Shown here: positions 1 through 58,546 of the stretch, in pieces
How positions within the stretch are numbered: position 1 is the stretch's first letter
How the letters are laid out: each line of letters opens with the position of its first letter
DNA from: Candidatus Fermentibacterota bacterium
GTDB taxonomy: Bacteria; Fermentibacterota; Fermentibacteria; Fermentibacterales; Fermentibacteraceae
Direction: 5' to 3'
Assembly (NCBI GenBank): GCA_012523605.1
Contig: JAAYTY010000056.1
Location: forward strand, 1 to 58,546
Length of the DNA: 58,546 nucleotides
Notes under the pieces: model-generated
The model's database searches: none
What the model was told of the DNA's origin: nothing
What the model saw: the letters and a program-made list of their open reading frames with translations, nothing else
Made by a program: the position numbers and the translations under genes

Positions 1-2
1 TC

Positions 3-737
3 TTCCTCTCGATCGCGCCGGGCGCGGGGCTCACCTGCGCCCAGGTCACGGTTCTTACGACGATGATGCTTGTCGCCCATTCCCTCCCGGTGGAGCTGGG
101 CGTCGCCCGACAGGCCGGAGCGCGGGTGAGATTCATGGCGCCCTGGAGGATTCTGGGCGCCCTGGCCCTGGGCGCGGCGCTAAACCTTGTCTATTCGGCC
201 GGAGGGTTCCTGCAGCAGCCCGCGGGGATACTCTGGCAGGCTCCGGCGCCGCAGGCGGGTCTGGGCGCCTGGGCGCTCTCTCAGGCACGCAATCTGGCGA
301 TGATTTTCGCGGCCGTCACAATTCTGATGGCCCTGCTGAGGATACTGGACAAAAGCGGGATCACATCGGTACTCAACAGGCTTCTGAGACCCGTGCTCGC
401 TTCGATGGGGATCGGTCCCGCCGCATCCACCATCACGATCCTGGGAATGGTTCTCGGGCTGTCCTACGGGGGAGGGCTCATCATCAGAGGCGCGCGATCG
501 GGCGAGATACCCCCGCGAGACGTCTTCTTCTCGCTTTCATTGATGGGGCTCTCGCACAGCGTCGTCGAGGATTCCCTCCTGATGCTCTCCCTCGGCGCGA
601 GCATCACCGGAGTCCTGGTGGCGCGGGTGGCCTTCACCTGGCTGGTGCTTTCACTTCTTGTCGTCATCGTGAAGAGGGCGGGAGACACGGCTTTCCATCG
701 CTGTCTCTACAGGACGGTATCCTCAGACAGAGCGTGA
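3..737 (+). CDS. Nucleoside-recognition (Gate) domain membrane protein, 5'-partial
   Basis: The reading frame stays open back to nt 3 (FLSIAPGAGLTCAQVTVLTTMM...). The product is a multi-TM hydrophobic protein with a Gate-domain-like stretch (ITILGMVLGLSYGGGLII). Its 3' end overlaps the convergent flavoprotein gene by 15 nt. Confidence 0.55.
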   Translation, partial: FLSIAPGAGLTCAQVTVLTTMMLVAHSLPVELGVARQAGARVRFMAPWRILGALALGAALNLVYSAGGFLQQPAGILWQAPAPQAGLGAWALSQARNLAMIFAAVTILMALLRILDKSGITSVLNRLLRPVLASMGIGPAASTITILGMVLGLSYGGGLIIRGARSGEIPPRDVFFSLSLMGLSHSVVEDSLLMLSLGASITGVLVARVAFTWLVLSLLVVIVKRAGDTAFHRCLYRTVSSDRA

Positions 738-1322
738 CGACGCTTTCCCGGCCTGATTCCGACGCTTTCCCGAGACCAGCGACCCGCCCTGCCGGAAGGC
801 CTCGTCCATCAGCTCCGGTCTGCCTTCGAGGTCCGACGGCTCACCGATGCCGGCGGCCGGGATGCGCCCCGCGGGATGCAGGCCCAACATGTCGAGCGCC
901 TTCTCCAGCATGTCGAAGGACCCCGTGAACAGACCAGGGTCGGCCGCGCCCTGGGTGTAGATGGTGAGCAGTGGCATTCCCTTTCCCAGGCGGGAGCGGA
1001 AGCCCTGGCCTATCAACGCGAACAGCCTGTCGACGAAGGCTTTGGTCTGCGAGGAGGGGCCGTACATGTACACGGGCGTGCCCAGCACGAGGGCCGAGGA
1101 GCTTCTCAGGGCTTCGTATATGTCCTGCATTCCGTCCTTCTGTATGCATTTCCCGCTGTTCCGGCAGGCATAACAGGCCAGGCAGCCCTTCACGTCCATG
1201 GATCCCAGCCTGAAGAACGCTGTTTCGGCCCCGCGCGAGGCGGCGCCTTCGAGCGCTCTCGAAACAAGCATGCCCGAACTGCTGCACGATCGAGGGCTGC
1301 CGCAGATGCCGGTGACCTTCAT
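723..1322 (-). CDS. Iron-sulfur flavoprotein / NADPH-dependent FMN reductase family
   Basis: It starts with a flavodoxin-like N-terminus (MKVTGICGSPR) and has the compact CxxCxxCx5C motif (CLACYACRNSGKC) typical of Isf proteins. A perfect AGGAGG sits 5 nt upstream of the ATG at 1322. Confidence 0.7.
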   Translation of the reverse strand: MKVTGICGSPRSCSSSGMLVSRALEGAASRGAETAFFRLGSMDVKGCLACYACRNSGKCIQKDGMQDIYEALRSSSALVLGTPVYMYGPSSQTKAFVDRLFALIGQGFRSRLGKGMPLLTIYTQGAADPGLFTGSFDMLEKALDMLGLHPAGRIPAAGIGEPSDLEGRPELMDEAFRQGGSLVSGKRRNQAGKASSRSV

Positions 1323-1380
1323 CTCATCCTCCTGTTCCGCTGAATCTCCTGTCCGATGTGGAACCGCGTCCCCCGCGGAA

Positions 1381-2667
1381 TCAGCCCTCCGCGGCTCTCC
1401 TTCCGGAAAGATGCCTGCTCACCAGGAACACCACCGCGATGGATCCCATGCTCAGCGAGACGGCCGTGGCGATCGAGGCTCCGAGCGCTCCGTAGCGGGG
1501 AATGAGGATAGCATTCAGCGCGACGTTCACCAGCGCGGTCACGATGACCGACTGCAGGGAGTATCCGGGCCTTCCCACTCCGGCGCCAGTGGCGGAGAAG
1601 AGGCTTCCGGGCGGCCTCACGAGGCTGGCGAGGAGCAGGGCCGTCAGAACCGGCCAGCCGTAGTCGTACCTGCCGTCGAAGAGCAGATGGAGAATCGGCT
1701 TCGCGAACACGACCGACAGCAGGACGAACGGCAGGAGTACGACCTCTATGATCAGCACCCCCTGCCATGTTCTCCTCAGGATGCCGCCCCTCCCCTGCGA
1801 GCTCATTCTCGACGCAAGGGGTATAAGGACGATATTGGCGGCGCTGTTGAGCACCATCGCGAAGGCGGCCATGCTCCTGCAGACGCCGTAGGCCGCCGTC
1901 TCCCCCTCGGGGGCCATCTTCCCCAGCATCAGGATGTCGGTCCAGGAATAGACGAAACTCGCGATCGTAGTTCCCAGAGTCACCAGGGAATACGACATGA
2001 CCTGCCTCACCCGGGCCAGGTTCGTGCCCGCGCCGGCAGCGGCGAACCTTCCCCCCAGAGCCCAGAGGATGACGAGGCACACGAGGCTGGATGCGGCCTG
2101 CGCGGCGAAGATCTGGTGCGGGGAGGACAGCCTGCGTTCGAGCGCGAGCCATCCTATCGTACCCGCCCTCACCGCGAAGGATGCGAGATCGCCCCACATA
2201 ACCGTCCGGGTCCTGTGGGCCGCAAGCAGGGCGTTCTTCGGTATTCCGCAGAGCCCTTCGAGAAGGACAACGAGGGCGAGCACGGGGGGGAGGCTCTCAA
2301 GCTCCAGGCCGGCGTAGAAGGACTCGATCAGAGGCCCTCCGGCAAGGATCAGCAGTGCCCCGGCAACGGAAAGCACAGCGGTCATCAGGGAGGCCGCGTT
2401 GAGGAGCTCCTTCTCGCGGCTGCCGCTTCCCTCGGCCGCGAATTTCAGAAGGGCCTGGAGGACGAATCCGCCGCCCAAGAGGGCGGCGAAGAACTCGATG
2501 CTCCTGGCGACGGAATAGGCCGCGTAGGCCTCCTTCGGGATGATCCTGGCCACGAGGATCACCACGACACCCCATGCAGCCACCGCGGCCTGGCTGACGA
2601 GGGCGGGAAGACCTATCGATGCGATCCTGCCCCGAGCCCCCAGGATCTCCCCGAGCAGTTTCGACAC
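1381..2667 (-). CDS. MOP-superfamily polysaccharide flippase (Wzx-like)
   Basis: A 428-aa polytopic membrane protein with a polysaccharide-biosynthesis-protein-like sequence (IPRYGALGASIATAVS...). It has a GTG start and sits in a glycan locus. Confidence 0.7.
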   Translation of the reverse strand: MSKLLGEILGARGRIASIGLPALVSQAAVAAWGVVVILVARIIPKEAYAAYSVARSIEFFAALLGGGFVLQALLKFAAEGSGSREKELLNAASLMTAVLSVAGALLILAGGPLIESFYAGLELESLPPVLALVVLLEGLCGIPKNALLAAHRTRTVMWGDLASFAVRAGTIGWLALERRLSSPHQIFAAQAASSLVCLVILWALGGRFAAAGAGTNLARVRQVMSYSLVTLGTTIASFVYSWTDILMLGKMAPEGETAAYGVCRSMAAFAMVLNSAANIVLIPLASRMSSQGRGGILRRTWQGVLIIEVVLLPFVLLSVVFAKPILHLLFDGRYDYGWPVLTALLLASLVRPPGSLFSATGAGVGRPGYSLQSVIVTALVNVALNAILIPRYGALGASIATAVSLSMGSIAVVFLVSRHLSGRRAAEG

Positions 2668-2677
2668 CGGGTCTTGC

Positions 2678-3925
2678 CTAGCCCTGACCGTGTCCTGCGG
2701 ACCCGGTTCGGCTCCTCCGAGGCATCTGTGTACTGACGCTCTCCCAGACTTCGCGCCAGAACCGCCCGGATACCGGATCCCGCATCAGCCTGCGGAAGTA
2801 GGTCACGACCATCATCCAAAGGCATCCGAGCGCGAAGGCGGCGAGCGTCATCTTGATCACGAGAAGCGCCCTCTTCGGAGTGGTCCTGAGCTTGGCGGGC
2901 ACCGGGGGCTCGATCATCTCCAGCGTCGGGCTGTCCCTCGCCTCTTCGAGACGCAGGGACTCGAGCTGCTGGCGCAGCATCAGCACGACCATCCGCCGCA
3001 TCTCGACTTCCATGTAGAGACCGTCGTACCGCATCATCAGATCGGGGAGACTGTCGTAGGCGGGCAGGACGGTCAGACTGTCGCTGCCTGCGAGCCTAGC
3101 CTCCATCGCTCTTTCGAGAAGTGAGACTCTGGCGGCCGCCTCCCTGTAGGCGGGGCTTCCGGGAGACAGCGAGGCCGCAGCGCCCGACAGCTCGGACCGG
3201 GCCACTATCATCTCCGACTCGATGGTCCCGAGAATGGACACCATGCTGTTGCCCTGCTCCTCCGGGAAGAGGAGGCCGGTTTCGTCCCTGAAGTCCCTGA
3301 GCCTCGCCTGGGCGGCATGCAGGGAGTCCAGGGCGACCACCAGGAGGTTCTCCGCCTCGATCCTTGCCCTTCTCGCCCTGCTCGTGACCAGCGTGGAGAG
3401 ATCCTCGTTGGCGAACTCGACGATGTCCCTCGCCATCTCGGCGGCTTCCTCGCGTGTCTCGCCCTGCGCGGTGATCTCGATGAATCCCTGCTGTGTCAGC
3501 GTCACTCTGGTGCGCTTCATGAGCTTCCTCAGCGCGTCCTGCATCGTGGGTACCCGGTAGCGCCTCATCAGGTCGTACTCCAGGATGACCCTCTCCATCA
3601 CCGGCCTGGAGGAAATGACCCTCTGCACCACGTCGATGTCGAAGCCGCCGGGCATGCCGATCTGCCCCCCCAGGCCCGATGCCAGACCGCCGAGGGCGCC
3701 CAGGCCCTCGGGCAGGAAACTGCCCGCGAGGGAGGCCAGACCCTCCATCTGGGTGCCGGTGGGAATAATCACGACAGCCGTTGCGGAATACCTGGGCTTC
3801 GCGAAGAGCGACCAGACAGCAGTGAAGACGGCCACGGCGAGGCAGAAGAGAACGATCCTCCTGGCGTTGGCCGCGATAGTCCTTATCGTTTCTCCTGCAA
3901 GCCCTTCCAGTATCTGCGAAGGCAT
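2678..3925 (-). CDS. Wzz/GumC-like polysaccharide chain-length determinant (no kinase domain)
   Basis: The internal ATG at 3925 (MPSQILEG...) lies 5 nt after the upstream stop. The protein has an N-terminal TM, a long coiled periplasmic region and a C-terminal TM (LAAFALGCLWMMVVTYF). The 606-aa track ORF upstream of this ATG overlaps the Wza-like gene out of frame. Confidence 0.65.
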   Translation of the reverse strand: MPSQILEGLAGETIRTIAANARRIVLFCLAVAVFTAVWSLFAKPRYSATAVVIIPTGTQMEGLASLAGSFLPEGLGALGGLASGLGGQIGMPGGFDIDVVQRVISSRPVMERVILEYDLMRRYRVPTMQDALRKLMKRTRVTLTQQGFIEITAQGETREEAAEMARDIVEFANEDLSTLVTSRARRARIEAENLLVVALDSLHAAQARLRDFRDETGLLFPEEQGNSMVSILGTIESEMIVARSELSGAAASLSPGSPAYREAAARVSLLERAMEARLAGSDSLTVLPAYDSLPDLMMRYDGLYMEVEMRRMVVLMLRQQLESLRLEEARDSPTLEMIEPPVPAKLRTTPKRALLVIKMTLAAFALGCLWMMVVTYFRRLMRDPVSGRFWREVWESVSTQMPRRSRTGSAGHGQG

Positions 3926-3930
3926 CGCGA

Positions 3931-5094
3931 TCACCTCGTGAGGCTGCTCACGAGGGCAGCCAGACTGACTATCGCGCTGAACAGGGAGATCGCTTCCGCG
4001 TTCCTGTGCAGCCAGGTGTATGGCACTTCGATCACATCGCCCGGCTGGGGCTTCATCCCCCAGGCATCCTCGCCATCGGCGAGAGGGGTCCCCTGCCTGG
4101 AGAGGGTCACCCTGTCGATGTCGCCACCTACCGTAAGACCCCCGGCGAGAGCGATGTAGTCGAGCAGTGTGAAGGAAGACCTCCAGGCGATCGACGCCGG
4201 GTAGTTCACCGCACCGCCCACATGCACGGAATTCTCGACCCCGGTGAAGAGGAGGGTGTCCCCAGCCTGCACTTCGAGTTCGGCGAGACCGCCGGCCGTC
4301 CAGAGCGGGTGCGATTCGCCGCCCCTTCTGAGCTCCGACCGGGACAGGTCTATGTTCCCTCCGGAGCCCCCGGTTGTCTCCAGAAAGTACTCGAGGGGAA
4401 CGGGGCGGGGAACGTCCCAGGCGTACATCGCGGCAATCGGAGGGAGCGTCCTGTCTGTCGTCTCGGGCGGGCGGACGACGAACACAGGATAGGTGCAAGC
4501 ATCGAAGACGACCGTGGCGCCTTCCGCGACGAGCGGATCGGCCGCCGGGGCGTGGGTCGCCGGGTCCAGCATGAGATCAACCCTTGCCGAGTCGCCGCCG
4601 GAATACATCCACCCGGTGTGCGAGGCGAAGGAGGTGAGCCCCCCGCAGAGGTCCACGAGGTCGGAGACACGCTGAAGGGCATACATGGTGTAAGTGCCTG
4701 GGCGTTCGACCATCCCGGCCGCCCTCACCCGCACCAGCCTGGGCTGGAGCAGGGAGAGATGAGCGGGCGATCCCGGGAAGAAGCGCCGGGAAAGGGCTTC
4801 CAGTGTCGCAGCCGCCTCGTCTATCGAGAGGCCGGCGACTTCGAGCTGGCCGATTCCGGACACGCTCACGCATCCGTCGCTGCCCACCGTGCAGATGGAC
4901 TGCGGCATCAGCCCCGCAGTCAGGGAAGACATGCTCGTGCCCCCCTCGATGACGACCACGAGCACGTCGCCGGCGCCGAGGATGTACTCCGACCTGTCGG
5001 CCGGTTCCATGGCGATCCCGAGCTGCTCGAGCTCGAGCTGCTGAGGAGACGGCACCTCGGTGCCTGCCAGCAGGCATGCAAGGATCAACAGCAT
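3931..5094 (-). CDS. Polysaccharide export protein (Wza-like, SLBB domains)
   Basis: It has a signal-like start ([11 protein letters not shown]) and motifs such as [29 protein letters not shown] and PGDVIEVP that are typical of Poly_export/SLBB proteins. Confidence 0.65.
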
Positions 5095-6020
5095 ATCTTC
5101 TCCCTGAAATACTCGATGGTCCGCCCGAGCCCCTTCTCGAGCGGCACGACGGGCTCCCACCCCAGTTCCCTGCGCGCCATCGTGATGTCCGGGCGCCTTA
5201 TCTTGGGATCGTCCATCGGAAGGTCGCGGTGCACTATCCCGGCACGGCTTCCGATGATCTCCGAGATCACCTCCGCGAACCGGAGGACGGTCATCTCGTC
5301 GGGGTTGCCGATGTTGACGGGGCCCGGGCAGTCGCTCTCCATGAGCCGGACGAGCCCGGCAACGGTGTCGGAGACGTAGCAGAAGCTCCTCGTCTGGCTT
5401 CCGTCACCGAAGACGGTAATCGGTTCTCCCCTCAGAGCCTGGTTGATGAAGGTCGGGACGACACGCCCGTCGTCGGCCCTCATCCGCGGCCCGTAGGTGT
5501 TGAAGATGCGGGCGACGCGGGTCTTCATGCCGTGGTATCTCATGTAGGCGAAGACCATAGCCTCCGCGACCCTCTTCGCCTCGTCGTACACGCCCCTGGG
5601 CCCTACCGGGTTCACGTTGCCCCAGTAGGTTTCGGGCTGGGGATGGACCAGCGGGTCACCGTACACCTCGCTCGTGGAGGCCAGGAGGAATCCGGCCCCC
5701 TTCTCCCTGGCCAGACCCAGGGCTTTGTGCGTTCCCAGCGCACCGACCTTCAGGGTCTGTATGGGATATGTCATGTAGTCCACCGGGCTGGCCGGCGAGG
5801 CCAGGTGCATGACGAAGTCCACCCTGCCGCCTATGAAGATGTACTCCGTGACGTCATGCCTGATGAATCTGAACCGGGGGTTCCCCGCGAGATGGGCGAT
5901 GTTGTCCGTGCTGCCAGTGATCAGGTTGTCGAGAGCGATCACCTCGTGCCCGGCCGCCAGAAGCGCGTCGCAGAGGTGGCTCCCGATGAACCCGGCTCCT
6001 CCGGTGACGAGTATCCTCAT
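5085..6020 (-). CDS. uxs: UDP-glucuronate decarboxylase (UDP-xylose synthase), SDR family
   Basis: Motifs seen: [26 protein letters not shown] and YDEAKR. The ATG overlaps the rfbB stop (ATGA at 6017-6020). Confidence 0.75.
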
Positions 6021-7045
6021 CTTCCCCGCTCCCTGGATTCCCTGAGCCGCTCGGAGTACATCGCCATGTAGTACTCGCGGAATCTCCCGCTCTTTATCTC
6101 GCGCCACCACGGCTCGTTCGCCCTGTACCATTCGACTGTAGCGGCAAGGCCCTCCTCGAAGTCCGTGCAGGCCCTCCAACCGAGCTCCGCCTCCGCCCGG
6201 GAGACGTCGAGGGCATACCTCCTGTCGTGCCCGGGGCGGTCGGATATGCGGCGCACCAGCGAGCGGTCCGCCCCTGTCAGCTCGAGGATGGCCTCGGTCA
6301 CCTCGAGGTTCGTCCGCTCCTGGCCGGAGCCGATGTTGTAGATGGAACCTGGCCTTCCTTTCTCGAGCACGCGGGCGATGGCCCTGCAGTGATCCTCCAC
6401 GTAGAGCCAGTCGCGCCGGTTGAGCCCGTCGCCGTAGACCGGCAGCTCGAGCCCTTCGAAGGCGTTCGTCACGAACAGGGGAATCAGCTTCTCCGGATAC
6501 TGCCACGGGCCGTAGTTGTTCGATGCCCGGGTGACCACCACGGGCACGCCCCAGGTGTGGAAGAAGCTCATAGCGAGCAGCTCGCCGCCTGCCTTGGATG
6601 CGGAGTAGGGACTCCGGGGCCTGAGCGGATCGTCCTCGCGGGAGTATCCGCTCTCGACGCTTCCATAGACCTCGTCGGTGGAGATCTGTACGAACATCCG
6701 GCCGCCGATGCGCCTGAACTCTTCGAGGAGGACCCTCACTCCCTCGATGTCTGTTCTCACGAAGTCGGACGGGGCCTGGATCGAACGGTCCACATGGGTC
6801 TCGGCGGCGAAGTTGACCACCAGCCCGGCCCCTTCCATCGCCTCGGATACGGCCGCCGGGTCGCATATGTCGCCGTGGATGAACCGCACGGCTCCGGATG
6901 CCTCCAGCGCGGAGAGATTCTCCCTCCTCCCGGCATAGGTCAGCTTGTCCAGGACGGTGACGGTCCAGTCCGGTTTCTCCCGGGAGACGAAGTGAACGAA
7001 GTTCGTCCCGATGAACCCCGCGCCCCCCGTTACGAGGATCTTCAT
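6017..7045 (-). CDS. rfbB: dTDP-glucose 4,6-dehydratase
   Basis: Motifs seen: [32 protein letters not shown] and a [10 protein letters not shown]-like region. There is an ATGA overlap with the rfbA stop at 7042-7045. Confidence 0.8.
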
Positions 7046-7779
7046 CCGGCGCCGCCGCTCCGCCGCATCCGGGCAGCCTTTATATTCGTCTCCAGATAGC
7101 CGTCGATGCTGGATCCGGCATCGGACCACCATCCCTCCAGGATGTCCGCATACAGCCGGCCCGCCGCCAGATAGGCGTTGTTGAGATCAGTGACCTCCAG
7201 CTCCCCCCTGCCCGACGGCTTCAGGGTGTCTATGTACTCGAAGGCCGCCGAGTCATACATGTACAGGCCGATGACGGCCAGGGAACTGCGTGGTTCCGCC
7301 GGCTTCTCCTCGATGGAGACGACCTTCCCGTCGCGGACTTCGGCCACTCCATAGTCCCTGGGATTCGGAACCTCCTTCAGCAGGATCCTCGCACCGGACT
7401 CCTGGGCGGCGAACGCCTCAACATAAGGCCGGATGCTCCGCTGGATCAGATTGTCGCCGAGCATGACCACGAACCTGTCATGGCCCACGAACGCGCGGGT
7501 GAGACCGATGGCCTGGGCGATGCCGCCCTCCTTCACCTGATAGGCGTAGTTGAGGGTTGTCAGCCCGAACTGGGAACCGTCTCCCAGGAGCCTCAGGAAG
7601 TCCCCCGCACTGCCGCCCCCGGTGACCAGCATGACGTCCCTTATGCCGGCCTCGGCCAGGGTCTCGATGGGATAGAAGATCATCGGCCTGTCGTAAACCG
7701 GCAGCAGGTGCTTGTTGGTGATGTTCGTGAGGGGGCGGAGTCTCGAGCCCAGCCCTCCCGCGAGAATGACACCCTTCAT
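7042..7779 (-). CDS. rfbA: Glucose-1-phosphate thymidylyl/nucleotidyltransferase (short form)
   Basis: It carries the nucleotidyltransferase signature [24 protein letters not shown]. The internal ATG is at 7779. Confidence 0.75.
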
Positions 7780-7801
7780 TCCAGAGCCCCCGTTCAGCGG
7801 T

Positions 7802-9976
7802 CTAGCGCACGACAGCCAGCTTGAGCAGGAGGGTCTGGTCGGCAAGCCCGGCCTCTACGATGTAGATTCCGCTGGCGACCGGCTCTCCCCCGGCGTCGAG
7901 GCCGTTCCAGGCCAGATCGTCCCGACCCGGCAGGGCCGACTCATAAACAAGCCCGCCCGTAAGGTCAAACACCCGGAATGTGAAGGGCTCGTCGGGAATG
8001 CCGGCCAGGCCCAGAACCTCTCCCCGGCCGGGGAGGAAGGGATTGGGATAGAGGAAAGCTCTCGAACCGTCTCCTGCGGTTCCCTGTCCCAGGGAGAGCC
8101 GCCAGAGCCCGTTGTCCGACGTTGCTGCATAGACCGCCCCCTCGCCGGGATCGGCCGACAGCCCTGTCACGGAAAGGCTCAGGAGTGGGCTGTTCACGGG
8201 AGTGTATGTCTCGATCGTCCCGTTCCAGGCGATTCGGTAAAGGCCGTCGGAGCTCGCGGCCCATACTCCGCCCAGATGGTCCTCGCACAGGGAGGACACT
8301 GTGCCTGTCACTCCGGTCACCGGCGCAGGCTGGACTCCCGGGCCCTCTATCACCGCCATTCCGGAGGTGGTCCCGATGTAGAGGCGTCCGCTCCGGGTTC
8401 GGAGCAGGGCCCGCACGTCGGCGGAAGGAAGTCCCTCGGATGCGCCATAGACCGCCTGCACTTCCCCGTCACCCGGCCCCAGGAGTGCGAGGCCCGATTC
8501 GGTGCCTGCCCAGGCGGTTCCGGCCCCGGCATCCTCCACGGCCCCGACCCGCCCGGACGGCAGACCGTCTCCGGCTGTCCATCCGCTCCAGGATGCGGAG
8601 ACCTGATCCCCCTCGGTCCATTCCAGCCTGGATACGCCGCTGGGTTCCTCGGGAGTCGCGAAGTAGGGCTCCATCCCGAACCACACCGTCCCGGAGGGAG
8701 AGGCGGATATGGACGTCACCTGGTCGTTGAGGAGGCCGCTGTTCCCCTTCGACCAGGAGAATCCCGAGTCGTCGGCCGTGTCGGGCGTCCCCGCCCAGTC
8801 CAGCCAGCCGAGACCATAGTGGTAGGGGGCCGCGAAGACGCTCCCGCCATCCAGGCATTCCAGCGCGAAGATCTGGTGGTCGTTCGGCAGACGGCCTTCG
8901 AAGGCGGTCCATCCGCCGTCGTGGAGCACGGCGATCCCCCTGTGGTTGGTGCTGACCCAGCAATCGCCGCCCGGGCCCGTGTCAACGGCCCTGAGGTCGT
9001 TGGCTTGCAGACCTTCCGGGCTCGATACTCCCCAGTAGCCGTTCCATCCGCAGGCGATTCCGTAACCGAAGTCCCTGGTCGAGGAGAGGTTCGTGTTGAG
9101 ACCAGCCAGGGCGACGCCTTCGGAGGGCATCACTAGGGCCCGGACCACCATCCCCGGCGGAACGGCCCACGAGGACCACGAGCCGTCCTGCCTGACCTCG
9201 ACACTGCCATTCTCGCCGGCGGCAAGGATTCCGCCGACGGCCGCAAGGCACAGAGGAGATGAGCCGGTATAGCCCGTGAGCCTCGTCCAGGAACCTCCGG
9301 GAGCCAGATAGTCCAGCCCGCTTTCGGTGGCCGCCCACAGGGTGTCACCCGACCTGCACATCCCACGCAGATTTCGGCCGAGCATTTCGGGATAAGTCAC
9401 CCAGGATTCGAGGTCCCCCGGGTACATCCCGCTCCTCAGAAGAGAGACGCCGGAGGCGGTTCCCACGAAAAGCCCGGAATCGCATGACACGAGCGCGGTC
9501 ACGTTGTTGCCGGGAAGCCCTCCTCCCGTGTTCTGCTGGGTCCAGACCTGGAAGTATCCGAAATCGCGTATCGCGAGCCCCTGTCTGGTGCCCGCGAAAA
9601 CGGACGTGTCGGGGAGCACGCAGCCTACCTGCTGGCCGATCGGCAGACCTTCGAGCTGTCCGAAGTGATAATGGTCGCCGTCGGGCTCCCAGGCGTCCAG
9701 CCCGCCCCCCCATGTGCCGATCCATAGGGTTCCGACGGTGTCGAACACCGCGGCCCTGACGTCGGAGTGCGGCAGCTCACCCGGATACGTCCAGACGGAG
9801 TCCCAGACGATCTGGGTGCCGGAGAGTGTTCCGAATGCGACTCCGCCCGAAGTCCCCGCGACGAGCAGGCTCTCCTTCAATGCGATCGCACCCACGCATC
9901 CCAGGTGCGTCCAGTGGGTCCACTGCTCCACCGTCGCAGCCTGAACTACCAGCGCCAGCGCCGCTCCCAGGATCAT
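7802..9976 (-). CDS. Secreted beta-propeller (Reg_prop-like repeats) protein with FlgD/T9SS-like C-terminal domain
   Basis: It begins with a signal peptide (MILGAALALVVQAA). At least 10 repeats of the form hWhGT..GL are present (LWIGTWGGGL, LFVGTASGVSLL, LWAATESGLDYL, AWAGTESGLALL, LYIGTTSGMAVI...). The C-terminus reads FRVFDLTGGLVYE...GIYIVEAG...KLAVVR. The start overlaps the upstream stop (ATGA 9973-9976). Confidence 0.65.
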   Translation of the reverse strand: MILGAALALVVQAATVEQWTHWTHLGCVGAIALKESLLVAGTSGGVAFGTLSGTQIVWDSVWTYPGELPHSDVRAAVFDTVGTLWIGTWGGGLDAWEPDGDHYHFGQLEGLPIGQQVGCVLPDTSVFAGTRQGLAIRDFGYFQVWTQQNTGGGLPGNNVTALVSCDSGLFVGTASGVSLLRSGMYPGDLESWVTYPEMLGRNLRGMCRSGDTLWAATESGLDYLAPGGSWTRLTGYTGSSPLCLAAVGGILAAGENGSVEVRQDGSWSSWAVPPGMVVRALVMPSEGVALAGLNTNLSSTRDFGYGIACGWNGYWGVSSPEGLQANDLRAVDTGPGGDCWVSTNHRGIAVLHDGGWTAFEGRLPNDHQIFALECLDGGSVFAAPYHYGLGWLDWAGTPDTADDSGFSWSKGNSGLLNDQVTSISASPSGTVWFGMEPYFATPEEPSGVSRLEWTEGDQVSASWSGWTAGDGLPSGRVGAVEDAGAGTAWAGTESGLALLGPGDGEVQAVYGASEGLPSADVRALLRTRSGRLYIGTTSGMAVIEGPGVQPAPVTGVTGTVSSLCEDHLGGVWAASSDGLYRIAWNGTIETYTPVNSPLLSLSVTGLSADPGEGAVYAATSDNGLWRLSLGQGTAGDGSRAFLYPNPFLPGRGEVLGLAGIPDEPFTFRVFDLTGGLVYESALPGRDDLAWNGLDAGGEPVASGIYIVEAGLADQTLLLKLAVVR

Positions 9977-10917
9977 CTGCTTCTCCTCCACCAGTCGTAG
10001 AGCCTCGAGAGGCCCTCGTGGAAGTCCACTACGGGCCTCCATCCCAGTTCCGCGAGCCTGGACGGATCGCCCACCTGGCTGGCGATGTCCGCCTGACGCA
10101 TGAGCCCCGGATCGGTCTCGATCTCGAGACGGACTCCCGAAATCCCGATGACGGCTTCGAGCACCTCGCCCATGGTCCTGCCACGCCCGCTCGCGACGTT
10201 GTAGACCTCGCCGGAGGCGCCTGCCGCGAGGATGGCCGAGTAGGCGGAGGCGACGTCGCTCACATAGGTGTAATCCCTGACGGCCGACAGGTTCCCCCCC
10301 TTCACCGATCCTGCTCCCGCTGCCGCCGCCTCGATGACCCTCCTGCAGAAGGAGGGAAGGGCGAAGTGCGGCGCCTGTCCCGGGCCGAAGTGGGGGAAGG
10401 GTCTGGCTATCACCGCGTCGAGCCCGGCGGAGCGGTGTGCCTGGAGCACGGCGATCTCGGCCGCGGCCTTGCTTCCGGCGTAGGGGCTCGCGGGGTTCGG
10501 CGGGCAGGATTCACGGATGGCACCCTCCACGGATCCGTACACATCGGCCGAACTCACGAAGAGCAGTCTCGCGGCGCTCGACGCTTCAAGGAGGGAGTCG
10601 ACCAGGCTGACCGTCCCCATGGCGTTCGCATGGTAGTAGTCGAGCGCGGCCCCGTGCGATCTGGCGACGGAGGTCATCGCCGCGAGATGCACGACGAAAG
10701 CGACATCCGCGAGATCGACAGGCGGAGGCGATGGAAGGGTCCAGGCTACCCTCGTGACTCCGTCGGGAACCGTGAAGTCCGTAGTCATGTCCGTGGCGAT
10801 GTCGCCGGGCCCCATCCTCAGCTCCTCCATGAGGAACCTCGCCACGAATCCGGCGGCTCCGGTGACGAGCACAGGGCCGTCGGCCAGTTCGAATCCCGAT
10901 GCCGTGACTCTCGGCAC
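9973..10917 (-). CDS. NAD-dependent epimerase/dehydratase (GDP-6-deoxy-hexose reductase-like)
   Basis: It has a Rossmann motif (VLVTGAAGFVA) and the SDR catalytic motif YAGSKAAAE. The GTG start abuts the murB stop. Confidence 0.6.
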   Translation of the reverse strand: MPRVTASGFELADGPVLVTGAAGFVARFLMEELRMGPGDIATDMTTDFTVPDGVTRVAWTLPSPPPVDLADVAFVVHLAAMTSVARSHGAALDYYHANAMGTVSLVDSLLEASSAARLLFVSSADVYGSVEGAIRESCPPNPASPYAGSKAAAEIAVLQAHRSAGLDAVIARPFPHFGPGQAPHFALPSFCRRVIEAAAAGAGSVKGGNLSAVRDYTYVSDVASAYSAILAAGASGEVYNVASGRGRTMGEVLEAVIGISGVRLEIETDPGLMRQADIASQVGDPSRLAELGWRPVVDFHEGLSRLYDWWRRSR

Positions 10918-11856
10918 TCAGCGAGCCCCCTCCCTGGCGCAGAGATCCCTGCCGCCCATGTAGACGATCTCTTCGACGAGGGTCGTGCCCGAGGCCGCCT
11001 CGACCCTTTCCCGGATGATCTCTATGAGGCGAACGATGTCGGCCGAAGCGGCTTCCCCGGTGTTCACGATGAAGTTCGCATGCTTCCGGGAGACCATGGC
11101 TCCGCCGCAGGACAGCCCCTTCAGACCGGCCTCCTCGATGAGGCGTCCCGGCGGCTTGTCATCCGGAGGCCGTTTGAAGACGCTTCCCGCGTTGGGCATG
11201 TCCAGGGGCAGAGTCTCCCTGCGCCTGCGGAGGTGATCGGCAGCCTCCGCCCTCAGAAGGGCCGGATCGGCGGCCGGAAGCGAGAGCCTCACTCCGGACA
11301 CCACCCAGCCCCCCGCCTGGAAGGAGCTCGATCTGTAGCCGAAGCGGCATTCGCAGGCGGGGAATATCCTGACCGTCCCGCCGGGGCCAACGGCCTCCAC
11401 GGATTCCACCAGTCCGGACAGCGAAGACCCGTAGGCTCCCGCGTTCATGCATGCGGCGCCGCCGACGGTTCCGGGAATGCCGGCGGCGAAGGCAAGCCCT
11501 CCGGCGCCCTTCATGCAGGCCGCACCTGCAAGAGGCGGCAGAGGGGCGGCGGCTCCGGCGTCCACCGCGAAGCCGGAATCGGATCTTTGCCAGGCCACTC
11601 CCGCCAGGACGCCCGAGAGGATTATGACGACTCCGTCGTAGCCGGAATCCGGAGCCAGCACGTTCGAGCCTCTCCCGAGAACGAACCAGGGCACGCCTTC
11701 GTCCCCCAGCACGCCCAGCGCGTCTGCGAGCTCCCCCCTGGAGCCCGGGCGGAGGGCGACGGCGGGACCGCCCACCCTCCAGGTCGTGCAGTCGCAGAGC
11801 GCCAGGTCGGAGGCCATGCCGGGGAAGCGCTCGAAGGCGAGGCGCCTTGCGCTCAT
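10918..11856 (-). CDS. murB: UDP-N-acetylenolpyruvoylglucosamine reductase
   Basis: Motifs seen: TTWRVGGPA, GRGSNVL, GIPGTVGGAACMNAGAYG, NAGSVFKRPP and HANFIVN. The start is the internal ATG at 11856 (ATGA overlap with the GT2 stop). The 488-aa track ORF is an upstream extension. Confidence 0.8.
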   Translation of the reverse strand: MSARRLAFERFPGMASDLALCDCTTWRVGGPAVALRPGSRGELADALGVLGDEGVPWFVLGRGSNVLAPDSGYDGVVIILSGVLAGVAWQRSDSGFAVDAGAAAPLPPLAGAACMKGAGGLAFAAGIPGTVGGAACMNAGAYGSSLSGLVESVEAVGPGGTVRIFPACECRFGYRSSSFQAGGWVVSGVRLSLPAADPALLRAEAADHLRRRRETLPLDMPNAGSVFKRPPDDKPPGRLIEEAGLKGLSCGGAMVSRKHANFIVNTGEAASADIVRLIEIIRERVEAASGTTLVEEIVYMGGRDLCAREGAR

Positions 11857-12782
11857 ACTCCCCTCCCCGAGAGACCCCTCAGCACAGCACCCACGGACAG
11901 ATACGTGAACAGGAATCTTGGCCTGCCGGCCTTCTCCATCCAGGCGAGCACGAACCGGTACAGGGGGCGAAGGAGGGCGAGGCGCACGGCGAGCCTTACG
12001 GGCGCCATCGCAACGGGCTCGGCAAGGACAGGCTCCATCCATCGGCTGCCCAGAAGCCCTCCGGCTTCGGGGTGCGCCTCGAGGAACTTCCTGAGTCCTC
12101 CCGCTCCGTACTCCGCCATCTTCTCCGAATGCCTCCTCACGGTAACCTCGTCGAGATGATATGCCCGCACCGCCGGATCTCTGTAGAACGAGGCGCCCAT
12201 GCGGAAGAGCCGGTAGCCGAGTTCGGTGTCCTCGCCCCCGTAGGTCACGATGGAGGGATCCATCCCTCCGGACTCCACGAGCAGTTTCGTCCTGATGCTC
12301 ACGTTGCCCGTGACGAGGTGCCTCCACGGCATGGGCCCCGCGGGGGCCAGGTTGCCGGCCCTGGTGTCGAACCATTTCTGCCACGGGGTCGCCCTGGGCG
12401 ACCAGGCGTTGATCCTCGCGCCCCGGAAGACATCCGCCCTGCCCGCCCTGTGAGCGTCAGCGTGAGCCTTCAGGACATCGGGCGCGAATTTCAGGTCGGC
12501 GTCGGCGAGCAGTGAGACGGGGCCCTCCGAAGCCTCCAGCGCGGCGTTCCTGGCCGCCGGCCTGTTTCCCTCGCCCTCCAGCCTGACCACTCTGACCCGG
12601 CCTGCGCCGCAGGTCTCCAGGTCGAACCTGCCGGACACGGGAGGATCGCTTCCGTCGTCCGCGAGAACCAGCTCCCATTCGAAGTCCAGTCCCGCCTGAC
12701 CGGCGAGGGATCCAAGGAAAAGCGACATCCCGGCTCCGGGATTCCTCACCGGCACCTGGACGGACAGCAGTGGACGCAACAT
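11853..12782 (-). CDS. Family 2 glycosyltransferase
   Basis: Motifs seen: SVQVPVRN, DDGSD, ADADL and GGEDTELGYR. The start overlaps the flippase stop by 1 nt (TGATG). Confidence 0.7.
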   Translation of the reverse strand: MLRPLLSVQVPVRNPGAGMSLFLGSLAGQAGLDFEWELVLADDGSDPPVSGRFDLETCGAGRVRVVRLEGEGNRPAARNAALEASEGPVSLLADADLKFAPDVLKAHADAHRAGRADVFRGARINAWSPRATPWQKWFDTRAGNLAPAGPMPWRHLVTGNVSIRTKLLVESGGMDPSIVTYGGEDTELGYRLFRMGASFYRDPAVRAYHLDEVTVRRHSEKMAEYGAGGLRKFLEAHPEAGGLLGSRWMEPVLAEPVAMAPVRLAVRLALLRPLYRFVLAWMEKAGRPRFLFTYLSVGAVLRGLSGRGV

Positions 12783-14140
12783 CAGCCCGCCCTCCTCAGA
12801 GCGGAGACAAGCGAGAGCGCCGCCGCCGTCCCCGCGGCGGCGATTCCCGCGCGGAAGCCAAGAGGAAGCTGCGACACAGGGCCGAGCAGGGCGGCGAGGA
12901 GCATGAGCACGGAGATGACCGGGAAGCTGACGGGAAACGCCCGGCGGCCCGTCCAGAAGAGGCTCCCCGCCATGAATACATTGGTGCCGAGCGTGGCGAG
13001 AGCCGCACCCTGAGCCCCGTACAGTGGAATCAGCCTGGCGTTGAACAGGATGTTCGCCCCGGCGCCGAGGATGGTGACGAGGGCGATCCAGTCGGTCCTT
13101 CCGCTCAGCAGGGGGCCTGTCTGCGCTACGACGAAAAGGGCGTACAGGGCGTTCGCTCCGGCCAGAAGTGGGATGACGCGGCCCGCGGGCGCGAAGGCCT
13201 CCCCTCCGAGAGCGGATGCCAGCTCGGGGGCGGCGAGGGAGAGGATGGCGGCGGCGAGCAGGGCCAGCACCACGAACTGAAGGGCGCTCCTTCCCATCCT
13301 CCCGGGATCATTCCTCGATTCGCGGTCGCGGAAGATGTGGCGGAGCCATGCCATGCCGAATCCCTGGGTCAGCGGCGCGAGTATCATGCATGCGCTGGTA
13401 GCCCACTCGTAGTAGCCGCTCTGACCCAGGTCGCCTCCGATGGACCTGAGCATGGTCATGTCCGCGGACTGCAGGACCAGCAGGGCCAGCCCCGAGGGAA
13501 CGAAGGGCAGGCTGAAGCGAAGGAGCCCGGATGGCGGTTTTCCTTCCCGCTTCGCCAGGGGGACGGCCATCACGAGCAGAGCGAGCGATGCCACAAGGGC
13601 CGGCGCCCACCTGGATGCGAGGAACGGCGTCACACCCGGGCCGCCTCTCCCGAGCAGGATCACGAGAAGGACGACGGAAGCGGCCGTCCGGACGGACTGG
13701 ACCGCGAGGTAGGATCCGGCCCTCCCTTCCGCCCTCAGGGGCGACGCGAGAACCTGAACCATGGCGGCCCCTGCTCCCAGCAGGAAGCCGTGCAGGAGCA
13801 GCGAGGGCGTTTCCAGCCTCAGGAGATTGCACACCGCATCCCTGAAGAGGAGGAGCAGCCCGCCCAGAACGGCGGCCGCCGCGAAGGGCAGGATCACAGC
13901 AAGCCGGAGCAGATGCCTCCTGCTGGTCGCCCCGTCCTGCCAATAGCGCATCATCCCGGTTGGGAAACCCAGCACGGCTATGCCCGCAACGACGTCCGCC
14001 AGGGTTCTCAGAGAGCCCACTGCTCCGGCCTCCTCTGCGGAGAGACTCGCGGACATGAACGGCAGGAAGGCCAGCATCGCGAGCCCCCCGACCGTAGTCG
14101 CGGCGGCGTACAGGACAGTCTCACGCTTCAGGGCCGTCAT
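12782..14140 (-). CDS. MOP-superfamily oligosaccharide flippase (second Wzx-like)
   Basis: A polytopic membrane protein with IPLYGAQGAALATLGTNVFMAGSLFW. The internal ATG at 14140 (MTALKRETVLY) overlaps the upstream stop by 1 nt. Confidence 0.65.
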   Translation of the reverse strand: MTALKRETVLYAAATTVGGLAMLAFLPFMSASLSAEEAGAVGSLRTLADVVAGIAVLGFPTGMMRYWQDGATSRRHLLRLAVILPFAAAAVLGGLLLLFRDAVCNLLRLETPSLLLHGFLLGAGAAMVQVLASPLRAEGRAGSYLAVQSVRTAASVVLLVILLGRGGPGVTPFLASRWAPALVASLALLVMAVPLAKREGKPPSGLLRFSLPFVPSGLALLVLQSADMTMLRSIGGDLGQSGYYEWATSACMILAPLTQGFGMAWLRHIFRDRESRNDPGRMGRSALQFVVLALLAAAILSLAAPELASALGGEAFAPAGRVIPLLAGANALYALFVVAQTGPLLSGRTDWIALVTILGAGANILFNARLIPLYGAQGAALATLGTNVFMAGSLFWTGRRAFPVSFPVISVLMLLAALLGPVSQLPLGFRAGIAAAGTAAALSLVSALRRAG

Positions 14141-15213
14141 CACCTCTCCCAGCCCAGTTCGCGGTAGAGTTCGTGGTACTGCCCGGCGACGGTGAGCCAG
14201 TGGTGCCTCCTCCGTATCCACCGGGGACCAGCGGAAGCGTGTTTTTCGCGCAGATCGCCGTCGAGAACGAGCTCACGAAGGACCCCGCGCAGTGTTTCAG
14301 GGGTGGCGAGCACGAACGGATGATCCGGGATGAAGGCGCGATAGGCTTCTGACAGGTTGGTGACAGTGGCAATTCCCATGGAAAGCGATTCCAGGGAGTT
14401 CACCCCGTAGCCCATGTCTCCGTCGGCTATCTGGTCTATGGCGATGGCGCACGAGGCCTTGACGCGCAGGGCCTCGGCATGCGGCATGTTCTCGATCAGC
14501 ACGAGCTCGACCGAAATCTCCCGCGAGAGGTCCTCCACGACTGAGACTATCCTGTCGGTCCCCTTCACGGATCTTATCCTGGGGGCATGGCAGACCCTCA
14601 CGGGACCGGGAAGGGGCGAGGCGGAGGGCACGGATTCGGGATCGAAGGGGAGGAACATGTATCTGATTTCCGGGAATCTCGAGTACAGGTCGAACTCGCA
14701 GGTGGTGTGGATCTCGGTAGCCTCCCACACGGGTCTGATCGCGCCCCTCATCCTCAGATCCAGCCCGTGGTAGTTCGACAGGATGTGCTTCCCGGCGGCC
14801 CTCAGCCTCTTCACGTCCCTTCCGTCCCTGAAGAAGCTCATTCCGCCCTCGAGGTGGTAGATGTCGAAATCCATGAGAGAGTAGCGTCTCGAGGCCACCA
14901 TCAGCCTGGGAAGCCATACCAGCTCCCTGAACGAGAGGAGAATCCGCTCCAGCAGTCCCGGAGTCCACCAGATGCGTTCCTTCGAACCCGTGAACGGCAC
15001 TCTCAGACTCGCGACCCTGAGCGCCCTCTTCACTTTCCACAGCCACTCCGCAGGACCCACGAAAGGGAGGTCGAGGCAGATGTCCTCCTCGTACCGGCTC
15101 TTCGCCCTGTAGAATGTCACGAGCCTGCTCTCGTGCCCCAGCGCCCGGTGCCCCTTCGCGAACAGGGTCAGTACGCCGGTGTAGTTCTGGGGGGACACGT
15201 GGAGAATCCTCAC
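14140..15213 (-). CDS. GT-B fold glycosyltransferase (GT1/GT4-like)
   Basis: The GTG start at 15213 (VRILHVSPQNY) overlaps the upstream stop (GTGA). The C-terminal region (NSLESLSMGIATV) resembles the GT-B donor-binding region. The remainder of the 763-aa track ORF is Arg-rich, out-of-frame shadow. Confidence 0.6.
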   Translation of the reverse strand: MRILHVSPQNYTGVLTLFAKGHRALGHESRLVTFYRAKSRYEEDICLDLPFVGPAEWLWKVKRALRVASLRVPFTGSKERIWWTPGLLERILLSFRELVWLPRLMVASRRYSLMDFDIYHLEGGMSFFRDGRDVKRLRAAGKHILSNYHGLDLRMRGAIRPVWEATEIHTTCEFDLYSRFPEIRYMFLPFDPESVPSASPLPGPVRVCHAPRIRSVKGTDRIVSVVEDLSREISVELVLIENMPHAEALRVKASCAIAIDQIADGDMGYGVNSLESLSMGIATVTNLSEAYRAFIPDHPFVLATPETLRGVLRELVLDGDLREKHASAGPRWIRRRHHWLTVAGQYHELYRELGWER

Positions 15214-16460
15214 GACAGGATCCTCCGGGAACGCGACAGGGCTGCGGCGGCGAAGACGGCCGCAGCGGCAGCCTGCACGGCTCCGGCAGCCGCTCCGGCG
15301 GCGGGGGATACCTCCGCGGCGGTGAACGGGAAGAGGTCGGGAGCGCCGCGTCCGATCCTCGCAAGAGAAACCGCCAGCGGCGAGCGCGACGGCTTCCAGA
15401 TCACCGCCTGCCGGGAGGGATCGTCGAAGGCGTCGGCTCCGAGGCTCTGCTCGACCGCGGCGGGGTCGCTCCACACGGCGGCGGAGCTGCATGCGACGGC
15501 CCAAGCGCCGGCCGCGAGCAGCAGAGGCCCTGCCCGCCCCGGAGCGGCCAGCGGCGCAAGCAGGGGGGGAAGGGCCGTGAACAGGAATCTCGGGCCCCAG
15601 CCGGTTCCGCCCGTCCAGTCGCGGATCTGCGAATGCAGGACGAGTGAGATGACGAAAGGCGCGACCAGCCGCCAGTCCCTGGCTCTCCCGAGTGCGATGA
15701 AAGCCGCGGGGGCATACCAGAGCAGGCCCTTGCCGGGGCTGAACAGCAGTCCTGCCAGCCCTGCCAGACCAGGCGAGAAAGCCATGGCGGGATCCATGGA
15801 GTGACCGTCCTCGAGGGGCGAGCCGAATCGGAAGAGGTTGTATGCACCGAGGAGGGCCAGTGCCGCCGCAATGCCGGGGGCTAGGCCGGCCAGGCTGCGC
15901 CTTCCCCTGACCAGGGAAGGCAGGAACACCACGCTGTCCAGCCGCACCAGCATCGCCGCTCCCAGAGCCGCGCCGGCGTTTGAATGCCTTCCGTCCATGG
16001 ACTCGTTCATCGCCGCAACACAGAAGAAAGCCGCGGCGGTGACGTCGAACGGCATTCTGCCGTACACCAGGGCCATTCCGCAGAGGGCGAGCAGTATCAT
16101 CCTGGCAGCGCCGGGGGGAGAGCCGTTGCATCTCCCGCACAGCCCCGACCATGCCGCCACGAGCGCGGCGCTGGTCAGTGCGCAGATGGCCGCGGCGACC
16201 GGTTTTGCCGCCAGGTCCGTGAGGAGTCCCGCCGCCGCGGCCGGAAGGAGGATGAGCGAGTATCCCGGTGCGTGGGGCACGTAGCCGTTCCCGCCGAGAC
16301 CTTCCACTACCCATCCGTTCGCCGCGGTGAAGAGGGGGCGCTGTCCCAGGATCGAACCCGCGACCTCCAGCTGGGCCGCCACATCGGTGGAGTAGAGGCG
16401 GCCGCCGAAGACGACTGCAAGAAGAGCGCACCAGAACAGAGTCGCCCGGCCTCCCGGCAT
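15210..16460 (-). CDS. Polytopic membrane protein, GT-C-like glycosyltransferase or glycan polymerase
   Basis: It has roughly 10 or more predicted TM segments, is Ala/Gly/Leu-rich, and has an early loop (YSTDVAAQLEVAGSI). It shares the operon with a polyprenol-P-mannose synthase. The family assignment is tentative. Confidence 0.4.
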   Translation of the reverse strand: MPGGRATLFWCALLAVVFGGRLYSTDVAAQLEVAGSILGQRPLFTAANGWVVEGLGGNGYVPHAPGYSLILLPAAAAGLLTDLAAKPVAAAICALTSAALVAAWSGLCGRCNGSPPGAARMILLALCGMALVYGRMPFDVTAAAFFCVAAMNESMDGRHSNAGAALGAAMLVRLDSVVFLPSLVRGRRSLAGLAPGIAAALALLGAYNLFRFGSPLEDGHSMDPAMAFSPGLAGLAGLLFSPGKGLLWYAPAAFIALGRARDWRLVAPFVISLVLHSQIRDWTGGTGWGPRFLFTALPPLLAPLAAPGRAGPLLLAAGAWAVACSSAAVWSDPAAVEQSLGADAFDDPSRQAVIWKPSRSPLAVSLARIGRGAPDLFPFTAAEVSPAAGAAAGAVQAAAAAVFAAAALSRSRRILS

Positions 16461-16507
16461 CCGGTCCGTCGGCGGGAGGGCCGGCTTCGAGCCCGTGCCG
16501 GTCCGGT

Positions 16508-17491
16508 TCAGACCCCGCTCCCGGCCAGCCCGAGGGCGAGCGTGTCCCGGAAGTGCCCCCTCGCGCTGAACGACTCCTTGAACCGGCAGAGGCCCCTGTT
16601 CACCTCCATGTCGAGCGTGAAGGTGCCCAGATCGAGGAACCTGTAGCCGCTGTCGCGGGCCCAGGCGATAACCTCGCGGTAGAGGAGGTTGACAGGCCTC
16701 TGGGACTGGAAGCGCGCGTCGTGCGAGATGTAGAATGCGAGCGAGACGCGGGGGTTGCAGTGGAACATCACCATTCCGGCGAGGACTCCGTCGGGGCCCT
16801 TCGCGAGGAACTGCCGGATACGGTCGCGGCCCACGAGAGACCTCAGTCTCTCCAGCTCCTCCAGAGTATGCGTCGGTCGAACGCCGTGCCTGTCCTTGAG
16901 ATTGGTCTCGAGAACGGGGTAGAAGAGGGAGAAGTCGGGATCCTCCACCACTGCGAGGCCCAGTCTCCTGGCTCTGGCCACCCCCCTGCCGGCCGCGTCG
17001 CTGAAGGCCAGCTCGATGTCGTCACCCATCCTCGAGAGATCTATCACTGCCGTCAGTTCGCGCTTCCGATATGTGAAGCCCCTGCGGAGGAGGGCGAAGT
17101 CGAGATTGTTGCCGGGACGCCTGAAGTATGCCTGGGGCGGGAGCGTCATCTCGATGCCGGCGAAGCCGCGGGCCCTGCAGTATTCCACTATGGCATCTAC
17201 GATGTCCTCGACGTCGTCGAGCCCGTCTCCGTCGTCCAGGAGCGGCCCTCCCCAGGATGCCCCGGGATAGGATCTGAGCCAGACTCCGCCGTCGCGCTCC
17301 GAGAGGGCGCCTGTCATCAGGCTGCGCAGCCTTCCGGAGGATTCGAGCACAAGGTGGTGATTGCGGAATCGGCCGGCCGGATGGTAGTCGAGGAACTCCG
17401 GTGTGTGGAAGATGGTCCCGTTGCTCGAGTGCTTTACCAGCTCGGACCAGGCCGAACGGTCGGAATCCGACGCTTCGCGGACCTCGATCAT
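16508..17491 (-). CDS. FemAB-like / GNAT-fold aminoacyl- or acyl-transferase
   Basis: A 327-aa protein whose architecture resembles FemAB and exosortase-associated acyltransferases (FHTPEFLDY, ..YFRRPGNNLDF.., LYREVIAWARDSGYRFLDLG). There is an ATGA overlap at 17488-17491. Confidence 0.55.
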   Translation of the reverse strand: MIEVREASDSDRSAWSELVKHSSNGTIFHTPEFLDYHPAGRFRNHHLVLESSGRLRSLMTGALSERDGGVWLRSYPGASWGGPLLDDGDGLDDVEDIVDAIVEYCRARGFAGIEMTLPPQAYFRRPGNNLDFALLRRGFTYRKRELTAVIDLSRMGDDIELAFSDAAGRGVARARRLGLAVVEDPDFSLFYPVLETNLKDRHGVRPTHTLEELERLRSLVGRDRIRQFLAKGPDGVLAGMVMFHCNPRVSLAFYISHDARFQSQRPVNLLYREVIAWARDSGYRFLDLGTFTLDMEVNRGLCRFKESFSARGHFRDTLALGLAGSGV

Positions 17492-19725
17492 CTCACAACC
17501 GCCAGACGGGCTCTGCGGATCCCGCCGGGGGTATCCACGACGACCAGGTAGATGCCGGTAGCCGCGGGAGAGCCGTCGAAATCACCCGACCACTCCCAGT
17601 TCTCGGGATCGTCGGATCCGACGGTGCCGAGGAACCTCCCGTCCAGGGAGTAGAAATCAGCGGACACAGGGCCGTCCTCGAGTCCCGTCATCCGCAAAGG
17701 CTCTCCTGCGGCGGGGAGGAAGGGCTGGGGGTAGAAGCCGATCCCCTGCCCGGCAGACCCCCCGCCGCCCTGGACCTCTAAACTCCACATGCCCACCGGC
17801 GAGGAGAAGAGCACCCTGCCCTGCGAGGGAATCCATGCGGAGTACTCGCTCTCGACGCGCGAGGAGGGGTAGTAGGGGGAGTTGCCGTCGTCGAAGGAGG
17901 TCACGAGGTTGCCTTCGACGCAGTATATGGCGGTCGTCCCCAGGCACCAGATGCGCTGCAGCCCGTCTATCACCAGGGCTTTCACGGCGTCCGACGGCCC
18001 GGCGATCGCCTTTATGCCGGCGGCCCGTGTCCACCTGCAGAGGCCGTCGCCGGTTCCGATCAGAACGCTGCCAGACGGCTCGAGAGCGAAGCAGTAGACC
18101 TGGTTCACGGGAAGGCCGCTTGCGGTAGTGAAGGCCTCTCCGGGGCCGGGAAGCCATGTATCGTCGGCCTTGTCGGTGGGGGTGCCGTTGTAGTCGAGCA
18201 TCTGGCATCCCTGTTCGCTTCCGAATGCGATCCACACCATGTCCTGACCGAGGGCCTGCACGGTCCTGATGTTCTTGACGGCCAGGCCGTCGGAGAAATC
18301 CCAGGTCTGCCAGTCAAGGTCGCCCGTTCGAGGGCTGCCGGTCACGGCGACAAGGCCGCTGGGTTCGTCCGGCGACGACCAGAAGGCTTCCTGTCCGATC
18401 CAGACGCATCCGGCCTGCGAAGATACTGACACTACCTGGTTGTTGAAGAGAGGGGCGAGCACCTGTGGGAAGCCCGGCGGCACGCCAGGCAGGCTTTCCG
18501 CGACGAAAGTCACCGTCGAGTCGTCGTCGAGCAGCCACGTGCCGCTGTCGTCATACCAGGTGAGCCCGTAGTGATACGAGGCTGTCCACATTCCGCCTGA
18601 TTCGCAGGGGACTGCGGAATAGGTCCTGAGGATGTTCGGCATGCCCTGAGGCTGCTCGTAGCTCCGCCATCCCTCCTCATAACCGGCCAGGAGGCCGCGG
18701 TTGTGGCTCCCGAGGTACATGATTCCGTCGTTCATCGAGATCTGGTAGCAGCTCCGCGAGGGCTGGCCCGGTATGTCGCGCACCTGCCATGAACCTTCCT
18801 GGAGCACCGCGAGGCCTCTGCCGAAATCGTCGGGCAGATTGTCGCAGGAACCCACTCCGGCCCAAACGCGGGTTCCGTCCCACCCCAACGCGGTGGCCCA
18901 TGTCTGGGATGGGAAGCCCGTCCCGAGAGGCTCCCACTGCCTGCCGGAGACCCTGCGACGGACTCCCCGGGCCGCGGCGACCAACCCTTCCGGTGTGTCG
19001 ATGAGATCGAAGACCAGGCTGTCGGGTGAGAAGTAGTCCAGTATGGTGGTCCAGCGGTTGTCCTGCCGCTTGAAAACGCCGTTCTCTCCGTAGCCGAAGA
19101 GGCTGTCGCCGCTTGTCACGAGATCGGTCATGCCGAGTTCATGCGTCGCATCGGACCAGGACCTCCACGAGGAGGAGTCGTAGGGGCTTGCCGAGAGGTC
19201 GAGAGAGAAGACCCCGTCCTCGGTTGCCAGCCACAGTGTATCCGACAGCTCGGCCATTCCTGTGACCTCGCCTGCGTCGAACCCCCCGCCCGTGGTGGAT
19301 TCGTCGAGGGGCACGAAGTCCGTTCCACCGCTCCATCTGGCAAGGCCTCCGTCACTGGCCGCGAACACCCATTCACCGACGGCCTCGACGTCCCAGACAG
19401 ATTCGCCGGGAATCCCCTCGAATGCCGTATAGACGGTCCACTCACCGTTCTCTCTGCAGGCAAGGCCGTCGGCGGTGGCCGCCCAGAGGCGTCCGCCCGG
19501 GTCCACCATCACGTCGTTCACCTTGAAGTGGGGCAGTTCGTCGGGAAAGGTGATCGTCTCTCCGAAATCACCGTCGGCGTCGCACAGGATCATGCCCCCC
19601 GAAGTGGCGCACCACATCCCCTCCGCCGAGTGGTAGATCGAGTTCACGTAGGTCATCGAGGTCTGAAGGTCCCATTCCAGCACCTGGGCGCATAGGGCTG
19701 CCAGAGCCAGGAATGCAGCGTTCAT
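17488..19725 (-). CDS. Secreted beta-propeller (Reg_prop-like) protein with FlgD/T9SS-like C-terminal domain; paralog of 7802-9976
   Basis: It begins with a signal peptide (MNAAFLALAALCAQ). Its repeats include LWAATADGLACRE, VFAASDGGLARW, LWLATEDGVFSLD and VLIGTGDGLCRW. The C-terminus reads DFYSLDGRFLG...GIYLVVVDT..RARLAVVR. Confidence 0.65.
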   Translation of the reverse strand: MNAAFLALAALCAQVLEWDLQTSMTYVNSIYHSAEGMWCATSGGMILCDADGDFGETITFPDELPHFKVNDVMVDPGGRLWAATADGLACRENGEWTVYTAFEGIPGESVWDVEAVGEWVFAASDGGLARWSGGTDFVPLDESTTGGGFDAGEVTGMAELSDTLWLATEDGVFSLDLSASPYDSSSWRSWSDATHELGMTDLVTSGDSLFGYGENGVFKRQDNRWTTILDYFSPDSLVFDLIDTPEGLVAAARGVRRRVSGRQWEPLGTGFPSQTWATALGWDGTRVWAGVGSCDNLPDDFGRGLAVLQEGSWQVRDIPGQPSRSCYQISMNDGIMYLGSHNRGLLAGYEEGWRSYEQPQGMPNILRTYSAVPCESGGMWTASYHYGLTWYDDSGTWLLDDDSTVTFVAESLPGVPPGFPQVLAPLFNNQVVSVSSQAGCVWIGQEAFWSSPDEPSGLVAVTGSPRTGDLDWQTWDFSDGLAVKNIRTVQALGQDMVWIAFGSEQGCQMLDYNGTPTDKADDTWLPGPGEAFTTASGLPVNQVYCFALEPSGSVLIGTGDGLCRWTRAAGIKAIAGPSDAVKALVIDGLQRIWCLGTTAIYCVEGNLVTSFDDGNSPYYPSSRVESEYSAWIPSQGRVLFSSPVGMWSLEVQGGGGSAGQGIGFYPQPFLPAAGEPLRMTGLEDGPVSADFYSLDGRFLGTVGSDDPENWEWSGDFDGSPAATGIYLVVVDTPGGIRRARLAVVR

Positions 19726-19726
19726 C

Positions 19727-20497
19727 TCAGAACAGCCAGGGGAAGCGCAGCCGCCATACCATCCATACGGCCTCCCATACGATGCTGCGGGTCATCTTCG
19801 AGGTGCCGGCATGTCTGTCCACGAAGATGATCGGTATTTCCGCCACCCTGCACCCGGCTTTCAGCAGCTTGTAGGTGACCTCTATCTGGAAGGAGTATCC
19901 GTCGGAATGGATCCTGTTCAGATCGAGGCGGGCGAGGGCCTCCCGTCTGAAGGCCTTGAATCCCCCGGTGGCGTCCATCACGGGCATTCCGGTCACGAGC
20001 CTGGTGTAGCGGTTTGCGAACCAGGAGAGCAGCAGTCTCGACAGGGGCCAGTTCACCACGTTCACGCCGCTGCAGTAACGGGAGCCCAGCACGAAGTCGC
20101 AGTTCTCCAGCGCGGCTATCAGCTCGGGGATCTTCGCCGGGTCGTGAGAGAAGTCGGCATCCATCTGGATGATCGGATCGAACTCCCGTTCCAGCGCCCA
20201 GCGGAATCCGGCCACATAGGCCTGGCCCAGCCCGGCCTTGCCGGGCCGCGAAAGCAGATGCACCCTCCCGGTCGGCATCATCTCCTCGACCGCACCGGCA
20301 GTGCCGTCAGGGCTGTTGTCGTCGACAATCAGCACGTCGATGCCTCCCGGCAGGGCGAGCAGGGCGGGCAGCAGTCTCCTTATGTTGTCGATTTCGTTGT
20401 AGGTGGGAACTACCGCGAGGGGGCTCTTCAATCGATCTCCTCCCGTGCCCTGGCTCATCGGCGCCATCCCGGCGGATTCGACCGGGAGATGGCTCAT
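19727..20497 (-). CDS. Polyprenol-monophosphomannose synthase (DPM1/Ppm1-like GT2)
   Basis: Motifs seen: AVVPTYNE, VDDNSPDGT, QMDADFSHDP and DGYSFQIE. The start is uncertain, with alternative Met codons at 20467 and 20458. Confidence 0.75.
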   Translation of the reverse strand: MSHLPVESAGMAPMSQGTGGDRLKSPLAVVPTYNEIDNIRRLLPALLALPGGIDVLIVDDNSPDGTAGAVEEMMPTGRVHLLSRPGKAGLGQAYVAGFRWALEREFDPIIQMDADFSHDPAKIPELIAALENCDFVLGSRYCSGVNVVNWPLSRLLLSWFANRYTRLVTGMPVMDATGGFKAFRREALARLDLNRIHSDGYSFQIEVTYKLLKAGCRVAEIPIIFVDRHAGTSKMTRSIVWEAVWMVWRLRFPWLF

Positions 20498-20504
20498 GCA
20501 GAAG

Positions 20505-20538
20505 GATTTATATATTGAGAACCACTCGGAGGTTGCAA
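20505..20538. promoter_or_regulatory. AT-rich divergent promoter region plus an SD for the Omp85-like gene
   Basis: TTTATATATT (about 20507-20516) is the only AT-rich stretch in this region. CGGAGG sits 6 nt upstream of the ATG at 20539. Confidence 0.3.
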
Positions 20539-21576
20539 ATGCGAATCCTTCACGTTTCCCTTCTCCTGTCCTCGGCCGCGGCGGCCGAGCTTGGCGTCCT
20601 TCCCATGATCAGCTACTCGTCCTCTTCCGGGTTCCTGTACGGCCTCAGAGCTGATGCGGTCCTTGAATCCGGGCGGGGCGGCATGCTGACCGCAATGGCA
20701 TACTGGACAACCAGGGGCGGCCAGTACCAGTCTTTCGGCGCGGTGCTCCCCCGAGGCAGAGGCGCGTGGAGGCTTTCGCTGTCGCACGATCAGCTCCGCG
20801 GGACGGACTTCTACGGCTGGGGAAACGGAGGCGACCCCGATTCGAGCCTGGAATACGACAGAGAGGTGGACAAGGCATATTTCGGCCGGCTTCAGGAGAT
20901 CGCGGGGAGGCTCACTGTGGAGGCAGGCGCCGAGGTCCGGCATTCGAGCGCCTTCGATCTCGAAGACGGTCCCCTGTGGGAAGGCCTGCCCTCCCTCGAG
21001 ACGGCTTCCCTGTGGACCGCCGGCCCCAGGCTGGGGATCGCCCTGGACTGCCCGGGCATTCCGGGTTCTCTGGAGGCGGTGTTCAACCATCAGGCGGGTT
21101 CCGGGATGAGCTATTCCTCGGTTTCGCTCTCGCGGACCGCATTCTTCGGTCTCCCCGCCGACGTGGACCTCTGCCTGCGCTACTGCCTCGGGTACCACTC
21201 CGGGATCGAGGAGACGCCATTCCCCTTCCTGCCTGCGCTCGGACCCGACGAACTGCTGCGAGGGTACGACACGAACAGGTTCTATGGACCGTGGACGGCG
21301 GTCGCGAACGCGGAGCTAAGGAAGGTCATCCTGTCTGCGGGATGCTCCGGCGACGGGGGTGCCGGAGGCGGGCCGGCTCTCACGGCGGGCGCGGCGCTCT
21401 ATGCCGATGCGGGCCAGGTAGCAGGCGGGTTCGGAGGATTAAGGCAGGACAGGTACCACACCGATGCCGGCATCGGAGCGCGCATCGGCATAGGCCCGAC
21501 CCTTGTGAGGATCGATTGCACGGTGCTTTCGCCGGAGGGGCTCAAGCTCGAGCTGGCCTTCGGCCAGCCGTTCTGA
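20539..21576 (+). CDS. Omp85/surface-antigen (D15) family outer-membrane beta-barrel
   Basis: It has a signal peptide (MRILHVSLLLSSAAAAE), alternating beta-strand patterns, LRGY..NRFYG, and a terminal aromatic residue (AFGQPF) typical of OMPs. Confidence 0.6.
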   Translation: MRILHVSLLLSSAAAAELGVLPMISYSSSSGFLYGLRADAVLESGRGGMLTAMAYWTTRGGQYQSFGAVLPRGRGAWRLSLSHDQLRGTDFYGWGNGGDPDSSLEYDREVDKAYFGRLQEIAGRLTVEAGAEVRHSSAFDLEDGPLWEGLPSLETASLWTAGPRLGIALDCPGIPGSLEAVFNHQAGSGMSYSSVSLSRTAFFGLPADVDLCLRYCLGYHSGIEETPFPFLPALGPDELLRGYDTNRFYGPWTAVANAELRKVILSAGCSGDGGAGGGPALTAGAALYADAGQVAGGFGGLRQDRYHTDAGIGARIGIGPTLVRIDCTVLSPEGLKLELAFGQPF

Positions 21577-21586
21577 CTGTCAATAG

Positions 21587-21733
21587 GGGTCGGAGTTAAC
21601 TTCGTTAACTTCGATCTCTATCGCCGTCCCTGACAGCATTCACGCACGCCCGCCGCTTCCAGGGTGATACATGACCCTCCAGGCGTCACCCCGGAGCGGC
21701 CGGCGCCGAAGTTAACGAAGTTAACTCCGACCC
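21587..21733. repeat. 147-bp element bounded by perfect 27-bp inverted repeats (MITE-like, inverton-like or giant bidirectional terminator)
   Basis: GGGTCGGAGTTAACTTCGTTAACTTCG at 21587-21613 is the exact reverse complement of 21707-21733, with a 93-nt spacer. Each arm contains a tandem GTTAACTTC x2 (two HpaI-type palindromes). The element fills the gap between convergent genes. Confidence 0.7.
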
Positions 21734-21747
21734 TTTAGCGCCATGTG

Positions 21748-24060
21748 CTATTCCACCAAGATTATGGTTGAGATGTACATGGTCGTGCCCATGCGGCCGG
21801 CCACCTCCACTGCTTCAGCCAGACCGCCTAGCGGGCCGACCGGCAGTGACAGGGAGCCGATCAGGCCCGGCTGGGGATACACGGCCACCGCCGGCTCGTC
21901 GCCCGGGTCCATGCCGGCCATCCTCCATGCGCACTCCACTGCGTCCGTCACTCCGCCCAGCCTGTCCACAAGTCCGCGCTCGACGGCATCCGCACCCGCC
22001 CATACCCTTCCTTGGGCGACGGCGTGTACCTCGTCGAAGGACATTCGCCTGCCCTCGGCCACGCGGTTCACAAACAAGTCGTAGCTGTTCTGCATCAGTG
22101 CCTGCATCCTGTCGCGCTGCTCGGGGGTGTAAGGCGAGAACAGGCTTCCCATGTCGGCCATCGGCCACGACGTGATCGTCTCGACTTTCACTCCGAGCCT
22201 GTCCAGGAGTCCTGCGATAGCGAACTTGCCAGTTATCACGCCTATCGAGCCCGTCACGGTGAGAGCGTCGGCGAAGATGCTGTCCGCACCGCACGCGATG
22301 TAGTAGCCTCCCGACGCGGCCACTGCGCCCATCGACACCACCACGGGGATCCTCTCCGAAACCCTGTCCAGAGCGTGGAGGATCTCCTCGCTGGCGAAGG
22401 CGTCGCCCCCGGGCGAATCCACCCTCAGCACCAGGGCCTTCACTCCGGGGGCCGACGCGGCGCGCTCTATCAGAGAGCACATCGTCTCGCTGCCCATGGT
22501 GCGTCCCAGCGGGAAGGAGTTCCCGCTTTCCCCGCGAGTTATCATCCCGGTTGCCACCACCACGGCTACGTGCGGCTCGGGGCCCCAGTAGTCCTCGACT
22601 GGAACGGACGATCGGTACTGGTCCAGCGAGCTGATGGACACACCTCGGCCCAGATCGGCCTCCATCCGCTCCTCCAGCTCGTCCGGGAACAGGAGACCGT
22701 CGGCGAGGCCGAGGTTCGGCGCATCGGCGCCGGCGCAGGGCCCCCTCTCAAGAAGAGCGCGGATCTGCGGGCCCTCGAGGCCGAGACCCTCGGTGATGCC
22801 CCGGAACATCTCCCTCTCGAAGGCCTCCAGCATGGCGGTCTCGGCTTCGACCTGCGCCTCCGAGATATCCGATCTCGTGAACATCTCGCTCGCGCTCTTG
22901 TAGTCGCCGATGTGGAGGAGGTCGGGATATACGCCCAGGCCGTCCAGCATGTCCCTCAGGAAGATGCTGTGCGCAGATAGACCGATCAGTCCGACCTCGC
23001 CCGCCGGATGCAGGAAGACGTCCGTGCCGACCGACGCCAGATAGATATCGAAGTTGCCCCCCCCGGTCATGTAGATGTACACCGGCTTGCCGGCGGCCCG
23101 CACACGTTCCAGCAGCTCTCGCATCTCCTCCACCTGGGCGGGGTTGCCGATGTCGCCGTCGATCTCCACTACAACGCCTTCCACGCCGGCGTCCCCGGCC
23201 ATGCGGCTGATGAGCAGGGCATCCTCGGCAAAGGATGGACGAACAGGCCCGAGGAAGCCCCTGGTCCTCTCCTCGCTCGAGTTCCCGGGCTCGATCCTCA
23301 CGAAACGTCCGGGAGGAGGAAGGAGGCTGCCCCGGGGGCTCGAGGAGAGACGCACCTGGCCTCTCGTTCCGGTATAGCCGTCGTCATCGTCGAAGGCGGC
23401 TGAGCCGCCGAGCCCGAGGTTGCCGAAGTCGGTGGAGATGCCCGCCCGGAAGCCCTCGGTGCCTCCGTCGAACCGGAGAGCGAGCCCTTCCGCCGGCCTG
23501 ACCTCCACTCCGCCCGAGTACTCGATGTCCTCGAACCGGTCACCTGCGGTCAGCCCTGCGAGGAGCGTCGCCATGCGTCCGGCGGGACGCACGGCCAGCC
23601 CGGCCTTCCAGAGGCGCTCCTGCACGAAGTTGCCCGAGGTGAAGCCACCCCGGCTCACGACCCCCAGGCCCAGCCATCGCAACGGCCTCGCCGAGAGGCC
23701 GCACGTCCAGAACCCCTCTCCATCGTACTCCGATTCCCTGGTGGGATCGAACCAGGTGTAGGAGCAGCCCGCCGCCAGCATATCTCCCAGGAACCTGCTT
23801 CCCGAACCTATCGTGAAACTCCTCATGCCCTCGGCGTCGTTCCAGTATCCTCTGGCCCCGAAACCGGGCGCGGCCAGAGCCAGGCCGTCGAAGCGCTCGA
23901 AGGAGCTGTCGCTGGCCTGGAAGCCTATCGACAGCATCAGGTCCGGATGCCATGCGAGGCAGGCCGGGTTCACGATGTCCGCCTCTCCCGGAACCGGGGC
24001 GGCCGTCCAGTCGAACTGCGGCTCGAGTCCCGCTAGGATTCCGAGCAGGAGTATCGTCAT
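21748..24060 (-). CDS. sppA: Signal peptide peptidase SppA (67K type, tandem S49 domains) with a ~265-aa N-terminal extension
   Basis: S49 motifs are present (VLRVDSPGGDAFASEEI, SMGAVAASGGYYIACGAD, TGSIGV), plus an upstream degenerate S49 copy (VVEIDGDIGNPAQVEE). The N-terminal part is rich in beta-strand-like patterns. Confidence 0.75.
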   Translation of the reverse strand: MTILLLGILAGLEPQFDWTAAPVPGEADIVNPACLAWHPDLMLSIGFQASDSSFERFDGLALAAPGFGARGYWNDAEGMRSFTIGSGSRFLGDMLAAGCSYTWFDPTRESEYDGEGFWTCGLSARPLRWLGLGVVSRGGFTSGNFVQERLWKAGLAVRPAGRMATLLAGLTAGDRFEDIEYSGGVEVRPAEGLALRFDGGTEGFRAGISTDFGNLGLGGSAAFDDDDGYTGTRGQVRLSSSPRGSLLPPPGRFVRIEPGNSSEERTRGFLGPVRPSFAEDALLISRMAGDAGVEGVVVEIDGDIGNPAQVEEMRELLERVRAAGKPVYIYMTGGGNFDIYLASVGTDVFLHPAGEVGLIGLSAHSIFLRDMLDGLGVYPDLLHIGDYKSASEMFTRSDISEAQVEAETAMLEAFEREMFRGITEGLGLEGPQIRALLERGPCAGADAPNLGLADGLLFPDELEERMEADLGRGVSISSLDQYRSSVPVEDYWGPEPHVAVVVATGMITRGESGNSFPLGRTMGSETMCSLIERAASAPGVKALVLRVDSPGGDAFASEEILHALDRVSERIPVVVSMGAVAASGGYYIACGADSIFADALTVTGSIGVITGKFAIAGLLDRLGVKVETITSWPMADMGSLFSPYTPEQRDRMQALMQNSYDLFVNRVAEGRRMSFDEVHAVAQGRVWAGADAVERGLVDRLGGVTDAVECAWRMAGMDPGDEPAVAVYPQPGLIGSLSLPVGPLGGLAEAVEVAGRMGTTMYISTIILVE

Positions 24061-24182
24061 TCCATCCCTCCTAAGGACGTATCACGGCGGATTTCGAGGA
24101 CTGCGGCACAGAGGGTGCGCCCGGAAGCGGTCAGCCGACTGCCTTCGAGAGCGGCGGGGCTCCGCCCGGGTCGATCGTCCTT

Positions 24183-24515
24183 CTATCTGTCTCCCCCGCC
24201 GAGCTTCGCGAGCAGGGAAGACACGGGAATCCACACTATCAGGGCGCCGATCAGGAACGGCCACGCCCTGACTATGCCGATCGAGTCGTGATTCAATGCT
24301 GCGATGCCCGCGGCCCCCCAGCCCAGCAGGAGGAATCCGAGGAAGACGTTCTCGCGGTGCCTGAGGCCGCGTATCAGCGAGGCGATGCCTATCGCGCAGA
24401 ATACGGAGGGCCACCACCTGCCCAGGTCGACACCGAAGCCCCAGAGTATGAAAAGAAGACCGACGGTGCCGAGCACCACGGCCATGATGACCCATCCCCT
24501 GCCAACACCGGCCAT
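24183..24515 (-). CDS. Small 4-TM membrane protein, unknown function
   Basis: A 110-aa protein with four hydrophobic segments. It is co-oriented with, and 12 nt downstream of, the lipoprotein gene. Confidence 0.5.
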   Translation of the reverse strand: MAGVGRGWVIMAVVLGTVGLLFILWGFGVDLGRWWPSVFCAIGIASLIRGLRHRENVFLGFLLLGWGAAGIAALNHDSIGIVRAWPFLIGALIVWIPVSSLLAKLGGGDR

Positions 24516-24527
24516 CGCCGCCCCCTC

Positions 24528-25010
24528 CTATTCCTCCGGGGGTGGAACGAGCCCGGCGATGTCGACGGCCCATCCCGCCGGAGTCAGGCGTACCGGGATT
24601 TCCTGCGGCCCCCGGGAAGTCCTCACCACAACGATCGCGAATGCCGAATCGACGTATTCGACGGATCTTATGCTCGTGCTCATGCGGCGCGCGGCCTCCG
24701 AGGCGGAGGTCATGCGGACGAACAGCTCCTGCCCCGTCAGACCGGCGAACTCCTCCTCGGTCATCCCTCCCGCCAGGCGCTCGAGCGCAGGACCCGCCTC
24801 CACATACCCGAAATGACGAAGGATCAGGACTGTCGAATCATACCAGGCCTGCGATTCCGGAGTGAGCAGGGACCAGGCCGTGACGTAGTCGGAGTCGGCC
24901 AGTGCTTCCGCCAGACCAGTCACCGCCGAGGCAGGCCCCTCTCCGTTTCCGCAGGCGCAGGCCGCGAGCATTGCGACAGTCACTGCGGCATGGCGGAGTG
25001 CGGTTTTCAC
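24528..25010 (-). CDS. Lipoprotein, unknown function
   Basis: The GTG start at 25010 overlaps the DUF1015 stop (GTGA). A lipobox-like sequence (VAMLAACAC) is present. Confidence 0.5.
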   Translation of the reverse strand: MKTALRHAAVTVAMLAACACGNGEGPASAVTGLAEALADSDYVTAWSLLTPESQAWYDSTVLILRHFGYVEAGPALERLAGGMTEEEFAGLTGQELFVRMTSASEAARRMSTSIRSVEYVDSAFAIVVVRTSRGPQEIPVRLTPAGWAVDIAGLVPPPEE

Positions 25011-26242
25011 AGCAGGTGTATCACCAGCCCGCTGCGGAGCTTGGGCTCGAACCATGTGGACTTGGGCGGCATTACATTCCCGCTCTCGGCGACTCTCAGA
25101 AGCTGGTCCATCGTGGTGGGGTACAGAGAGAAGGCAACGGCGTACCTGCCTGTGTCAACGAGGGTGGACAGCTCGCCCGTGCCCCTGATGCCGCCGACGA
25201 ACCCGATCCTCTTGTCGGTTCTAGGATCCTCTATGCCGAGGACGGGGCCCAGCAGATTGTTCTGCAGAATGCTGGAGTCGAGACTCATGACGGGGTCGTC
25301 GTGCGGATAGGTGCCGTCCTTCGCTCTGAGGCCTATCCAGGAGCCGTTCATGTACATCGAGAACTCGTGCACTCTCCCTGGGCTGGCGGGCGCGGACTGG
25401 ACGATCTCGAAGTTCTTCGAGACAAGATCCATGAAAGCGGCCGGAGAGTGCCCGTTGAGGTCCTTCACCACCCTGTTGTACGGAAGGATCCTCATGTGGC
25501 TCTTGGGGAAGATAACGGCCAGGAACCCGTTGTACTCCTCGTTTCCGGTGTGTCCAGGATCGGCCTCCCGGCGCCGCCGGGCCAGTATCGCGGCCGCGGC
25601 GCTCCTGTGATGGCCGTCCGCAACGTAGAGAGCCGGCACATCGGCGAAGAGCTGTTCTATCTTCCTCACCACCGCCTCGCCCGACGCGAGCCACAGGGTG
25701 TGCCTGACGCCGTCCGGGGCCGTGAAGTCGTACTCGGGCTCTCCCCGCCCCACCTCCGCCTGGATGGCGCTGAGCTCGGCCACGTCCGGGTAAGTGAGGA
25801 AGACGGGGCCCACCTGGGCGTTCAGAGCGTCGATGTGGCGAAGGCGGTCCTCCTCCTTGTCCTTCCTCGTAAACTCGTGCTTTCTTATCACGTTGCGGTC
25901 GTAGTCCTCGACCGAGGCGCACCCCACGAGGCCCACCTGGGCATGGTCGCCCATTATCTGCCGGTAGAAGTAGAAGCAGGGCTCGGGATCCTGAACGAGG
26001 ACCCCGTCGGCGATCATCTTCCTGAAGTTCTCGGCGCCGCGGGCGTAGACCCGCGGATCGTAGAGGTCAATCGACGGATCGAGATCGATCTCGGGCTTCG
26101 TCACGTGGAGTATGCTGTAGGGATTCCCGGCGGCCATCTCTCTGGCCTCGTCGGAGTCGAGCACGTCATAGGGAGGTGCGGCCACCCTGCTGGCGTACTC
26201 CTTCAGCGGCCTCAAGCCCTTGAACGGTCTTATTCTTGCCAT
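25007..26242 (-). CDS. DUF1015 family protein
   Basis: Signatures characteristic of DUF1015 are present: MARIRPFKGLRP, APPYDVL, IRKHE.T...KEEDRL and YVADGHHR. Confidence 0.75.
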   Translation of the reverse strand: MARIRPFKGLRPLKEYASRVAAPPYDVLDSDEAREMAAGNPYSILHVTKPEIDLDPSIDLYDPRVYARGAENFRKMIADGVLVQDPEPCFYFYRQIMGDHAQVGLVGCASVEDYDRNVIRKHEFTRKDKEEDRLRHIDALNAQVGPVFLTYPDVAELSAIQAEVGRGEPEYDFTAPDGVRHTLWLASGEAVVRKIEQLFADVPALYVADGHHRSAAAAILARRRREADPGHTGNEEYNGFLAVIFPKSHMRILPYNRVVKDLNGHSPAAFMDLVSKNFEIVQSAPASPGRVHEFSMYMNGSWIGLRAKDGTYPHDDPVMSLDSSILQNNLLGPVLGIEDPRTDKRIGFVGGIRGTGELSTLVDTGRYAVAFSLYPTTMDQLLRVAESGNVMPPKSTWFEPKLRSGLVIHLL

Positions 26243-26316
26243 CGCTAGCCTCCGGGACTCCTGGATGTGGCGTTCCGGGCCCCTGCCAGCTCAGCCGGCT
26301 CCGGGACCGATTCGAA

Positions 26317-27096
26317 CTAGTTTACAAGAGAAACGCCTCTCGGTCCAGAACCCCGCGACTTGAAGAGTGCCTGTACTGCCTTCCTCTCGACCTCGAACCT
26401 CGGATCCAGAACAGCCGAGCGCGACAGCTCCGCCCCCAGCTTGCGCCACGCCTCCAGCGGCCGTCCGAGGTCTCTGGAGAGCATCAAGCCCTCCGCGAAC
26501 ACCCGCCATCTCCATTCGGGTTCTGACCTGTCCCATTCCTCGACCAGCCCGGGCAGGAAGCGCGTGTCGCCGTCCCTGAAGGCCGTTTCGAGGGCCAGCA
26601 GCCTGGACGAGAGGCCGTTCTCCTCTCCGAGGAACGGAAGCTCGACCCGTGCGCCCCCCCTCCTCCAGGCCCGAGCTCTGAGCACCAGAGCGAGCGGCTC
26701 GGAGCCCCTTGCCAGCTCGATGCAGCCCGCGTGGTTGCCGGCGGCCTCTGTGAGTCTGTAAACAGGCCCCAGCTCGAGCCTGCGGGCCGAGCGCTCCTCG
26801 CCACTGCCGCGCAGGAGTTCGACGGCGCGTTTGAACGCGCCCAGCGCCTCCTCCCATTTCCCAAGGCGGGAGAATCCGTCGGCGGCCGCGGTCTGCACCG
26901 CCGGAAGGCCGGACTGCTCGGCAAGGGCTTCCGCGATGTATTCTTCCGCAGCCCCGCGGTTGCCCTGGTCGAGCACCAGGCGTATCCTGCGCTTCCAGAG
27001 GGCGGCTCTCACGTCCGGCGACTTCTCAGTCGCCAGAAGCGCAGCGATGCCTGGCAGTTGACGCCCGGACGATGCCGGCCCTTTATTCCGATTCAT
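26317..27096 (-). CDS. Helical-repeat (TPR-like) hypothetical protein
   Basis: The frame has high GC3 and predicts a helical, Ala/Leu/Arg-rich product. The ATG at 27096 follows a GGAG 8 nt upstream. A GTG at 27246 is an alternative start. Confidence 0.45.
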   Translation of the reverse strand: MNRNKGPASSGRQLPGIAALLATEKSPDVRAALWKRRIRLVLDQGNRGAAEEYIAEALAEQSGLPAVQTAAADGFSRLGKWEEALGAFKRAVELLRGSGEERSARRLELGPVYRLTEAAGNHAGCIELARGSEPLALVLRARAWRRGGARVELPFLGEENGLSSRLLALETAFRDGDTRFLPGLVEEWDRSEPEWRWRVFAEGLMLSRDLGRPLEAWRKLGAELSRSAVLDPRFEVERKAVQALFKSRGSGPRGVSLVN

Positions 27097-27273
27097 GAGA
27101 TCGGCTCCGGTCAGAGGGTTTACGATGTCGCGCGCCTCCGGTGGTCCTACTCGCAACCGGAGCGTTGGTTCCCCGTTCCGGCCGGTTCCGGGCTCGAACC
27201 CCCGCAGCGACCTCCGGAGAATACCCTGAAAGTCTTCCAGGGTCACTACCGTGCGCTCGAGAACGCTCTCGTC

Positions 27274-30123
27274 GTGGAGATGGAGAGGCTCCGAAGCCGT
27301 GGCAGGGTGGCCGTCGTCACCGCGGGCCGCGTCCAGCTCGAGCGACTCGAGAGGGTTCTGCTCGATCGCTGCGGCATGCTCGCGAACGTGGAGTTCCTGC
27401 CCACGTTCCCGAAACTGGCGCGAAGGGTGCTTCCCGGGGCGGTTCTGGATGACGAGGCTCCAGGCGAGCTGGACAGGATCCTCATGGGACTCGCGGCCAT
27501 GGAAGCCGTTCCGCCGGACCTCCCCTACGGGAACCTTCGCGGCAGCGCGCGTGCGGGGAGTTCTCTCGCGGCCTTCCTCGAATCCCTCCTGGTAAGAGGG
27601 ATCTCCGACGAAGAGTATTCCGCGGCCCTGGACTCCAGGGCTTCTTCGAGACCCGCGACCCCCACGGAGGAATCGATCAGAATCGCATTCCCGGCTTATG
27701 CCGCCGAGCGCAGACGATGCGCGCCGCGATCGGCGGAGTCTCTCATCGAGGAGGCCGTGAAGGAGGGAGACTGGGCAAGGTTCGGAGCCATCGCGTTCTA
27801 CGGGTATTACGACATGAACCCTCTTCAGAGGAGGCTCCTGAGGGCCGCCGCCAGATCGGGGATGGTAGAGGTGTGCTGTTTCAGCCCCCTGCCCGCTGGA
27901 CTCCCGGAATGGGGCCGTCTGGGGACAAAGACCTCCGAACTCCTCTCGAGCATGGGCTCCGCTCCGGCGAGGCCGGATGCGAGGATCGCCATGGGGGCCT
28001 TCGGCAATCTGGCCGACGACTTGCTCGGCAGGAGGTCCGTGATGGAAGTGCCATCCGGTTTCGAGCTGGTGGACGCCCCCGGAACGAGCGCCGCGGCTCG
28101 CACAGCGGTCGACTTCGTCCGGACAGCCATGGCCGCTGGAACCTCCGCAGGGGAGATAGCCGTCTCGGGGCGCGATCCTGCGCTCAGGGCTTCGCTGCTC
28201 CTCGCCCTGGGCGAGGGCATTCCGGCAAGAGACTCCCTGGAGGCTCCCGCAGTCTCGCTGCCAGAAGGCGCCCTAGTCTCAGGCCTCCTCGAGGCACGCG
28301 AGGCGGACTACCATTTCCTGTATCTCGACAGGCTGGTCTCCACGGGCGCTCTGGACCCGCGCTTCGGGATCGACAGGAGCCTCATCGCCGGGCTGGTTTC
28401 GTCCACCGGCTGCAGATCCGGTCTGGAGGGCTGGATCGCGGCGGCATCCTCCCGGGCTTCCACCGATGGATTCCGGGAGTTCGTCGAAATCCTTGCCGGA
28501 ATGGAGGCTGGGCTGTCGAACGCGCGCTCGGCCGGCGACTTCTCGCGGGCCCTCTTCGATTCGGCGGCGGGGCTCGCCTTCGAGGGTTTGAAGAACCGCG
28601 TTTCCGGGCTGGGAAGGGATCTCCACCCGCGGTTCGACACCTCAATCGCCTCGGATCGGATGTCGGAGGCGATCAGGCTCGCTCTGTCGTCCTTCATGGT
28701 CAGTCTTGGAGGCTCGGAATCGGGGGTGCGCTTCCTGCCGCTCGAGGATCTCAGAGGCGCCCTTTTCGATGCAGTATGCATCGTCGGCGTCGACGAGGGC
28801 ATCATGCCCGGCATCCCGAGGGAGGATGCCAGGCTCCCCGCCGAGCTGGCCGAAAGGCTCGAACTGACCTCGAGGAAGGACCGGGAGAGGGAGGAGGCCT
28901 TTCTTCTCAGGCAGGCCATGGAGGCGGCCTCGAAGAGGCTGACCCTGGTCTGGAGAAGCAGGAGTCCGGACGGAGCGGTGCTGGAGCCCTCTCTGCTGCT
29001 CGACCCACTGCTCGCGTCCACGAGGGCCGTCGGTGATGCGGGCGGCGCCGGGACGCCGCGCTGGATGCGCAAGGCGTCCTCCAGCCCCGCTGAGGCGCTG
29101 TTCGGCGGAGTAAGACCCGGGCAGTCGGCTGTGCGGCTTCGCGACGGGGCTGATGTCCGGCTTCCGCCGTTCTTCGCGAGAGCCGAGGCTGCGGAGCGTT
29201 CCCGGGGCGTCACGTCCGGCTTCTCGGCGTGGGACGGCGATCTGGCCTCCGGCGGCGAGCGCCCGCCGATTCCCGGAAGGGTGCGCATAAGCAGTATCAG
29301 GGATCTCGCGGTCTGCCCGTTCCTGTTCATGCTGAGGAACATCTGGAAGCTGGAGGAGGAGCCCGCATTGGAGCTGAGCGTCAAACCCGACGCCTTGACT
29401 TTCGGCAGTCTCGTCCACGACGCTCTCAGGATCGTCTTCGCCGCATCCATCGAGGGACGGCCGGAGCCGGACACCGCCGACGCGGTAAGGAGGAGCGCGG
29501 AATCCCTCGGCTTCACCCGCACCGTGCCGGGAGGCATCGGGACCGTCGCGCTCGAAGGTGTCGCGAGGGCGGTGGACGAGTTCCGGGGCCTTCTGATCTC
29601 GTCCGGATGGCGTCCGAGGGAGGTCGAGAAACCGGTCCGCCACAGGTTCTGCGGTTTCGATCTCACCGGCAGGATAGATCTCGTCGCGACCGACGGGGAC
29701 GGCAGGGAAATCCTGATAGACTTCAAAACTGGCAGGCCCAGGAAGCGTGCGGAGTTCCTCGAGGATCTTACCGGGGGGAACGAGTTTCAGGTTCCCCTCT
29801 ACTCGATCATCAGAGAGAGCGAGGGCAGGGCTCCAGGGGCCATGGGATACCTTCATCTCGGGGTGAGCCCCGGGGAACAGCCGGTCATCTCCGCATCCGA
29901 GTTCGACTCCTTCAGGGAATCCGTTCTGGAGAGGCTTGAAGTTCTTCTCGGCATGCTCGAGACCGGCCTTCTGCCGCCCAAACCGGGGAGCGCTTGCCGG
30001 ACGTGCAGCTTCCCGTCGGTATGCAGGATATGGTCACGCGACAGGATAATGGGATTCAAGTGGCTGAACGACGAACGCACCCGCTCCGAGCCTCTCGAAA
30101 CGCCGGAACAGGAAGGACCCTGA
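27274..30123 (+). CDS. addB: AddB-type helicase-nuclease subunit (PD-(D/E)XK nuclease with Fe-S cysteines)
   Basis: The C-terminus has a RecB-nuclease motif (GRIDLVATDG..ILIDFKTG) and a Cys...CxxCx5C arrangement (AVCPF...CRTCSFPSVC). No intact Walker A motif was seen. The start is ambiguous: GTG 27274, ATG 27280, or CTG 27226 preceded by GGAG. It lies directly upstream of addA. Confidence 0.7.
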   Translation: MEMERLRSRGRVAVVTAGRVQLERLERVLLDRCGMLANVEFLPTFPKLARRVLPGAVLDDEAPGELDRILMGLAAMEAVPPDLPYGNLRGSARAGSSLAAFLESLLVRGISDEEYSAALDSRASSRPATPTEESIRIAFPAYAAERRRCAPRSAESLIEEAVKEGDWARFGAIAFYGYYDMNPLQRRLLRAAARSGMVEVCCFSPLPAGLPEWGRLGTKTSELLSSMGSAPARPDARIAMGAFGNLADDLLGRRSVMEVPSGFELVDAPGTSAAARTAVDFVRTAMAAGTSAGEIAVSGRDPALRASLLLALGEGIPARDSLEAPAVSLPEGALVSGLLEAREADYHFLYLDRLVSTGALDPRFGIDRSLIAGLVSSTGCRSGLEGWIAAASSRASTDGFREFVEILAGMEAGLSNARSAGDFSRALFDSAAGLAFEGLKNRVSGLGRDLHPRFDTSIASDRMSEAIRLALSSFMVSLGGSESGVRFLPLEDLRGALFDAVCIVGVDEGIMPGIPREDARLPAELAERLELTSRKDREREEAFLLRQAMEAASKRLTLVWRSRSPDGAVLEPSLLLDPLLASTRAVGDAGGAGTPRWMRKASSSPAEALFGGVRPGQSAVRLRDGADVRLPPFFARAEAAERSRGVTSGFSAWDGDLASGGERPPIPGRVRISSIRDLAVCPFLFMLRNIWKLEEEPALELSVKPDALTFGSLVHDALRIVFAASIEGRPEPDTADAVRRSAESLGFTRTVPGGIGTVALEGVARAVDEFRGLLISSGWRPREVEKPVRHRFCGFDLTGRIDLVATDGDGREILIDFKTGRPRKRAEFLEDLTGGNEFQVPLYSIIRESEGRAPGAMGYLHLGVSPGEQPVISASEFDSFRESVLERLEVLLGMLETGLLPPKPGSACRTCSFPSVCRIWSRDRIMGFKWLNDERTRSEPLETPEQEGP

Positions 30124-30124
30124 C

Positions 30125-33100
30125 TTGACGGGAGCGGATCTGGAGACACTCGGAGACGGCGTCTCGCGTCGCGCCATCGTCGCCGAGAGGTCGCGCAACG
30201 TGGCGGTGGAGGCGAGCGCCGGCACCGGCAAGACCCATCTTCTCACGAGCAGGGTGACAGGCATGCTGGAGGCGGGGGTTCCGGTGGACAGGCTGGTGGT
30301 CGTCACGTTCACCACTGCGGCGGCCGCCCAGCTCAGGTCGAGGATCAGGCGGGCCATAGCCGCGAGCTCGAACCTCCCGCCGGACCGGAAGATCGAGCAG
30401 ATGTCCCTGATCCCGTGCGCCTCGATAGACACCATACACGGATATGCATCGTCGATCCTGAAGCGGTTCGCCCATATCGCGGGCATAGACCCGGGTTTCA
30501 GCGTGTCGAAGGACGCCTTCACCAGGCGTGAGATTTCGCGCGTTCTCGACGGATACCTCCAGTCGGTGGACAGCGAGCTTCTCGCGGAATGCAGCTCCGT
30601 ACTGGTCCTGCTCGGCGGCAGGCTGCCGGGGATCATAGCCTCCCTCGCATCCCTCCCGGACTGGTTCGATGCCCCCGCCGCGAAGCTCTTCGGCCATGAC
30701 GAACGGGAACTCCGGATCCATTACTGGCTGGACCGCATGGACGAGTTGGTCTCGCTCTCATCCGGTGTGAATCACGAGGACGCTCTCAGAACCGCGATAG
30801 AGGCTTCGGCGTCAGGCGTGCGGGAGTCTCTGGGGACTCCGGACCTGGCGATCCGCCTGAGACAGATACTGAAGCCGATCCGGAGGAACCTGGGAAGCAG
30901 GCGGCACTGGGGAGACGCGGAGAGGCTCGAAACGGCGCGGGAGCTGGCCGACAGGGTGAAGAGGAACATGCCGTCGGCCCTGCTCGCAGGGCAGTTCATC
31001 AGGCTCGTGATGCCACTCGTGGAAGATCTCAGGAGAACGCGGCGCGACCGGCGATCGGGGCTCACCTACGACGACCTGCTCTGGTACTGCAGGAGAACCC
31101 TTGAAGAAAGCGCCGAGCTGAGACGCATCCTGCTGTCGGAGACCGACCACGTATTCATCGACGAGTTCCAGGACACCAGCGCCGTCCAGGCCGAGATCTT
31201 CAGGCTCCTGCTGGGGTCTCCTGACGGAACCATCTCCGGCGGCAGGCTCACGATCGTCGGAGATCGCAAGCAGTCGATCTACGGATGGAGGGCGGCGGAC
31301 CTGCCGTCGTACAGGCGCATGCAGAGCGAGCTGGAGCGGCAGGGGGCGCTGGTCTCGCCCATCTCGGTGAGCTTCCGGAGCACCAGGAATATTATAGACT
31401 TCGCGAACGCCTTCGGAAGGAACCTGTTCCCCTGCGAGCCCCTGCCGGAGGACTCCCAGGAATGCTCCTACTCCGATCTCCAGGCTCTCCGCGATGCTCC
31501 CGAGGGTTCTCCGGTGGAAATTTTCGAGACCCCGGAGGCCGCGAGCGCATCAGAGCGCAGGGACATCGAATCGGCCTGGCTGGCTGACTTCCTGGCCCGC
31601 GAGAGACAGGCGGGGAACGGGAGCGGCTGGGCCGTGCTGATGCGCACAAGGACCGACCTCGAGACATATGTCTCCCGGCTGGCCGCGAAGGGCGTCCCAT
31701 TCGTGATCGATTCGAGCAGGGATTTCAAGAGAAGGCTCGAGACGGGGGACATCAGGAATCTCCTCAGGTGCATGGCCTCGCCTTCGGACAGGTCGAGCCT
31801 GGCGGCCGTCCTCAGATCTCCGTTCTTCGGGATCCGCGACGCGGAGATCTCGGCCGCATTCGAATCCGGCCTACGATCCTTCGAGGAGCCTGCTCCTGGC
31901 GTTCCTTCCGCGGTCGGAGATGCCTGCAGGATGCTTTCCGTTCTCCGCTCCTGCTCACTGGGAACGACAGCCTCGGAGTTCATGCGGATCCTCCTGAGCG
32001 AGACCGCTCTGCCGGGGGTCATAAGCGCCTCGGGCTATGACGTTCCGCGGAGGCTGGCCAACCTGCAGTACCTCTTCGAGTGGTCGGTCGAGAACCGGGA
32101 GCTGTCCCTGGCCGACATCGCGGATCTTCTCGACGAGGATGGAGAGGGGGTGCAGTCGGAGATCGCTGAGCCACCGGCGGCTCCGGAAGACCCGGAATGC
32201 GTGCTCATCTCCACGATCCACAGGGCGAAGGGGCTCGATTTCGACAAGGTGATCTTTCTGGCAACGCAGGGAAGGATCTATGGGGCGCAGGACAGAGACG
32301 TGCTCGGATCGGACACTCTCGGAATGGCCGGCCTGAGGTTCGACGCCGAACTCAGATCCGCCGGCTACGAGAGGCTCGAGAAGAGGGAGCGCGAGCTGAG
32401 CATGGCCGAGAGCAGAAGGCTGATCTACGTGGCGATCACGAGGGCCAGGGCCAGGCTGATCGTTGTCACGGACCCCTCAGCGAAGAGCGGGACCATCGCC
32501 GGGATGTTCAGCAGTGTTCTAAGGAAGACTCTGGAGTCGAGCCCCGGCGTCGCGCGGGTCACCCGGATCGAGGAATCGGGTCCTTTCGCGAACGAGCCCG
32601 CGGAAGGACCTCCGCTGTCCGACGACGTCGTGACCGTCCCCGGGCTTACGCCGGTCCCGGTCATCGCGGGTGCGGAGATCCCGGCCGCCATGCTCCTGGG
32701 CTCGTGCGTGCATGCGGTCATGGAGAAGATAGATTTCGGCGATCCCCGCGGCTGGCTCGAGGAGCGTCTGCCGGCGATGAACCTGCCCCCGGAAGTGGAC
32801 AGGGAGGAGGTGCGGAGGCTGGCCGAAGCGTTCTTCGAGACGCCCGACCTGCCGTTCGAGCCTGGCGCCTGCTCCATCTTGGGAAGGGAGTTCCCGATCG
32901 TGTTCATGGAAGGCGGCAGGCCCCGGGAGCAGTACGTCGATCTCCTGGTCGAGCACGGGGGCACCCTCCACGCTATAGACTACAAGACGGACTCGGTCGA
33001 CGAGGACGGCATACGGGCGGCCATCGATGGACACGCCGCCAAGCAGACTTCCTACGGCACGCATCTCGCGGGGGCGCTGGGAAGGACGGTCGAGGTCCGT

Positions 33101-33184
33101 ATTTCCTTCCTGAAACCGCGCACCGCGAGGCTGGTGGGGCGGTTCCAACCGGGCGGCGACTTCCCGGATTCCGGCCTCGCCTGA
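30125..33184 (+). CDS. addA: UvrD/Rep-family helicase-nuclease AddA
   Basis: It has a Walker A motif (ASAGTGKT), helicase motifs (TFT..AA, DEFQDT, VGD.KQSIY.WR, TIHRAKGL, YVAITRAR) and a C-terminal nuclease motif (LHAIDYKTD). The TTG start lies 1 nt after the addB stop. Confidence 0.8.
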   Translation: MTGADLETLGDGVSRRAIVAERSRNVAVEASAGTGKTHLLTSRVTGMLEAGVPVDRLVVVTFTTAAAAQLRSRIRRAIAASSNLPPDRKIEQMSLIPCASIDTIHGYASSILKRFAHIAGIDPGFSVSKDAFTRREISRVLDGYLQSVDSELLAECSSVLVLLGGRLPGIIASLASLPDWFDAPAAKLFGHDERELRIHYWLDRMDELVSLSSGVNHEDALRTAIEASASGVRESLGTPDLAIRLRQILKPIRRNLGSRRHWGDAERLETARELADRVKRNMPSALLAGQFIRLVMPLVEDLRRTRRDRRSGLTYDDLLWYCRRTLEESAELRRILLSETDHVFIDEFQDTSAVQAEIFRLLLGSPDGTISGGRLTIVGDRKQSIYGWRAADLPSYRRMQSELERQGALVSPISVSFRSTRNIIDFANAFGRNLFPCEPLPEDSQECSYSDLQALRDAPEGSPVEIFETPEAASASERRDIESAWLADFLARERQAGNGSGWAVLMRTRTDLETYVSRLAAKGVPFVIDSSRDFKRRLETGDIRNLLRCMASPSDRSSLAAVLRSPFFGIRDAEISAAFESGLRSFEEPAPGVPSAVGDACRMLSVLRSCSLGTTASEFMRILLSETALPGVISASGYDVPRRLANLQYLFEWSVENRELSLADIADLLDEDGEGVQSEIAEPPAAPEDPECVLISTIHRAKGLDFDKVIFLATQGRIYGAQDRDVLGSDTLGMAGLRFDAELRSAGYERLEKRERELSMAESRRLIYVAITRARARLIVVTDPSAKSGTIAGMFSSVLRKTLESSPGVARVTRIEESGPFANEPAEGPPLSDDVVTVPGLTPVPVIAGAEIPAAMLLGSCVHAVMEKIDFGDPRGWLEERLPAMNLPPEVDREEVRRLAEAFFETPDLPFEPGACSILGREFPIVFMEGGRPREQYVDLLVEHGGTLHAIDYKTDSVDEDGIRAAIDGHAAKQTSYGTHLAGALGRTVEVRISFLKPRTARLVGRFQPGGDFPDSGLA

Positions 33185-33203
33185 AAGGGGCCCGCAACGA
33201 AGA

Positions 33204-33228
33204 GCGGGAGGGCCTGAGGCCCTCCCGC
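33204..33228. terminator. GC-rich hairpin between convergent addA and the C25 peptidase gene
   Basis: GCGGGAGGGC (33204-33213) pairs perfectly with GCCCTCCCGC (33219-33228) across a 5-nt loop. A T-rich tract follows on the plus strand. Confidence 0.5.
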
Positions 33229-33249
33229 AGGCGTCTTCTCCTATTCGCG

Positions 33250-35466
33250 CTACCTGATGACGGTCATCCTGGCGGAAGCAGAACTGTCGCCGGAAACGAC
33301 CCTGGCGAAGTACACTCCCGAGGCCAGTCCGCCGGTATCGATGCCGACCGACATCGTGCCGTCCATCTCTCCCTGGAACGGCCGAGCGACGATCCTTCCA
33401 GAGAGGTCGAACACCTCGACCGAAACAGCACCGCTGCCGGTGACGGTCAACGCTCCGCCGGAGGTCATCGGATTGGGACAGGAGATCGAGAGCGGAACGG
33501 GCCCGCCCGGGCCCTCACCGGTGCCCGTGCCGTTGACCGTGATGGTTCCGAGATAGGGCTTCCAGTCGTGGCGGCGCACCGTCACGAGCATAGTTCCCGT
33601 CGTCTCGGGCTCAACGTAGAAGGTGGCGCTCCCGCCGGAGGTCCAGCCCCGCTCGTACACCTCGTCACCCTTCCAGAGGCAGACGATAGCGTCGTCCAAG
33701 GCGCCCGCCACGGTGACCGTCACCGGGCCGGAGCCGCTGATGGAAGAGGGATGGGTGACGTTCATGGTCATGGGGATGCCGCCGGCCGGAATCCAGGTCC
33801 ACATCTCCGCCGAGGGGTCGCCCATGAGGTTGTAGCCCTCGAAGTAGTACTTCACGCTGCCGCCGCCCGAGTAGTAGGCGTAAAGGGCCAGCTTCCCTCC
33901 GTTGAGGAACCCCATCGACCAGAAGATGTCCTGCCCGAGGAAATAGTCGTACTCCCCGCGCTGCTGGATATCGTCCTCGTCCCAGTAGGTCGAGGGGACG
34001 GAGCCCCAGAACCACAGCCCGCCCCTGCCGGGCGTCCTCGTCCATGTCTCTGCCCAGCAGGTGCCCGTGGCGTACTCGCCCGTCAGGCAGGCGTGGGAGA
34101 TGACGCCGGGGAACATGTCCTCGTTGTCGGGCTGGTTGAAGTCGCTCGAGCCGAAGGCCATGTCGCCCCAGCTCGTCTGCGAGCCGTGGCCGGAGAACGT
34201 GAGCATCGACTCGCCCTCGTTGACGGCTGCCACGACGTCTTCTGCCGAGGCCCCGTATGTCACCGGATACAGCTTGTCGGCCGTGTAGCCCAGCGGCGTG
34301 CAGTATGTGTCTATGCAGTAGTTGTGCGTGCCCTCGGAGATGCCCGAGTTGTCGTTGCTGGCTATCCAGCCGGTGCTCTGCAGCCATGCGCCGGATCCGG
34401 AATAGCCCCACTGCTCGTATTCCACCAGCCTCTGAGCCATCAGCACGGCCTGTCCGGCGTTCTGCACCGAGAACCTGCCGATGAAGGCATCCGGCATCCA
34501 GCCGCCGTCGGGCAGGCAGACATAGTAGAGGTCGGTGACACCGGAGTATGCAGTCGCGGTGTTGCCTGGGATGAATCCCGTGTCGCCGACGAGGAGGACG
34601 TACTGCGGGGGCTCGGGCCAGTTCTGGAGGGCATTGATGATATAGGCCTCGATCTGCTCGGCGGTGCCGCCGGTCTCGGCGGTGGACACCATGGTCACCG
34701 GCCATCCGGATCTGGTCTTCCAGGTCACGAACTCGGACATGGCGGTGGCGTAGAAGTCCGGGTGGACTATCACGAGATACGCCCCCATGGGGGAATCGGT
34801 GCCGTCGAACGATTCGAAGGTCCCGTAGTTCTCGACAGTGGACGAGAGCAGCCGCTCGAAGCCGTCGGCCGCCATGCGGTCGGCTTCCGAAAACGTGCGC
34901 GCGAGGTCTCCGCCCTCGAAGTCCAGCCTTATTTCGGCGCCGGACAGCACGTCGACCGTCCGGGTGGAGGGGTTCCAGCGAACGGGCAGGACCTCCACGA
35001 GCGCGAGATGCCGTCCGCGCATCATGCCGGCGTCGACGACCCTGACCCATTCGCAGGGCCAGGCCTGACCCTCGATGTACACAGAGGGGTCGAATTCGAG
35101 GATGCAGGAGCCCCTGGGCTCGCTCTTGGGAACGGAGGGGAGGCCGGGTTCGACGGGCGAGCCGCCCGGGACGTCGAACGTCCCGGTACGGGCGATAGTC
35201 ACCGACGTCCGCACTTCGGCGCCTATCGGAACCTCTATCCACATGCGGTACACGGGAAGCCTGGGCAGACCCGTCTGAGCGAGGTTCTCGGCCCCCTCGA
35301 CCGCTATCGTAGCATAGAAGCCGCCCGAGAGCTGCGTAAGTCCGAAGACGGGAGCCGGGGTCTCCAGCGACAGCGTCATGCCATCTGGCCCCGACTCCAG
35401 GACGTCGATGCCCGCGGCCATGACGGACCCGGCCAGCAGAGCCGCCATCAAGAGAAGAGCCTTCAC
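33250..35466 (-). CDS. Gingipain-like cysteine peptidase (family C25) with T9SS-type C-terminal sorting domain
   Basis: It has a signal peptide, catalytic-type motifs (FSGHGSQTSWGD for His, ISHACLTGEY for Cys), and the C-terminus VEVFDLSGRIV...GVYFARVV...RMTVIR. The GTG start at 35466 follows a GGAAGGAG SD. Confidence 0.75.
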   Translation of the reverse strand: MKALLLMAALLAGSVMAAGIDVLESGPDGMTLSLETPAPVFGLTQLSGGFYATIAVEGAENLAQTGLPRLPVYRMWIEVPIGAEVRTSVTIARTGTFDVPGGSPVEPGLPSVPKSEPRGSCILEFDPSVYIEGQAWPCEWVRVVDAGMMRGRHLALVEVLPVRWNPSTRTVDVLSGAEIRLDFEGGDLARTFSEADRMAADGFERLLSSTVENYGTFESFDGTDSPMGAYLVIVHPDFYATAMSEFVTWKTRSGWPVTMVSTAETGGTAEQIEAYIINALQNWPEPPQYVLLVGDTGFIPGNTATAYSGVTDLYYVCLPDGGWMPDAFIGRFSVQNAGQAVLMAQRLVEYEQWGYSGSGAWLQSTGWIASNDNSGISEGTHNYCIDTYCTPLGYTADKLYPVTYGASAEDVVAAVNEGESMLTFSGHGSQTSWGDMAFGSSDFNQPDNEDMFPGVISHACLTGEYATGTCWAETWTRTPGRGGLWFWGSVPSTYWDEDDIQQRGEYDYFLGQDIFWSMGFLNGGKLALYAYYSGGGSVKYYFEGYNLMGDPSAEMWTWIPAGGIPMTMNVTHPSSISGSGPVTVTVAGALDDAIVCLWKGDEVYERGWTSGGSATFYVEPETTGTMLVTVRRHDWKPYLGTITVNGTGTGEGPGGPVPLSISCPNPMTSGGALTVTGSGAVSVEVFDLSGRIVARPFQGEMDGTMSVGIDTGGLASGVYFARVVSGDSSASARMTVIR

Positions 35467-35718
35467 CGTTTCTCCTTCCGCTCGTGCGAAGTGAAATGGA
35501 ACATGAGGAATGGCCTATCTTTCAAATACAGAATAGCCTCCGGGTCTGCGGCAGTCAAGAAACCGCCGGCGGCAATAATATCGGCTTCATGAAGATAACC
35601 CTTCTGACCGGAAGCCCGTTCCCGGCGCTTTTCCCGGAGCTCGACGGTCTTGCTGCGCGAAGGTCGGACAGCGGCGGAAACGGGAAAATCCGCAGGCGGG
35701 GAACGGACGGACCCGTGT

Positions 35719-36660
35719 CTATGAAGACTCGAACTGCCGCGCGAGGTGCTCCACCGTGAGGCGCAGGCCTTCGTCGAAGCCGACTAAGGGCTCGAAGCCC
35801 AGCCTCTCGCGGGCCAGGGAGATGTCGGCGAGGCTGTCGCGGATGTCGCCCGTCCGCTCCGGGCCGTGAACGGGCGCGAGATCCGTTCTTCCCAAGAGTT
35901 CCAGGATTCCGCGGGCCATCCTGTTCACCGAGATACTGCCTCCGCAGGCGATGTTGAACACCATGCCCGCCACTCCCGGCGTCTCTGCGGCGAGCAGGTT
36001 CCCCCTGACCACGTTGTCTATGAAAGTGAAGTCGCGCGACTGTTCTCCGTCTCCGTATATCCGCGGAGGGCTGCCCGAGAGGACCAGTCTCGTGAAGAGG
36101 GGGATCACCGCAGCATACCGGCTCTCCGGATCCTGCCTCGGCCCGAACACGTTGAAGTACCGGAGGCAGACCGTTTCCAACCCGTACACCGCGTGGAACA
36201 CCTGGCAGTACTTCTCCGCGGCCAGCTTGCCCACCGCGTAGGGCGACATCGGACGCGGCGGCAGGCTCTCGCTCTTGAGCTTTTCCGGAGCGTCGCCGTA
36301 GATGGATGAAGAAGAGGCGAACAGCACGCGCCTGACGCCTTCCGCACGAGCCGCCTGAAGGACGTTCAATGTCCCGCCCACGTTCACATCGTTCGAGGCG
36401 ACGGGATCGGAGATCGAGCGGGGAACGCTCGGCAGGGCGCCCTGGTGGAACACCACCTCCACGCCCTTCATGGCCCGCGCCACCGCCTCCGCATCCCTTA
36501 GGTCGGCCTCGTGGACCTCCAGCCTGCCCTCGAGCCCGGCCAGGTTCACGCGTCTTCCAGTGGAGAAGTTGTCGAGAATCCGGACCTTCCTGCCCGACCG
36601 AACCAGCTCGTGCGCGATGCTCGAGCCTATGAACCCTGCGCCTCCGGTCACGAGATCCAA
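35719..36660 (-). CDS. NAD-dependent nucleotide-sugar 4-epimerase (SDR, WbpP/TviC-like)
   Basis: Motifs seen: [18 protein letters not shown] and YAVGKLAAE. It lies 4 nt downstream of larB. Confidence 0.7.
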   Translation of the reverse strand: MDLVTGGAGFIGSSIAHELVRSGRKVRILDNFSTGRRVNLAGLEGRLEVHEADLRDAEAVARAMKGVEVVFHQGALPSVPRSISDPVASNDVNVGGTLNVLQAARAEGVRRVLFASSSSIYGDAPEKLKSESLPPRPMSPYAVGKLAAEKYCQVFHAVYGLETVCLRYFNVFGPRQDPESRYAAVIPLFTRLVLSGSPPRIYGDGEQSRDFTFIDNVVRGNLLAAETPGVAGMVFNIACGGSISVNRMARGILELLGRTDLAPVHGPERTGDIRDSLADISLARERLGFEPLVGFDEGLRLTVEHLARQFESS

Positions 36661-36664
36661 CCCG

Positions 36665-37390
36665 CTACCTCCTGTGTCCGCGGAGAATCCGCAGCAGGGC
36701 CGCCGCGGCTCCGAGCCCGTTGTCGATGTTCACTACCGTCACGCCCGGAACACAGGAGTTGAGCATCGCGAGCAGGGCGGAGAGCCCCTCGAAGGCCGAT
36801 CCGTATCCAGTCGAGGTGGGAACGGCGACGAGGGGGATACCGACCAGACCGCCGAGCACGCTGGGCAGAGCCGCATCCATTCCCGCCACAGCTATGCAGG
36901 CCCCGCAGCCCTCTATGCCGGGCAGGGCTTCGCCCAGCCTGTGGATGCCCGCCACCCCGACATCGTAGAACCGCCTCACTACCGCCCTCATCTCCTCCAG
37001 AACGAACGCGGCCTCCTCGGCGCTCCGGAGGTCGGCGGTGCCGGCCGAAACGATCGCGACCGCAGGCTCCCCGCGTGGCCGGGGCCTGCTTGAACGGCCT
37101 ACCGCGAAGGCCATCGCCCTCTCGCACAGCCTTCCTTCGGGAAAGGCCTCACGGAGGGCCGATACAGCCTCCCCGTCCAGCCTTGTGGCGATCGCATGCC
37201 CGGAATGCTCCATCAGGACTCGCGCTATCTCCACGATGTCGGAGGGGGTCTTCCCCTTTCCCAGTATCACCTCCGGCAGAGGCTGCCGAGTCCCGCGAAG
37301 CACATCCACGCGGGCGAAGCCCAGCCCTTTCACCGAGGAGCCGGAGAAAGCCGCCTCAGGGCGCCCGCTTCCGTGACTCCCGCGGGCCAT
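36665..37390 (-). CDS. larB: LarB, pyridinium-3,5-biscarboxylic acid mononucleotide synthase (AIR-carboxylase-like)
   Basis: Motifs seen: GFARVD..R..R...PEVILGKGKT, IVSAGTADL and VAGMDAALPSVLGGLV..PLVAVPTS.GYG. The ATG at 37390 follows GAGGGGGGG. An alternative ATG lies at 37414. Confidence 0.75.
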   Translation of the reverse strand: MARGSHGSGRPEAAFSGSSVKGLGFARVDVLRGTRQPLPEVILGKGKTPSDIVEIARVLMEHSGHAIATRLDGEAVSALREAFPEGRLCERAMAFAVGRSSRPRPRGEPAVAIVSAGTADLRSAEEAAFVLEEMRAVVRRFYDVGVAGIHRLGEALPGIEGCGACIAVAGMDAALPSVLGGLVGIPLVAVPTSTGYGSAFEGLSALLAMLNSCVPGVTVVNIDNGLGAAAALLRILRGHRR

Positions 37391-37557
37391 CAGCCCCCCC
37401 TCGCGGCGATCCATGGGTGCGACGGCTCCGAATCGCCGAAGTCGAGCACATGGAGCATCACCGGCACCGGGGCGACCGTGACGCCCCGCCCGGCCTTCGA
37501 AAGCGACGCGACCTCCGAGAAGCCCGCCCGCTTCGAATGCAGGAACCTCAAAGCCAT
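37390..37557 (-). CDS. Hypothetical 55-aa ORF ending in Gly-Gly (possible ubiquitin-like/sulfur-carrier-type small protein)
   Basis: Hand translation gives MALRFLHSKRAGFSEVASLSKAGRGVTVAPVPVMLHVLDFGDSEPSHPWIAARGG*. About 87% of third codon positions are G/C, like the neighbouring genes. Its TGA overlaps the larB ATG by 1 nt (TGATG), the same junction type seen at 12782 and 14140. It is below the ORF-track length cutoff, and no homology was verified. Confidence 0.35.
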   Translation of the reverse strand: MALRFLHSKRAGFSEVASLSKAGRGVTVAPVPVMLHVLDFGDSEPSHPWIAARGG

Positions 37558-37579
37558 GATGGATCCCACCGGCGGCGCC

Positions 37580-38701
37580 TCATCCTCCGGCGCGCACGGA
37601 AAGGATCCTGCGGATGTAGTGGAGCGGATCCCCGGGCTCGCCCGGCATGAGTTTCCTCCCGATGGCCGAGCACCGCGCGGTCATGGCGGCCATCACTCTC
37701 CCCGGATCGTCCGGAACAGCGGTCCTGCCGTCGAACAGGCGGTAGTTGAGCCTGTACTTCGAGGGCGTGAGGCCGGGCATCAGTACGTTCGCTCCGTGGA
37801 GGAGCCCCTTCTCCGGCCCGTCGGGATCGAGCATCTGCAGGGCAGTGGTCGCGTAGATGTCGATATCGGGCATCATGAGCCTGAGAAGTGCCGTCATGCG
37901 AAGTGTCAGCCGGACCCGCGCCTCCCTTTCAGGAGCGAGATCCCGGTATTCGGCCAGGGGCGAATCGGAATGCTCGATCCACGGGTGGAAGCCGCACATG
38001 TCGATGTCCCTGTCCCTGAGGAAGAGGAGGTCGGACGCGAGGCTCTCGACGGTCTGCCACGGCACCCCGACGAGCACTCCGCTGCCGACCTGCCAGCCGG
38101 TTTCTCCGAGGTCGGCCAGGCACTGGAGGCGTGCGCCGAATCTGTGAAGTCCGTCCTTCGGGTGGATGCGGTTGTAGAGCTCCTGCTCGCTCGTCTCGAT
38201 CCTCAGCAGGTAGCGATGAGCCCCCGCCTTCCCGAGCTCCTCGAGTGTCCGACGGGGAAGTTCTCCGATAGAGAGGACCATCCCCGCCTCGTCCCCCCAT
38301 CTCCCGGCGACCCGCCGCAGGACTTCCACCACGCTCCCTGCATGGGCTTCTCCCAGCAGTTCGCCGGACTGCAGGAGGAAGGAGCGGATTCCATGCCTCC
38401 AGCCGTTCTCGATGGCCGAGACAATCTCCTCGACGGTCATGTGATACCTCGGCAGGGTGGAGTTCCCCCTCCGCAGACCGCAGTAGAGGCAGTTCTTCTG
38501 ACAGGAGTTCGATATCTCGATGATGCCCGTCGGACAGACGCCCGGCCCCAGAGTCCGGAGGAGGACAGTGTGGGCCGCTCTTGCCAGCAGCCCGTCGATC
38601 GAGGGCCCCATGGAAAGAGCATCGGTCAGATCCCGCTTCGTCAGGGTCTCGGTTCCACCCTGGACGAGCTTCTCCAGCTTCTCCTCGACGAGCAGACTCA
38701 C
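37580..38701 (-). CDS. HydE-family (BioB/PylB-like) radical SAM enzyme
   Basis: Motifs seen: IIEISNSCQKNCLYCGLRRGN..LPRY.MT.EEI, LQSGE and the distal ANVLMPGLTPSKYR. The GTG start overlaps the upstream stop (GTGA 38698-38701). Confidence 0.65.
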   Translation of the reverse strand: MSLLVEEKLEKLVQGGTETLTKRDLTDALSMGPSIDGLLARAAHTVLLRTLGPGVCPTGIIEISNSCQKNCLYCGLRRGNSTLPRYHMTVEEIVSAIENGWRHGIRSFLLQSGELLGEAHAGSVVEVLRRVAGRWGDEAGMVLSIGELPRRTLEELGKAGAHRYLLRIETSEQELYNRIHPKDGLHRFGARLQCLADLGETGWQVGSGVLVGVPWQTVESLASDLLFLRDRDIDMCGFHPWIEHSDSPLAEYRDLAPEREARVRLTLRMTALLRLMMPDIDIYATTALQMLDPDGPEKGLLHGANVLMPGLTPSKYRLNYRLFDGRTAVPDDPGRVMAAMTARCSAIGRKLMPGEPGDPLHYIRRILSVRAGG

Positions 38702-39381
38702 GGCTCCCCCGCCAGTCCCGGTGGCACATACTCGCCGGGCTCCGCCCTGAACGGCCGGTCGGAAAGCGTCCTGCTCGCCACACCCTCGACCATGATGTCA
38801 GAGATGAGCCCTTCGAGGTCCGCATCCCTCCACTCGGAACCGTACCTGGCGACGACTCTGGCATGGGTGTCGAGAACGACGAGCTGAGGCGTTTCCCCGA
38901 CCCCGAAATGGGTCATCACCATTCCATCGTGATCGACGATCACGGGAAAGCCGATCCCCCAGGCGGCAATCGTCGTCCGCCATGAATCCGGGCCGGCTTC
39001 GGGGCGGACGAACACGGTCACCACCGCAACAGGACTTGAAGCAAGATCCTCGTGGAGCCGCTGAAGCCTCTCCAGCCCCGCGGCGTCAGAGAGCCTCGTG
39101 AAATCGCAGAACAGGAGCAGGACGACGTGCCCCGACAGCTCGTGATAGAGGCTGAGGGGGGCCTGCGTATTGAACCAGGCATGTCCCTCCGGAAAGTCTC
39201 CGACCGCGGCGAAGCGCTCGGTGTTCGGGGGCTCCTTCTTCAGGCTGAACAGGTAGCCCAGCCCGAAGGCGGACAGCAGGACGGCCAGCCCGAAGATCAC
39301 GGCCGACCTGATCCGCTGCCTGTGGAAATCGGTGAGGGGCAGCCCTCCGTCGTCCTTTTCCAGCGGGGGGAAAGGGAACAT
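38698..39381 (-). CDS. Membrane-anchored thioredoxin-fold (redoxin/TlpA-like) protein with CxxT in place of CxxC
   Basis: The start is the ATG at 39381 (MFPFPPLEK). It has one TM, then WFNT..PLSL..LSGHVVLLLFCDFTRLS...GFPVIVDHDG, which follows the redoxin layout but retains only one active-site Cys. Confidence 0.55.
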   Translation of the reverse strand: MFPFPPLEKDDGGLPLTDFHRQRIRSAVIFGLAVLLSAFGLGYLFSLKKEPPNTERFAAVGDFPEGHAWFNTQAPLSLYHELSGHVVLLLFCDFTRLSDAAGLERLQRLHEDLASSPVAVVTVFVRPEAGPDSWRTTIAAWGIGFPVIVDHDGMVMTHFGVGETPQLVVLDTHARVVARYGSEWRDADLEGLISDIMVEGVASRTLSDRPFRAEPGEYVPPGLAGEP

Positions 39382-39389
39382 GCGCGGGC

Positions 39390-39653
39390 CTAGGCGTCCT
39401 GCGCGTCCATGAGGGACAGCGCCGAGGAGCGCGCGGCATCGAGAACCTTCCGGGGAGGCACGCCGGCCTTCTCCGCTATCTCGAGGCAGTCGTCCATCTC
39501 GGGCGCTGCGTTCACCGCCCGCCCGCCGAGAAGAGCCACCTTCACCCTCACGGAACCCCACGGCGTGGGGGTTTCGACGATGCGCCTCGGCAGGACTGCC
39601 CGCGCGGTGGTTCCCACCCTTGCGCCCAGCGTGGTGGAGCCCTCGAACAGCGT
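39390..39653 (-). CDS. larC: LarC C-terminal 87 codons, in the SAME frame immediately after the TAG
   Basis: The sequence TLFEGSTTLGARV....R..L.RRIVETPTPWGSVRVKVA....PEMDDCLEIAEKAGVP is the conserved LarC C-terminal region. Frame continuity with 39654-40583 was verified codon by codon. The track lists only the GTG-initiated 75-aa piece. Confidence 0.65.
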   Translation of the reverse strand, partial: TLFEGSTTLGARVGTTARAVLPRRIVETPTPWGSVRVKVALLGGRAVNAAPEMDDCLEIAEKAGVPPRKVLDAARSSALSLMDAQDA

Positions 39654-40583
39654 CTACAGAACGCGCTGCTCGGCTTCGGGAGGGCAAAGCACCGTCAGCT
39701 CAAGAGCCGGCCGCCCCTTTCTGCCGGTTCCGGAAAGGGTGTAGCAGTCCATTGCTCCCGCAGCCAGCAGGGCCTTCTGAAGCGGCGGCCAGAGCCTCGG
39801 ATCCATGTCGTCAACCAGGCTCACTATTTCTACGCACTCGTCGCGGGACCACCCGGCGGCGGGCCTGGTTTCCCCGAGAATCATTCTCAGGAGATTGGGG
39901 GCTTCTTCGAGCTCCATGGAGCCGGCCCCCATTCCGACTCCCGTCACCGAGCATTCGGGATGCGGAGAAGACCAGTCCCGGACGAGGGTAGTAAGAATCG
40001 CGGCCCCTGTCGGCGTCGCCAGCTCGGCCCTGGAACGCCCGCGCCTGATCACTGCCCCTTCGAGCAGCACGGCCGTGGCGGGCGCCGGAACGGGAAGCTC
40101 CCCGTGGGCGCAGGTCACGGTGCCCCAGCCGGTCGCGACCGGGGAGGACCAGGCCTCCTCCACGCCCAGCAGATGCATTCCGGCGAACGAGCCTACGATA
40201 TCCAGGATGGCGTCCATCGCCCCCGTCTCGTGGAAGTGGACCTCCTCGACGGCGCAGGAATGCACGCGTGCCTCGGCTCCGGCCAGCGCCTCGAAGGCCG
40301 CGATGGAGAGGTCCTCGACGCGACGGGGCAGTCCGGCGGACCGTATCATCCCTCTGATCTCGCCGAGATGCCTGTGGGTCCTCTCCCGGGGTACGAGCAC
40401 TTCGACAAGCGTGCCGGACAATCCTCCGCGCTTCACGCGGCTCACCTCGAGCGACCATCCCTTGAGCGGCAGTCTGCGGAGCAGGGCCTCCAGGTCCCCC
40501 ACCGGCAGCCTGGCGTCCAGGATGGCGCCCAGCACCATGTTTCCGCTTATTCCACTCCAGGGGTCGAAGAGGGCTATCCGCAA
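39654..40583 (-). CDS. larC: LarC (nickel-pincer cofactor nickel insertase), N-terminal 309 codons ending at an in-frame TAG
   Basis: The TTG start at 40583 gives MRIALFDPWSGISGNM..., the canonical DUF111/LarC N-terminus. Also seen: EVHFHETGAMDAILDIVG, ATPTGAAIL and KGRPALELTVL. The frame stops at the TAG at 39654-39656. Confidence 0.75.
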   Translation of the reverse strand: MRIALFDPWSGISGNMVLGAILDARLPVGDLEALLRRLPLKGWSLEVSRVKRGGLSGTLVEVLVPRERTHRHLGEIRGMIRSAGLPRRVEDLSIAAFEALAGAEARVHSCAVEEVHFHETGAMDAILDIVGSFAGMHLLGVEEAWSSPVATGWGTVTCAHGELPVPAPATAVLLEGAVIRRGRSRAELATPTGAAILTTLVRDWSSPHPECSVTGVGMGAGSMELEEAPNLLRMILGETRPAAGWSRDECVEIVSLVDDMDPRLWPPLQKALLAAGAMDCYTLSGTGRKGRPALELTVLCPPEAEQRVL

Positions 40584-40587
40584 CCGG

Positions 40588-41589
40588 TCACTTCCCCGTC
40601 TCGCGAGGTTTGCCGAGCATTTCCATCTCGGCATCCACCATTTCGGTCACCAGCTCGTCGAAGCCCACCCGGGGCTTCCAGCCCAGGACACGCCTGGCCT
40701 TCGAGGCGTCTCCGCGCAGGGCGTCGACCTCGGTCGGCCGAAAATACTTCTCGTCGGTCACGACGTGCTCCCGCCAGTCCAGTCCTGCGTGCGAGAACGC
40801 CTTCTCGGCGAACTCCCTTATGCTGTGGGTCTCTCCGGTCGCGATCACGTAGTCGTCGCCCTCGGGCTGCTGGAGCATGAGATACATCGCCTCGACGAAG
40901 TCTCTGGCGTGTCCCCAGTCCCTCCTGGCGTCCAGATTGCCCAGTGCAACCTTCTTCTGAAGGCCCATGCTGATCCTCGCGACCGCCATGGCGATCTTGC
41001 GCGTGACGAAGTTCTCCCCCCTCCGGGGAGACTCGTGGTTGAACAGTATTCCGCTCGAAGCGTGGAGGCCGTAGCCCGCCCTGAAGTTCACGACCATCCA
41101 GTGGGCGTACAGCTTCGCGGCGCCGTAAGGGCTCCTGGGGCGGAAGGGGGTGTCCTCGTTCTGGGGAGGAGGCGAGGCGCCGAACATCTCGCTGGTGGAT
41201 GCCTGGTAGAAGCGGCATTCCCTGGTGAGACCCACCTCGCGGATGGCGTCCAGAAGCCTTGCCACTCCGAGCGCATCGACGTCGCCTGTGTACTCGGGGA
41301 GATCGAAGGAGATCTTTACATGACTCTGCGCGGCGAGGTTGTACACTTCGTCGGGGCCCGTATGCTCGAGTATCCTGTTCAGGGCACTGGAGTCGGTCAT
41401 GTCGCCGTAATGGAGAAAGAGCCTGTCGCCATAGGTGCCCGTGTCCTGTATCAGGTGCTCTATCCTGCCCCTGTTGAAGCTGCTCGACCTTCGAACTATC
41501 CCGTGTACCTCGTAGCCCTTCCGGAGAAGGAGCTCACAGAGGTAGGAGCCGTCCTGGCCTGTGATGCCCGTGATGAGCGCCTTCTTCAT
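40588..41589 (-). CDS. gmd: GDP-mannose 4,6-dehydratase
   Basis: Motifs seen: [37 protein letters not shown] and [10 protein letters not shown]. The ATG at 41589 follows a GGAG; a TTG alternative lies at 41601. Confidence 0.85.
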
Positions 41590-41616
41590 CCGATGCTCCA
41601 ATCCGCCGGAAAGCCT

Positions 41617-44160
41617 TCAATCCTTCACTCTGACGAACATGACCGTGAAGTCGTCGGCGAAGTCGCCGCTCCCGGTGTGCGCCCTGACCCCGGCCTCCAG
41701 ACGGTCAATGAGATCCTGGAGGGGAAGGTTCCTCCCGGCGGTCACGAGAGCCTCGATCCTGTCCTCCCCGAACTCCTCTCCGGAGGGGCTCATGGCCTCG
41801 CTTACGCCGTCGGTGTAGAGAACCAGGAGGTCGCCGGGGTACAGGATCGTCGTGCCGCTCCTGTATGCGGCATCGCGCATCACCCCGAGGAGCAGACCGC
41901 CCTGTTCGAGCTTCTCCACCGCTCCGGAAGCCCGGAGGAGAATGGGGGGGTTGTGGCCGGCGTTCACCCATTCCAGCTTCCTGGAATCGGGCTCGAAGAG
42001 CGCCGTGAAGAACGTTACGAAGAACTCGTCGGGCGTGTTCTCGAACATGAGCCTGTTGACCCTGGAGACCACCGCCGGAAGCGTCAGCCCAACCTCGGTT
42101 ATCGCCCTCAGCGAGGCCTGGAGGTTCGCCGTGAGGAGCGCGGGGCCCATCCCCTTGCCGGTGACGTCGCCCAGCGAGAACATTGTCCGGCCGCCTTCGA
42201 GAGTCACCATGTCATAGAAATCGCCGGCCACTTCCAGGCAGAACGTGATGCTCGCGGCGGCTTCGAGCCCCGGAGTCTCCGGCAGCTCGAGGGGAAGGAG
42301 GCTCTTCTGTATCCCCCTGGCTATCTGGAGCTGCTCCTCCAGCTTCTCCTTCTCGACCTTCTCCCTCAGCAGCTCGAGGTTTTCGGCCGCCACGCCGATT
42401 TGTGCAGCCAGCGAGGACAGGATCTCCATCTCGGCGTGCGTGTAGTCCTCGCCGGTGGTCTTCCCTCCGGTAGCGACGAATCCCAGCAGGCCGCCGTGCC
42501 CGATGAGAGGGAGAAGCAAAGCCGTTTCACGGGCATGGAACCACCTGATCTGTTCCATGTCCAGCCCCAGCCTGCCGCTTGCGATTATCTCGTCAACCAG
42601 CATGGGGCGGGCGTACTGGGCGAGGCGCCGGGACAGTCTCGAGCCACGGCTGAACGGCGCGGGCTCTCCCCGGCAGATCTCCACGGCGTTCTCGCTCCTG
42701 GCATCGAAGATGACCGGCATGACCGACTCGGTCTCGAGGCCCTGGGAGAGCTTCTCCTCCAGGGTCAGCCAGAACTCGTCTCTGTCGCCTATGTCCCTCG
42801 TGAGCCCTATGAAGTCGCGCAGGAGGGTGCGGAGGCGCTCCCGTTCCGGATAGAACCGGTCCTCCAGCCAGTTCCTGATCTTCCGCTGGGCCGGGGCGAA
42901 CCCCACTGCAACGCCGATGGAAACCACCAGCAGAGGGGCCGGGCCCCGCGATCCGGCAACTGTGATCAGCCAGCCGCCCGCCTTGTACACCATGACGAGC
43001 AGGAGGGCGAGCAGGGAGGCGTTGACCAGCACGAAGAGAGTTCCCCTGCGAACGCGGCCCTCGACCTCCAACAGCCTGTACTTCCCGAAGGCGAACGCAA
43101 AAGAAACCGGTATCAGGAGGAGCACCAGGAATAGCCCGTCGAACACGAACAGCCTCGCGACGTACGGTACGCTGCTCCACCAGTCGCGGAAGACAGTGCC
43201 CGCCAGCATGATGAGGAAAAGTAACAAAAGGCCTGGAACCGAGCCCCACAGAACGAGGCGGACCATCCTGTGCTCGACCTTGTCGGCGGCCGCCCCGAGG
43301 GATCTGAACATCAGGATCGTGCCCAGGGTGAAGTAGGCGGTGATCACGACCTGGAGCACGGGCAACCCGTCTGAGAGCTTCGGCAGCCAGGGCAGCAGGC
43401 GGTGCGCGGCCGAGGCCGCCATGAGCATGACGAGGAGCGGGGGCGCGTAGCACAGCAGGTCGAACAGCGGGCGCCTCCGGAGATACCAGGACTTCTCGCG
43501 GGGGAAGACGAACTGGAGGTTCAGCCATAACGGGGCTGCGAGCCACGAGAGGAGGCCGACGATCTGATAGACCTCCTCCTCGAAGGGGATGTGGAACCTG
43601 GCGTAGGCGGGGGCCACGCTCAGGAACAGGAAGGTCATCATCAAGGCCAGCGAGTAGCAGAACAGCGCGAGCACCCGCACGGCGCGCGAGTCGGGCCTCT
43701 TCGCGAAGGCCCAGAGGCCGACCGTCACGAGCGATACCGCAATGAGGAACCTGAGGATGAACCCGGGCACAACGACGATGTGGAGAAGCAGAGGGATGCT
43801 GCGGGTCTCCACCCTTGTGGCGTAGAGGCTGTCGCCGTGCTTGAACTCCAGCGGGACGACGACACCCGGCGGTGTCTCAGTGGTGAAGACGGTGAAGTAG
43901 TTGTCGAGGGTTCCCGGAAGGCCCTGCAACGAGACCAGCGTGTCGCCGGGCTCGGGGTATGGAGGCTGGATGAAGTCGTCCCTGTCGACCTCGGAGAAGA
44001 CCCCGAGACTGTCCTCGTAGAGTGCGATCATGCTCCAGATGTCGCCCATGCTAACGAGCGTGTCGGCCCTGGTGTAGTCCTGAACCAGAGCCACCCCCAC
44101 AAGGAGCATCACGATGATCGTGACAAGGGTCATTCCCGCGCGGACGACGGTCTTCCTCAT
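41617..44160 (-). CDS. Multi-TM sensor with GAF-like domain and PP2C/SpoIIE phosphatase domain
   Basis: The N-terminal half has about 8 or more TM segments after an extracytoplasmic domain. The C-terminal part shows IARGIQ..LLP, AGDFYD, GDVTGKGMGPALL, NAGHNPP and LYTDGV. Confidence 0.75.
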   Translation of the reverse strand: MRKTVVRAGMTLVTIIVMLLVGVALVQDYTRADTLVSMGDIWSMIALYEDSLGVFSEVDRDDFIQPPYPEPGDTLVSLQGLPGTLDNYFTVFTTETPPGVVVPLEFKHGDSLYATRVETRSIPLLLHIVVVPGFILRFLIAVSLVTVGLWAFAKRPDSRAVRVLALFCYSLALMMTFLFLSVAPAYARFHIPFEEEVYQIVGLLSWLAAPLWLNLQFVFPREKSWYLRRRPLFDLLCYAPPLLVMLMAASAAHRLLPWLPKLSDGLPVLQVVITAYFTLGTILMFRSLGAAADKVEHRMVRLVLWGSVPGLLLLFLIMLAGTVFRDWWSSVPYVARLFVFDGLFLVLLLIPVSFAFAFGKYRLLEVEGRVRRGTLFVLVNASLLALLLVMVYKAGGWLITVAGSRGPAPLLVVSIGVAVGFAPAQRKIRNWLEDRFYPERERLRTLLRDFIGLTRDIGDRDEFWLTLEEKLSQGLETESVMPVIFDARSENAVEICRGEPAPFSRGSRLSRRLAQYARPMLVDEIIASGRLGLDMEQIRWFHARETALLLPLIGHGGLLGFVATGGKTTGEDYTHAEMEILSSLAAQIGVAAENLELLREKVEKEKLEEQLQIARGIQKSLLPLELPETPGLEAAASITFCLEVAGDFYDMVTLEGGRTMFSLGDVTGKGMGPALLTANLQASLRAITEVGLTLPAVVSRVNRLMFENTPDEFFVTFFTALFEPDSRKLEWVNAGHNPPILLRASGAVEKLEQGGLLLGVMRDAAYRSGTTILYPGDLLVLYTDGVSEAMSPSGEEFGEDRIEALVTAGRNLPLQDLIDRLEAGVRAHTGSGDFADDFTVMFVRVKD

Positions 44161-44248
44161 GAATCCTCCGCGAAATGCACACCCTCTGCGAATCTATGAA
44201 AACGCGGTCGGGAAGGCTAGAAATCCCGTCGGCTCGCAGTGCCGGAGG

Positions 44249-45337
44249 CTATCCCCGCAGGGCTTTCCCGTACACCTCCAGATACTCTTTCACCACCCGG
44301 TCGGGATCGTGGAGAGCCGCGACCCTCCTCCTCGCGGGCTCGTTCAACGCCGGACCGGCTCTGACCGCCTCGCCGAGAGCCAGGGCGAGGCTCTCCGGCG
44401 ACTCCTGCTCGAAGGGCATGCCGAGGCCGTCGGCGATCTCCCTGTTGCCGGGAATGTCACTGTAAACTACGGTCAGTTCGCACGACAGCATGTCGAGGAG
44501 GCTCATGCTCTGGGCCTCGAGCTTCGAGGGAACCACTCCGAACCGCGCTCCGCGCAGGAGATCGCCGAGATCGGGAGCCTCCAGAAGACCGGTCGTGACC
44601 ACACCCGCCTCTTTCGTCAGGGCGGCGATGCGCCTCCCGTAGCTGCCGGAGAGGAGTGGGCAGGCCACCGCCAGACGCAGGGGGATGCCGGCCAACAGCC
44701 ATGCCTCGAGAAGGGTGTGCAGGCCCTTCGAAGGCACGAGCCTCCCGGCGGCGAACACCGCATAGCTTCCCGGCTGGAGCCCGTTGTCGGCCAGCACGCG
44801 GTTTCCGCGTGTTCCCGGGTTTCTGAGGCAGTTCGGCACCAGGACGACTTTCCCGGGCGCCGATTTTTCGTAGTAGGAGACGAGATGCGCGGCAACCGCG
44901 GTCGCCCGGGCGTTCGAATGCAGGAAGCGTCTCTCGGCGAGTCTGGACATCGCCCGTCTCGCAAGGCCGGCCTCGCGGGCCAGATACGCCCTGCCGTGCG
45001 AGGTGACGACCAGCGGCAGATCCTCCTCCAGCCTGCCGGCGAACATCAGGGGATCCACGCTGTGGATGTGAACCAAATCGAAATCACCGCTTCTGCGGAC
45101 TATTCTCGAGAAAGAGCGCATGGCGTGCAGGGGCATGGCGAGCGGGCCGGAACAGGGTCCGGGCGTGCACTCGACCCTGCAGCCGCGATGGAGCGGGGCG
45201 CCGGTGGAGTAGCCCTCCCAGGCGAAGACCGTCACCTCGTGGCCCAGGGCCGCCAGGCGCGCGCCCAGCTCCTCCACCACCACTTCCACGCCGTGCCTGC
45301 CCGGCACGCCCTTCGATCCCGCCAGCGCGATCCTCAT
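44249..45337 (-). CDS. GT4-family glycosyltransferase
   Basis: Motifs seen: MRIALAGSKG (ATG at 45337), VHIHS and VVPSKLEAQSMSLLDML (an EX7E-like region). This is the last high-GC gene before the compositional break. Confidence 0.7.
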   Translation of the reverse strand: MRIALAGSKGVPGRHGVEVVVEELGARLAALGHEVTVFAWEGYSTGAPLHRGCRVECTPGPCSGPLAMPLHAMRSFSRIVRRSGDFDLVHIHSVDPLMFAGRLEEDLPLVVTSHGRAYLAREAGLARRAMSRLAERRFLHSNARATAVAAHLVSYYEKSAPGKVVLVPNCLRNPGTRGNRVLADNGLQPGSYAVFAAGRLVPSKGLHTLLEAWLLAGIPLRLAVACPLLSGSYGRRIAALTKEAGVVTTGLLEAPDLGDLLRGARFGVVPSKLEAQSMSLLDMLSCELTVVYSDIPGNREIADGLGMPFEQESPESLALALGEAVRAGPALNEPARRRVAALHDPDRVVKEYLEVYGKALRG

Positions 45338-45471
45338 GAAAGGGCTGGCTTCATTTCGGTGCATGTCATCGAGCCCATCCCGGGCCACCCTTCACGACGA
45401 GCTGTTGTCACACCCGAACGCTCTGACCCTCCTCTGCAATCCTCGAACTGCCAGGGCAGTCCGGCGGTGCG

Positions 45472-45501
45472 GTGTCGTATCCACGCAATTGAGATTATTA
45501 T
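45472..45501 (+). promoter_or_regulatory. Candidate sigma70-like promoter for the deacetylase-like gene
   Basis: GTGTCG-N18-TATTAT lies 33 nt upstream of the ATG at 45535 and overlaps the imperfect palindrome TTGAGATTATTATCAA. A similar motif occurs at 47451-47479. Confidence 0.3.
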
Positions 45502-45534
45502 CAAGCGGATTTCGAGTGTCTTCAAGGGAAAGCC

Positions 45535-46440
45535 ATGCTGAAATTTTATTATTTCTTGAGACCCTCTCTTCCGAGAAGCCTCATCCTCTTCATCCGCAGG
45601 GTCAGGGCCCGGTTCATATACTGGCGCATTCGAGGAGTCATGGTCTCGGGTGATTCAAAGAGAACTGCTGTTCTGCCATCACCTGGCAGTGCCGGTGTTT
45701 CCACTATTCTGATGACCCACGATGTCGAGAGCTCGCAAGGACTGTCACGAATCGAAGGCCTCCGCAGAATCGAGAGACAGTTCGACATTCGATCCACATG
45801 GTGTTTCGTCGTCGACAAATACGGGGATGTAGCCGATCGTGTGAAGGATCTCGTCGAGGAGGGGTGCGAGTGTGCTGCCCACGGCCTCCATCATGACGGC
45901 AGGCTTTTCTCCGATCCCAGGCTGTTCGAAGAGAGAATGGTCATCATCCATTCCTGGGCCGCCCGAATGGGCATCGTCGGTTTCAGATCGCCCTCCATGC
46001 TGAGGGACGAAGTTCTCATGCGGAGGCTTCCCTTTCTCTGGGATTCTTCCTTCCCGGCCTGGGATCCCTTCCAGCCCCAGCCTGGCGGTTGTGGCAGGTA
46101 CGAGCCGTTCCTGCTGTCTCCCGGACTCGTAGAGCTGCCGGTGACGGTATGGCAGGACTACACGATCTTCGAAGAACTCGGCTCAAGGGACATATCTCTC
46201 TGGAAATCACAGATAAGCCAGATCCACCGGGCTGGCGGGCTCATCAACATGATCGTCCACCCGGACTACATGTCGGGAGGCAGGCGTCTGGGCCTTTTCA
46301 ACGAACTGCTCGAATACCTCTCGGAACTCCCGGGAGCGGAGTTCAGACTTCCCAGGGAGCTGGCGCAGGAATTCCTGGCTCGTTCGGAAAAGGCATCAGC
46401 CGACGATGGCCATCAGGTGACCCAACACCGAGTCCCTTGA
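45535..46440 (+). CDS. Polysaccharide deacetylase-like (CE4/NodB-type) protein
   Basis: Motifs seen: ILMTHDVES, AAHGLHHD and FRSP. The N-terminus is basic and hydrophobic. The 3' end overlaps the convergent DUF354 gene by 45 nt. Confidence 0.5.
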   Translation: MLKFYYFLRPSLPRSLILFIRRVRARFIYWRIRGVMVSGDSKRTAVLPSPGSAGVSTILMTHDVESSQGLSRIEGLRRIERQFDIRSTWCFVVDKYGDVADRVKDLVEEGCECAAHGLHHDGRLFSDPRLFEERMVIIHSWAARMGIVGFRSPSMLRDEVLMRRLPFLWDSSFPAWDPFQPQPGGCGRYEPFLLSPGLVELPVTVWQDYTIFEELGSRDISLWKSQISQIHRAGGLINMIVHPDYMSGGRRLGLFNELLEYLSELPGAEFRLPRELAQEFLARSEKASADDGHQVTQHRVP

Positions 46441-47400
46441 TTCCGGGCCGATCACGGGAGGGACTCTCTTCTCCGGTTTTATCACCAGCTTGTCGAGGTC
46501 TGCAGGCTCACGGATGCCGACCAGCCTGCCCGCTGATTCCAGCGACCTGTCCACAGCACCCCATCGGCCCGAGAAGAAGCTGTATGATCGCACCCCCAGT
46601 GCGGCAGCCTCCCGGGTCATCGTTCCGCCCCCACCTATGACGAGATCCGATGACCAGACGAGATCAGGACCAGGTATGATCTGCTCGAGAACAGAGCAGG
46701 AAAGACCCGCCGATTCCATTCTTTGCTTCAGTTCCATCGACTGCCGTGCGCTTCGGGGGACCAGCCGTACATGCACATCGCCGGAAGAGGCCAGGAAGTC
46801 AATCGTACCACTCAGCAGTCTGGTGCTCTTCTCGGAATAATAGTGCGCTGTTGTTCCTTCAGGTCTCAAGAGGATGATCGCCTGCCGGGCCGGAAGGTGA
46901 TCGGGCAGTTTCCATCCATGCAGATAGATATTCTCCTTGATGCCGGGATAGTGCAGAACCTTGCTGGAGTGCCTCCCCCAGGTTATGGCAGGTATCGCCT
47001 GCGGGACTATGAGCGCATTCATGAGCGGCACGAGAGACTGATCCGAGTATTCGTAGTCGTCCAGGCAGACACAGGTGACACCCATGAGTCTGGCGGCTAT
47101 CACCTGGCTTCTTGATCCGTGACTCAGCGCAAGCGCGGGGCGAGATCCCGAAAAATGCCTGACAAGAGCTGCAGCCCTGCTGAAAGATGCAAGCGATTTT
47201 CGCAACTTGCTCCGTGTTGCGGGTGAACCCCCGATTTCCACAACAGGCAATCCGAGCATTCTGCAAACCTGGATGGTGATGGAGAACCTGCGAGCTGTGA
47301 AGACGATCTCGAATCCCTTGACGACCAGTGAATCGGCGAGCGGTTTCATGACCCATGCCTGAGGGGCATTCTCGATGTCGATCCAAACGGTCCTTCTGAT
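46396..47400 (-). CDS. DUF354 family protein (GT-B-like, uncharacterised glycan enzyme)
   Basis: VWIDIENAPQAWVMKPLADSLVVKGFEIVFTAR matches the conserved DUF354 N-terminus, but most of it lies upstream of the first canonical start (ATG 47349). A perfect AGGAGG sits 7 nt before an in-frame ATC at 47400, and an in-frame stop lies at 47425-47427. The conservative coordinates are 46396-47349. Confidence 0.6.
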   Translation of the reverse strand: MRRTVWIDIENAPQAWVMKPLADSLVVKGFEIVFTARRFSITIQVCRMLGLPVVEIGGSPATRSKLRKSLASFSRAAALVRHFSGSRPALALSHGSRSQVIAARLMGVTCVCLDDYEYSDQSLVPLMNALIVPQAIPAITWGRHSSKVLHYPGIKENIYLHGWKLPDHLPARQAIILLRPEGTTAHYYSEKSTRLLSGTIDFLASSGDVHVRLVPRSARQSMELKQRMESAGLSCSVLEQIIPGPDLVWSSDLVIGGGGTMTREAAALGVRSYSFFSGRWGAVDRSLESAGRLVGIREPADLDKLVIKPEKRVPPVIGPESRDSVLGHLMAIVG

Positions 47401-47450
47401 GCGTGATCCTCCTGCAGTCAGTGCCTATTTCTGGAAACATCGCTGGATCG

Positions 47451-47479
47451 GTGTCATAAGTCGAATATGCCTGTATATT
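47451..47479 (+). promoter_or_regulatory. Candidate sigma70-like promoter for the ATP-grasp/PSD-like operon
   Basis: GTGTCA-N17-TATATT lies 31 nt upstream of the TTG start at 47511. Confidence 0.3.
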
Positions 47480-47510
47480 CAAGTTCTGGAGAGAGAACCG
47501 GGAGGGCCGG

Positions 47511-48701
47511 TTGGTCCGTTTCAACCATTCCAGAGGAGTGCTGGTTCTAGGCATCGAGAGCCAGGGGCTTGCAATCCTCAGATCTCTCGGAAGGGCCGGG
47601 ATCAGCACGGTTCTCCTCGACCAAGACTCATGGGGGGTAGCCCGCTTCTCCAGATACGGTTCACCATTCTTCAGAACCCCCCGATACAGCGATCATCGGG
47701 CATTTGCCGATTTCCTCCTCGAGGTTGCCGACAGACTGGGCCTCGAGCACGGCGGTTGGACCCTGTTCCCCACTGATGACGACCAGGTCGAGGCGATTTC
47801 CAGGTTCGGCGAAAAGCTGAGCGAGGTATTCAAGATACGGGTCCCGTGCTGGGAGGTAGTATCGAGAGTGCTGAGGAAAAACCTCTTCTACACCACTGCC
47901 GACGAGCTGGGGATCCCACACCCCAGGAGCTGGTTCCCCATAGGGGAATTGAACCCGTCGGACCTCGAATACCCGGTGATCATCAAGCCTGTGACGAAGA
48001 CAAGGTTCGGCCCGGAGTTCAGGGTGAAGGCGATCAAGATTTCAGGACCCGAAGATCTGGAAAGGACTATCGACCACCTTGCGAGCAGGGTCCCTATCGA
48101 TGACATGCTCGTCCAGGAATTCGTTCCCGGCCGGGGTGACTGCCAGATGTCCTTCGCATCCATTCGCACGCTGGACGGGCGGACAGCGGGCTTCACTGCG
48201 GTGAGGAAAAGACAGCATCCTCCTGAATTCGGCAAGGCGAGCACATACGTGAAGGCAGAAGCGATCCCGGAGATCATCGAGTACTCTCAGCGCCTCCTCT
48301 CTCACCTGGACTATCATGGCGTGTCCGAAATCGAGTTCAAGAGAGATTCCGGAACCGGGGTCGTCAAGATGCTCGAGATGAACGCCAGATTCTGGGGATG
48401 GCACTCCATCGGCTCCAGGTGCGGGCTTGATCTCCCCCGGCTCTTGTTCGATGATATCTTCGGAAGTTCGGATGTCATGCCGGGGATGAGGGATTGTTCT
48501 GCTCAATGGGTGAAGATCCCTACGGATCTTCCGATTGCGCTGGGTGAAATCGTTGCAGGCAGAACCTCTTTCATCGATACTTTGAGGTTGTACCTGGGGA
48601 TCGGCAACGTCGAGAATGCGACATTCAGTCCTGAAGACCCTTTTCCCTTCTTCGCGGAGATAGCTCTGATCCCGTACCTGATGGCCAGGAGAGGTTATTA
48701 A
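47511..48701 (+). CDS. ATP-grasp enzyme (carboxylate-amine ligase type, COG3919-like)
   Basis: The TTG start follows GGGAGG with a 4-nt spacer. Motifs seen: VLVLG......A..RSLGRAGI, YPVIIKP, VQEFVPG and GVSEIEFKRD...G.VKMLEMNARFW. Confidence 0.7.
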   Translation: MVRFNHSRGVLVLGIESQGLAILRSLGRAGISTVLLDQDSWGVARFSRYGSPFFRTPRYSDHRAFADFLLEVADRLGLEHGGWTLFPTDDDQVEAISRFGEKLSEVFKIRVPCWEVVSRVLRKNLFYTTADELGIPHPRSWFPIGELNPSDLEYPVIIKPVTKTRFGPEFRVKAIKISGPEDLERTIDHLASRVPIDDMLVQEFVPGRGDCQMSFASIRTLDGRTAGFTAVRKRQHPPEFGKASTYVKAEAIPEIIEYSQRLLSHLDYHGVSEIEFKRDSGTGVVKMLEMNARFWGWHSIGSRCGLDLPRLLFDDIFGSSDVMPGMRDCSAQWVKIPTDLPIALGEIVAGRTSFIDTLRLYLGIGNVENATFSPEDPFPFFAEIALIPYLMARRGY

Positions 48702-49538
48702 ATGTTCGATGGATTGCTTTTTGAACTCATTCTATCGGTCGTTGCAGCACATCTCGTGATGGTGCCACTGGGTATCAAGTGGCAGTTCAGGCCCCTCCAG
48801 ATCGTCGCGAGGGCTCTTTTCATGTCGATGATCTGCCTCGTTGCATTGATGCTGCTACCGGACGAATGGGGCCTTTGGATCAGATTCGCAGCGGGGGTCT
48901 GCCTGGCGATTCTGCAGATTCCCCTTGTTATCCTGCCTTTCCTCTATGCCGATCCGGAAAGGGCCGTGAAGATCGCCGAGGATATCGTGCTATCCCCGGC
49001 TGACGGCAGGATCATATACGTGAAGAAGTCCACGAAGGGCGTTCTACCTCTGGGTGAAAAGCGGGGAGAAACCTTCGAGCTCAGAGAGCTTCTCGGCATC
49101 TCTGGATTTGACGATGACTGCATACTCGTCGGGATCACCATGAACTTCCTCGATGTCCATGTGAACAGGGCGCCGGTTACGGGGGTTCTCACCAGAATCA
49201 CTGATGCAGGCGACAGCTATCTTTCCCTCAGGAAGCCTCTCGCCGTCATCCGGAATTCCAGGAGGACATCGATCTTCGAATCAGGCAATTGCTCCGTGGC
49301 TGTTGTCCAGATCGCGTCCAGGATGGTCAGGCGAATAGTTGGGTTCCACAAGGAGGGAACACGTATCGGCCAGGGCGATAGATTCGGAATGATCAGGCTG
49401 GGCTCTCAAGTTGATGTCGCAGTTCCCGGCAGTCAGGTCGAGGATGTCCTGGTGAGCAAGGGGGATCTGGTTGTGGCCGGCGTCACCCCGTTGATGAGGC
49501 TTGCAGGAATCCACCGGAATGACCGAGGGACTGAATGA
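48702..49538 (+). CDS. Phosphatidylserine-decarboxylase-family (pyruvoyl-dependent) protein with N-terminal TM segments
   Basis: Motifs seen: LSPADGRI, FLDVHVNRAPVTG and G.RFGMIRLGSQVD (the self-cleavage G-S site). The ATG directly abuts the ATP-grasp TAA stop, and AGGAGAGG lies upstream. Confidence 0.65.
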   Translation: MFDGLLFELILSVVAAHLVMVPLGIKWQFRPLQIVARALFMSMICLVALMLLPDEWGLWIRFAAGVCLAILQIPLVILPFLYADPERAVKIAEDIVLSPADGRIIYVKKSTKGVLPLGEKRGETFELRELLGISGFDDDCILVGITMNFLDVHVNRAPVTGVLTRITDAGDSYLSLRKPLAVIRNSRRTSIFESGNCSVAVVQIASRMVRRIVGFHKEGTRIGQGDRFGMIRLGSQVDVAVPGSQVEDVLVSKGDLVVAGVTPLMRLAGIHRNDRGTE

Positions 49539-49542
49539 CTTC

Positions 49543-50622
49543 TCAAGCACTGCCTCCCCGCTTGTTCGCCAGCACTTCCGAGTAGGTTTCCAGCAGCCTG
49601 GATACGGTGGTTCTGAGAGACCACTTCTCGAGAGCCATTTCCCTTCCATTGCTTCGGTTCCGACCCCGCAGGATATCTGCAGCTGCTTCTGCGAGGATAT
49701 CCGGATCAGGAGGGAAAACGCCACCCGGGCTTATACCATCGAGCTGATCCTCTACATCTCCTACAGGTGTGCTCACGACAGGCAAGTTGCAGAAGTTCGC
49801 TTCTTTCACGATGGTCGGTGACGCTTCTGTCCGCGAGGTCAGGATGACAAGGTCAACCGCGTTCAGCAGAACCGGGACTTCTTCATGCCTGTAACCGCGG
49901 AAGATCACCTCTTCGACATCTACACCGAGAGCTCCCAGCCTGTCCAGGATGCTCCTGAACAGGGGATACCCCTTTTCGAGCCTTTCGGTGCTCTCCCCGG
50001 CGAAAAGAACCTTGAGGGAGTCCTTCCCCCAACCGAGCTCCGAGCAGGCCGCCGCCCTGTCCAACGGGACGAACAATCCCTCATCAGGACCGATAGGGAT
50101 GCACTTCCTGACCCTGCCTCGCACGTGCCGCAGATCGTGCGGATTCACGACTATCGTCGCGTCTGCCAGCCTCGAAGCTATCCTCGCCAGAAGCGAGTCC
50201 TTGAAGTACAGGAGCCTTTCTCCGAGCCCCCGGGGCACCCTGGGCTCGTAGTCCCGGTACCCGAACTCCCCGTGGATATGGAGAACCAGCGGCAGCCTCG
50301 CGGCCAGCGCACATACGATTCCGGCGTGCGCATACTGCGCATGAACCAGGTCGTACTTCCGGCTCGACAACAACCTGGTCAGCCGTGTCACAGCCGTCAG
50401 ATAGGATGTGCGCCTCCCGGCTCCACCTTCCGGTCTGATCAGGAAGACATCGTGCCGGCCGCGGGCTTTTCCCAGACCCCTTACCATTGCCTGCACGAAG
50501 GCGCCGCTCGCTGGCCTGTCTGCAGTCGGCCACATGGCCGTCACATGAAGAACCCGCGGAGTATCCCCGGTAGCGGTATCGATGCTCACTTCGTCAGTCC
50601 CTGCATCGCAATGCATCAGCAC
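49543..50622 (-). CDS. GT4-family glycosyltransferase
   Basis: Motifs seen: VLHVTAMWP, LVHAQYAH and ILTSRTEASPTIVKEANFCNLPVVSTPVGD. The start is either GTG 50622 or ATG 50616. The gene converges on the PSD-like gene with only a 4-nt gap. Confidence 0.7.
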   Translation of the reverse strand: MLMHCDAGTDEVSIDTATGDTPRVLHVTAMWPTADRPASGAFVQAMVRGLGKARGRHDVFLIRPEGGAGRRTSYLTAVTRLTRLLSSRKYDLVHAQYAHAGIVCALAARLPLVLHIHGEFGYRDYEPRVPRGLGERLLYFKDSLLARIASRLADATIVVNPHDLRHVRGRVRKCIPIGPDEGLFVPLDRAAACSELGWGKDSLKVLFAGESTERLEKGYPLFRSILDRLGALGVDVEEVIFRGYRHEEVPVLLNAVDLVILTSRTEASPTIVKEANFCNLPVVSTPVGDVEDQLDGISPGGVFPPDPDILAEAAADILRGRNRSNGREMALEKWSLRTTVSRLLETYSEVLANKRGGSA

Positions 50623-50658
50623 GTCCGCATTCCGGTGGAAGATCTCCCGTCAGCCCGG

Positions 50659-51216
50659 TCAGCGGATGTCAATTGCCCCGGCCTCCGTGGAGGGGCTGTC
50701 TGTCAGTCGGTTCCTGATGACTCTCGCCGGCACCCCTCCGACCACGCAGAAGTCGGGGACATCCCTGTTGACCAGCGAAAGCGCTCCCACTATCGCCCCC
50801 TCGCCGATCCGCAACCCCGGCATGATGACAGCCCGCAACCCTATCCAGGCGCCGTTCGCCACCACAGTGGCGGGATGATCCTGCTCTCCCTGGAGTGCAA
50901 CTGGAGTGTGCGGGTCCGAACAGCGGTGGGTTCTCGCGATGAAGTAGACTTCGGGCGCGATGAGAACGTTCTCGCCTATCTCGACGTTCGCAAGATGCGC
51001 TCCTTCGTTGATGTGCGAGTTCGATCCGATCCTGACGTTCTCTCCACGCCCGATATAGACTCCCTGATTGAACCTGACGTTGCTTCCCATCGCGGGAAGA
51101 ATCCGTGAGATAACGAAGCATCTCAGCCGGTTGAACAGCTTTCCTCCGGGGAAGAAATACCCGGGGAGCCTGCATGCAAAGATGTAGTAGACGATCAGCC
51201 AGAAGGACCTTATCAT
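50659..51216 (-). CDS. Left-handed beta-helix O-acetyltransferase (WcaF/maltose-acetyltransferase-like)
   Basis: The ATG at 51216 follows GGGAGAG. Hexapeptide repeats are present (IGENVLIAPEV, NGAWIGLRAVIMPGLRIGEGAIVGALSLV). Confidence 0.7.
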   Translation of the reverse strand: MIRSFWLIVYYIFACRLPGYFFPGGKLFNRLRCFVISRILPAMGSNVRFNQGVYIGRGENVRIGSNSHINEGAHLANVEIGENVLIAPEVYFIARTHRCSDPHTPVALQGEQDHPATVVANGAWIGLRAVIMPGLRIGEGAIVGALSLVNRDVPDFCVVGGVPARVIRNRLTDSPSTEAGAIDIR

Positions 51217-51304
51217 CCGGGACTCTCCCTTCCCGAAGCAGTCAATGATTCCCTGGGCTTCATGAGCAGTATGGCCTCCTGTCACGGGATCAGATCTATG
51301 CGGA

Positions 51305-52555
51305 TCATAGCACTCTGTTCTGCATTGCGATGAGCCGGGAGAGGCTTGTCTCGATCGCGGAGTCAATCGGGATCCTTCCACCGAGCAGGGCTTCGACGGA
51401 GCGTCTTTCCGAGTATTCGATGACTTCATGCTCCCGGAGAAGGCTCAGGAGAGCTTCCCCGATCCTGTTCACTGCGGGGCCGTCGGACCTGCCGAGGTAC
51501 TTGCGCCTCATGCCCCGTGCAGCTGTGAACATCCATGCGGCGGGGCCGGGATCGAGCCTGGGGCTGTAACCTCTGTCCGTTGCGAAATCCAGCAGGTCCG
51601 GGCACAGTCTGGACAGGATGTTCCGATAGAGCCTCCGACTCAGCATGGTATTCTGCAGATTGTTCTTCAGCCCTCTCCTGTCGCTCAGCCGGAACCTGCT
51701 GCAAAGGCATGCCTCGACGAAATCCCCGGCAAGAAACGGAAGCTTCACGAAACCCGGGCGGCAGATGCTTGAGGCGAGGTTGCAGAACAAGCCGGGATAA
51801 GCGAACAGCGCCAGCCAGGAAACCCCCTTCTGTTCACCTGAGGTTCCCGGCAACCCCGAGAGAGCTGTCTCCAGGCTGGCCAGGTAGCCGTCGTCGAAGA
51901 CTGCAGGATCGAAGAGACATGGAACCTCGATGGGCACGCGTGGGCGCAGACCCAGGACTCCTGCCACATACTGCGGCATCGCTTCGGACGGAAGGGAGGG
52001 TGGCCTGATGATCTCTCCCTCTCCCCAGAACAGGATGTCCGCTTCTTCGGCGGTTCTTGCCAGCGAAGCAACGATGTGGCTCTTTTCGAGCCTTGGAATC
52101 CTGTCGCCGGATGCAAGCATCTCTCTCATTGTCTGCAATATCTCGACACTGGTCAACGAAGCCGGGTCTATGATGCGATGTCGAAGACCGAAGTGCCTCG
52201 CCATGGCGGCTACCAGCTGCTCCTCGCGGGTTGGATTGGGGATGGTCCACGTGAAGAGAACCGGGCGCAGCCCCTGTTCGAGAAGTGCTGCAAGAAGAAG
52301 CCTGGAATCGTAGCCGGCCGACATCAGAAGACCCACTCGAGAAGCACGTTCTGTCAGCGTGCAGACGGTCTTCCCCAGCACATCCGCAATGTGGGACTCA
52401 TCCGGCCACGGGCGAGTTCCGAAGGCCGATTCCAGGCCGGGCCTGGCTGACAGAGCCAGTGGAAGCACCGGCTCGTGGGAGCAGTCAGCACCATCGAACG
52501 CTCCACCGCGGGGCAGAAACCCGAGATGCGCTAACCAGGCCGGCCGGTATTGCAC
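51305..52555 (-). CDS. Asparagine-synthetase-like PP-loop adenylating domain protein (no glutaminase domain)
   Basis: It has a PP-loop-type SGGxDS variant (LLMSAGYDSRLL). At 416 aa it has no N-terminal Cys/Ntn domain. It has a GTG start. Confidence 0.5.
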   Translation of the reverse strand: MQYRPAWLAHLGFLPRGGAFDGADCSHEPVLPLALSARPGLESAFGTRPWPDESHIADVLGKTVCTLTERASRVGLLMSAGYDSRLLLAALLEQGLRPVLFTWTIPNPTREEQLVAAMARHFGLRHRIIDPASLTSVEILQTMREMLASGDRIPRLEKSHIVASLARTAEEADILFWGEGEIIRPPSLPSEAMPQYVAGVLGLRPRVPIEVPCLFDPAVFDDGYLASLETALSGLPGTSGEQKGVSWLALFAYPGLFCNLASSICRPGFVKLPFLAGDFVEACLCSRFRLSDRRGLKNNLQNTMLSRRLYRNILSRLCPDLLDFATDRGYSPRLDPGPAAWMFTAARGMRRKYLGRSDGPAVNRIGEALLSLLREHEVIEYSERRSVEALLGGRIPIDSAIETSLSRLIAMQNRVL

Positions 52556-52558
52556 GAA

Positions 52559-53833
52559 TCAGTCCCCTGTTCCCGACAGAGAGGGGAATCCCGCGCCCGG
52601 CTTCCCTGTTCCGGAATCGGTCAGGGCTTCGTAGAGCTTGAACATGGTTTCAGACCAGCGCTCGATCGAGAAGGAATCGAGAATCCGGTTGCGGCCTGCC
52701 CCGCGCGCCCTCGCCCTCCACTCGGGCAGGCTGCCGAGCATCGATTCGATGGCCTCCGAATACGCTTCCGGGGTGGGATCGACGGCACAGACCCCGTGCT
52801 CCGGGCCGAACAGCCTGGACAGCGCTCCCGTGTTGGCACCGACAAGGGGGACGCCCATGGCGAGGCTCTCGTAAACCGAGTTGTTGACGGATTCGCCGCA
52901 CCACGGTTCCCAGGAAACGAGCGTGAGGTCCGCCGTAGCAAAAAGGCGCTCGATGTCCAGCCTGGTTCCGAGGAAGATCGTCCTGCAGTTTCCGATTCCA
53001 CTCGCCAGGTTTTCGATTCTCCCCCTTTCTTCGCCTTCGCCGATGTAGATGAAGCAGATGTGCCTTTCAGTCCTCTCTGCAACGAGCCTCTGCGCATTCA
53101 CAATCAGATCGAAATCGACAGCCTTGCGGAAATTCCTGGGGTGGATGATCACGATATCATCCGGTCGTAGCGAGAGCTCTTCCCTCATGCCGGCGACGAC
53201 CTCCGGCTCGAACTGTTTCGTGTCTATCCCGTTATGGATGCAGAGCAGGCGATCCTTCCCTGCTATTCCGAGCTCTGCCAGTTTATCCCTGATCAGTATG
53301 GAGTTGGCTACATGGGCTGATACTGCTTGCCTGTCCAGGAACCTGTACCAGGCCCCTCCCAGAATGGCCTTGAGGGCGTTAGGCCTGGCTGGACCGCCCC
53401 TCCAGTGGGCGACGATCGAGATATCCGGGTACCTGAGAATCTTGAGAATCGAGGCCATCCAGAGGTGCGAAGCCCCGAAGTGAGTATGGACCAGATTTAT
53501 CCGATGCTTCGCCATCACCCTGTCGATCCGGCGTATCTCCCTCAGTCCGAAGGGATAGCCCTCTGAGGGAACGATCTCCACCCGGCATCCTTCGTCTTCG
53601 AAGACCTTGGCCCACCATTTCCTCTCGGGCAGAACGAGTGTCATTTCGTTTCCTGATCCGACCAGCCTGCTTCCCAGGGATAGCAGACTGGAACCGAAAC
53701 TCCCGAGGTGCTCCGGCGAGAACTCGGCCATCTCGAGAGCTCTGATTCCAGCTTCTTTCACAGGACCACTCTTATCGAATAAGTCAGGCCGGACCTCACC
53801 GGAATCCCTGGATTCATCCCTGGCATTTTCCAT
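52559..53833 (-). CDS. GT4-family glycosyltransferase
   Basis: Motifs seen: LVHTHF, IHNGIDT and WEPWCGESVNNSVYESLAMGVPLV. The start is uncertain, with an alternative ATG at 53731. Confidence 0.65.
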   Translation of the reverse strand: MENARDESRDSGEVRPDLFDKSGPVKEAGIRALEMAEFSPEHLGSFGSSLLSLGSRLVGSGNEMTLVLPERKWWAKVFEDEGCRVEIVPSEGYPFGLREIRRIDRVMAKHRINLVHTHFGASHLWMASILKILRYPDISIVAHWRGGPARPNALKAILGGAWYRFLDRQAVSAHVANSILIRDKLAELGIAGKDRLLCIHNGIDTKQFEPEVVAGMREELSLRPDDIVIIHPRNFRKAVDFDLIVNAQRLVAERTERHICFIYIGEGEERGRIENLASGIGNCRTIFLGTRLDIERLFATADLTLVSWEPWCGESVNNSVYESLAMGVPLVGANTGALSRLFGPEHGVCAVDPTPEAYSEAIESMLGSLPEWRARARGAGRNRILDSFSIERWSETMFKLYEALTDSGTGKPGAGFPSLSGTGD

Positions 53834-54917
53834 CCCGGCAGTCGTTGCACAAAAGACCCATATAGAGATCGCTCAGCTTCGCGGTCATCACTTCGGGCGA
53901 GTATTCCGCTGCTCTAGACAAGGCCTTGACTGACATCTCGTGACGGAAGCCTCGATCCATCAGGCGTCTCAGACAACCTGCCGCGGATTCCGGCGAACCG
54001 GGATCGAAGAGCAGGCCATATTGCCCGTTTCCGATAAGTTCCCTGAGTGCGGGAATGTCCGAGAGGACGACAGGCAGTCCGACAGCCATCGCTTCGGCTG
54101 CAGCAATGCCGAAGGTTTCCGAGAGACTTGCCAGCGCGAAGGCATCGTAGTTCTTCAGCAGCCCAGGAACATCGTCTATCGTGCCCAGGATTCTCACCCT
54201 GTCTTCCAGGCGGGTCTCGTTGATGATCTTGACCAATGAATCCCTGAAACGCGGGTGGCCGTCTCCAACCAGATCGAGAGTCACATCCAGTCCCTCGCTC
54301 ACAAGTATTCCCACGGCCCTCACCAGTGTTTTCTGGTCCTTCAGCATGTCGAGCCGGCCCACGCACACCAAAGCAAGTCTCCCGGTGTTCCCGAGACCCG
54401 GCATGCTGTACGGCTCCGGTCTCTCGAAGGAGGCATCGTAGCTGTTCGGAACCGATACCATCCTGCGGGCCGGGTAACCCGATCTCTCGAGATCCATGCG
54501 ATGTGATTCGGAAACCGCTACTATCCTGTCGAATCTGGCGAGGACCCACTTGTGCACCGCAAGATGCCACCCCGTCTCATGCCCGTGGACGGTGGCCACC
54601 AGCTTCACTCCCGTCGCTTTGGAAGCCAGGTAGGCGTGAAATGCATCTACCACTCCATTGCAGTGAACTATTTCGATCTTCTTATCCTCTATGTAACGGT
54701 GCAGCCTCTTCACCGCCGGCATCGAGAACGAGGCTTTTCTGCCCAGTAGAATGCTATCCGATGCAAGGGCGGCAGCCCTGTCTGCCAACCTGCCTGGTTT
54801 CCCGAGAATGCAGAGACAGGCATCAACACGGGATCCTTTGAACTGGCCGAGCAATGTGACCAGGAGCCGCTCCTTGCCGCCGACATCGAGTGAGTCATCC
54901 ATGAAAAGCACTCTCAT
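53814..54917 (-). CDS. GT4-family glycosyltransferase
   Basis: The start is the ATG at 54917 (MRVLFMDDSLDVGGKERL), which overlaps the upstream stop (ATGA). Motifs seen: VHCNG and LASLSETFGIAAAEAMAVGLPVV. Confidence 0.75.
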   Translation of the reverse strand: MRVLFMDDSLDVGGKERLLVTLLGQFKGSRVDACLCILGKPGRLADRAAALASDSILLGRKASFSMPAVKRLHRYIEDKKIEIVHCNGVVDAFHAYLASKATGVKLVATVHGHETGWHLAVHKWVLARFDRIVAVSESHRMDLERSGYPARRMVSVPNSYDASFERPEPYSMPGLGNTGRLALVCVGRLDMLKDQKTLVRAVGILVSEGLDVTLDLVGDGHPRFRDSLVKIINETRLEDRVRILGTIDDVPGLLKNYDAFALASLSETFGIAAAEAMAVGLPVVLSDIPALRELIGNGQYGLLFDPGSPESAAGCLRRLMDRGFRHEMSVKALSRAAEYSPEVMTAKLSDLYMGLLCNDCRDGKCQG

Positions 54918-56068
54918 CGCGATATGTGCTCCAGGCTGATTCCTGCAACCGAGAGACTCTTCAGGAGAGTCGCGAACCTGCTTCCCCATTCCGCGCCGGC
55001 AACCGACAGGCTGAGCGCTCTGCTTTCTTCTGAGGTGAACTCGATGGCGTGTTCGAGCGCCTGCTCGAGTGTGAATTCCGGAGCGTAGAGGACGGCTGCG
55101 GCAAGGGGATCCTGCCGGAGACTGTCGAGCCCCGTCGCATAGACAGGCCTCCCGCATGCAAGATACTCGTACACCTTCAACGGGCTGACGCTCGCGGAAA
55201 CCTTGCTGGAAACGAACGGAGCGAGGCAAAGTGAGAAACGCTTCATGTACGCAGGAAGGGCCGCATGGGGACGATGACCGAGCTGACGACCTCCGCGGGC
55301 GACAACACTTTCCACCCGGCTCGTGCAATCCGGGTCGGTTTTTCCGATAAGCAGAAGCTCGCCGTTTCTTTCTCTGGCCAGCTCGGCAGCCCGGGCTAGG
55401 AGCTCGAAATCGACGTGCTTGAAAAGTGTCCCCGCGAAACCTATTACAGGACCTGTGACGAAGGGCCAATCCGCAGGAGGTGAAGCGTCATCGGTATTGA
55501 AAAGGAGGGAGTCGAAACCATTCGGAATCACGGAATGGCATCTGGTTCGGGCTCCGTACTTGCCCTCCAGCACCGGTGAAGTGAATACACAGAGGTCTGC
55601 ATTGCCGAGCAGCCATTCGGTTCCTGGTCGAAGCCTGCGACCGCCGTACTCCGGCAGTATGTAATCGTCCACCATGTCGAACACGATGTTATCGGGCTCG
55701 AGAAAACGAACAGCATCGGAGTACCGGGGATCGTAGATCCATAGAGTCCCCACTGTCAGGCCCAGATCATCCAGTGCATGTCTTATCTGGCGCGACCATG
55801 ACGAATGGTCGATCAGGCTGGGCAGTCTGCCGTGCCTGAACGGGAGCGCCATCGTGGGCGTTAGAACGGTAAGCCCCGGCTTGACTCTCCTTGTTCGAGG
55901 CTTGAAGACAGGGCTGAGTCGATCGGATGAAAGCAGCTTGTTCCACGATTGCGACGGTTCTACGAAAAGCACGGGTACGCCCCTGTCGGCGAAGCGGGTC
56001 ATGAAGTGCTGCCTTCTGGACGAGAATCCGTCCCAGAACCCGCCTATGCAGACGATTGCCTTCTGCAT
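54914..56068 (-). CDS. GT-B glycosyltransferase (TuaH-like)
   Basis: Motifs seen: MQKAIVCIGGFWDG..SRRQH, VIPNGFD and SPLKVYEYLACGRPV. The start is either ATG 56068 or TTG 56083. Confidence 0.6.
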   Translation of the reverse strand: MQKAIVCIGGFWDGFSSRRQHFMTRFADRGVPVLFVEPSQSWNKLLSSDRLSPVFKPRTRRVKPGLTVLTPTMALPFRHGRLPSLIDHSSWSRQIRHALDDLGLTVGTLWIYDPRYSDAVRFLEPDNIVFDMVDDYILPEYGGRRLRPGTEWLLGNADLCVFTSPVLEGKYGARTRCHSVIPNGFDSLLFNTDDASPPADWPFVTGPVIGFAGTLFKHVDFELLARAAELARERNGELLLIGKTDPDCTSRVESVVARGGRQLGHRPHAALPAYMKRFSLCLAPFVSSKVSASVSPLKVYEYLACGRPVYATGLDSLRQDPLAAAVLYAPEFTLEQALEHAIEFTSEESRALSLSVAGAEWGSRFATLLKSLSVAGISLEHISR

Positions 56069-56070
56069 CT

Positions 56071-57819
56071 TCAAGACCTGCAATCATTCGAGCGGCATGG
56101 GGCAATGCTGAACGACAGCAGTTTGCAGTCATCGGAATGCAGGATTATGAGATGAGCCTCTTCCAGGGAATCGTATTCGGGTGATCGCACGGTACGACCT
56201 GTTTCAACAGGCACGCTTGCGGAGAAAACCAGACGGTTCTGATCCCACCGAAGCCTCAGCTCGCGGGGTGATTCCTGTTCCAGCTGCCACTGCGATGGTA
56301 TCACCAGACGCACAGAAAAACCAGCAGCTGCCGAGTCGTTCGACTCCATACGGTCCGTCACCTCGAGTGCGCCATCCACGAGTCTGAGAGAGCGGCCCAG
56401 CTCGAAGTCATTGTACTTCACGGAGACACCTGCAGTGAACCCCCGCGGATCCTCGGAAGCTGTAAAGTGCCTCTGCACAGGCAACCACGATTCGAGATCG
56501 AAGGGTCCACTCGGATGGAAGCTGAAATAGTGCAGACCGGCATCGGGTACGGGACCGTTGTGAGCATGCATCGAGCGCAAGCGGTTCCTCATGCCGAGGT
56601 CACGATTGTAGGATCCCGTTCCGGGATCCACGATCAGCTGTCTACCCGAGTATGAGCAGCAGAGTTGGAGCAGGTCCTCATGATTGTGACCTCCCAGGCC
56701 CTGTTGACCTACGGGCTGCGCTGCCAGCACTGCCTCCAGGTCACCGAGTCTCAAGGTCACAATTCCGGATTCGGGCCTCGATCTGAAAGGGGGCCTTCTG
56801 TCAGGCTCCTCTCCGAAGATGCTTTCGTAGAGCGTGGCCATCATCGAAGGCATCTCGGGGCCGCGGGGCGTCACCCAGACTCCCGAATCGTCATCACCCA
56901 GCTGAGGCAGATTCCCACCGGCGTCGACGACGTCGAAAATCACCGAGAACATCATCCGAAGCCGCTCGAGGTAGCTTTCTTCCATTGCGAGGCCGGTCTT
57001 CTTCAGCATCAGTGCTGCGTGGGCAAACATGTCCAGGACCTGGAAATGGTAGGGAAGCGAGCCTTCGAAGGTCATGCCATCCGCCATGACCTGCTGTTCC
57101 ATGCAGAGCTCTATGCCCTCGATGGCCGAGCGGAGCCAGCGGGGGGAATCAGGATGCCCGGGCAGGGCGATCGCAAGGGCCAGCAAACCGCAGTAGTTGG
57201 CGGTGGTATGGTTCGTCGTCAGGCCGCTGCCCTTGATCTCCGGATTGCGGCAGACGTACTCCGCATGGATGGCGAGGAACCTCCCGAGGAACATGACGGA
57301 TGCGGGGTTTCCCTGCACATAGTCACTCCATGAAGCGACTGCCAGGACGACATTGAATGCCCTCCTGGCGCACTCCATAGGGGACAGCCAGTTGATCCCC
57401 ATCCCTGGCGGATTCATTACCGCCCATCGTCGCACATCACGCTCCCAGATGCCGAACAAGCCGTCGTCATCCCTGCATGAAGCCGCCATAGATACAGCTT
57501 CCCGGAAGGAGGATCTCTGCCAGACAGCCTTGGGGTCGTAGCCCGAACCATATCTCAGCCTCAGGAGCGGGTAAGGAATAGCCGGGAATCGATATCCGGA
57601 TACTGGATCAGTGTGCCAATCGAGTTCAGCACCCGAAGCCGGAAGGCCGGTTTTTTGATTGTGTCCATGTTCAGCAAGCTGTTCGAGATACCTTTCGGGG
57701 AGATAATCGATCTTTTCGACGGGTGGCGAAGGCCTGGTTGAAATCCTGGAGCAGTATCTCCTGAAGGAGATCCACTCGGCGATGCGGCCGGCCAACCCAA
57801 GGAAACCGGAAGGAGTCAT
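56071..57819 (-). CDS. Heparinase II/III-like protein (polysaccharide lyase or uronyl C5-epimerase fold)
   Basis: It has an N-terminal alpha/alpha-toroid-like region and GGHNHEDLL.. followed by a beta-rich C-terminus, the layout typical of Hepar_II_III family proteins found in glycan loci. Confidence 0.6.
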   Translation of the reverse strand: MTPSGFLGLAGRIAEWISFRRYCSRISTRPSPPVEKIDYLPERYLEQLAEHGHNQKTGLPASGAELDWHTDPVSGYRFPAIPYPLLRLRYGSGYDPKAVWQRSSFREAVSMAASCRDDDGLFGIWERDVRRWAVMNPPGMGINWLSPMECARRAFNVVLAVASWSDYVQGNPASVMFLGRFLAIHAEYVCRNPEIKGSGLTTNHTTANYCGLLALAIALPGHPDSPRWLRSAIEGIELCMEQQVMADGMTFEGSLPYHFQVLDMFAHAALMLKKTGLAMEESYLERLRMMFSVIFDVVDAGGNLPQLGDDDSGVWVTPRGPEMPSMMATLYESIFGEEPDRRPPFRSRPESGIVTLRLGDLEAVLAAQPVGQQGLGGHNHEDLLQLCCSYSGRQLIVDPGTGSYNRDLGMRNRLRSMHAHNGPVPDAGLHYFSFHPSGPFDLESWLPVQRHFTASEDPRGFTAGVSVKYNDFELGRSLRLVDGALEVTDRMESNDSAAAGFSVRLVIPSQWQLEQESPRELRLRWDQNRLVFSASVPVETGRTVRSPEYDSLEEAHLIILHSDDCKLLSFSIAPCRSNDCRS

Positions 57820-57934
57820 CTCCCCGTCTCCCGGCTGTATTCATGGTAGGCACTCGTGGAGAGCCAGGCAGGTTCATCATCGGTGCAGGAGCATTCAGCC
57901 TGTATCGCCGGTGCGTGCAAGGACCTCGTGGCGA

Positions 57935-58546
57935 TCATGAACCCGGCCCCTCTGCACCGTGAGACGAGGATGCCGGGAGAACCGTCCCGGGGGCCGGGGC
58001 CTGGCGTCTATCGGCAAGCTCCTTCGAGCTCAACGCTGAAACACACGCCACAAGCACGACCAGCGCCGACTGTGCGTATCCGCTGCCGCCTGCTATCATG
58101 AGAATGCACTCCAGAACGAGAAGCATGGACAGGAAGAGCCAGGCTGCTTCCGAGCTCCTGGCAGAGCTCGTTCGTCCCGCGCCTACAAGCATTCTGACGC
58201 AGGTTGAGAGCGGTGCGAGTATGAACAGGATGATGAAACCCAGGCCGAACAATCCGAACAGACCCAGCAGGGAAATGTAGGCACCATGCCCACCGACGGT
58301 CTCGATAGCCCCGGTCTCCTCGCTGCTCAGAGCCGCGATACCGGAGCCGATCAGCGGGTTCTCTCTCCAGTGCTCGAACAGGCTTTTGTAGCCTCCTACC
58401 TGGCTCTCCTCGGTATCGAATTGTCTCGTACCCTGCAGGAGCTGTGCTATCCTGGCGAACTGCCTGGAGGCCACCGGCTGACTATCCCCGGCGGATATCC
58501 TGGTCAGGAGTATGTATGCGATCGCAATGGGGATAAGGGTTCTGAA
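57935..58546 (-). CDS. O-antigen ligase/polymerase (Wzy-like) membrane protein, 5'-partial (open to window edge)
   Basis: The frame was verified open from 58474 to 58546 (FRTLIPIAIAYILLT...). Motifs seen: FEHWRENPLIGSGIAAL and C-terminal TM segments. Confidence 0.5.
   Translation of the reverse strand, partial: FRTLIPIAIAYILLTRISAGDSQPVASRQFARIAQLLQGTRQFDTEESQVGGYKSLFEHWRENPLIGSGIAALSSEETGAIETVGGHGAYISLLGLFGLFGLGFIILFILAPLSTCVRMLVGAGRTSSARSSEAAWLFLSMLLVLECILMIAGGSGYAQSALVVLVACVSALSSKELADRRQAPAPGTVLPASSSHGAEGPGS

Follow-up and report, generated by a model that had tools for sequence, protein, structure and literature searches.

A gene of the phosphatidylserine decarboxylase (PSD) family lies in a glycosyltransferase island of the 58.5-kb window (the whole stretch of DNA analysed here, 58,546 nucleotides), where the stop codon of an ATP-grasp ligase gene directly abuts its start codon (Table 1). 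No CDP-alcohol phosphatidyltransferase motif that would mark pssA is present anywhere in the window. What, then, is a decarboxylase of this family doing beside a ligase among glycan genes? A sequence-only reading had placed the genes as they are found here, with the abutment, the PSD motifs and the island lacking pssA, and these calls hold. It had further proposed that the pair attaches an amino acid to a sugar or lipid-linked carboxylate and decarboxylates it in situ; of this interpretation the conserved ATP-grasp/PSD-like glycan unit stood, but the N-linked decarboxylation goes against the pyruvoyl mechanism, as set out below.

Table 1. Features of the glycan locus and its edges, with positions in the window.
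Feature	Position	Strand	Details
GT4 glycosyltransferase, left edge of glycan locus	44249-45388	-	Pfam Glyco_trans_4_4 77.6 bits, Glyco_transf_4 76.1 bits
CE4/NodB-type deacetylase-like P0122	45535-46440	+	predicted fold, motifs
DUF354 protein	46396-47349 from ATG, or to 47400 from ATC	-	PF04007
ATP-grasp ligase P0002 (predicted)	47511-48701	+	TTG start, 396 aa, stop TAA 48699-48701
PSD-family decarboxylase-like P0001	48702-49538	+	ATG 48702-48704, 278 aa, PF02666
GT4 glycosyltransferase, GT4a cluster	49543-50622	-	Pfam Glyco_trans_1_4, Glyco_transf_4
Hexapeptide (left-handed beta-helix) acetyltransferase	50659-51429	-	Pfam Hexapep 48.8 bits
AsnB-like PP-loop protein P0124, without glutaminase domain	51305-52555	-	PF00733 20.2 bits (cut-off 21)
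GT4 glycosyltransferase	52559-53833	-	Pfam Glyco_transf_4, Glycos_transf_1
GT4 glycosyltransferase	53814-55469	-	NCBIfam EpsE-like 132 bits, below cut-off
Group 1 glycosyltransferase	54914-56083	-	Pfam Glyco_trans_1_4 37.1 bits
Heparinase II/III-like protein	56071-57819	-	Pfam Hepar_II_III_N 58.4, Hepar_II_III_C 63.2 bits
Wzy-like polymerase gene, truncated at contig end	57935-58546	-	BLAST cluster with L010 gene

P0001 was assigned to PF02666 (109.7 bits, cut-off 22) and carries the motifs VLSPADGRI, FLDVHVNRAP and IRLGSQ. Its D101 (PADG), H153 (DVHVNR) and S235 (LGS) are invariant and align with D90, H144 and the proenzyme region of E. coli Psd, and self-cleavage of the proenzyme is assumed from these conserved motifs. 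P0001 stays under the cut-off of every NCBIfam PSD equivalog (best 141.6 vs 183), unlike the pssA-linked PSDs, which clear them. The short-type Psd of psd-pssA operons (PF02666; TIGR00164; NF003678/NF003685) shares with P0001 the family and the D/H/S self-processing and pyruvoyl motifs. Both are proteins of the membrane, by prediction in the case of P0001, whose substrate, like that of Psd, would present an alpha-amino acid head in which the amine is free. P0001 is longer at its N-terminus by about 60 residues, which include three hydrophobic helices; the three hydrophobic peaks within residues 1-82 predict a membrane anchor of three transmembrane helices. In addition, its clade has a segment of about 20 residues with an invariant Lys that is missing in the pssA-linked short PSDs, and the residues beside the pyruvoyl serine are clade-specific (GS-Q, with Q236, instead of GS-R; S206/R207), which would fit an altered substrate pocket.

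The pairing was traced through a comparison set of 84 loci related to the PSD-like gene. An ATP-grasp homolog directly adjoins the PSD-like gene in 41 of them, in most cases on the same strand and 4-16 bp upstream of it, and these loci span at least 11 named phyla; none of the 41 holds a real pssA motif. In 26 other PSD loci, pssA lies 150-250 bp downstream and there is no ATP-grasp gene. A single tree branch (SH-aLRT 97-98) parts 40 ATP-grasp-linked from 26 pssA-linked rows. The clade of P0001 is separate from short-type Psd, never beside pssA and always beside or fused with an ATP-grasp. The fusions occur in both orders, as PSD::ATP-grasp (L015:6001-8022, 673 aa) and as ATP-grasp::PSD (P0199). 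Genes around the pair encode GT4s, Bac_transf, Wzx, Wzc, Wzy, UDP-sugar dehydrogenases, DegT and GFO proteins. These results support the ATP-grasp/PSD-like pair as a unit that is conserved in glycan loci and stands apart from phospholipid synthesis by Psd and PssA. The phylogenetic placement and the conservation of the adjacency had both been put forward as checks by the sequence-only reading: P0001 does not cluster with the pssA-linked PSDs, and the pair recurs across phyla, fusions included. P0001 is the sole PF02666 gene of the genome, as that reading had considered, but pssA was not found elsewhere in it.

The predicted model of P0002 (pLDDT 92.7) finds its closest solved folds by Foldseek in the L-amino-acid ligase 3vot, PylC 4ffl, 2pn1 and biotin carboxylases. 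The Pfam match to ATPgrasp_Ter (29.9 bits, cut-off 29.1) is unspecific, since this model has matches in 13 of 14 control genomes. PylC and the L-amino-acid ligase BL00235 (3vot) match with E values of about 1e-18 to 1e-19 and TM scores of 0.57-0.64. Each of them couples the carboxylate of an amino acid to an amine, which in PylC is that of a lysine side chain, and an alpha-amino acid head is thereby left free. Identity to P0002 is only 13-18%, and biotin carboxylases and PurK/PurT score almost equally, so the fold match gives the superfamily and not the substrate. P0002 is predicted to be a carboxylate-amine (or carboxylate-alcohol) ligase of the ATP-grasp type.

P0122 has neither a Pfam nor an NCBIfam match, Polysacc_deac_1 included. 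A phmmer search did match it to the H. pylori HP0310 deacetylase (3qbu, E 2.5e-4), and its AlphaFold model (pLDDT 78) is closest to 3rxz, 3qbu, PuuE and ArnD. Compared with the CE4/NodB deacetylases ArnD (8t0j) and HP0310, it shares the fold and has His/Asp motifs at the NodB positions, whereas identity to the solved structures is 11-17%. The motifs HDVE, HGxxHD, GFRSP and HPDY are invariant or nearly so across 13 homologs. A deacetylase-like gene accompanies the pair in 31 of the 41 loci, as P0122 homologs in 18 and as the homologous X4 family in 13; in L014, L026 and L041, whose 6-kb flanks are complete, BLAST clustering found none. P0122 is thus predicted, on its modelled CE4 fold, to be a divergent CE4-type deacetylase-like protein and the third core partner of the module, in keeping with the earlier deacetylase-like call. 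ArnD acts on an undecaprenyl-phosphate-linked amino sugar.

DUF354 often accompanies the pair, with adjoining homologs in 18 of 41 loci. In the window, this gene most likely starts at ATC 47400, which has GGAGGA 6 nt before it: conserved N-terminal sequence lies upstream of ATG 47349, and the PF04007 score rises from 55.5 bits from the ATG to 71.6 bits from the ATC. Nine of the 41 loci have a GT4a homolog, for the most part immediately upstream of the ATP-grasp gene in Bacteroidota. The acetyltransferase, with a 185-aa ortholog in the related locus L010, probably starts downstream of 51429, near 51216; its best NCBIfam matches, all below cut-offs, are the sugar O-acetyltransferases LacA, WcaF and WbbJ. 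P0124 has a SAGYDS PP-loop-like motif and a PF00733 match over residues 56-169, its N-terminal Ntn domain is absent, and an Atlas feature search gave clusters of proteins about 400-450 aa long that have an asparagine-synthase domain. The glutaminase-less AsnB-like protein that had been offered for a second amidation is present, but among related loci it occurs in L010 and L011 only (0/44 others) and is local to the lineage of the window.

Across the island the GC content drops from about 0.65 to 0.56-0.61. The GT4 gene at the left edge has syntenic copies in L010 and in G012, a genome of the same genus; an ORF at 44114-45541 (+) is antisense to it. The GT4 ORF at 53814-55469 is probably annotated with a start too far upstream, its L010 ortholog having 373 aa, and the Wzy-like gene clusters with a 486-aa L010 gene that has a weak Wzy_C match. 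G012 shares the flank, but its glycan genes differ and the trio is absent. None of the other 69 genomes sampled from the phylum has a member of the ATP-grasp family, none of eight genomes of the same taxonomic family encodes a PSD, and the lineage is mostly without one. pssA was not found in the genome of the window (5% unassembled), where none of four CDP-alcohol transferases reaches the pssA cut-off. The module is accessory in this lineage, and the region is a strain-variable surface-polysaccharide locus, probably acquired horizontally.

What chemistry would unite the three proteins? Pyruvoyl decarboxylases form a Schiff base with the free alpha-amine of their substrate. An N-linked seryl amide is excluded as substrate by this requirement, which leaves either a side-chain tether or decarboxylation ahead of ligation. 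Taking as directly observed the genes, their predicted folds and catalytic motifs, adjacency, fusions, separation from pssA-linked PSDs and accessory status, we infer a step order, substrates and product. We lean, with moderate confidence, towards a three-gene tailoring module that acts on a surface-polysaccharide sugar, in which an amino acid is tethered by its side chain and then alpha-decarboxylated. The steps would run at the cytoplasmic membrane face, with a lipid-linked sugar as the intermediate. The deacetylase would uncover a sugar amine, and the ATP-grasp enzyme would spend ATP to tether an amino acid via its side chain, probably to this de-N-acetylated sugar. The alpha-amino acid head would thus remain free, like that of phosphatidylserine. 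Most economically, the omega-carboxyl of Asp or Glu would be joined to the sugar amine, amino acid and acceptor both being guesses. The PSD-like enzyme would then take off the alpha-carboxyl, and the arm that remains would end in an amine, for instance as a beta-alanyl-type or 4-aminobutyryl-type amide. We found no paper on this module or on such a role for the PSD family.

A functional likeness comes from peptidoglycan cross-bridges, in which the ATP-grasp D-aspartate ligase (Aslfm/AslA) links Asp through its beta-carboxyl to a side-chain amine, so the alpha-amino acid head is still free, and the AsnB-type AsnH amidates the Asp alpha-carboxyl and so neutralises the charged group. There the alpha-carboxyl is amidated where decarboxylation is proposed here, the acceptor is a peptidoglycan precursor, and no decarboxylase takes part.

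Counting against the side-chain-tether reading, UDP-sugar dehydrogenases lie near the pair, as do full-length AsnB genes in 12 of 41 loci, and the window itself has the heparinase II/III-like gene and the PP-loop protein; with such indicators of uronic acids the ligase could instead activate a sugar carboxylate. In one alternative, decarboxylation would come first: the PSD-like enzyme would turn an amino acid, free or phosphorylated, into a small amine (for example, O-phosphoserine into ethanolamine phosphate), which also satisfies the need for a free alpha-amine, and the ATP-grasp would use this amine to amidate a uronic-acid carboxylate. The Campylobacter glucuronamide pathway, in which the decarboxylase is PLP-dependent, resembles the module in that an amino-acid-derived amine is added (here by proposal) to a sugar by an ATP-grasp during polysaccharide assembly, and a decarboxylation or amination step contributes to the decoration. 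For this order the C. jejuni HS:2 capsule is a precedent: the C-terminal ATP-grasp of Cj1438 amidates GlcA with ethanolamine-P or serinol-P, and the phosphatase Cj1435 acts after amidation (PMC11800379). UGDH, AsnB and heparinase II/III-like genes occur in several loci, that of the window included, and in L012 a metallophosphatase gene directly follows the PSD-like gene, although a phosphatase is no regular neighbour of the pair. We nevertheless hold this order to be rather unlikely. The Campylobacter ligase, which the sequence-only reading had drawn on as a parallel, is an ATP-grasp of the TupA-like type and is fused to a GT2 (PMC11800379), a different family with no Pfam match in P0002, which is of the PylC/L-amino-acid-ligase/CPS-like kind with a deacetylase as third partner. 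The HS:2 amine is a soluble phosphorylated molecule, whereas the decarboxylase of the window is predicted to be a membrane pyruvoyl type; a soluble substrate leaves the conserved three-helix anchor without reason and the deacetylase-like partner unexplained.

Lipid head-group chemistry, in which the flanking GT4 and DUF354 proteins make a glycolipid and the trio gives it an amine head group as a stand-in for phosphatidylethanolamine without Psd/PssA, would accord with the predicted anchor and with a genome that has neither another PSD nor a recognisable pssA. It is quite improbable: the module is missing in 8/8 genomes of the family and in the same-genus genome and so is not the membrane solution of the lineage, the loci hold genes for the assembly and export of a polymer (Wzy, Wzx, Wzc, Bac_transf), and most other carriers also keep a normal PSD (a second, short PSD in 4 of 5 such genomes). 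The N-linked version of the sequence-only reading, in which a sugar carboxylate forms an amide with the alpha-amine of Ser or Asp and decarboxylation in place then yields an ethanolamine- or beta-alanine-type amide, matches the pairing and the glycan context, and bacterial polysaccharides are known to contain uronic acids amidated with amino acids; we consider it highly improbable, as the blocked alpha-amine precludes the established Schiff base and the catalytic residues of P0001 are the ordinary PSD set, so that a different mechanism is not indicated. That P0001 is a housekeeping phosphatidylserine (or archaetidylserine) decarboxylase in the island by chance is barely credible, for although it is the genome's sole PF02666 member, with intact catalytic motifs, it falls under the NCBIfam cut-offs and across a branch (support 98) from pssA-linked PSDs, has counterparts fused with ATP-grasps, and belongs to a genome in which pssA was not found and whose close relatives lack a PSD.

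Since the trio turns up in many bacterial phyla, its probable role is to decorate a sugar with an amine-ended group derived from an amino acid. If side-chain tethering followed by alpha-decarboxylation is true, a PSD-family enzyme would be used for sugar decoration, a job that we have not found described for the family.

Residues 83-262 of the PSD-like protein matched the phosphatidylserine decarboxylase (PSD) family PF02666 with 109.7 bits (cut-off 22), and every PSD motif quoted for it in the sequence-only reading was found. All 16 homologs compared keep D101 (PADG), H153 (DVHVNR) and G234-S235, which also align with E. coli Psd; by these motifs the protein is a member of the PS_Dcarbxylase superfamily with a predicted self-cleavage pyruvoyl site. 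When compared with the NCBIfam equivalogs of housekeeping Psd/Asd (NF003677-NF003685 and TIGR00164), it scored below the PSD cut-offs, the best match being NF003685 (141.6 bits vs 183), a cut-off that three ATP-grasp-linked proteins missed (141.6, 163.7 and 161.7 bits). PSDs linked to the phosphatidylserine synthase gene pssA at two loci (L066 and L074) cleared the equivalog cut-offs with 210 and 247 bits.

The source genome (2.39 Mb, ~65% GC), of which the window is one entire 58.5-kb contig, has the PSD-like gene as its only PF02666 gene, but no pssA was found in this 95% complete genome by a search that covered the CDP-alcohol transferase type. Its four CDP-alcohol transferases are pgsA, a PIP-synthase-like gene and two unassigned genes, none of which scored above 31 bits with the pssA model (cut-off 107). 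For two of the genome's CDP-alcohol phosphatidyltransferase-family genes (C85:15045-15629 and C171:16616-17572), no NCBIfam equivalog matched above cut-off. The earlier observation that the island lacks pssA extends to the entire window, from which the CDP-alcohol phosphatidyltransferase motif is absent. Judged from sequence, the PSD-like gene is not the cell's housekeeping Psd.

The stop codon of the ATP-grasp gene (TAA, 48699-48701) runs straight into the ATG of the PSD-like gene, just as the sequence-only reading had described, and the adjacency proved to be conserved. Among 84 loci encoding relatives of the PSD-like protein, 41 carry an ATP-grasp homolog directly beside the PSD-like gene, mostly just upstream on the same strand and 4-16 bp apart, and no real pssA motif was found near the pair in any of these 41. 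An apparent exception with both ATP-grasp and a CDP-alcohol motif (L016) was rejected, its motif match being false and spanning a stop codon. Another 26 loci have a CDP-alcohol transferase gene 150-250 bp after the PSD gene and no ATP-grasp; the transferases of four were checked, all of which reach the pssA cut-off, and their PSDs pass the NCBIfam PSD cut-offs. In the maximum-likelihood tree a single branch parts 40 ATP-grasp-linked from 26 pssA-linked sequences (SH-aLRT 97-98.3), and the window's protein groups apart from the pssA-linked PSDs. The two enzymes also occur fused, as PSD::ATP-grasp (L015:6001-8022, 673 aa) and, in reverse order, as ATP-grasp::PSD (protein P0199). Carriers belong to at least 11 phyla (Latescibacterota, Acidobacteriota, Actinomycetota, Chloroflexota, Bacteroidota, Omnitrophota, Cloacimonadota, Kiritimatiellota, Lentisphaerota, Pseudomonadota and Zhuqueibacterota), and a second, short PSD is also present in four of five other carrier genomes. 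A search with a Flavobacteriaceae homolog for cultured carriers of known glycan structure returned metagenomic sequences almost exclusively and gave no structure that could be tied to the module.

The closest family, the short-type Psd/Asd of psd-pssA operons, has the same fold and catalytic motifs as the window's clade but differs in clade, partners, N-terminus and pocket residues. Three hydrophobic helices form the N-terminus of the PSD-like protein, the first loop bearing basic residues, and by the positive-inside rule the catalytic domain would be cytoplasmic. Comparison with pssA-linked short PSDs revealed Tyr106, Ser175/Leu176, Ser206/Arg207 and Val209 as distinctive of the ATP-grasp-linked clade, together with a ~20-residue segment (113-132) with an invariant Lys120, which aligns also to E. 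coli Psd, and Gln in place of Arg immediately after the pyruvoyl serine. These clade-specific residues are consistent with an altered substrate pocket.

Polysaccharide-locus genes fill the stretch from ~45.4 kb to the contig end, where GC drops to 0.56-0.61.

Genes of the glycan island, with positions in the window
Gene product	Position	Strand	Remark
GT4	44249-45388	-	clear GT4
301-aa deacetylase-like protein	45535-46440	+	no Pfam match
DUF354	46396-47349	-	PF04007
ATP-grasp	47511-48701	+	
PSD-like protein	48702-49538	+	PF02666
GT4	49543-50622	-	
Hexapeptide acetyltransferase	50659-51429	-	
PP-loop AsnB-like protein without glutaminase domain	51305-52555	-	
Three further glycosyltransferases	52559-53833, 53814-55469 and 54914-56083		
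Heparinase II/III-like protein	56071-57819	-	
Wzy-like gene			truncated by contig end

Several gene models in this stretch deserve comment. The conserved N-terminus of DUF354 (RRTVWIDIENAPQ) lies 5′ of its first ATG (47349-47431, - strand), where an in-frame ATC (47400-47398) stands 6 nt past GGAGGA with an in-frame TAG just upstream; since the PF04007 score climbs from 55.5 bits with the ATG start to 71.6 bits with the ATC start (cut-off 22), the gene likely starts at this non-canonical codon. A 475-aa ORF (44114-45541, + strand) is almost certainly not a gene: it is Arg/Gly/Pro-rich, has no family match and runs antisense to the first GT4 gene. At their longest, the acetyltransferase ORF and that of a GT4 at 53814-55469 (- strand) overlap their upstream neighbours by 125 and ~550 nt, and because the orthologs at L010, a locus of an uncultured close relative, are shorter (185 and 373 aa), the true starts are probably further downstream. 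The AsnB-like protein scored 20.2 bits against PF00733 (cut-off 21) and 15.7 against TIGR01536 (cut-off 267), with neither a GATase match nor an N-terminal Cys; on these scores it falls short of a glutamine-hydrolysing asparagine synthase B and is a PP-loop relative only. Among related loci this glutaminase-less gene is private to the window's lineage. The gene for an 847-aa GAF-SpoIIE (PP2C-type) phosphatase (41617-44160, - strand) separates an NAD-dependent epimerase gene from the island; syntenic at L010 and in a same-genus genome, it marks where the conserved flank gives way to the variable locus.

The distribution of the module in the phylum was surveyed in 70 species genomes. PF02666 occurs in 14 of these and in none of the eight other genomes of the window's family, and the ATP-grasp family was found in no other genome of the sample. 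Thirteen sister-family genomes (G018, G021, G032, G039, G041, G052-G057, G061 and G065) have PF02666 ORFs of 364-472 aa and no ATP-grasp family member; this is a longer architecture of the PSD family, distinct from the window's, and the phylum is otherwise mostly without PSD. The same-genus genome G012 shares the window's left flank, the SpoIIE-type phosphatase (83% identity) and first GT4, past which it carries other glycan genes at normal GC, a DUF354 homolog included; the deacetylase-like, ATP-grasp and PSD-like genes are all missing from this locus. The uncultured close relative (L010/L011) has the entire locus in the same order, the two proteins being 62% and 74% identical. On this distribution the module is an accessory element of a variable glycan locus and was probably acquired by transfer.

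Clustering of all ORFs of the 41 ATP-grasp-linked loci revealed homologs of the 301-aa protein and DUF354 at 18 loci each, a family of 250-300-aa proteins (X4) at 13, full-length AsnB at 12 and the GT4 adjoining the pair at nine. The 301-aa protein matches H. pylori deacetylase HP0310 weakly in sequence and has neither a Polysacc_deac_1 (PF01522) match nor any other Pfam match at E <= 0.01. Its AlphaFold model (pLDDT 78) matched 3rxz (Foldseek E 2.6e-10) and 3qbu (6.5e-10), with further fold matches to PuuE, ArnD and the NDST1 deacetylase domain. The motifs HDVE, HGxxHD, GFRSP and HPDY are kept in its homologs, D63, H116, H120 and R151 being invariant and H242 nearly so; by our reading of the alignment, these five residues occupy the NodB motif positions. 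The modelled protein thus has a CE4/NodB-type deformed (beta/alpha) barrel with Asp and His-His metal-site motifs. X4 displays the same motif pattern, is labelled deacetylase-like by Atlas feature search and, in a profile comparison, proved homologous to the 301-aa family (probability 94.6%). Since both families are deacetylase-like, 31 of the 41 loci have such a gene no more than 6 kb from the pair; seven of the other ten are cut by a contig end. The core is a trio of predicted deacetylase, ligase and decarboxylase. Two layouts recur around it: the Bacteroidota type runs AsnB-GT4-ATP-grasp-PSD-DUF354-deacetylase, the Actinomycetota/Acidobacteriota type comprises deacetylase, flavin N-monooxygenase-like protein, ATP-grasp, PSD and second ATP-grasp, and the window's locus combines elements of both.

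Sequence comparison of the ATP-grasp protein with solved structures gave only E > 0.1, and fold comparison was therefore used. Its model (pLDDT 92.7) matched many ATP-grasp enzymes (Foldseek E 4e-19 to 1e-16), placing it in the three-domain ATP-grasp fold. The closest folds, an L-amino-acid ligase, PylC, an uncharacterised CPS-like protein and biotin carboxylases, share 13-18% identity and point to the superfamily, not the substrate. The match to ATPgrasp_Ter (PF15632; 29.9 bits, cut-off 29.1) is uninformative because this model also matches 13 of 14 control genomes, and TupA-like ATP-grasp (Cj1438C type) was absent among Pfam matches at E <= 0.01. Complex prediction pairing the ATP-grasp protein with the soluble portion of its PSD-like partner scored 0.00, a value that speaks neither for nor against binding. 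In many Actinomycetota/Acidobacteriota loci (L015:4810-8022, L019, L021, L027, L035 and L038) a second ATP-grasp paralog lies beside the pair, often accompanied by a Lys/Orn N-monooxygenase-like flavoprotein, which suggests two ligation steps or further amine modification there.

Pyruvoyl decarboxylases bind a substrate by forming a Schiff base to its alpha-amine, which must be free, and the serine of phosphatidylserine is tethered through its side chain. Either a side-chain-tethered amino acid is decarboxylated on the glycan, or decarboxylation precedes ligation. We favour the former because the decarboxylase is membrane-anchored, as for lipid-bound substrates, because the most constant third partner is a deacetylase able to expose a sugar amine, and because ligase and decarboxylase are fused in some genomes. 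In the simplest scheme, an amino sugar on a lipid carrier would be de-N-acetylated, the ATP-grasp enzyme would attach Asp or Glu by its omega-carboxyl to the freed sugar amine, and alpha-decarboxylation would leave a beta-alanyl-type or 4-aminobutyryl-type amide. Alternatively, a uronic acid may be the partner, joined to the side-chain amine of Lys or Orn or, as an ester, to Ser; indicators of uronic acids are present (UDP-sugar dehydrogenase, AsnB and the heparinase II/III-like protein). Less favoured, on the same three grounds, is decarboxylation of the amino acid before ligation. The sequence-only reading, in which Ser or Asp is N-linked to a sugar or lipid-linked carboxylate and decarboxylated in situ, is partly supported. 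Neither of the outcomes it named as refuting, grouping with housekeeping Psd/Asd or an adjacency that is not conserved, was observed, and the pair is a conserved, non-housekeeping unit of glycan loci, but an amide linked through the alpha-amine cannot be the substrate of an enzyme whose Schiff base requires that amine to be free.

Decarboxylation on the glycan would yield an amine-ended product, with which primary-amine-acting neighbours elsewhere (the flavin N-monooxygenase-like protein and a formyltransferase at L013) would be consistent; the window's acetyltransferase is possibly another such neighbour. The peptidoglycan D-aspartate ligase/AsnH pair may serve as an analogy for attaching an amino acid by its side chain and then neutralising its alpha-carboxyl. 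The pathway closest in logic is the glucuronamide route of C. jejuni HS:2, where ethanolamine-P or serinol-P is coupled to GlcA as an amide by a TupA-like ATP-grasp domain while the chain is being assembled (PMC11800379); it differs from the window's module in its ligase family and soluble amine donors. No paper joining a PSD-family enzyme to ATP-grasp in a glycan locus was found in a search with slight coverage of subscription journals.

The region probably holds known enzyme families in a new functional variant: a portable deacetylase/ATP-grasp/PSD-like tailoring module within a polysaccharide locus gained by horizontal transfer. The fuller proposal, to which we give an even chance, is that pyruvoyl enzymes of the PSD family fill a second role outside lipid synthesis, so far undescribed, forming with ATP-grasp and a CE4-type deacetylase a portable module that equips lipid-linked sugars with an amine-ended decarboxylated amino-acid arm (e.g. 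a beta-alanyl or 4-aminobutyryl amide) and so positively charges the surface polysaccharides of bacteria from more than ten phyla. If so, loss of the decarboxylase should leave a carboxylated intermediate heavier by 44 Da. The automatic annotation 'phosphatidylserine decarboxylase' wrongly implies PE synthesis for these genes and would mislead metabolic reconstructions of the window's lineage, which is otherwise without the pathway. Amine-bearing (zwitterionic or cationic) polysaccharides influence adhesion, phage recognition and immune responses, and a portable module for making them would for this reason be of general interest. If the proposal is true, PSD relatives act on a substrate class beyond phospholipids, and many uncultured bacteria would bear a polysaccharide decoration that nobody has sought.
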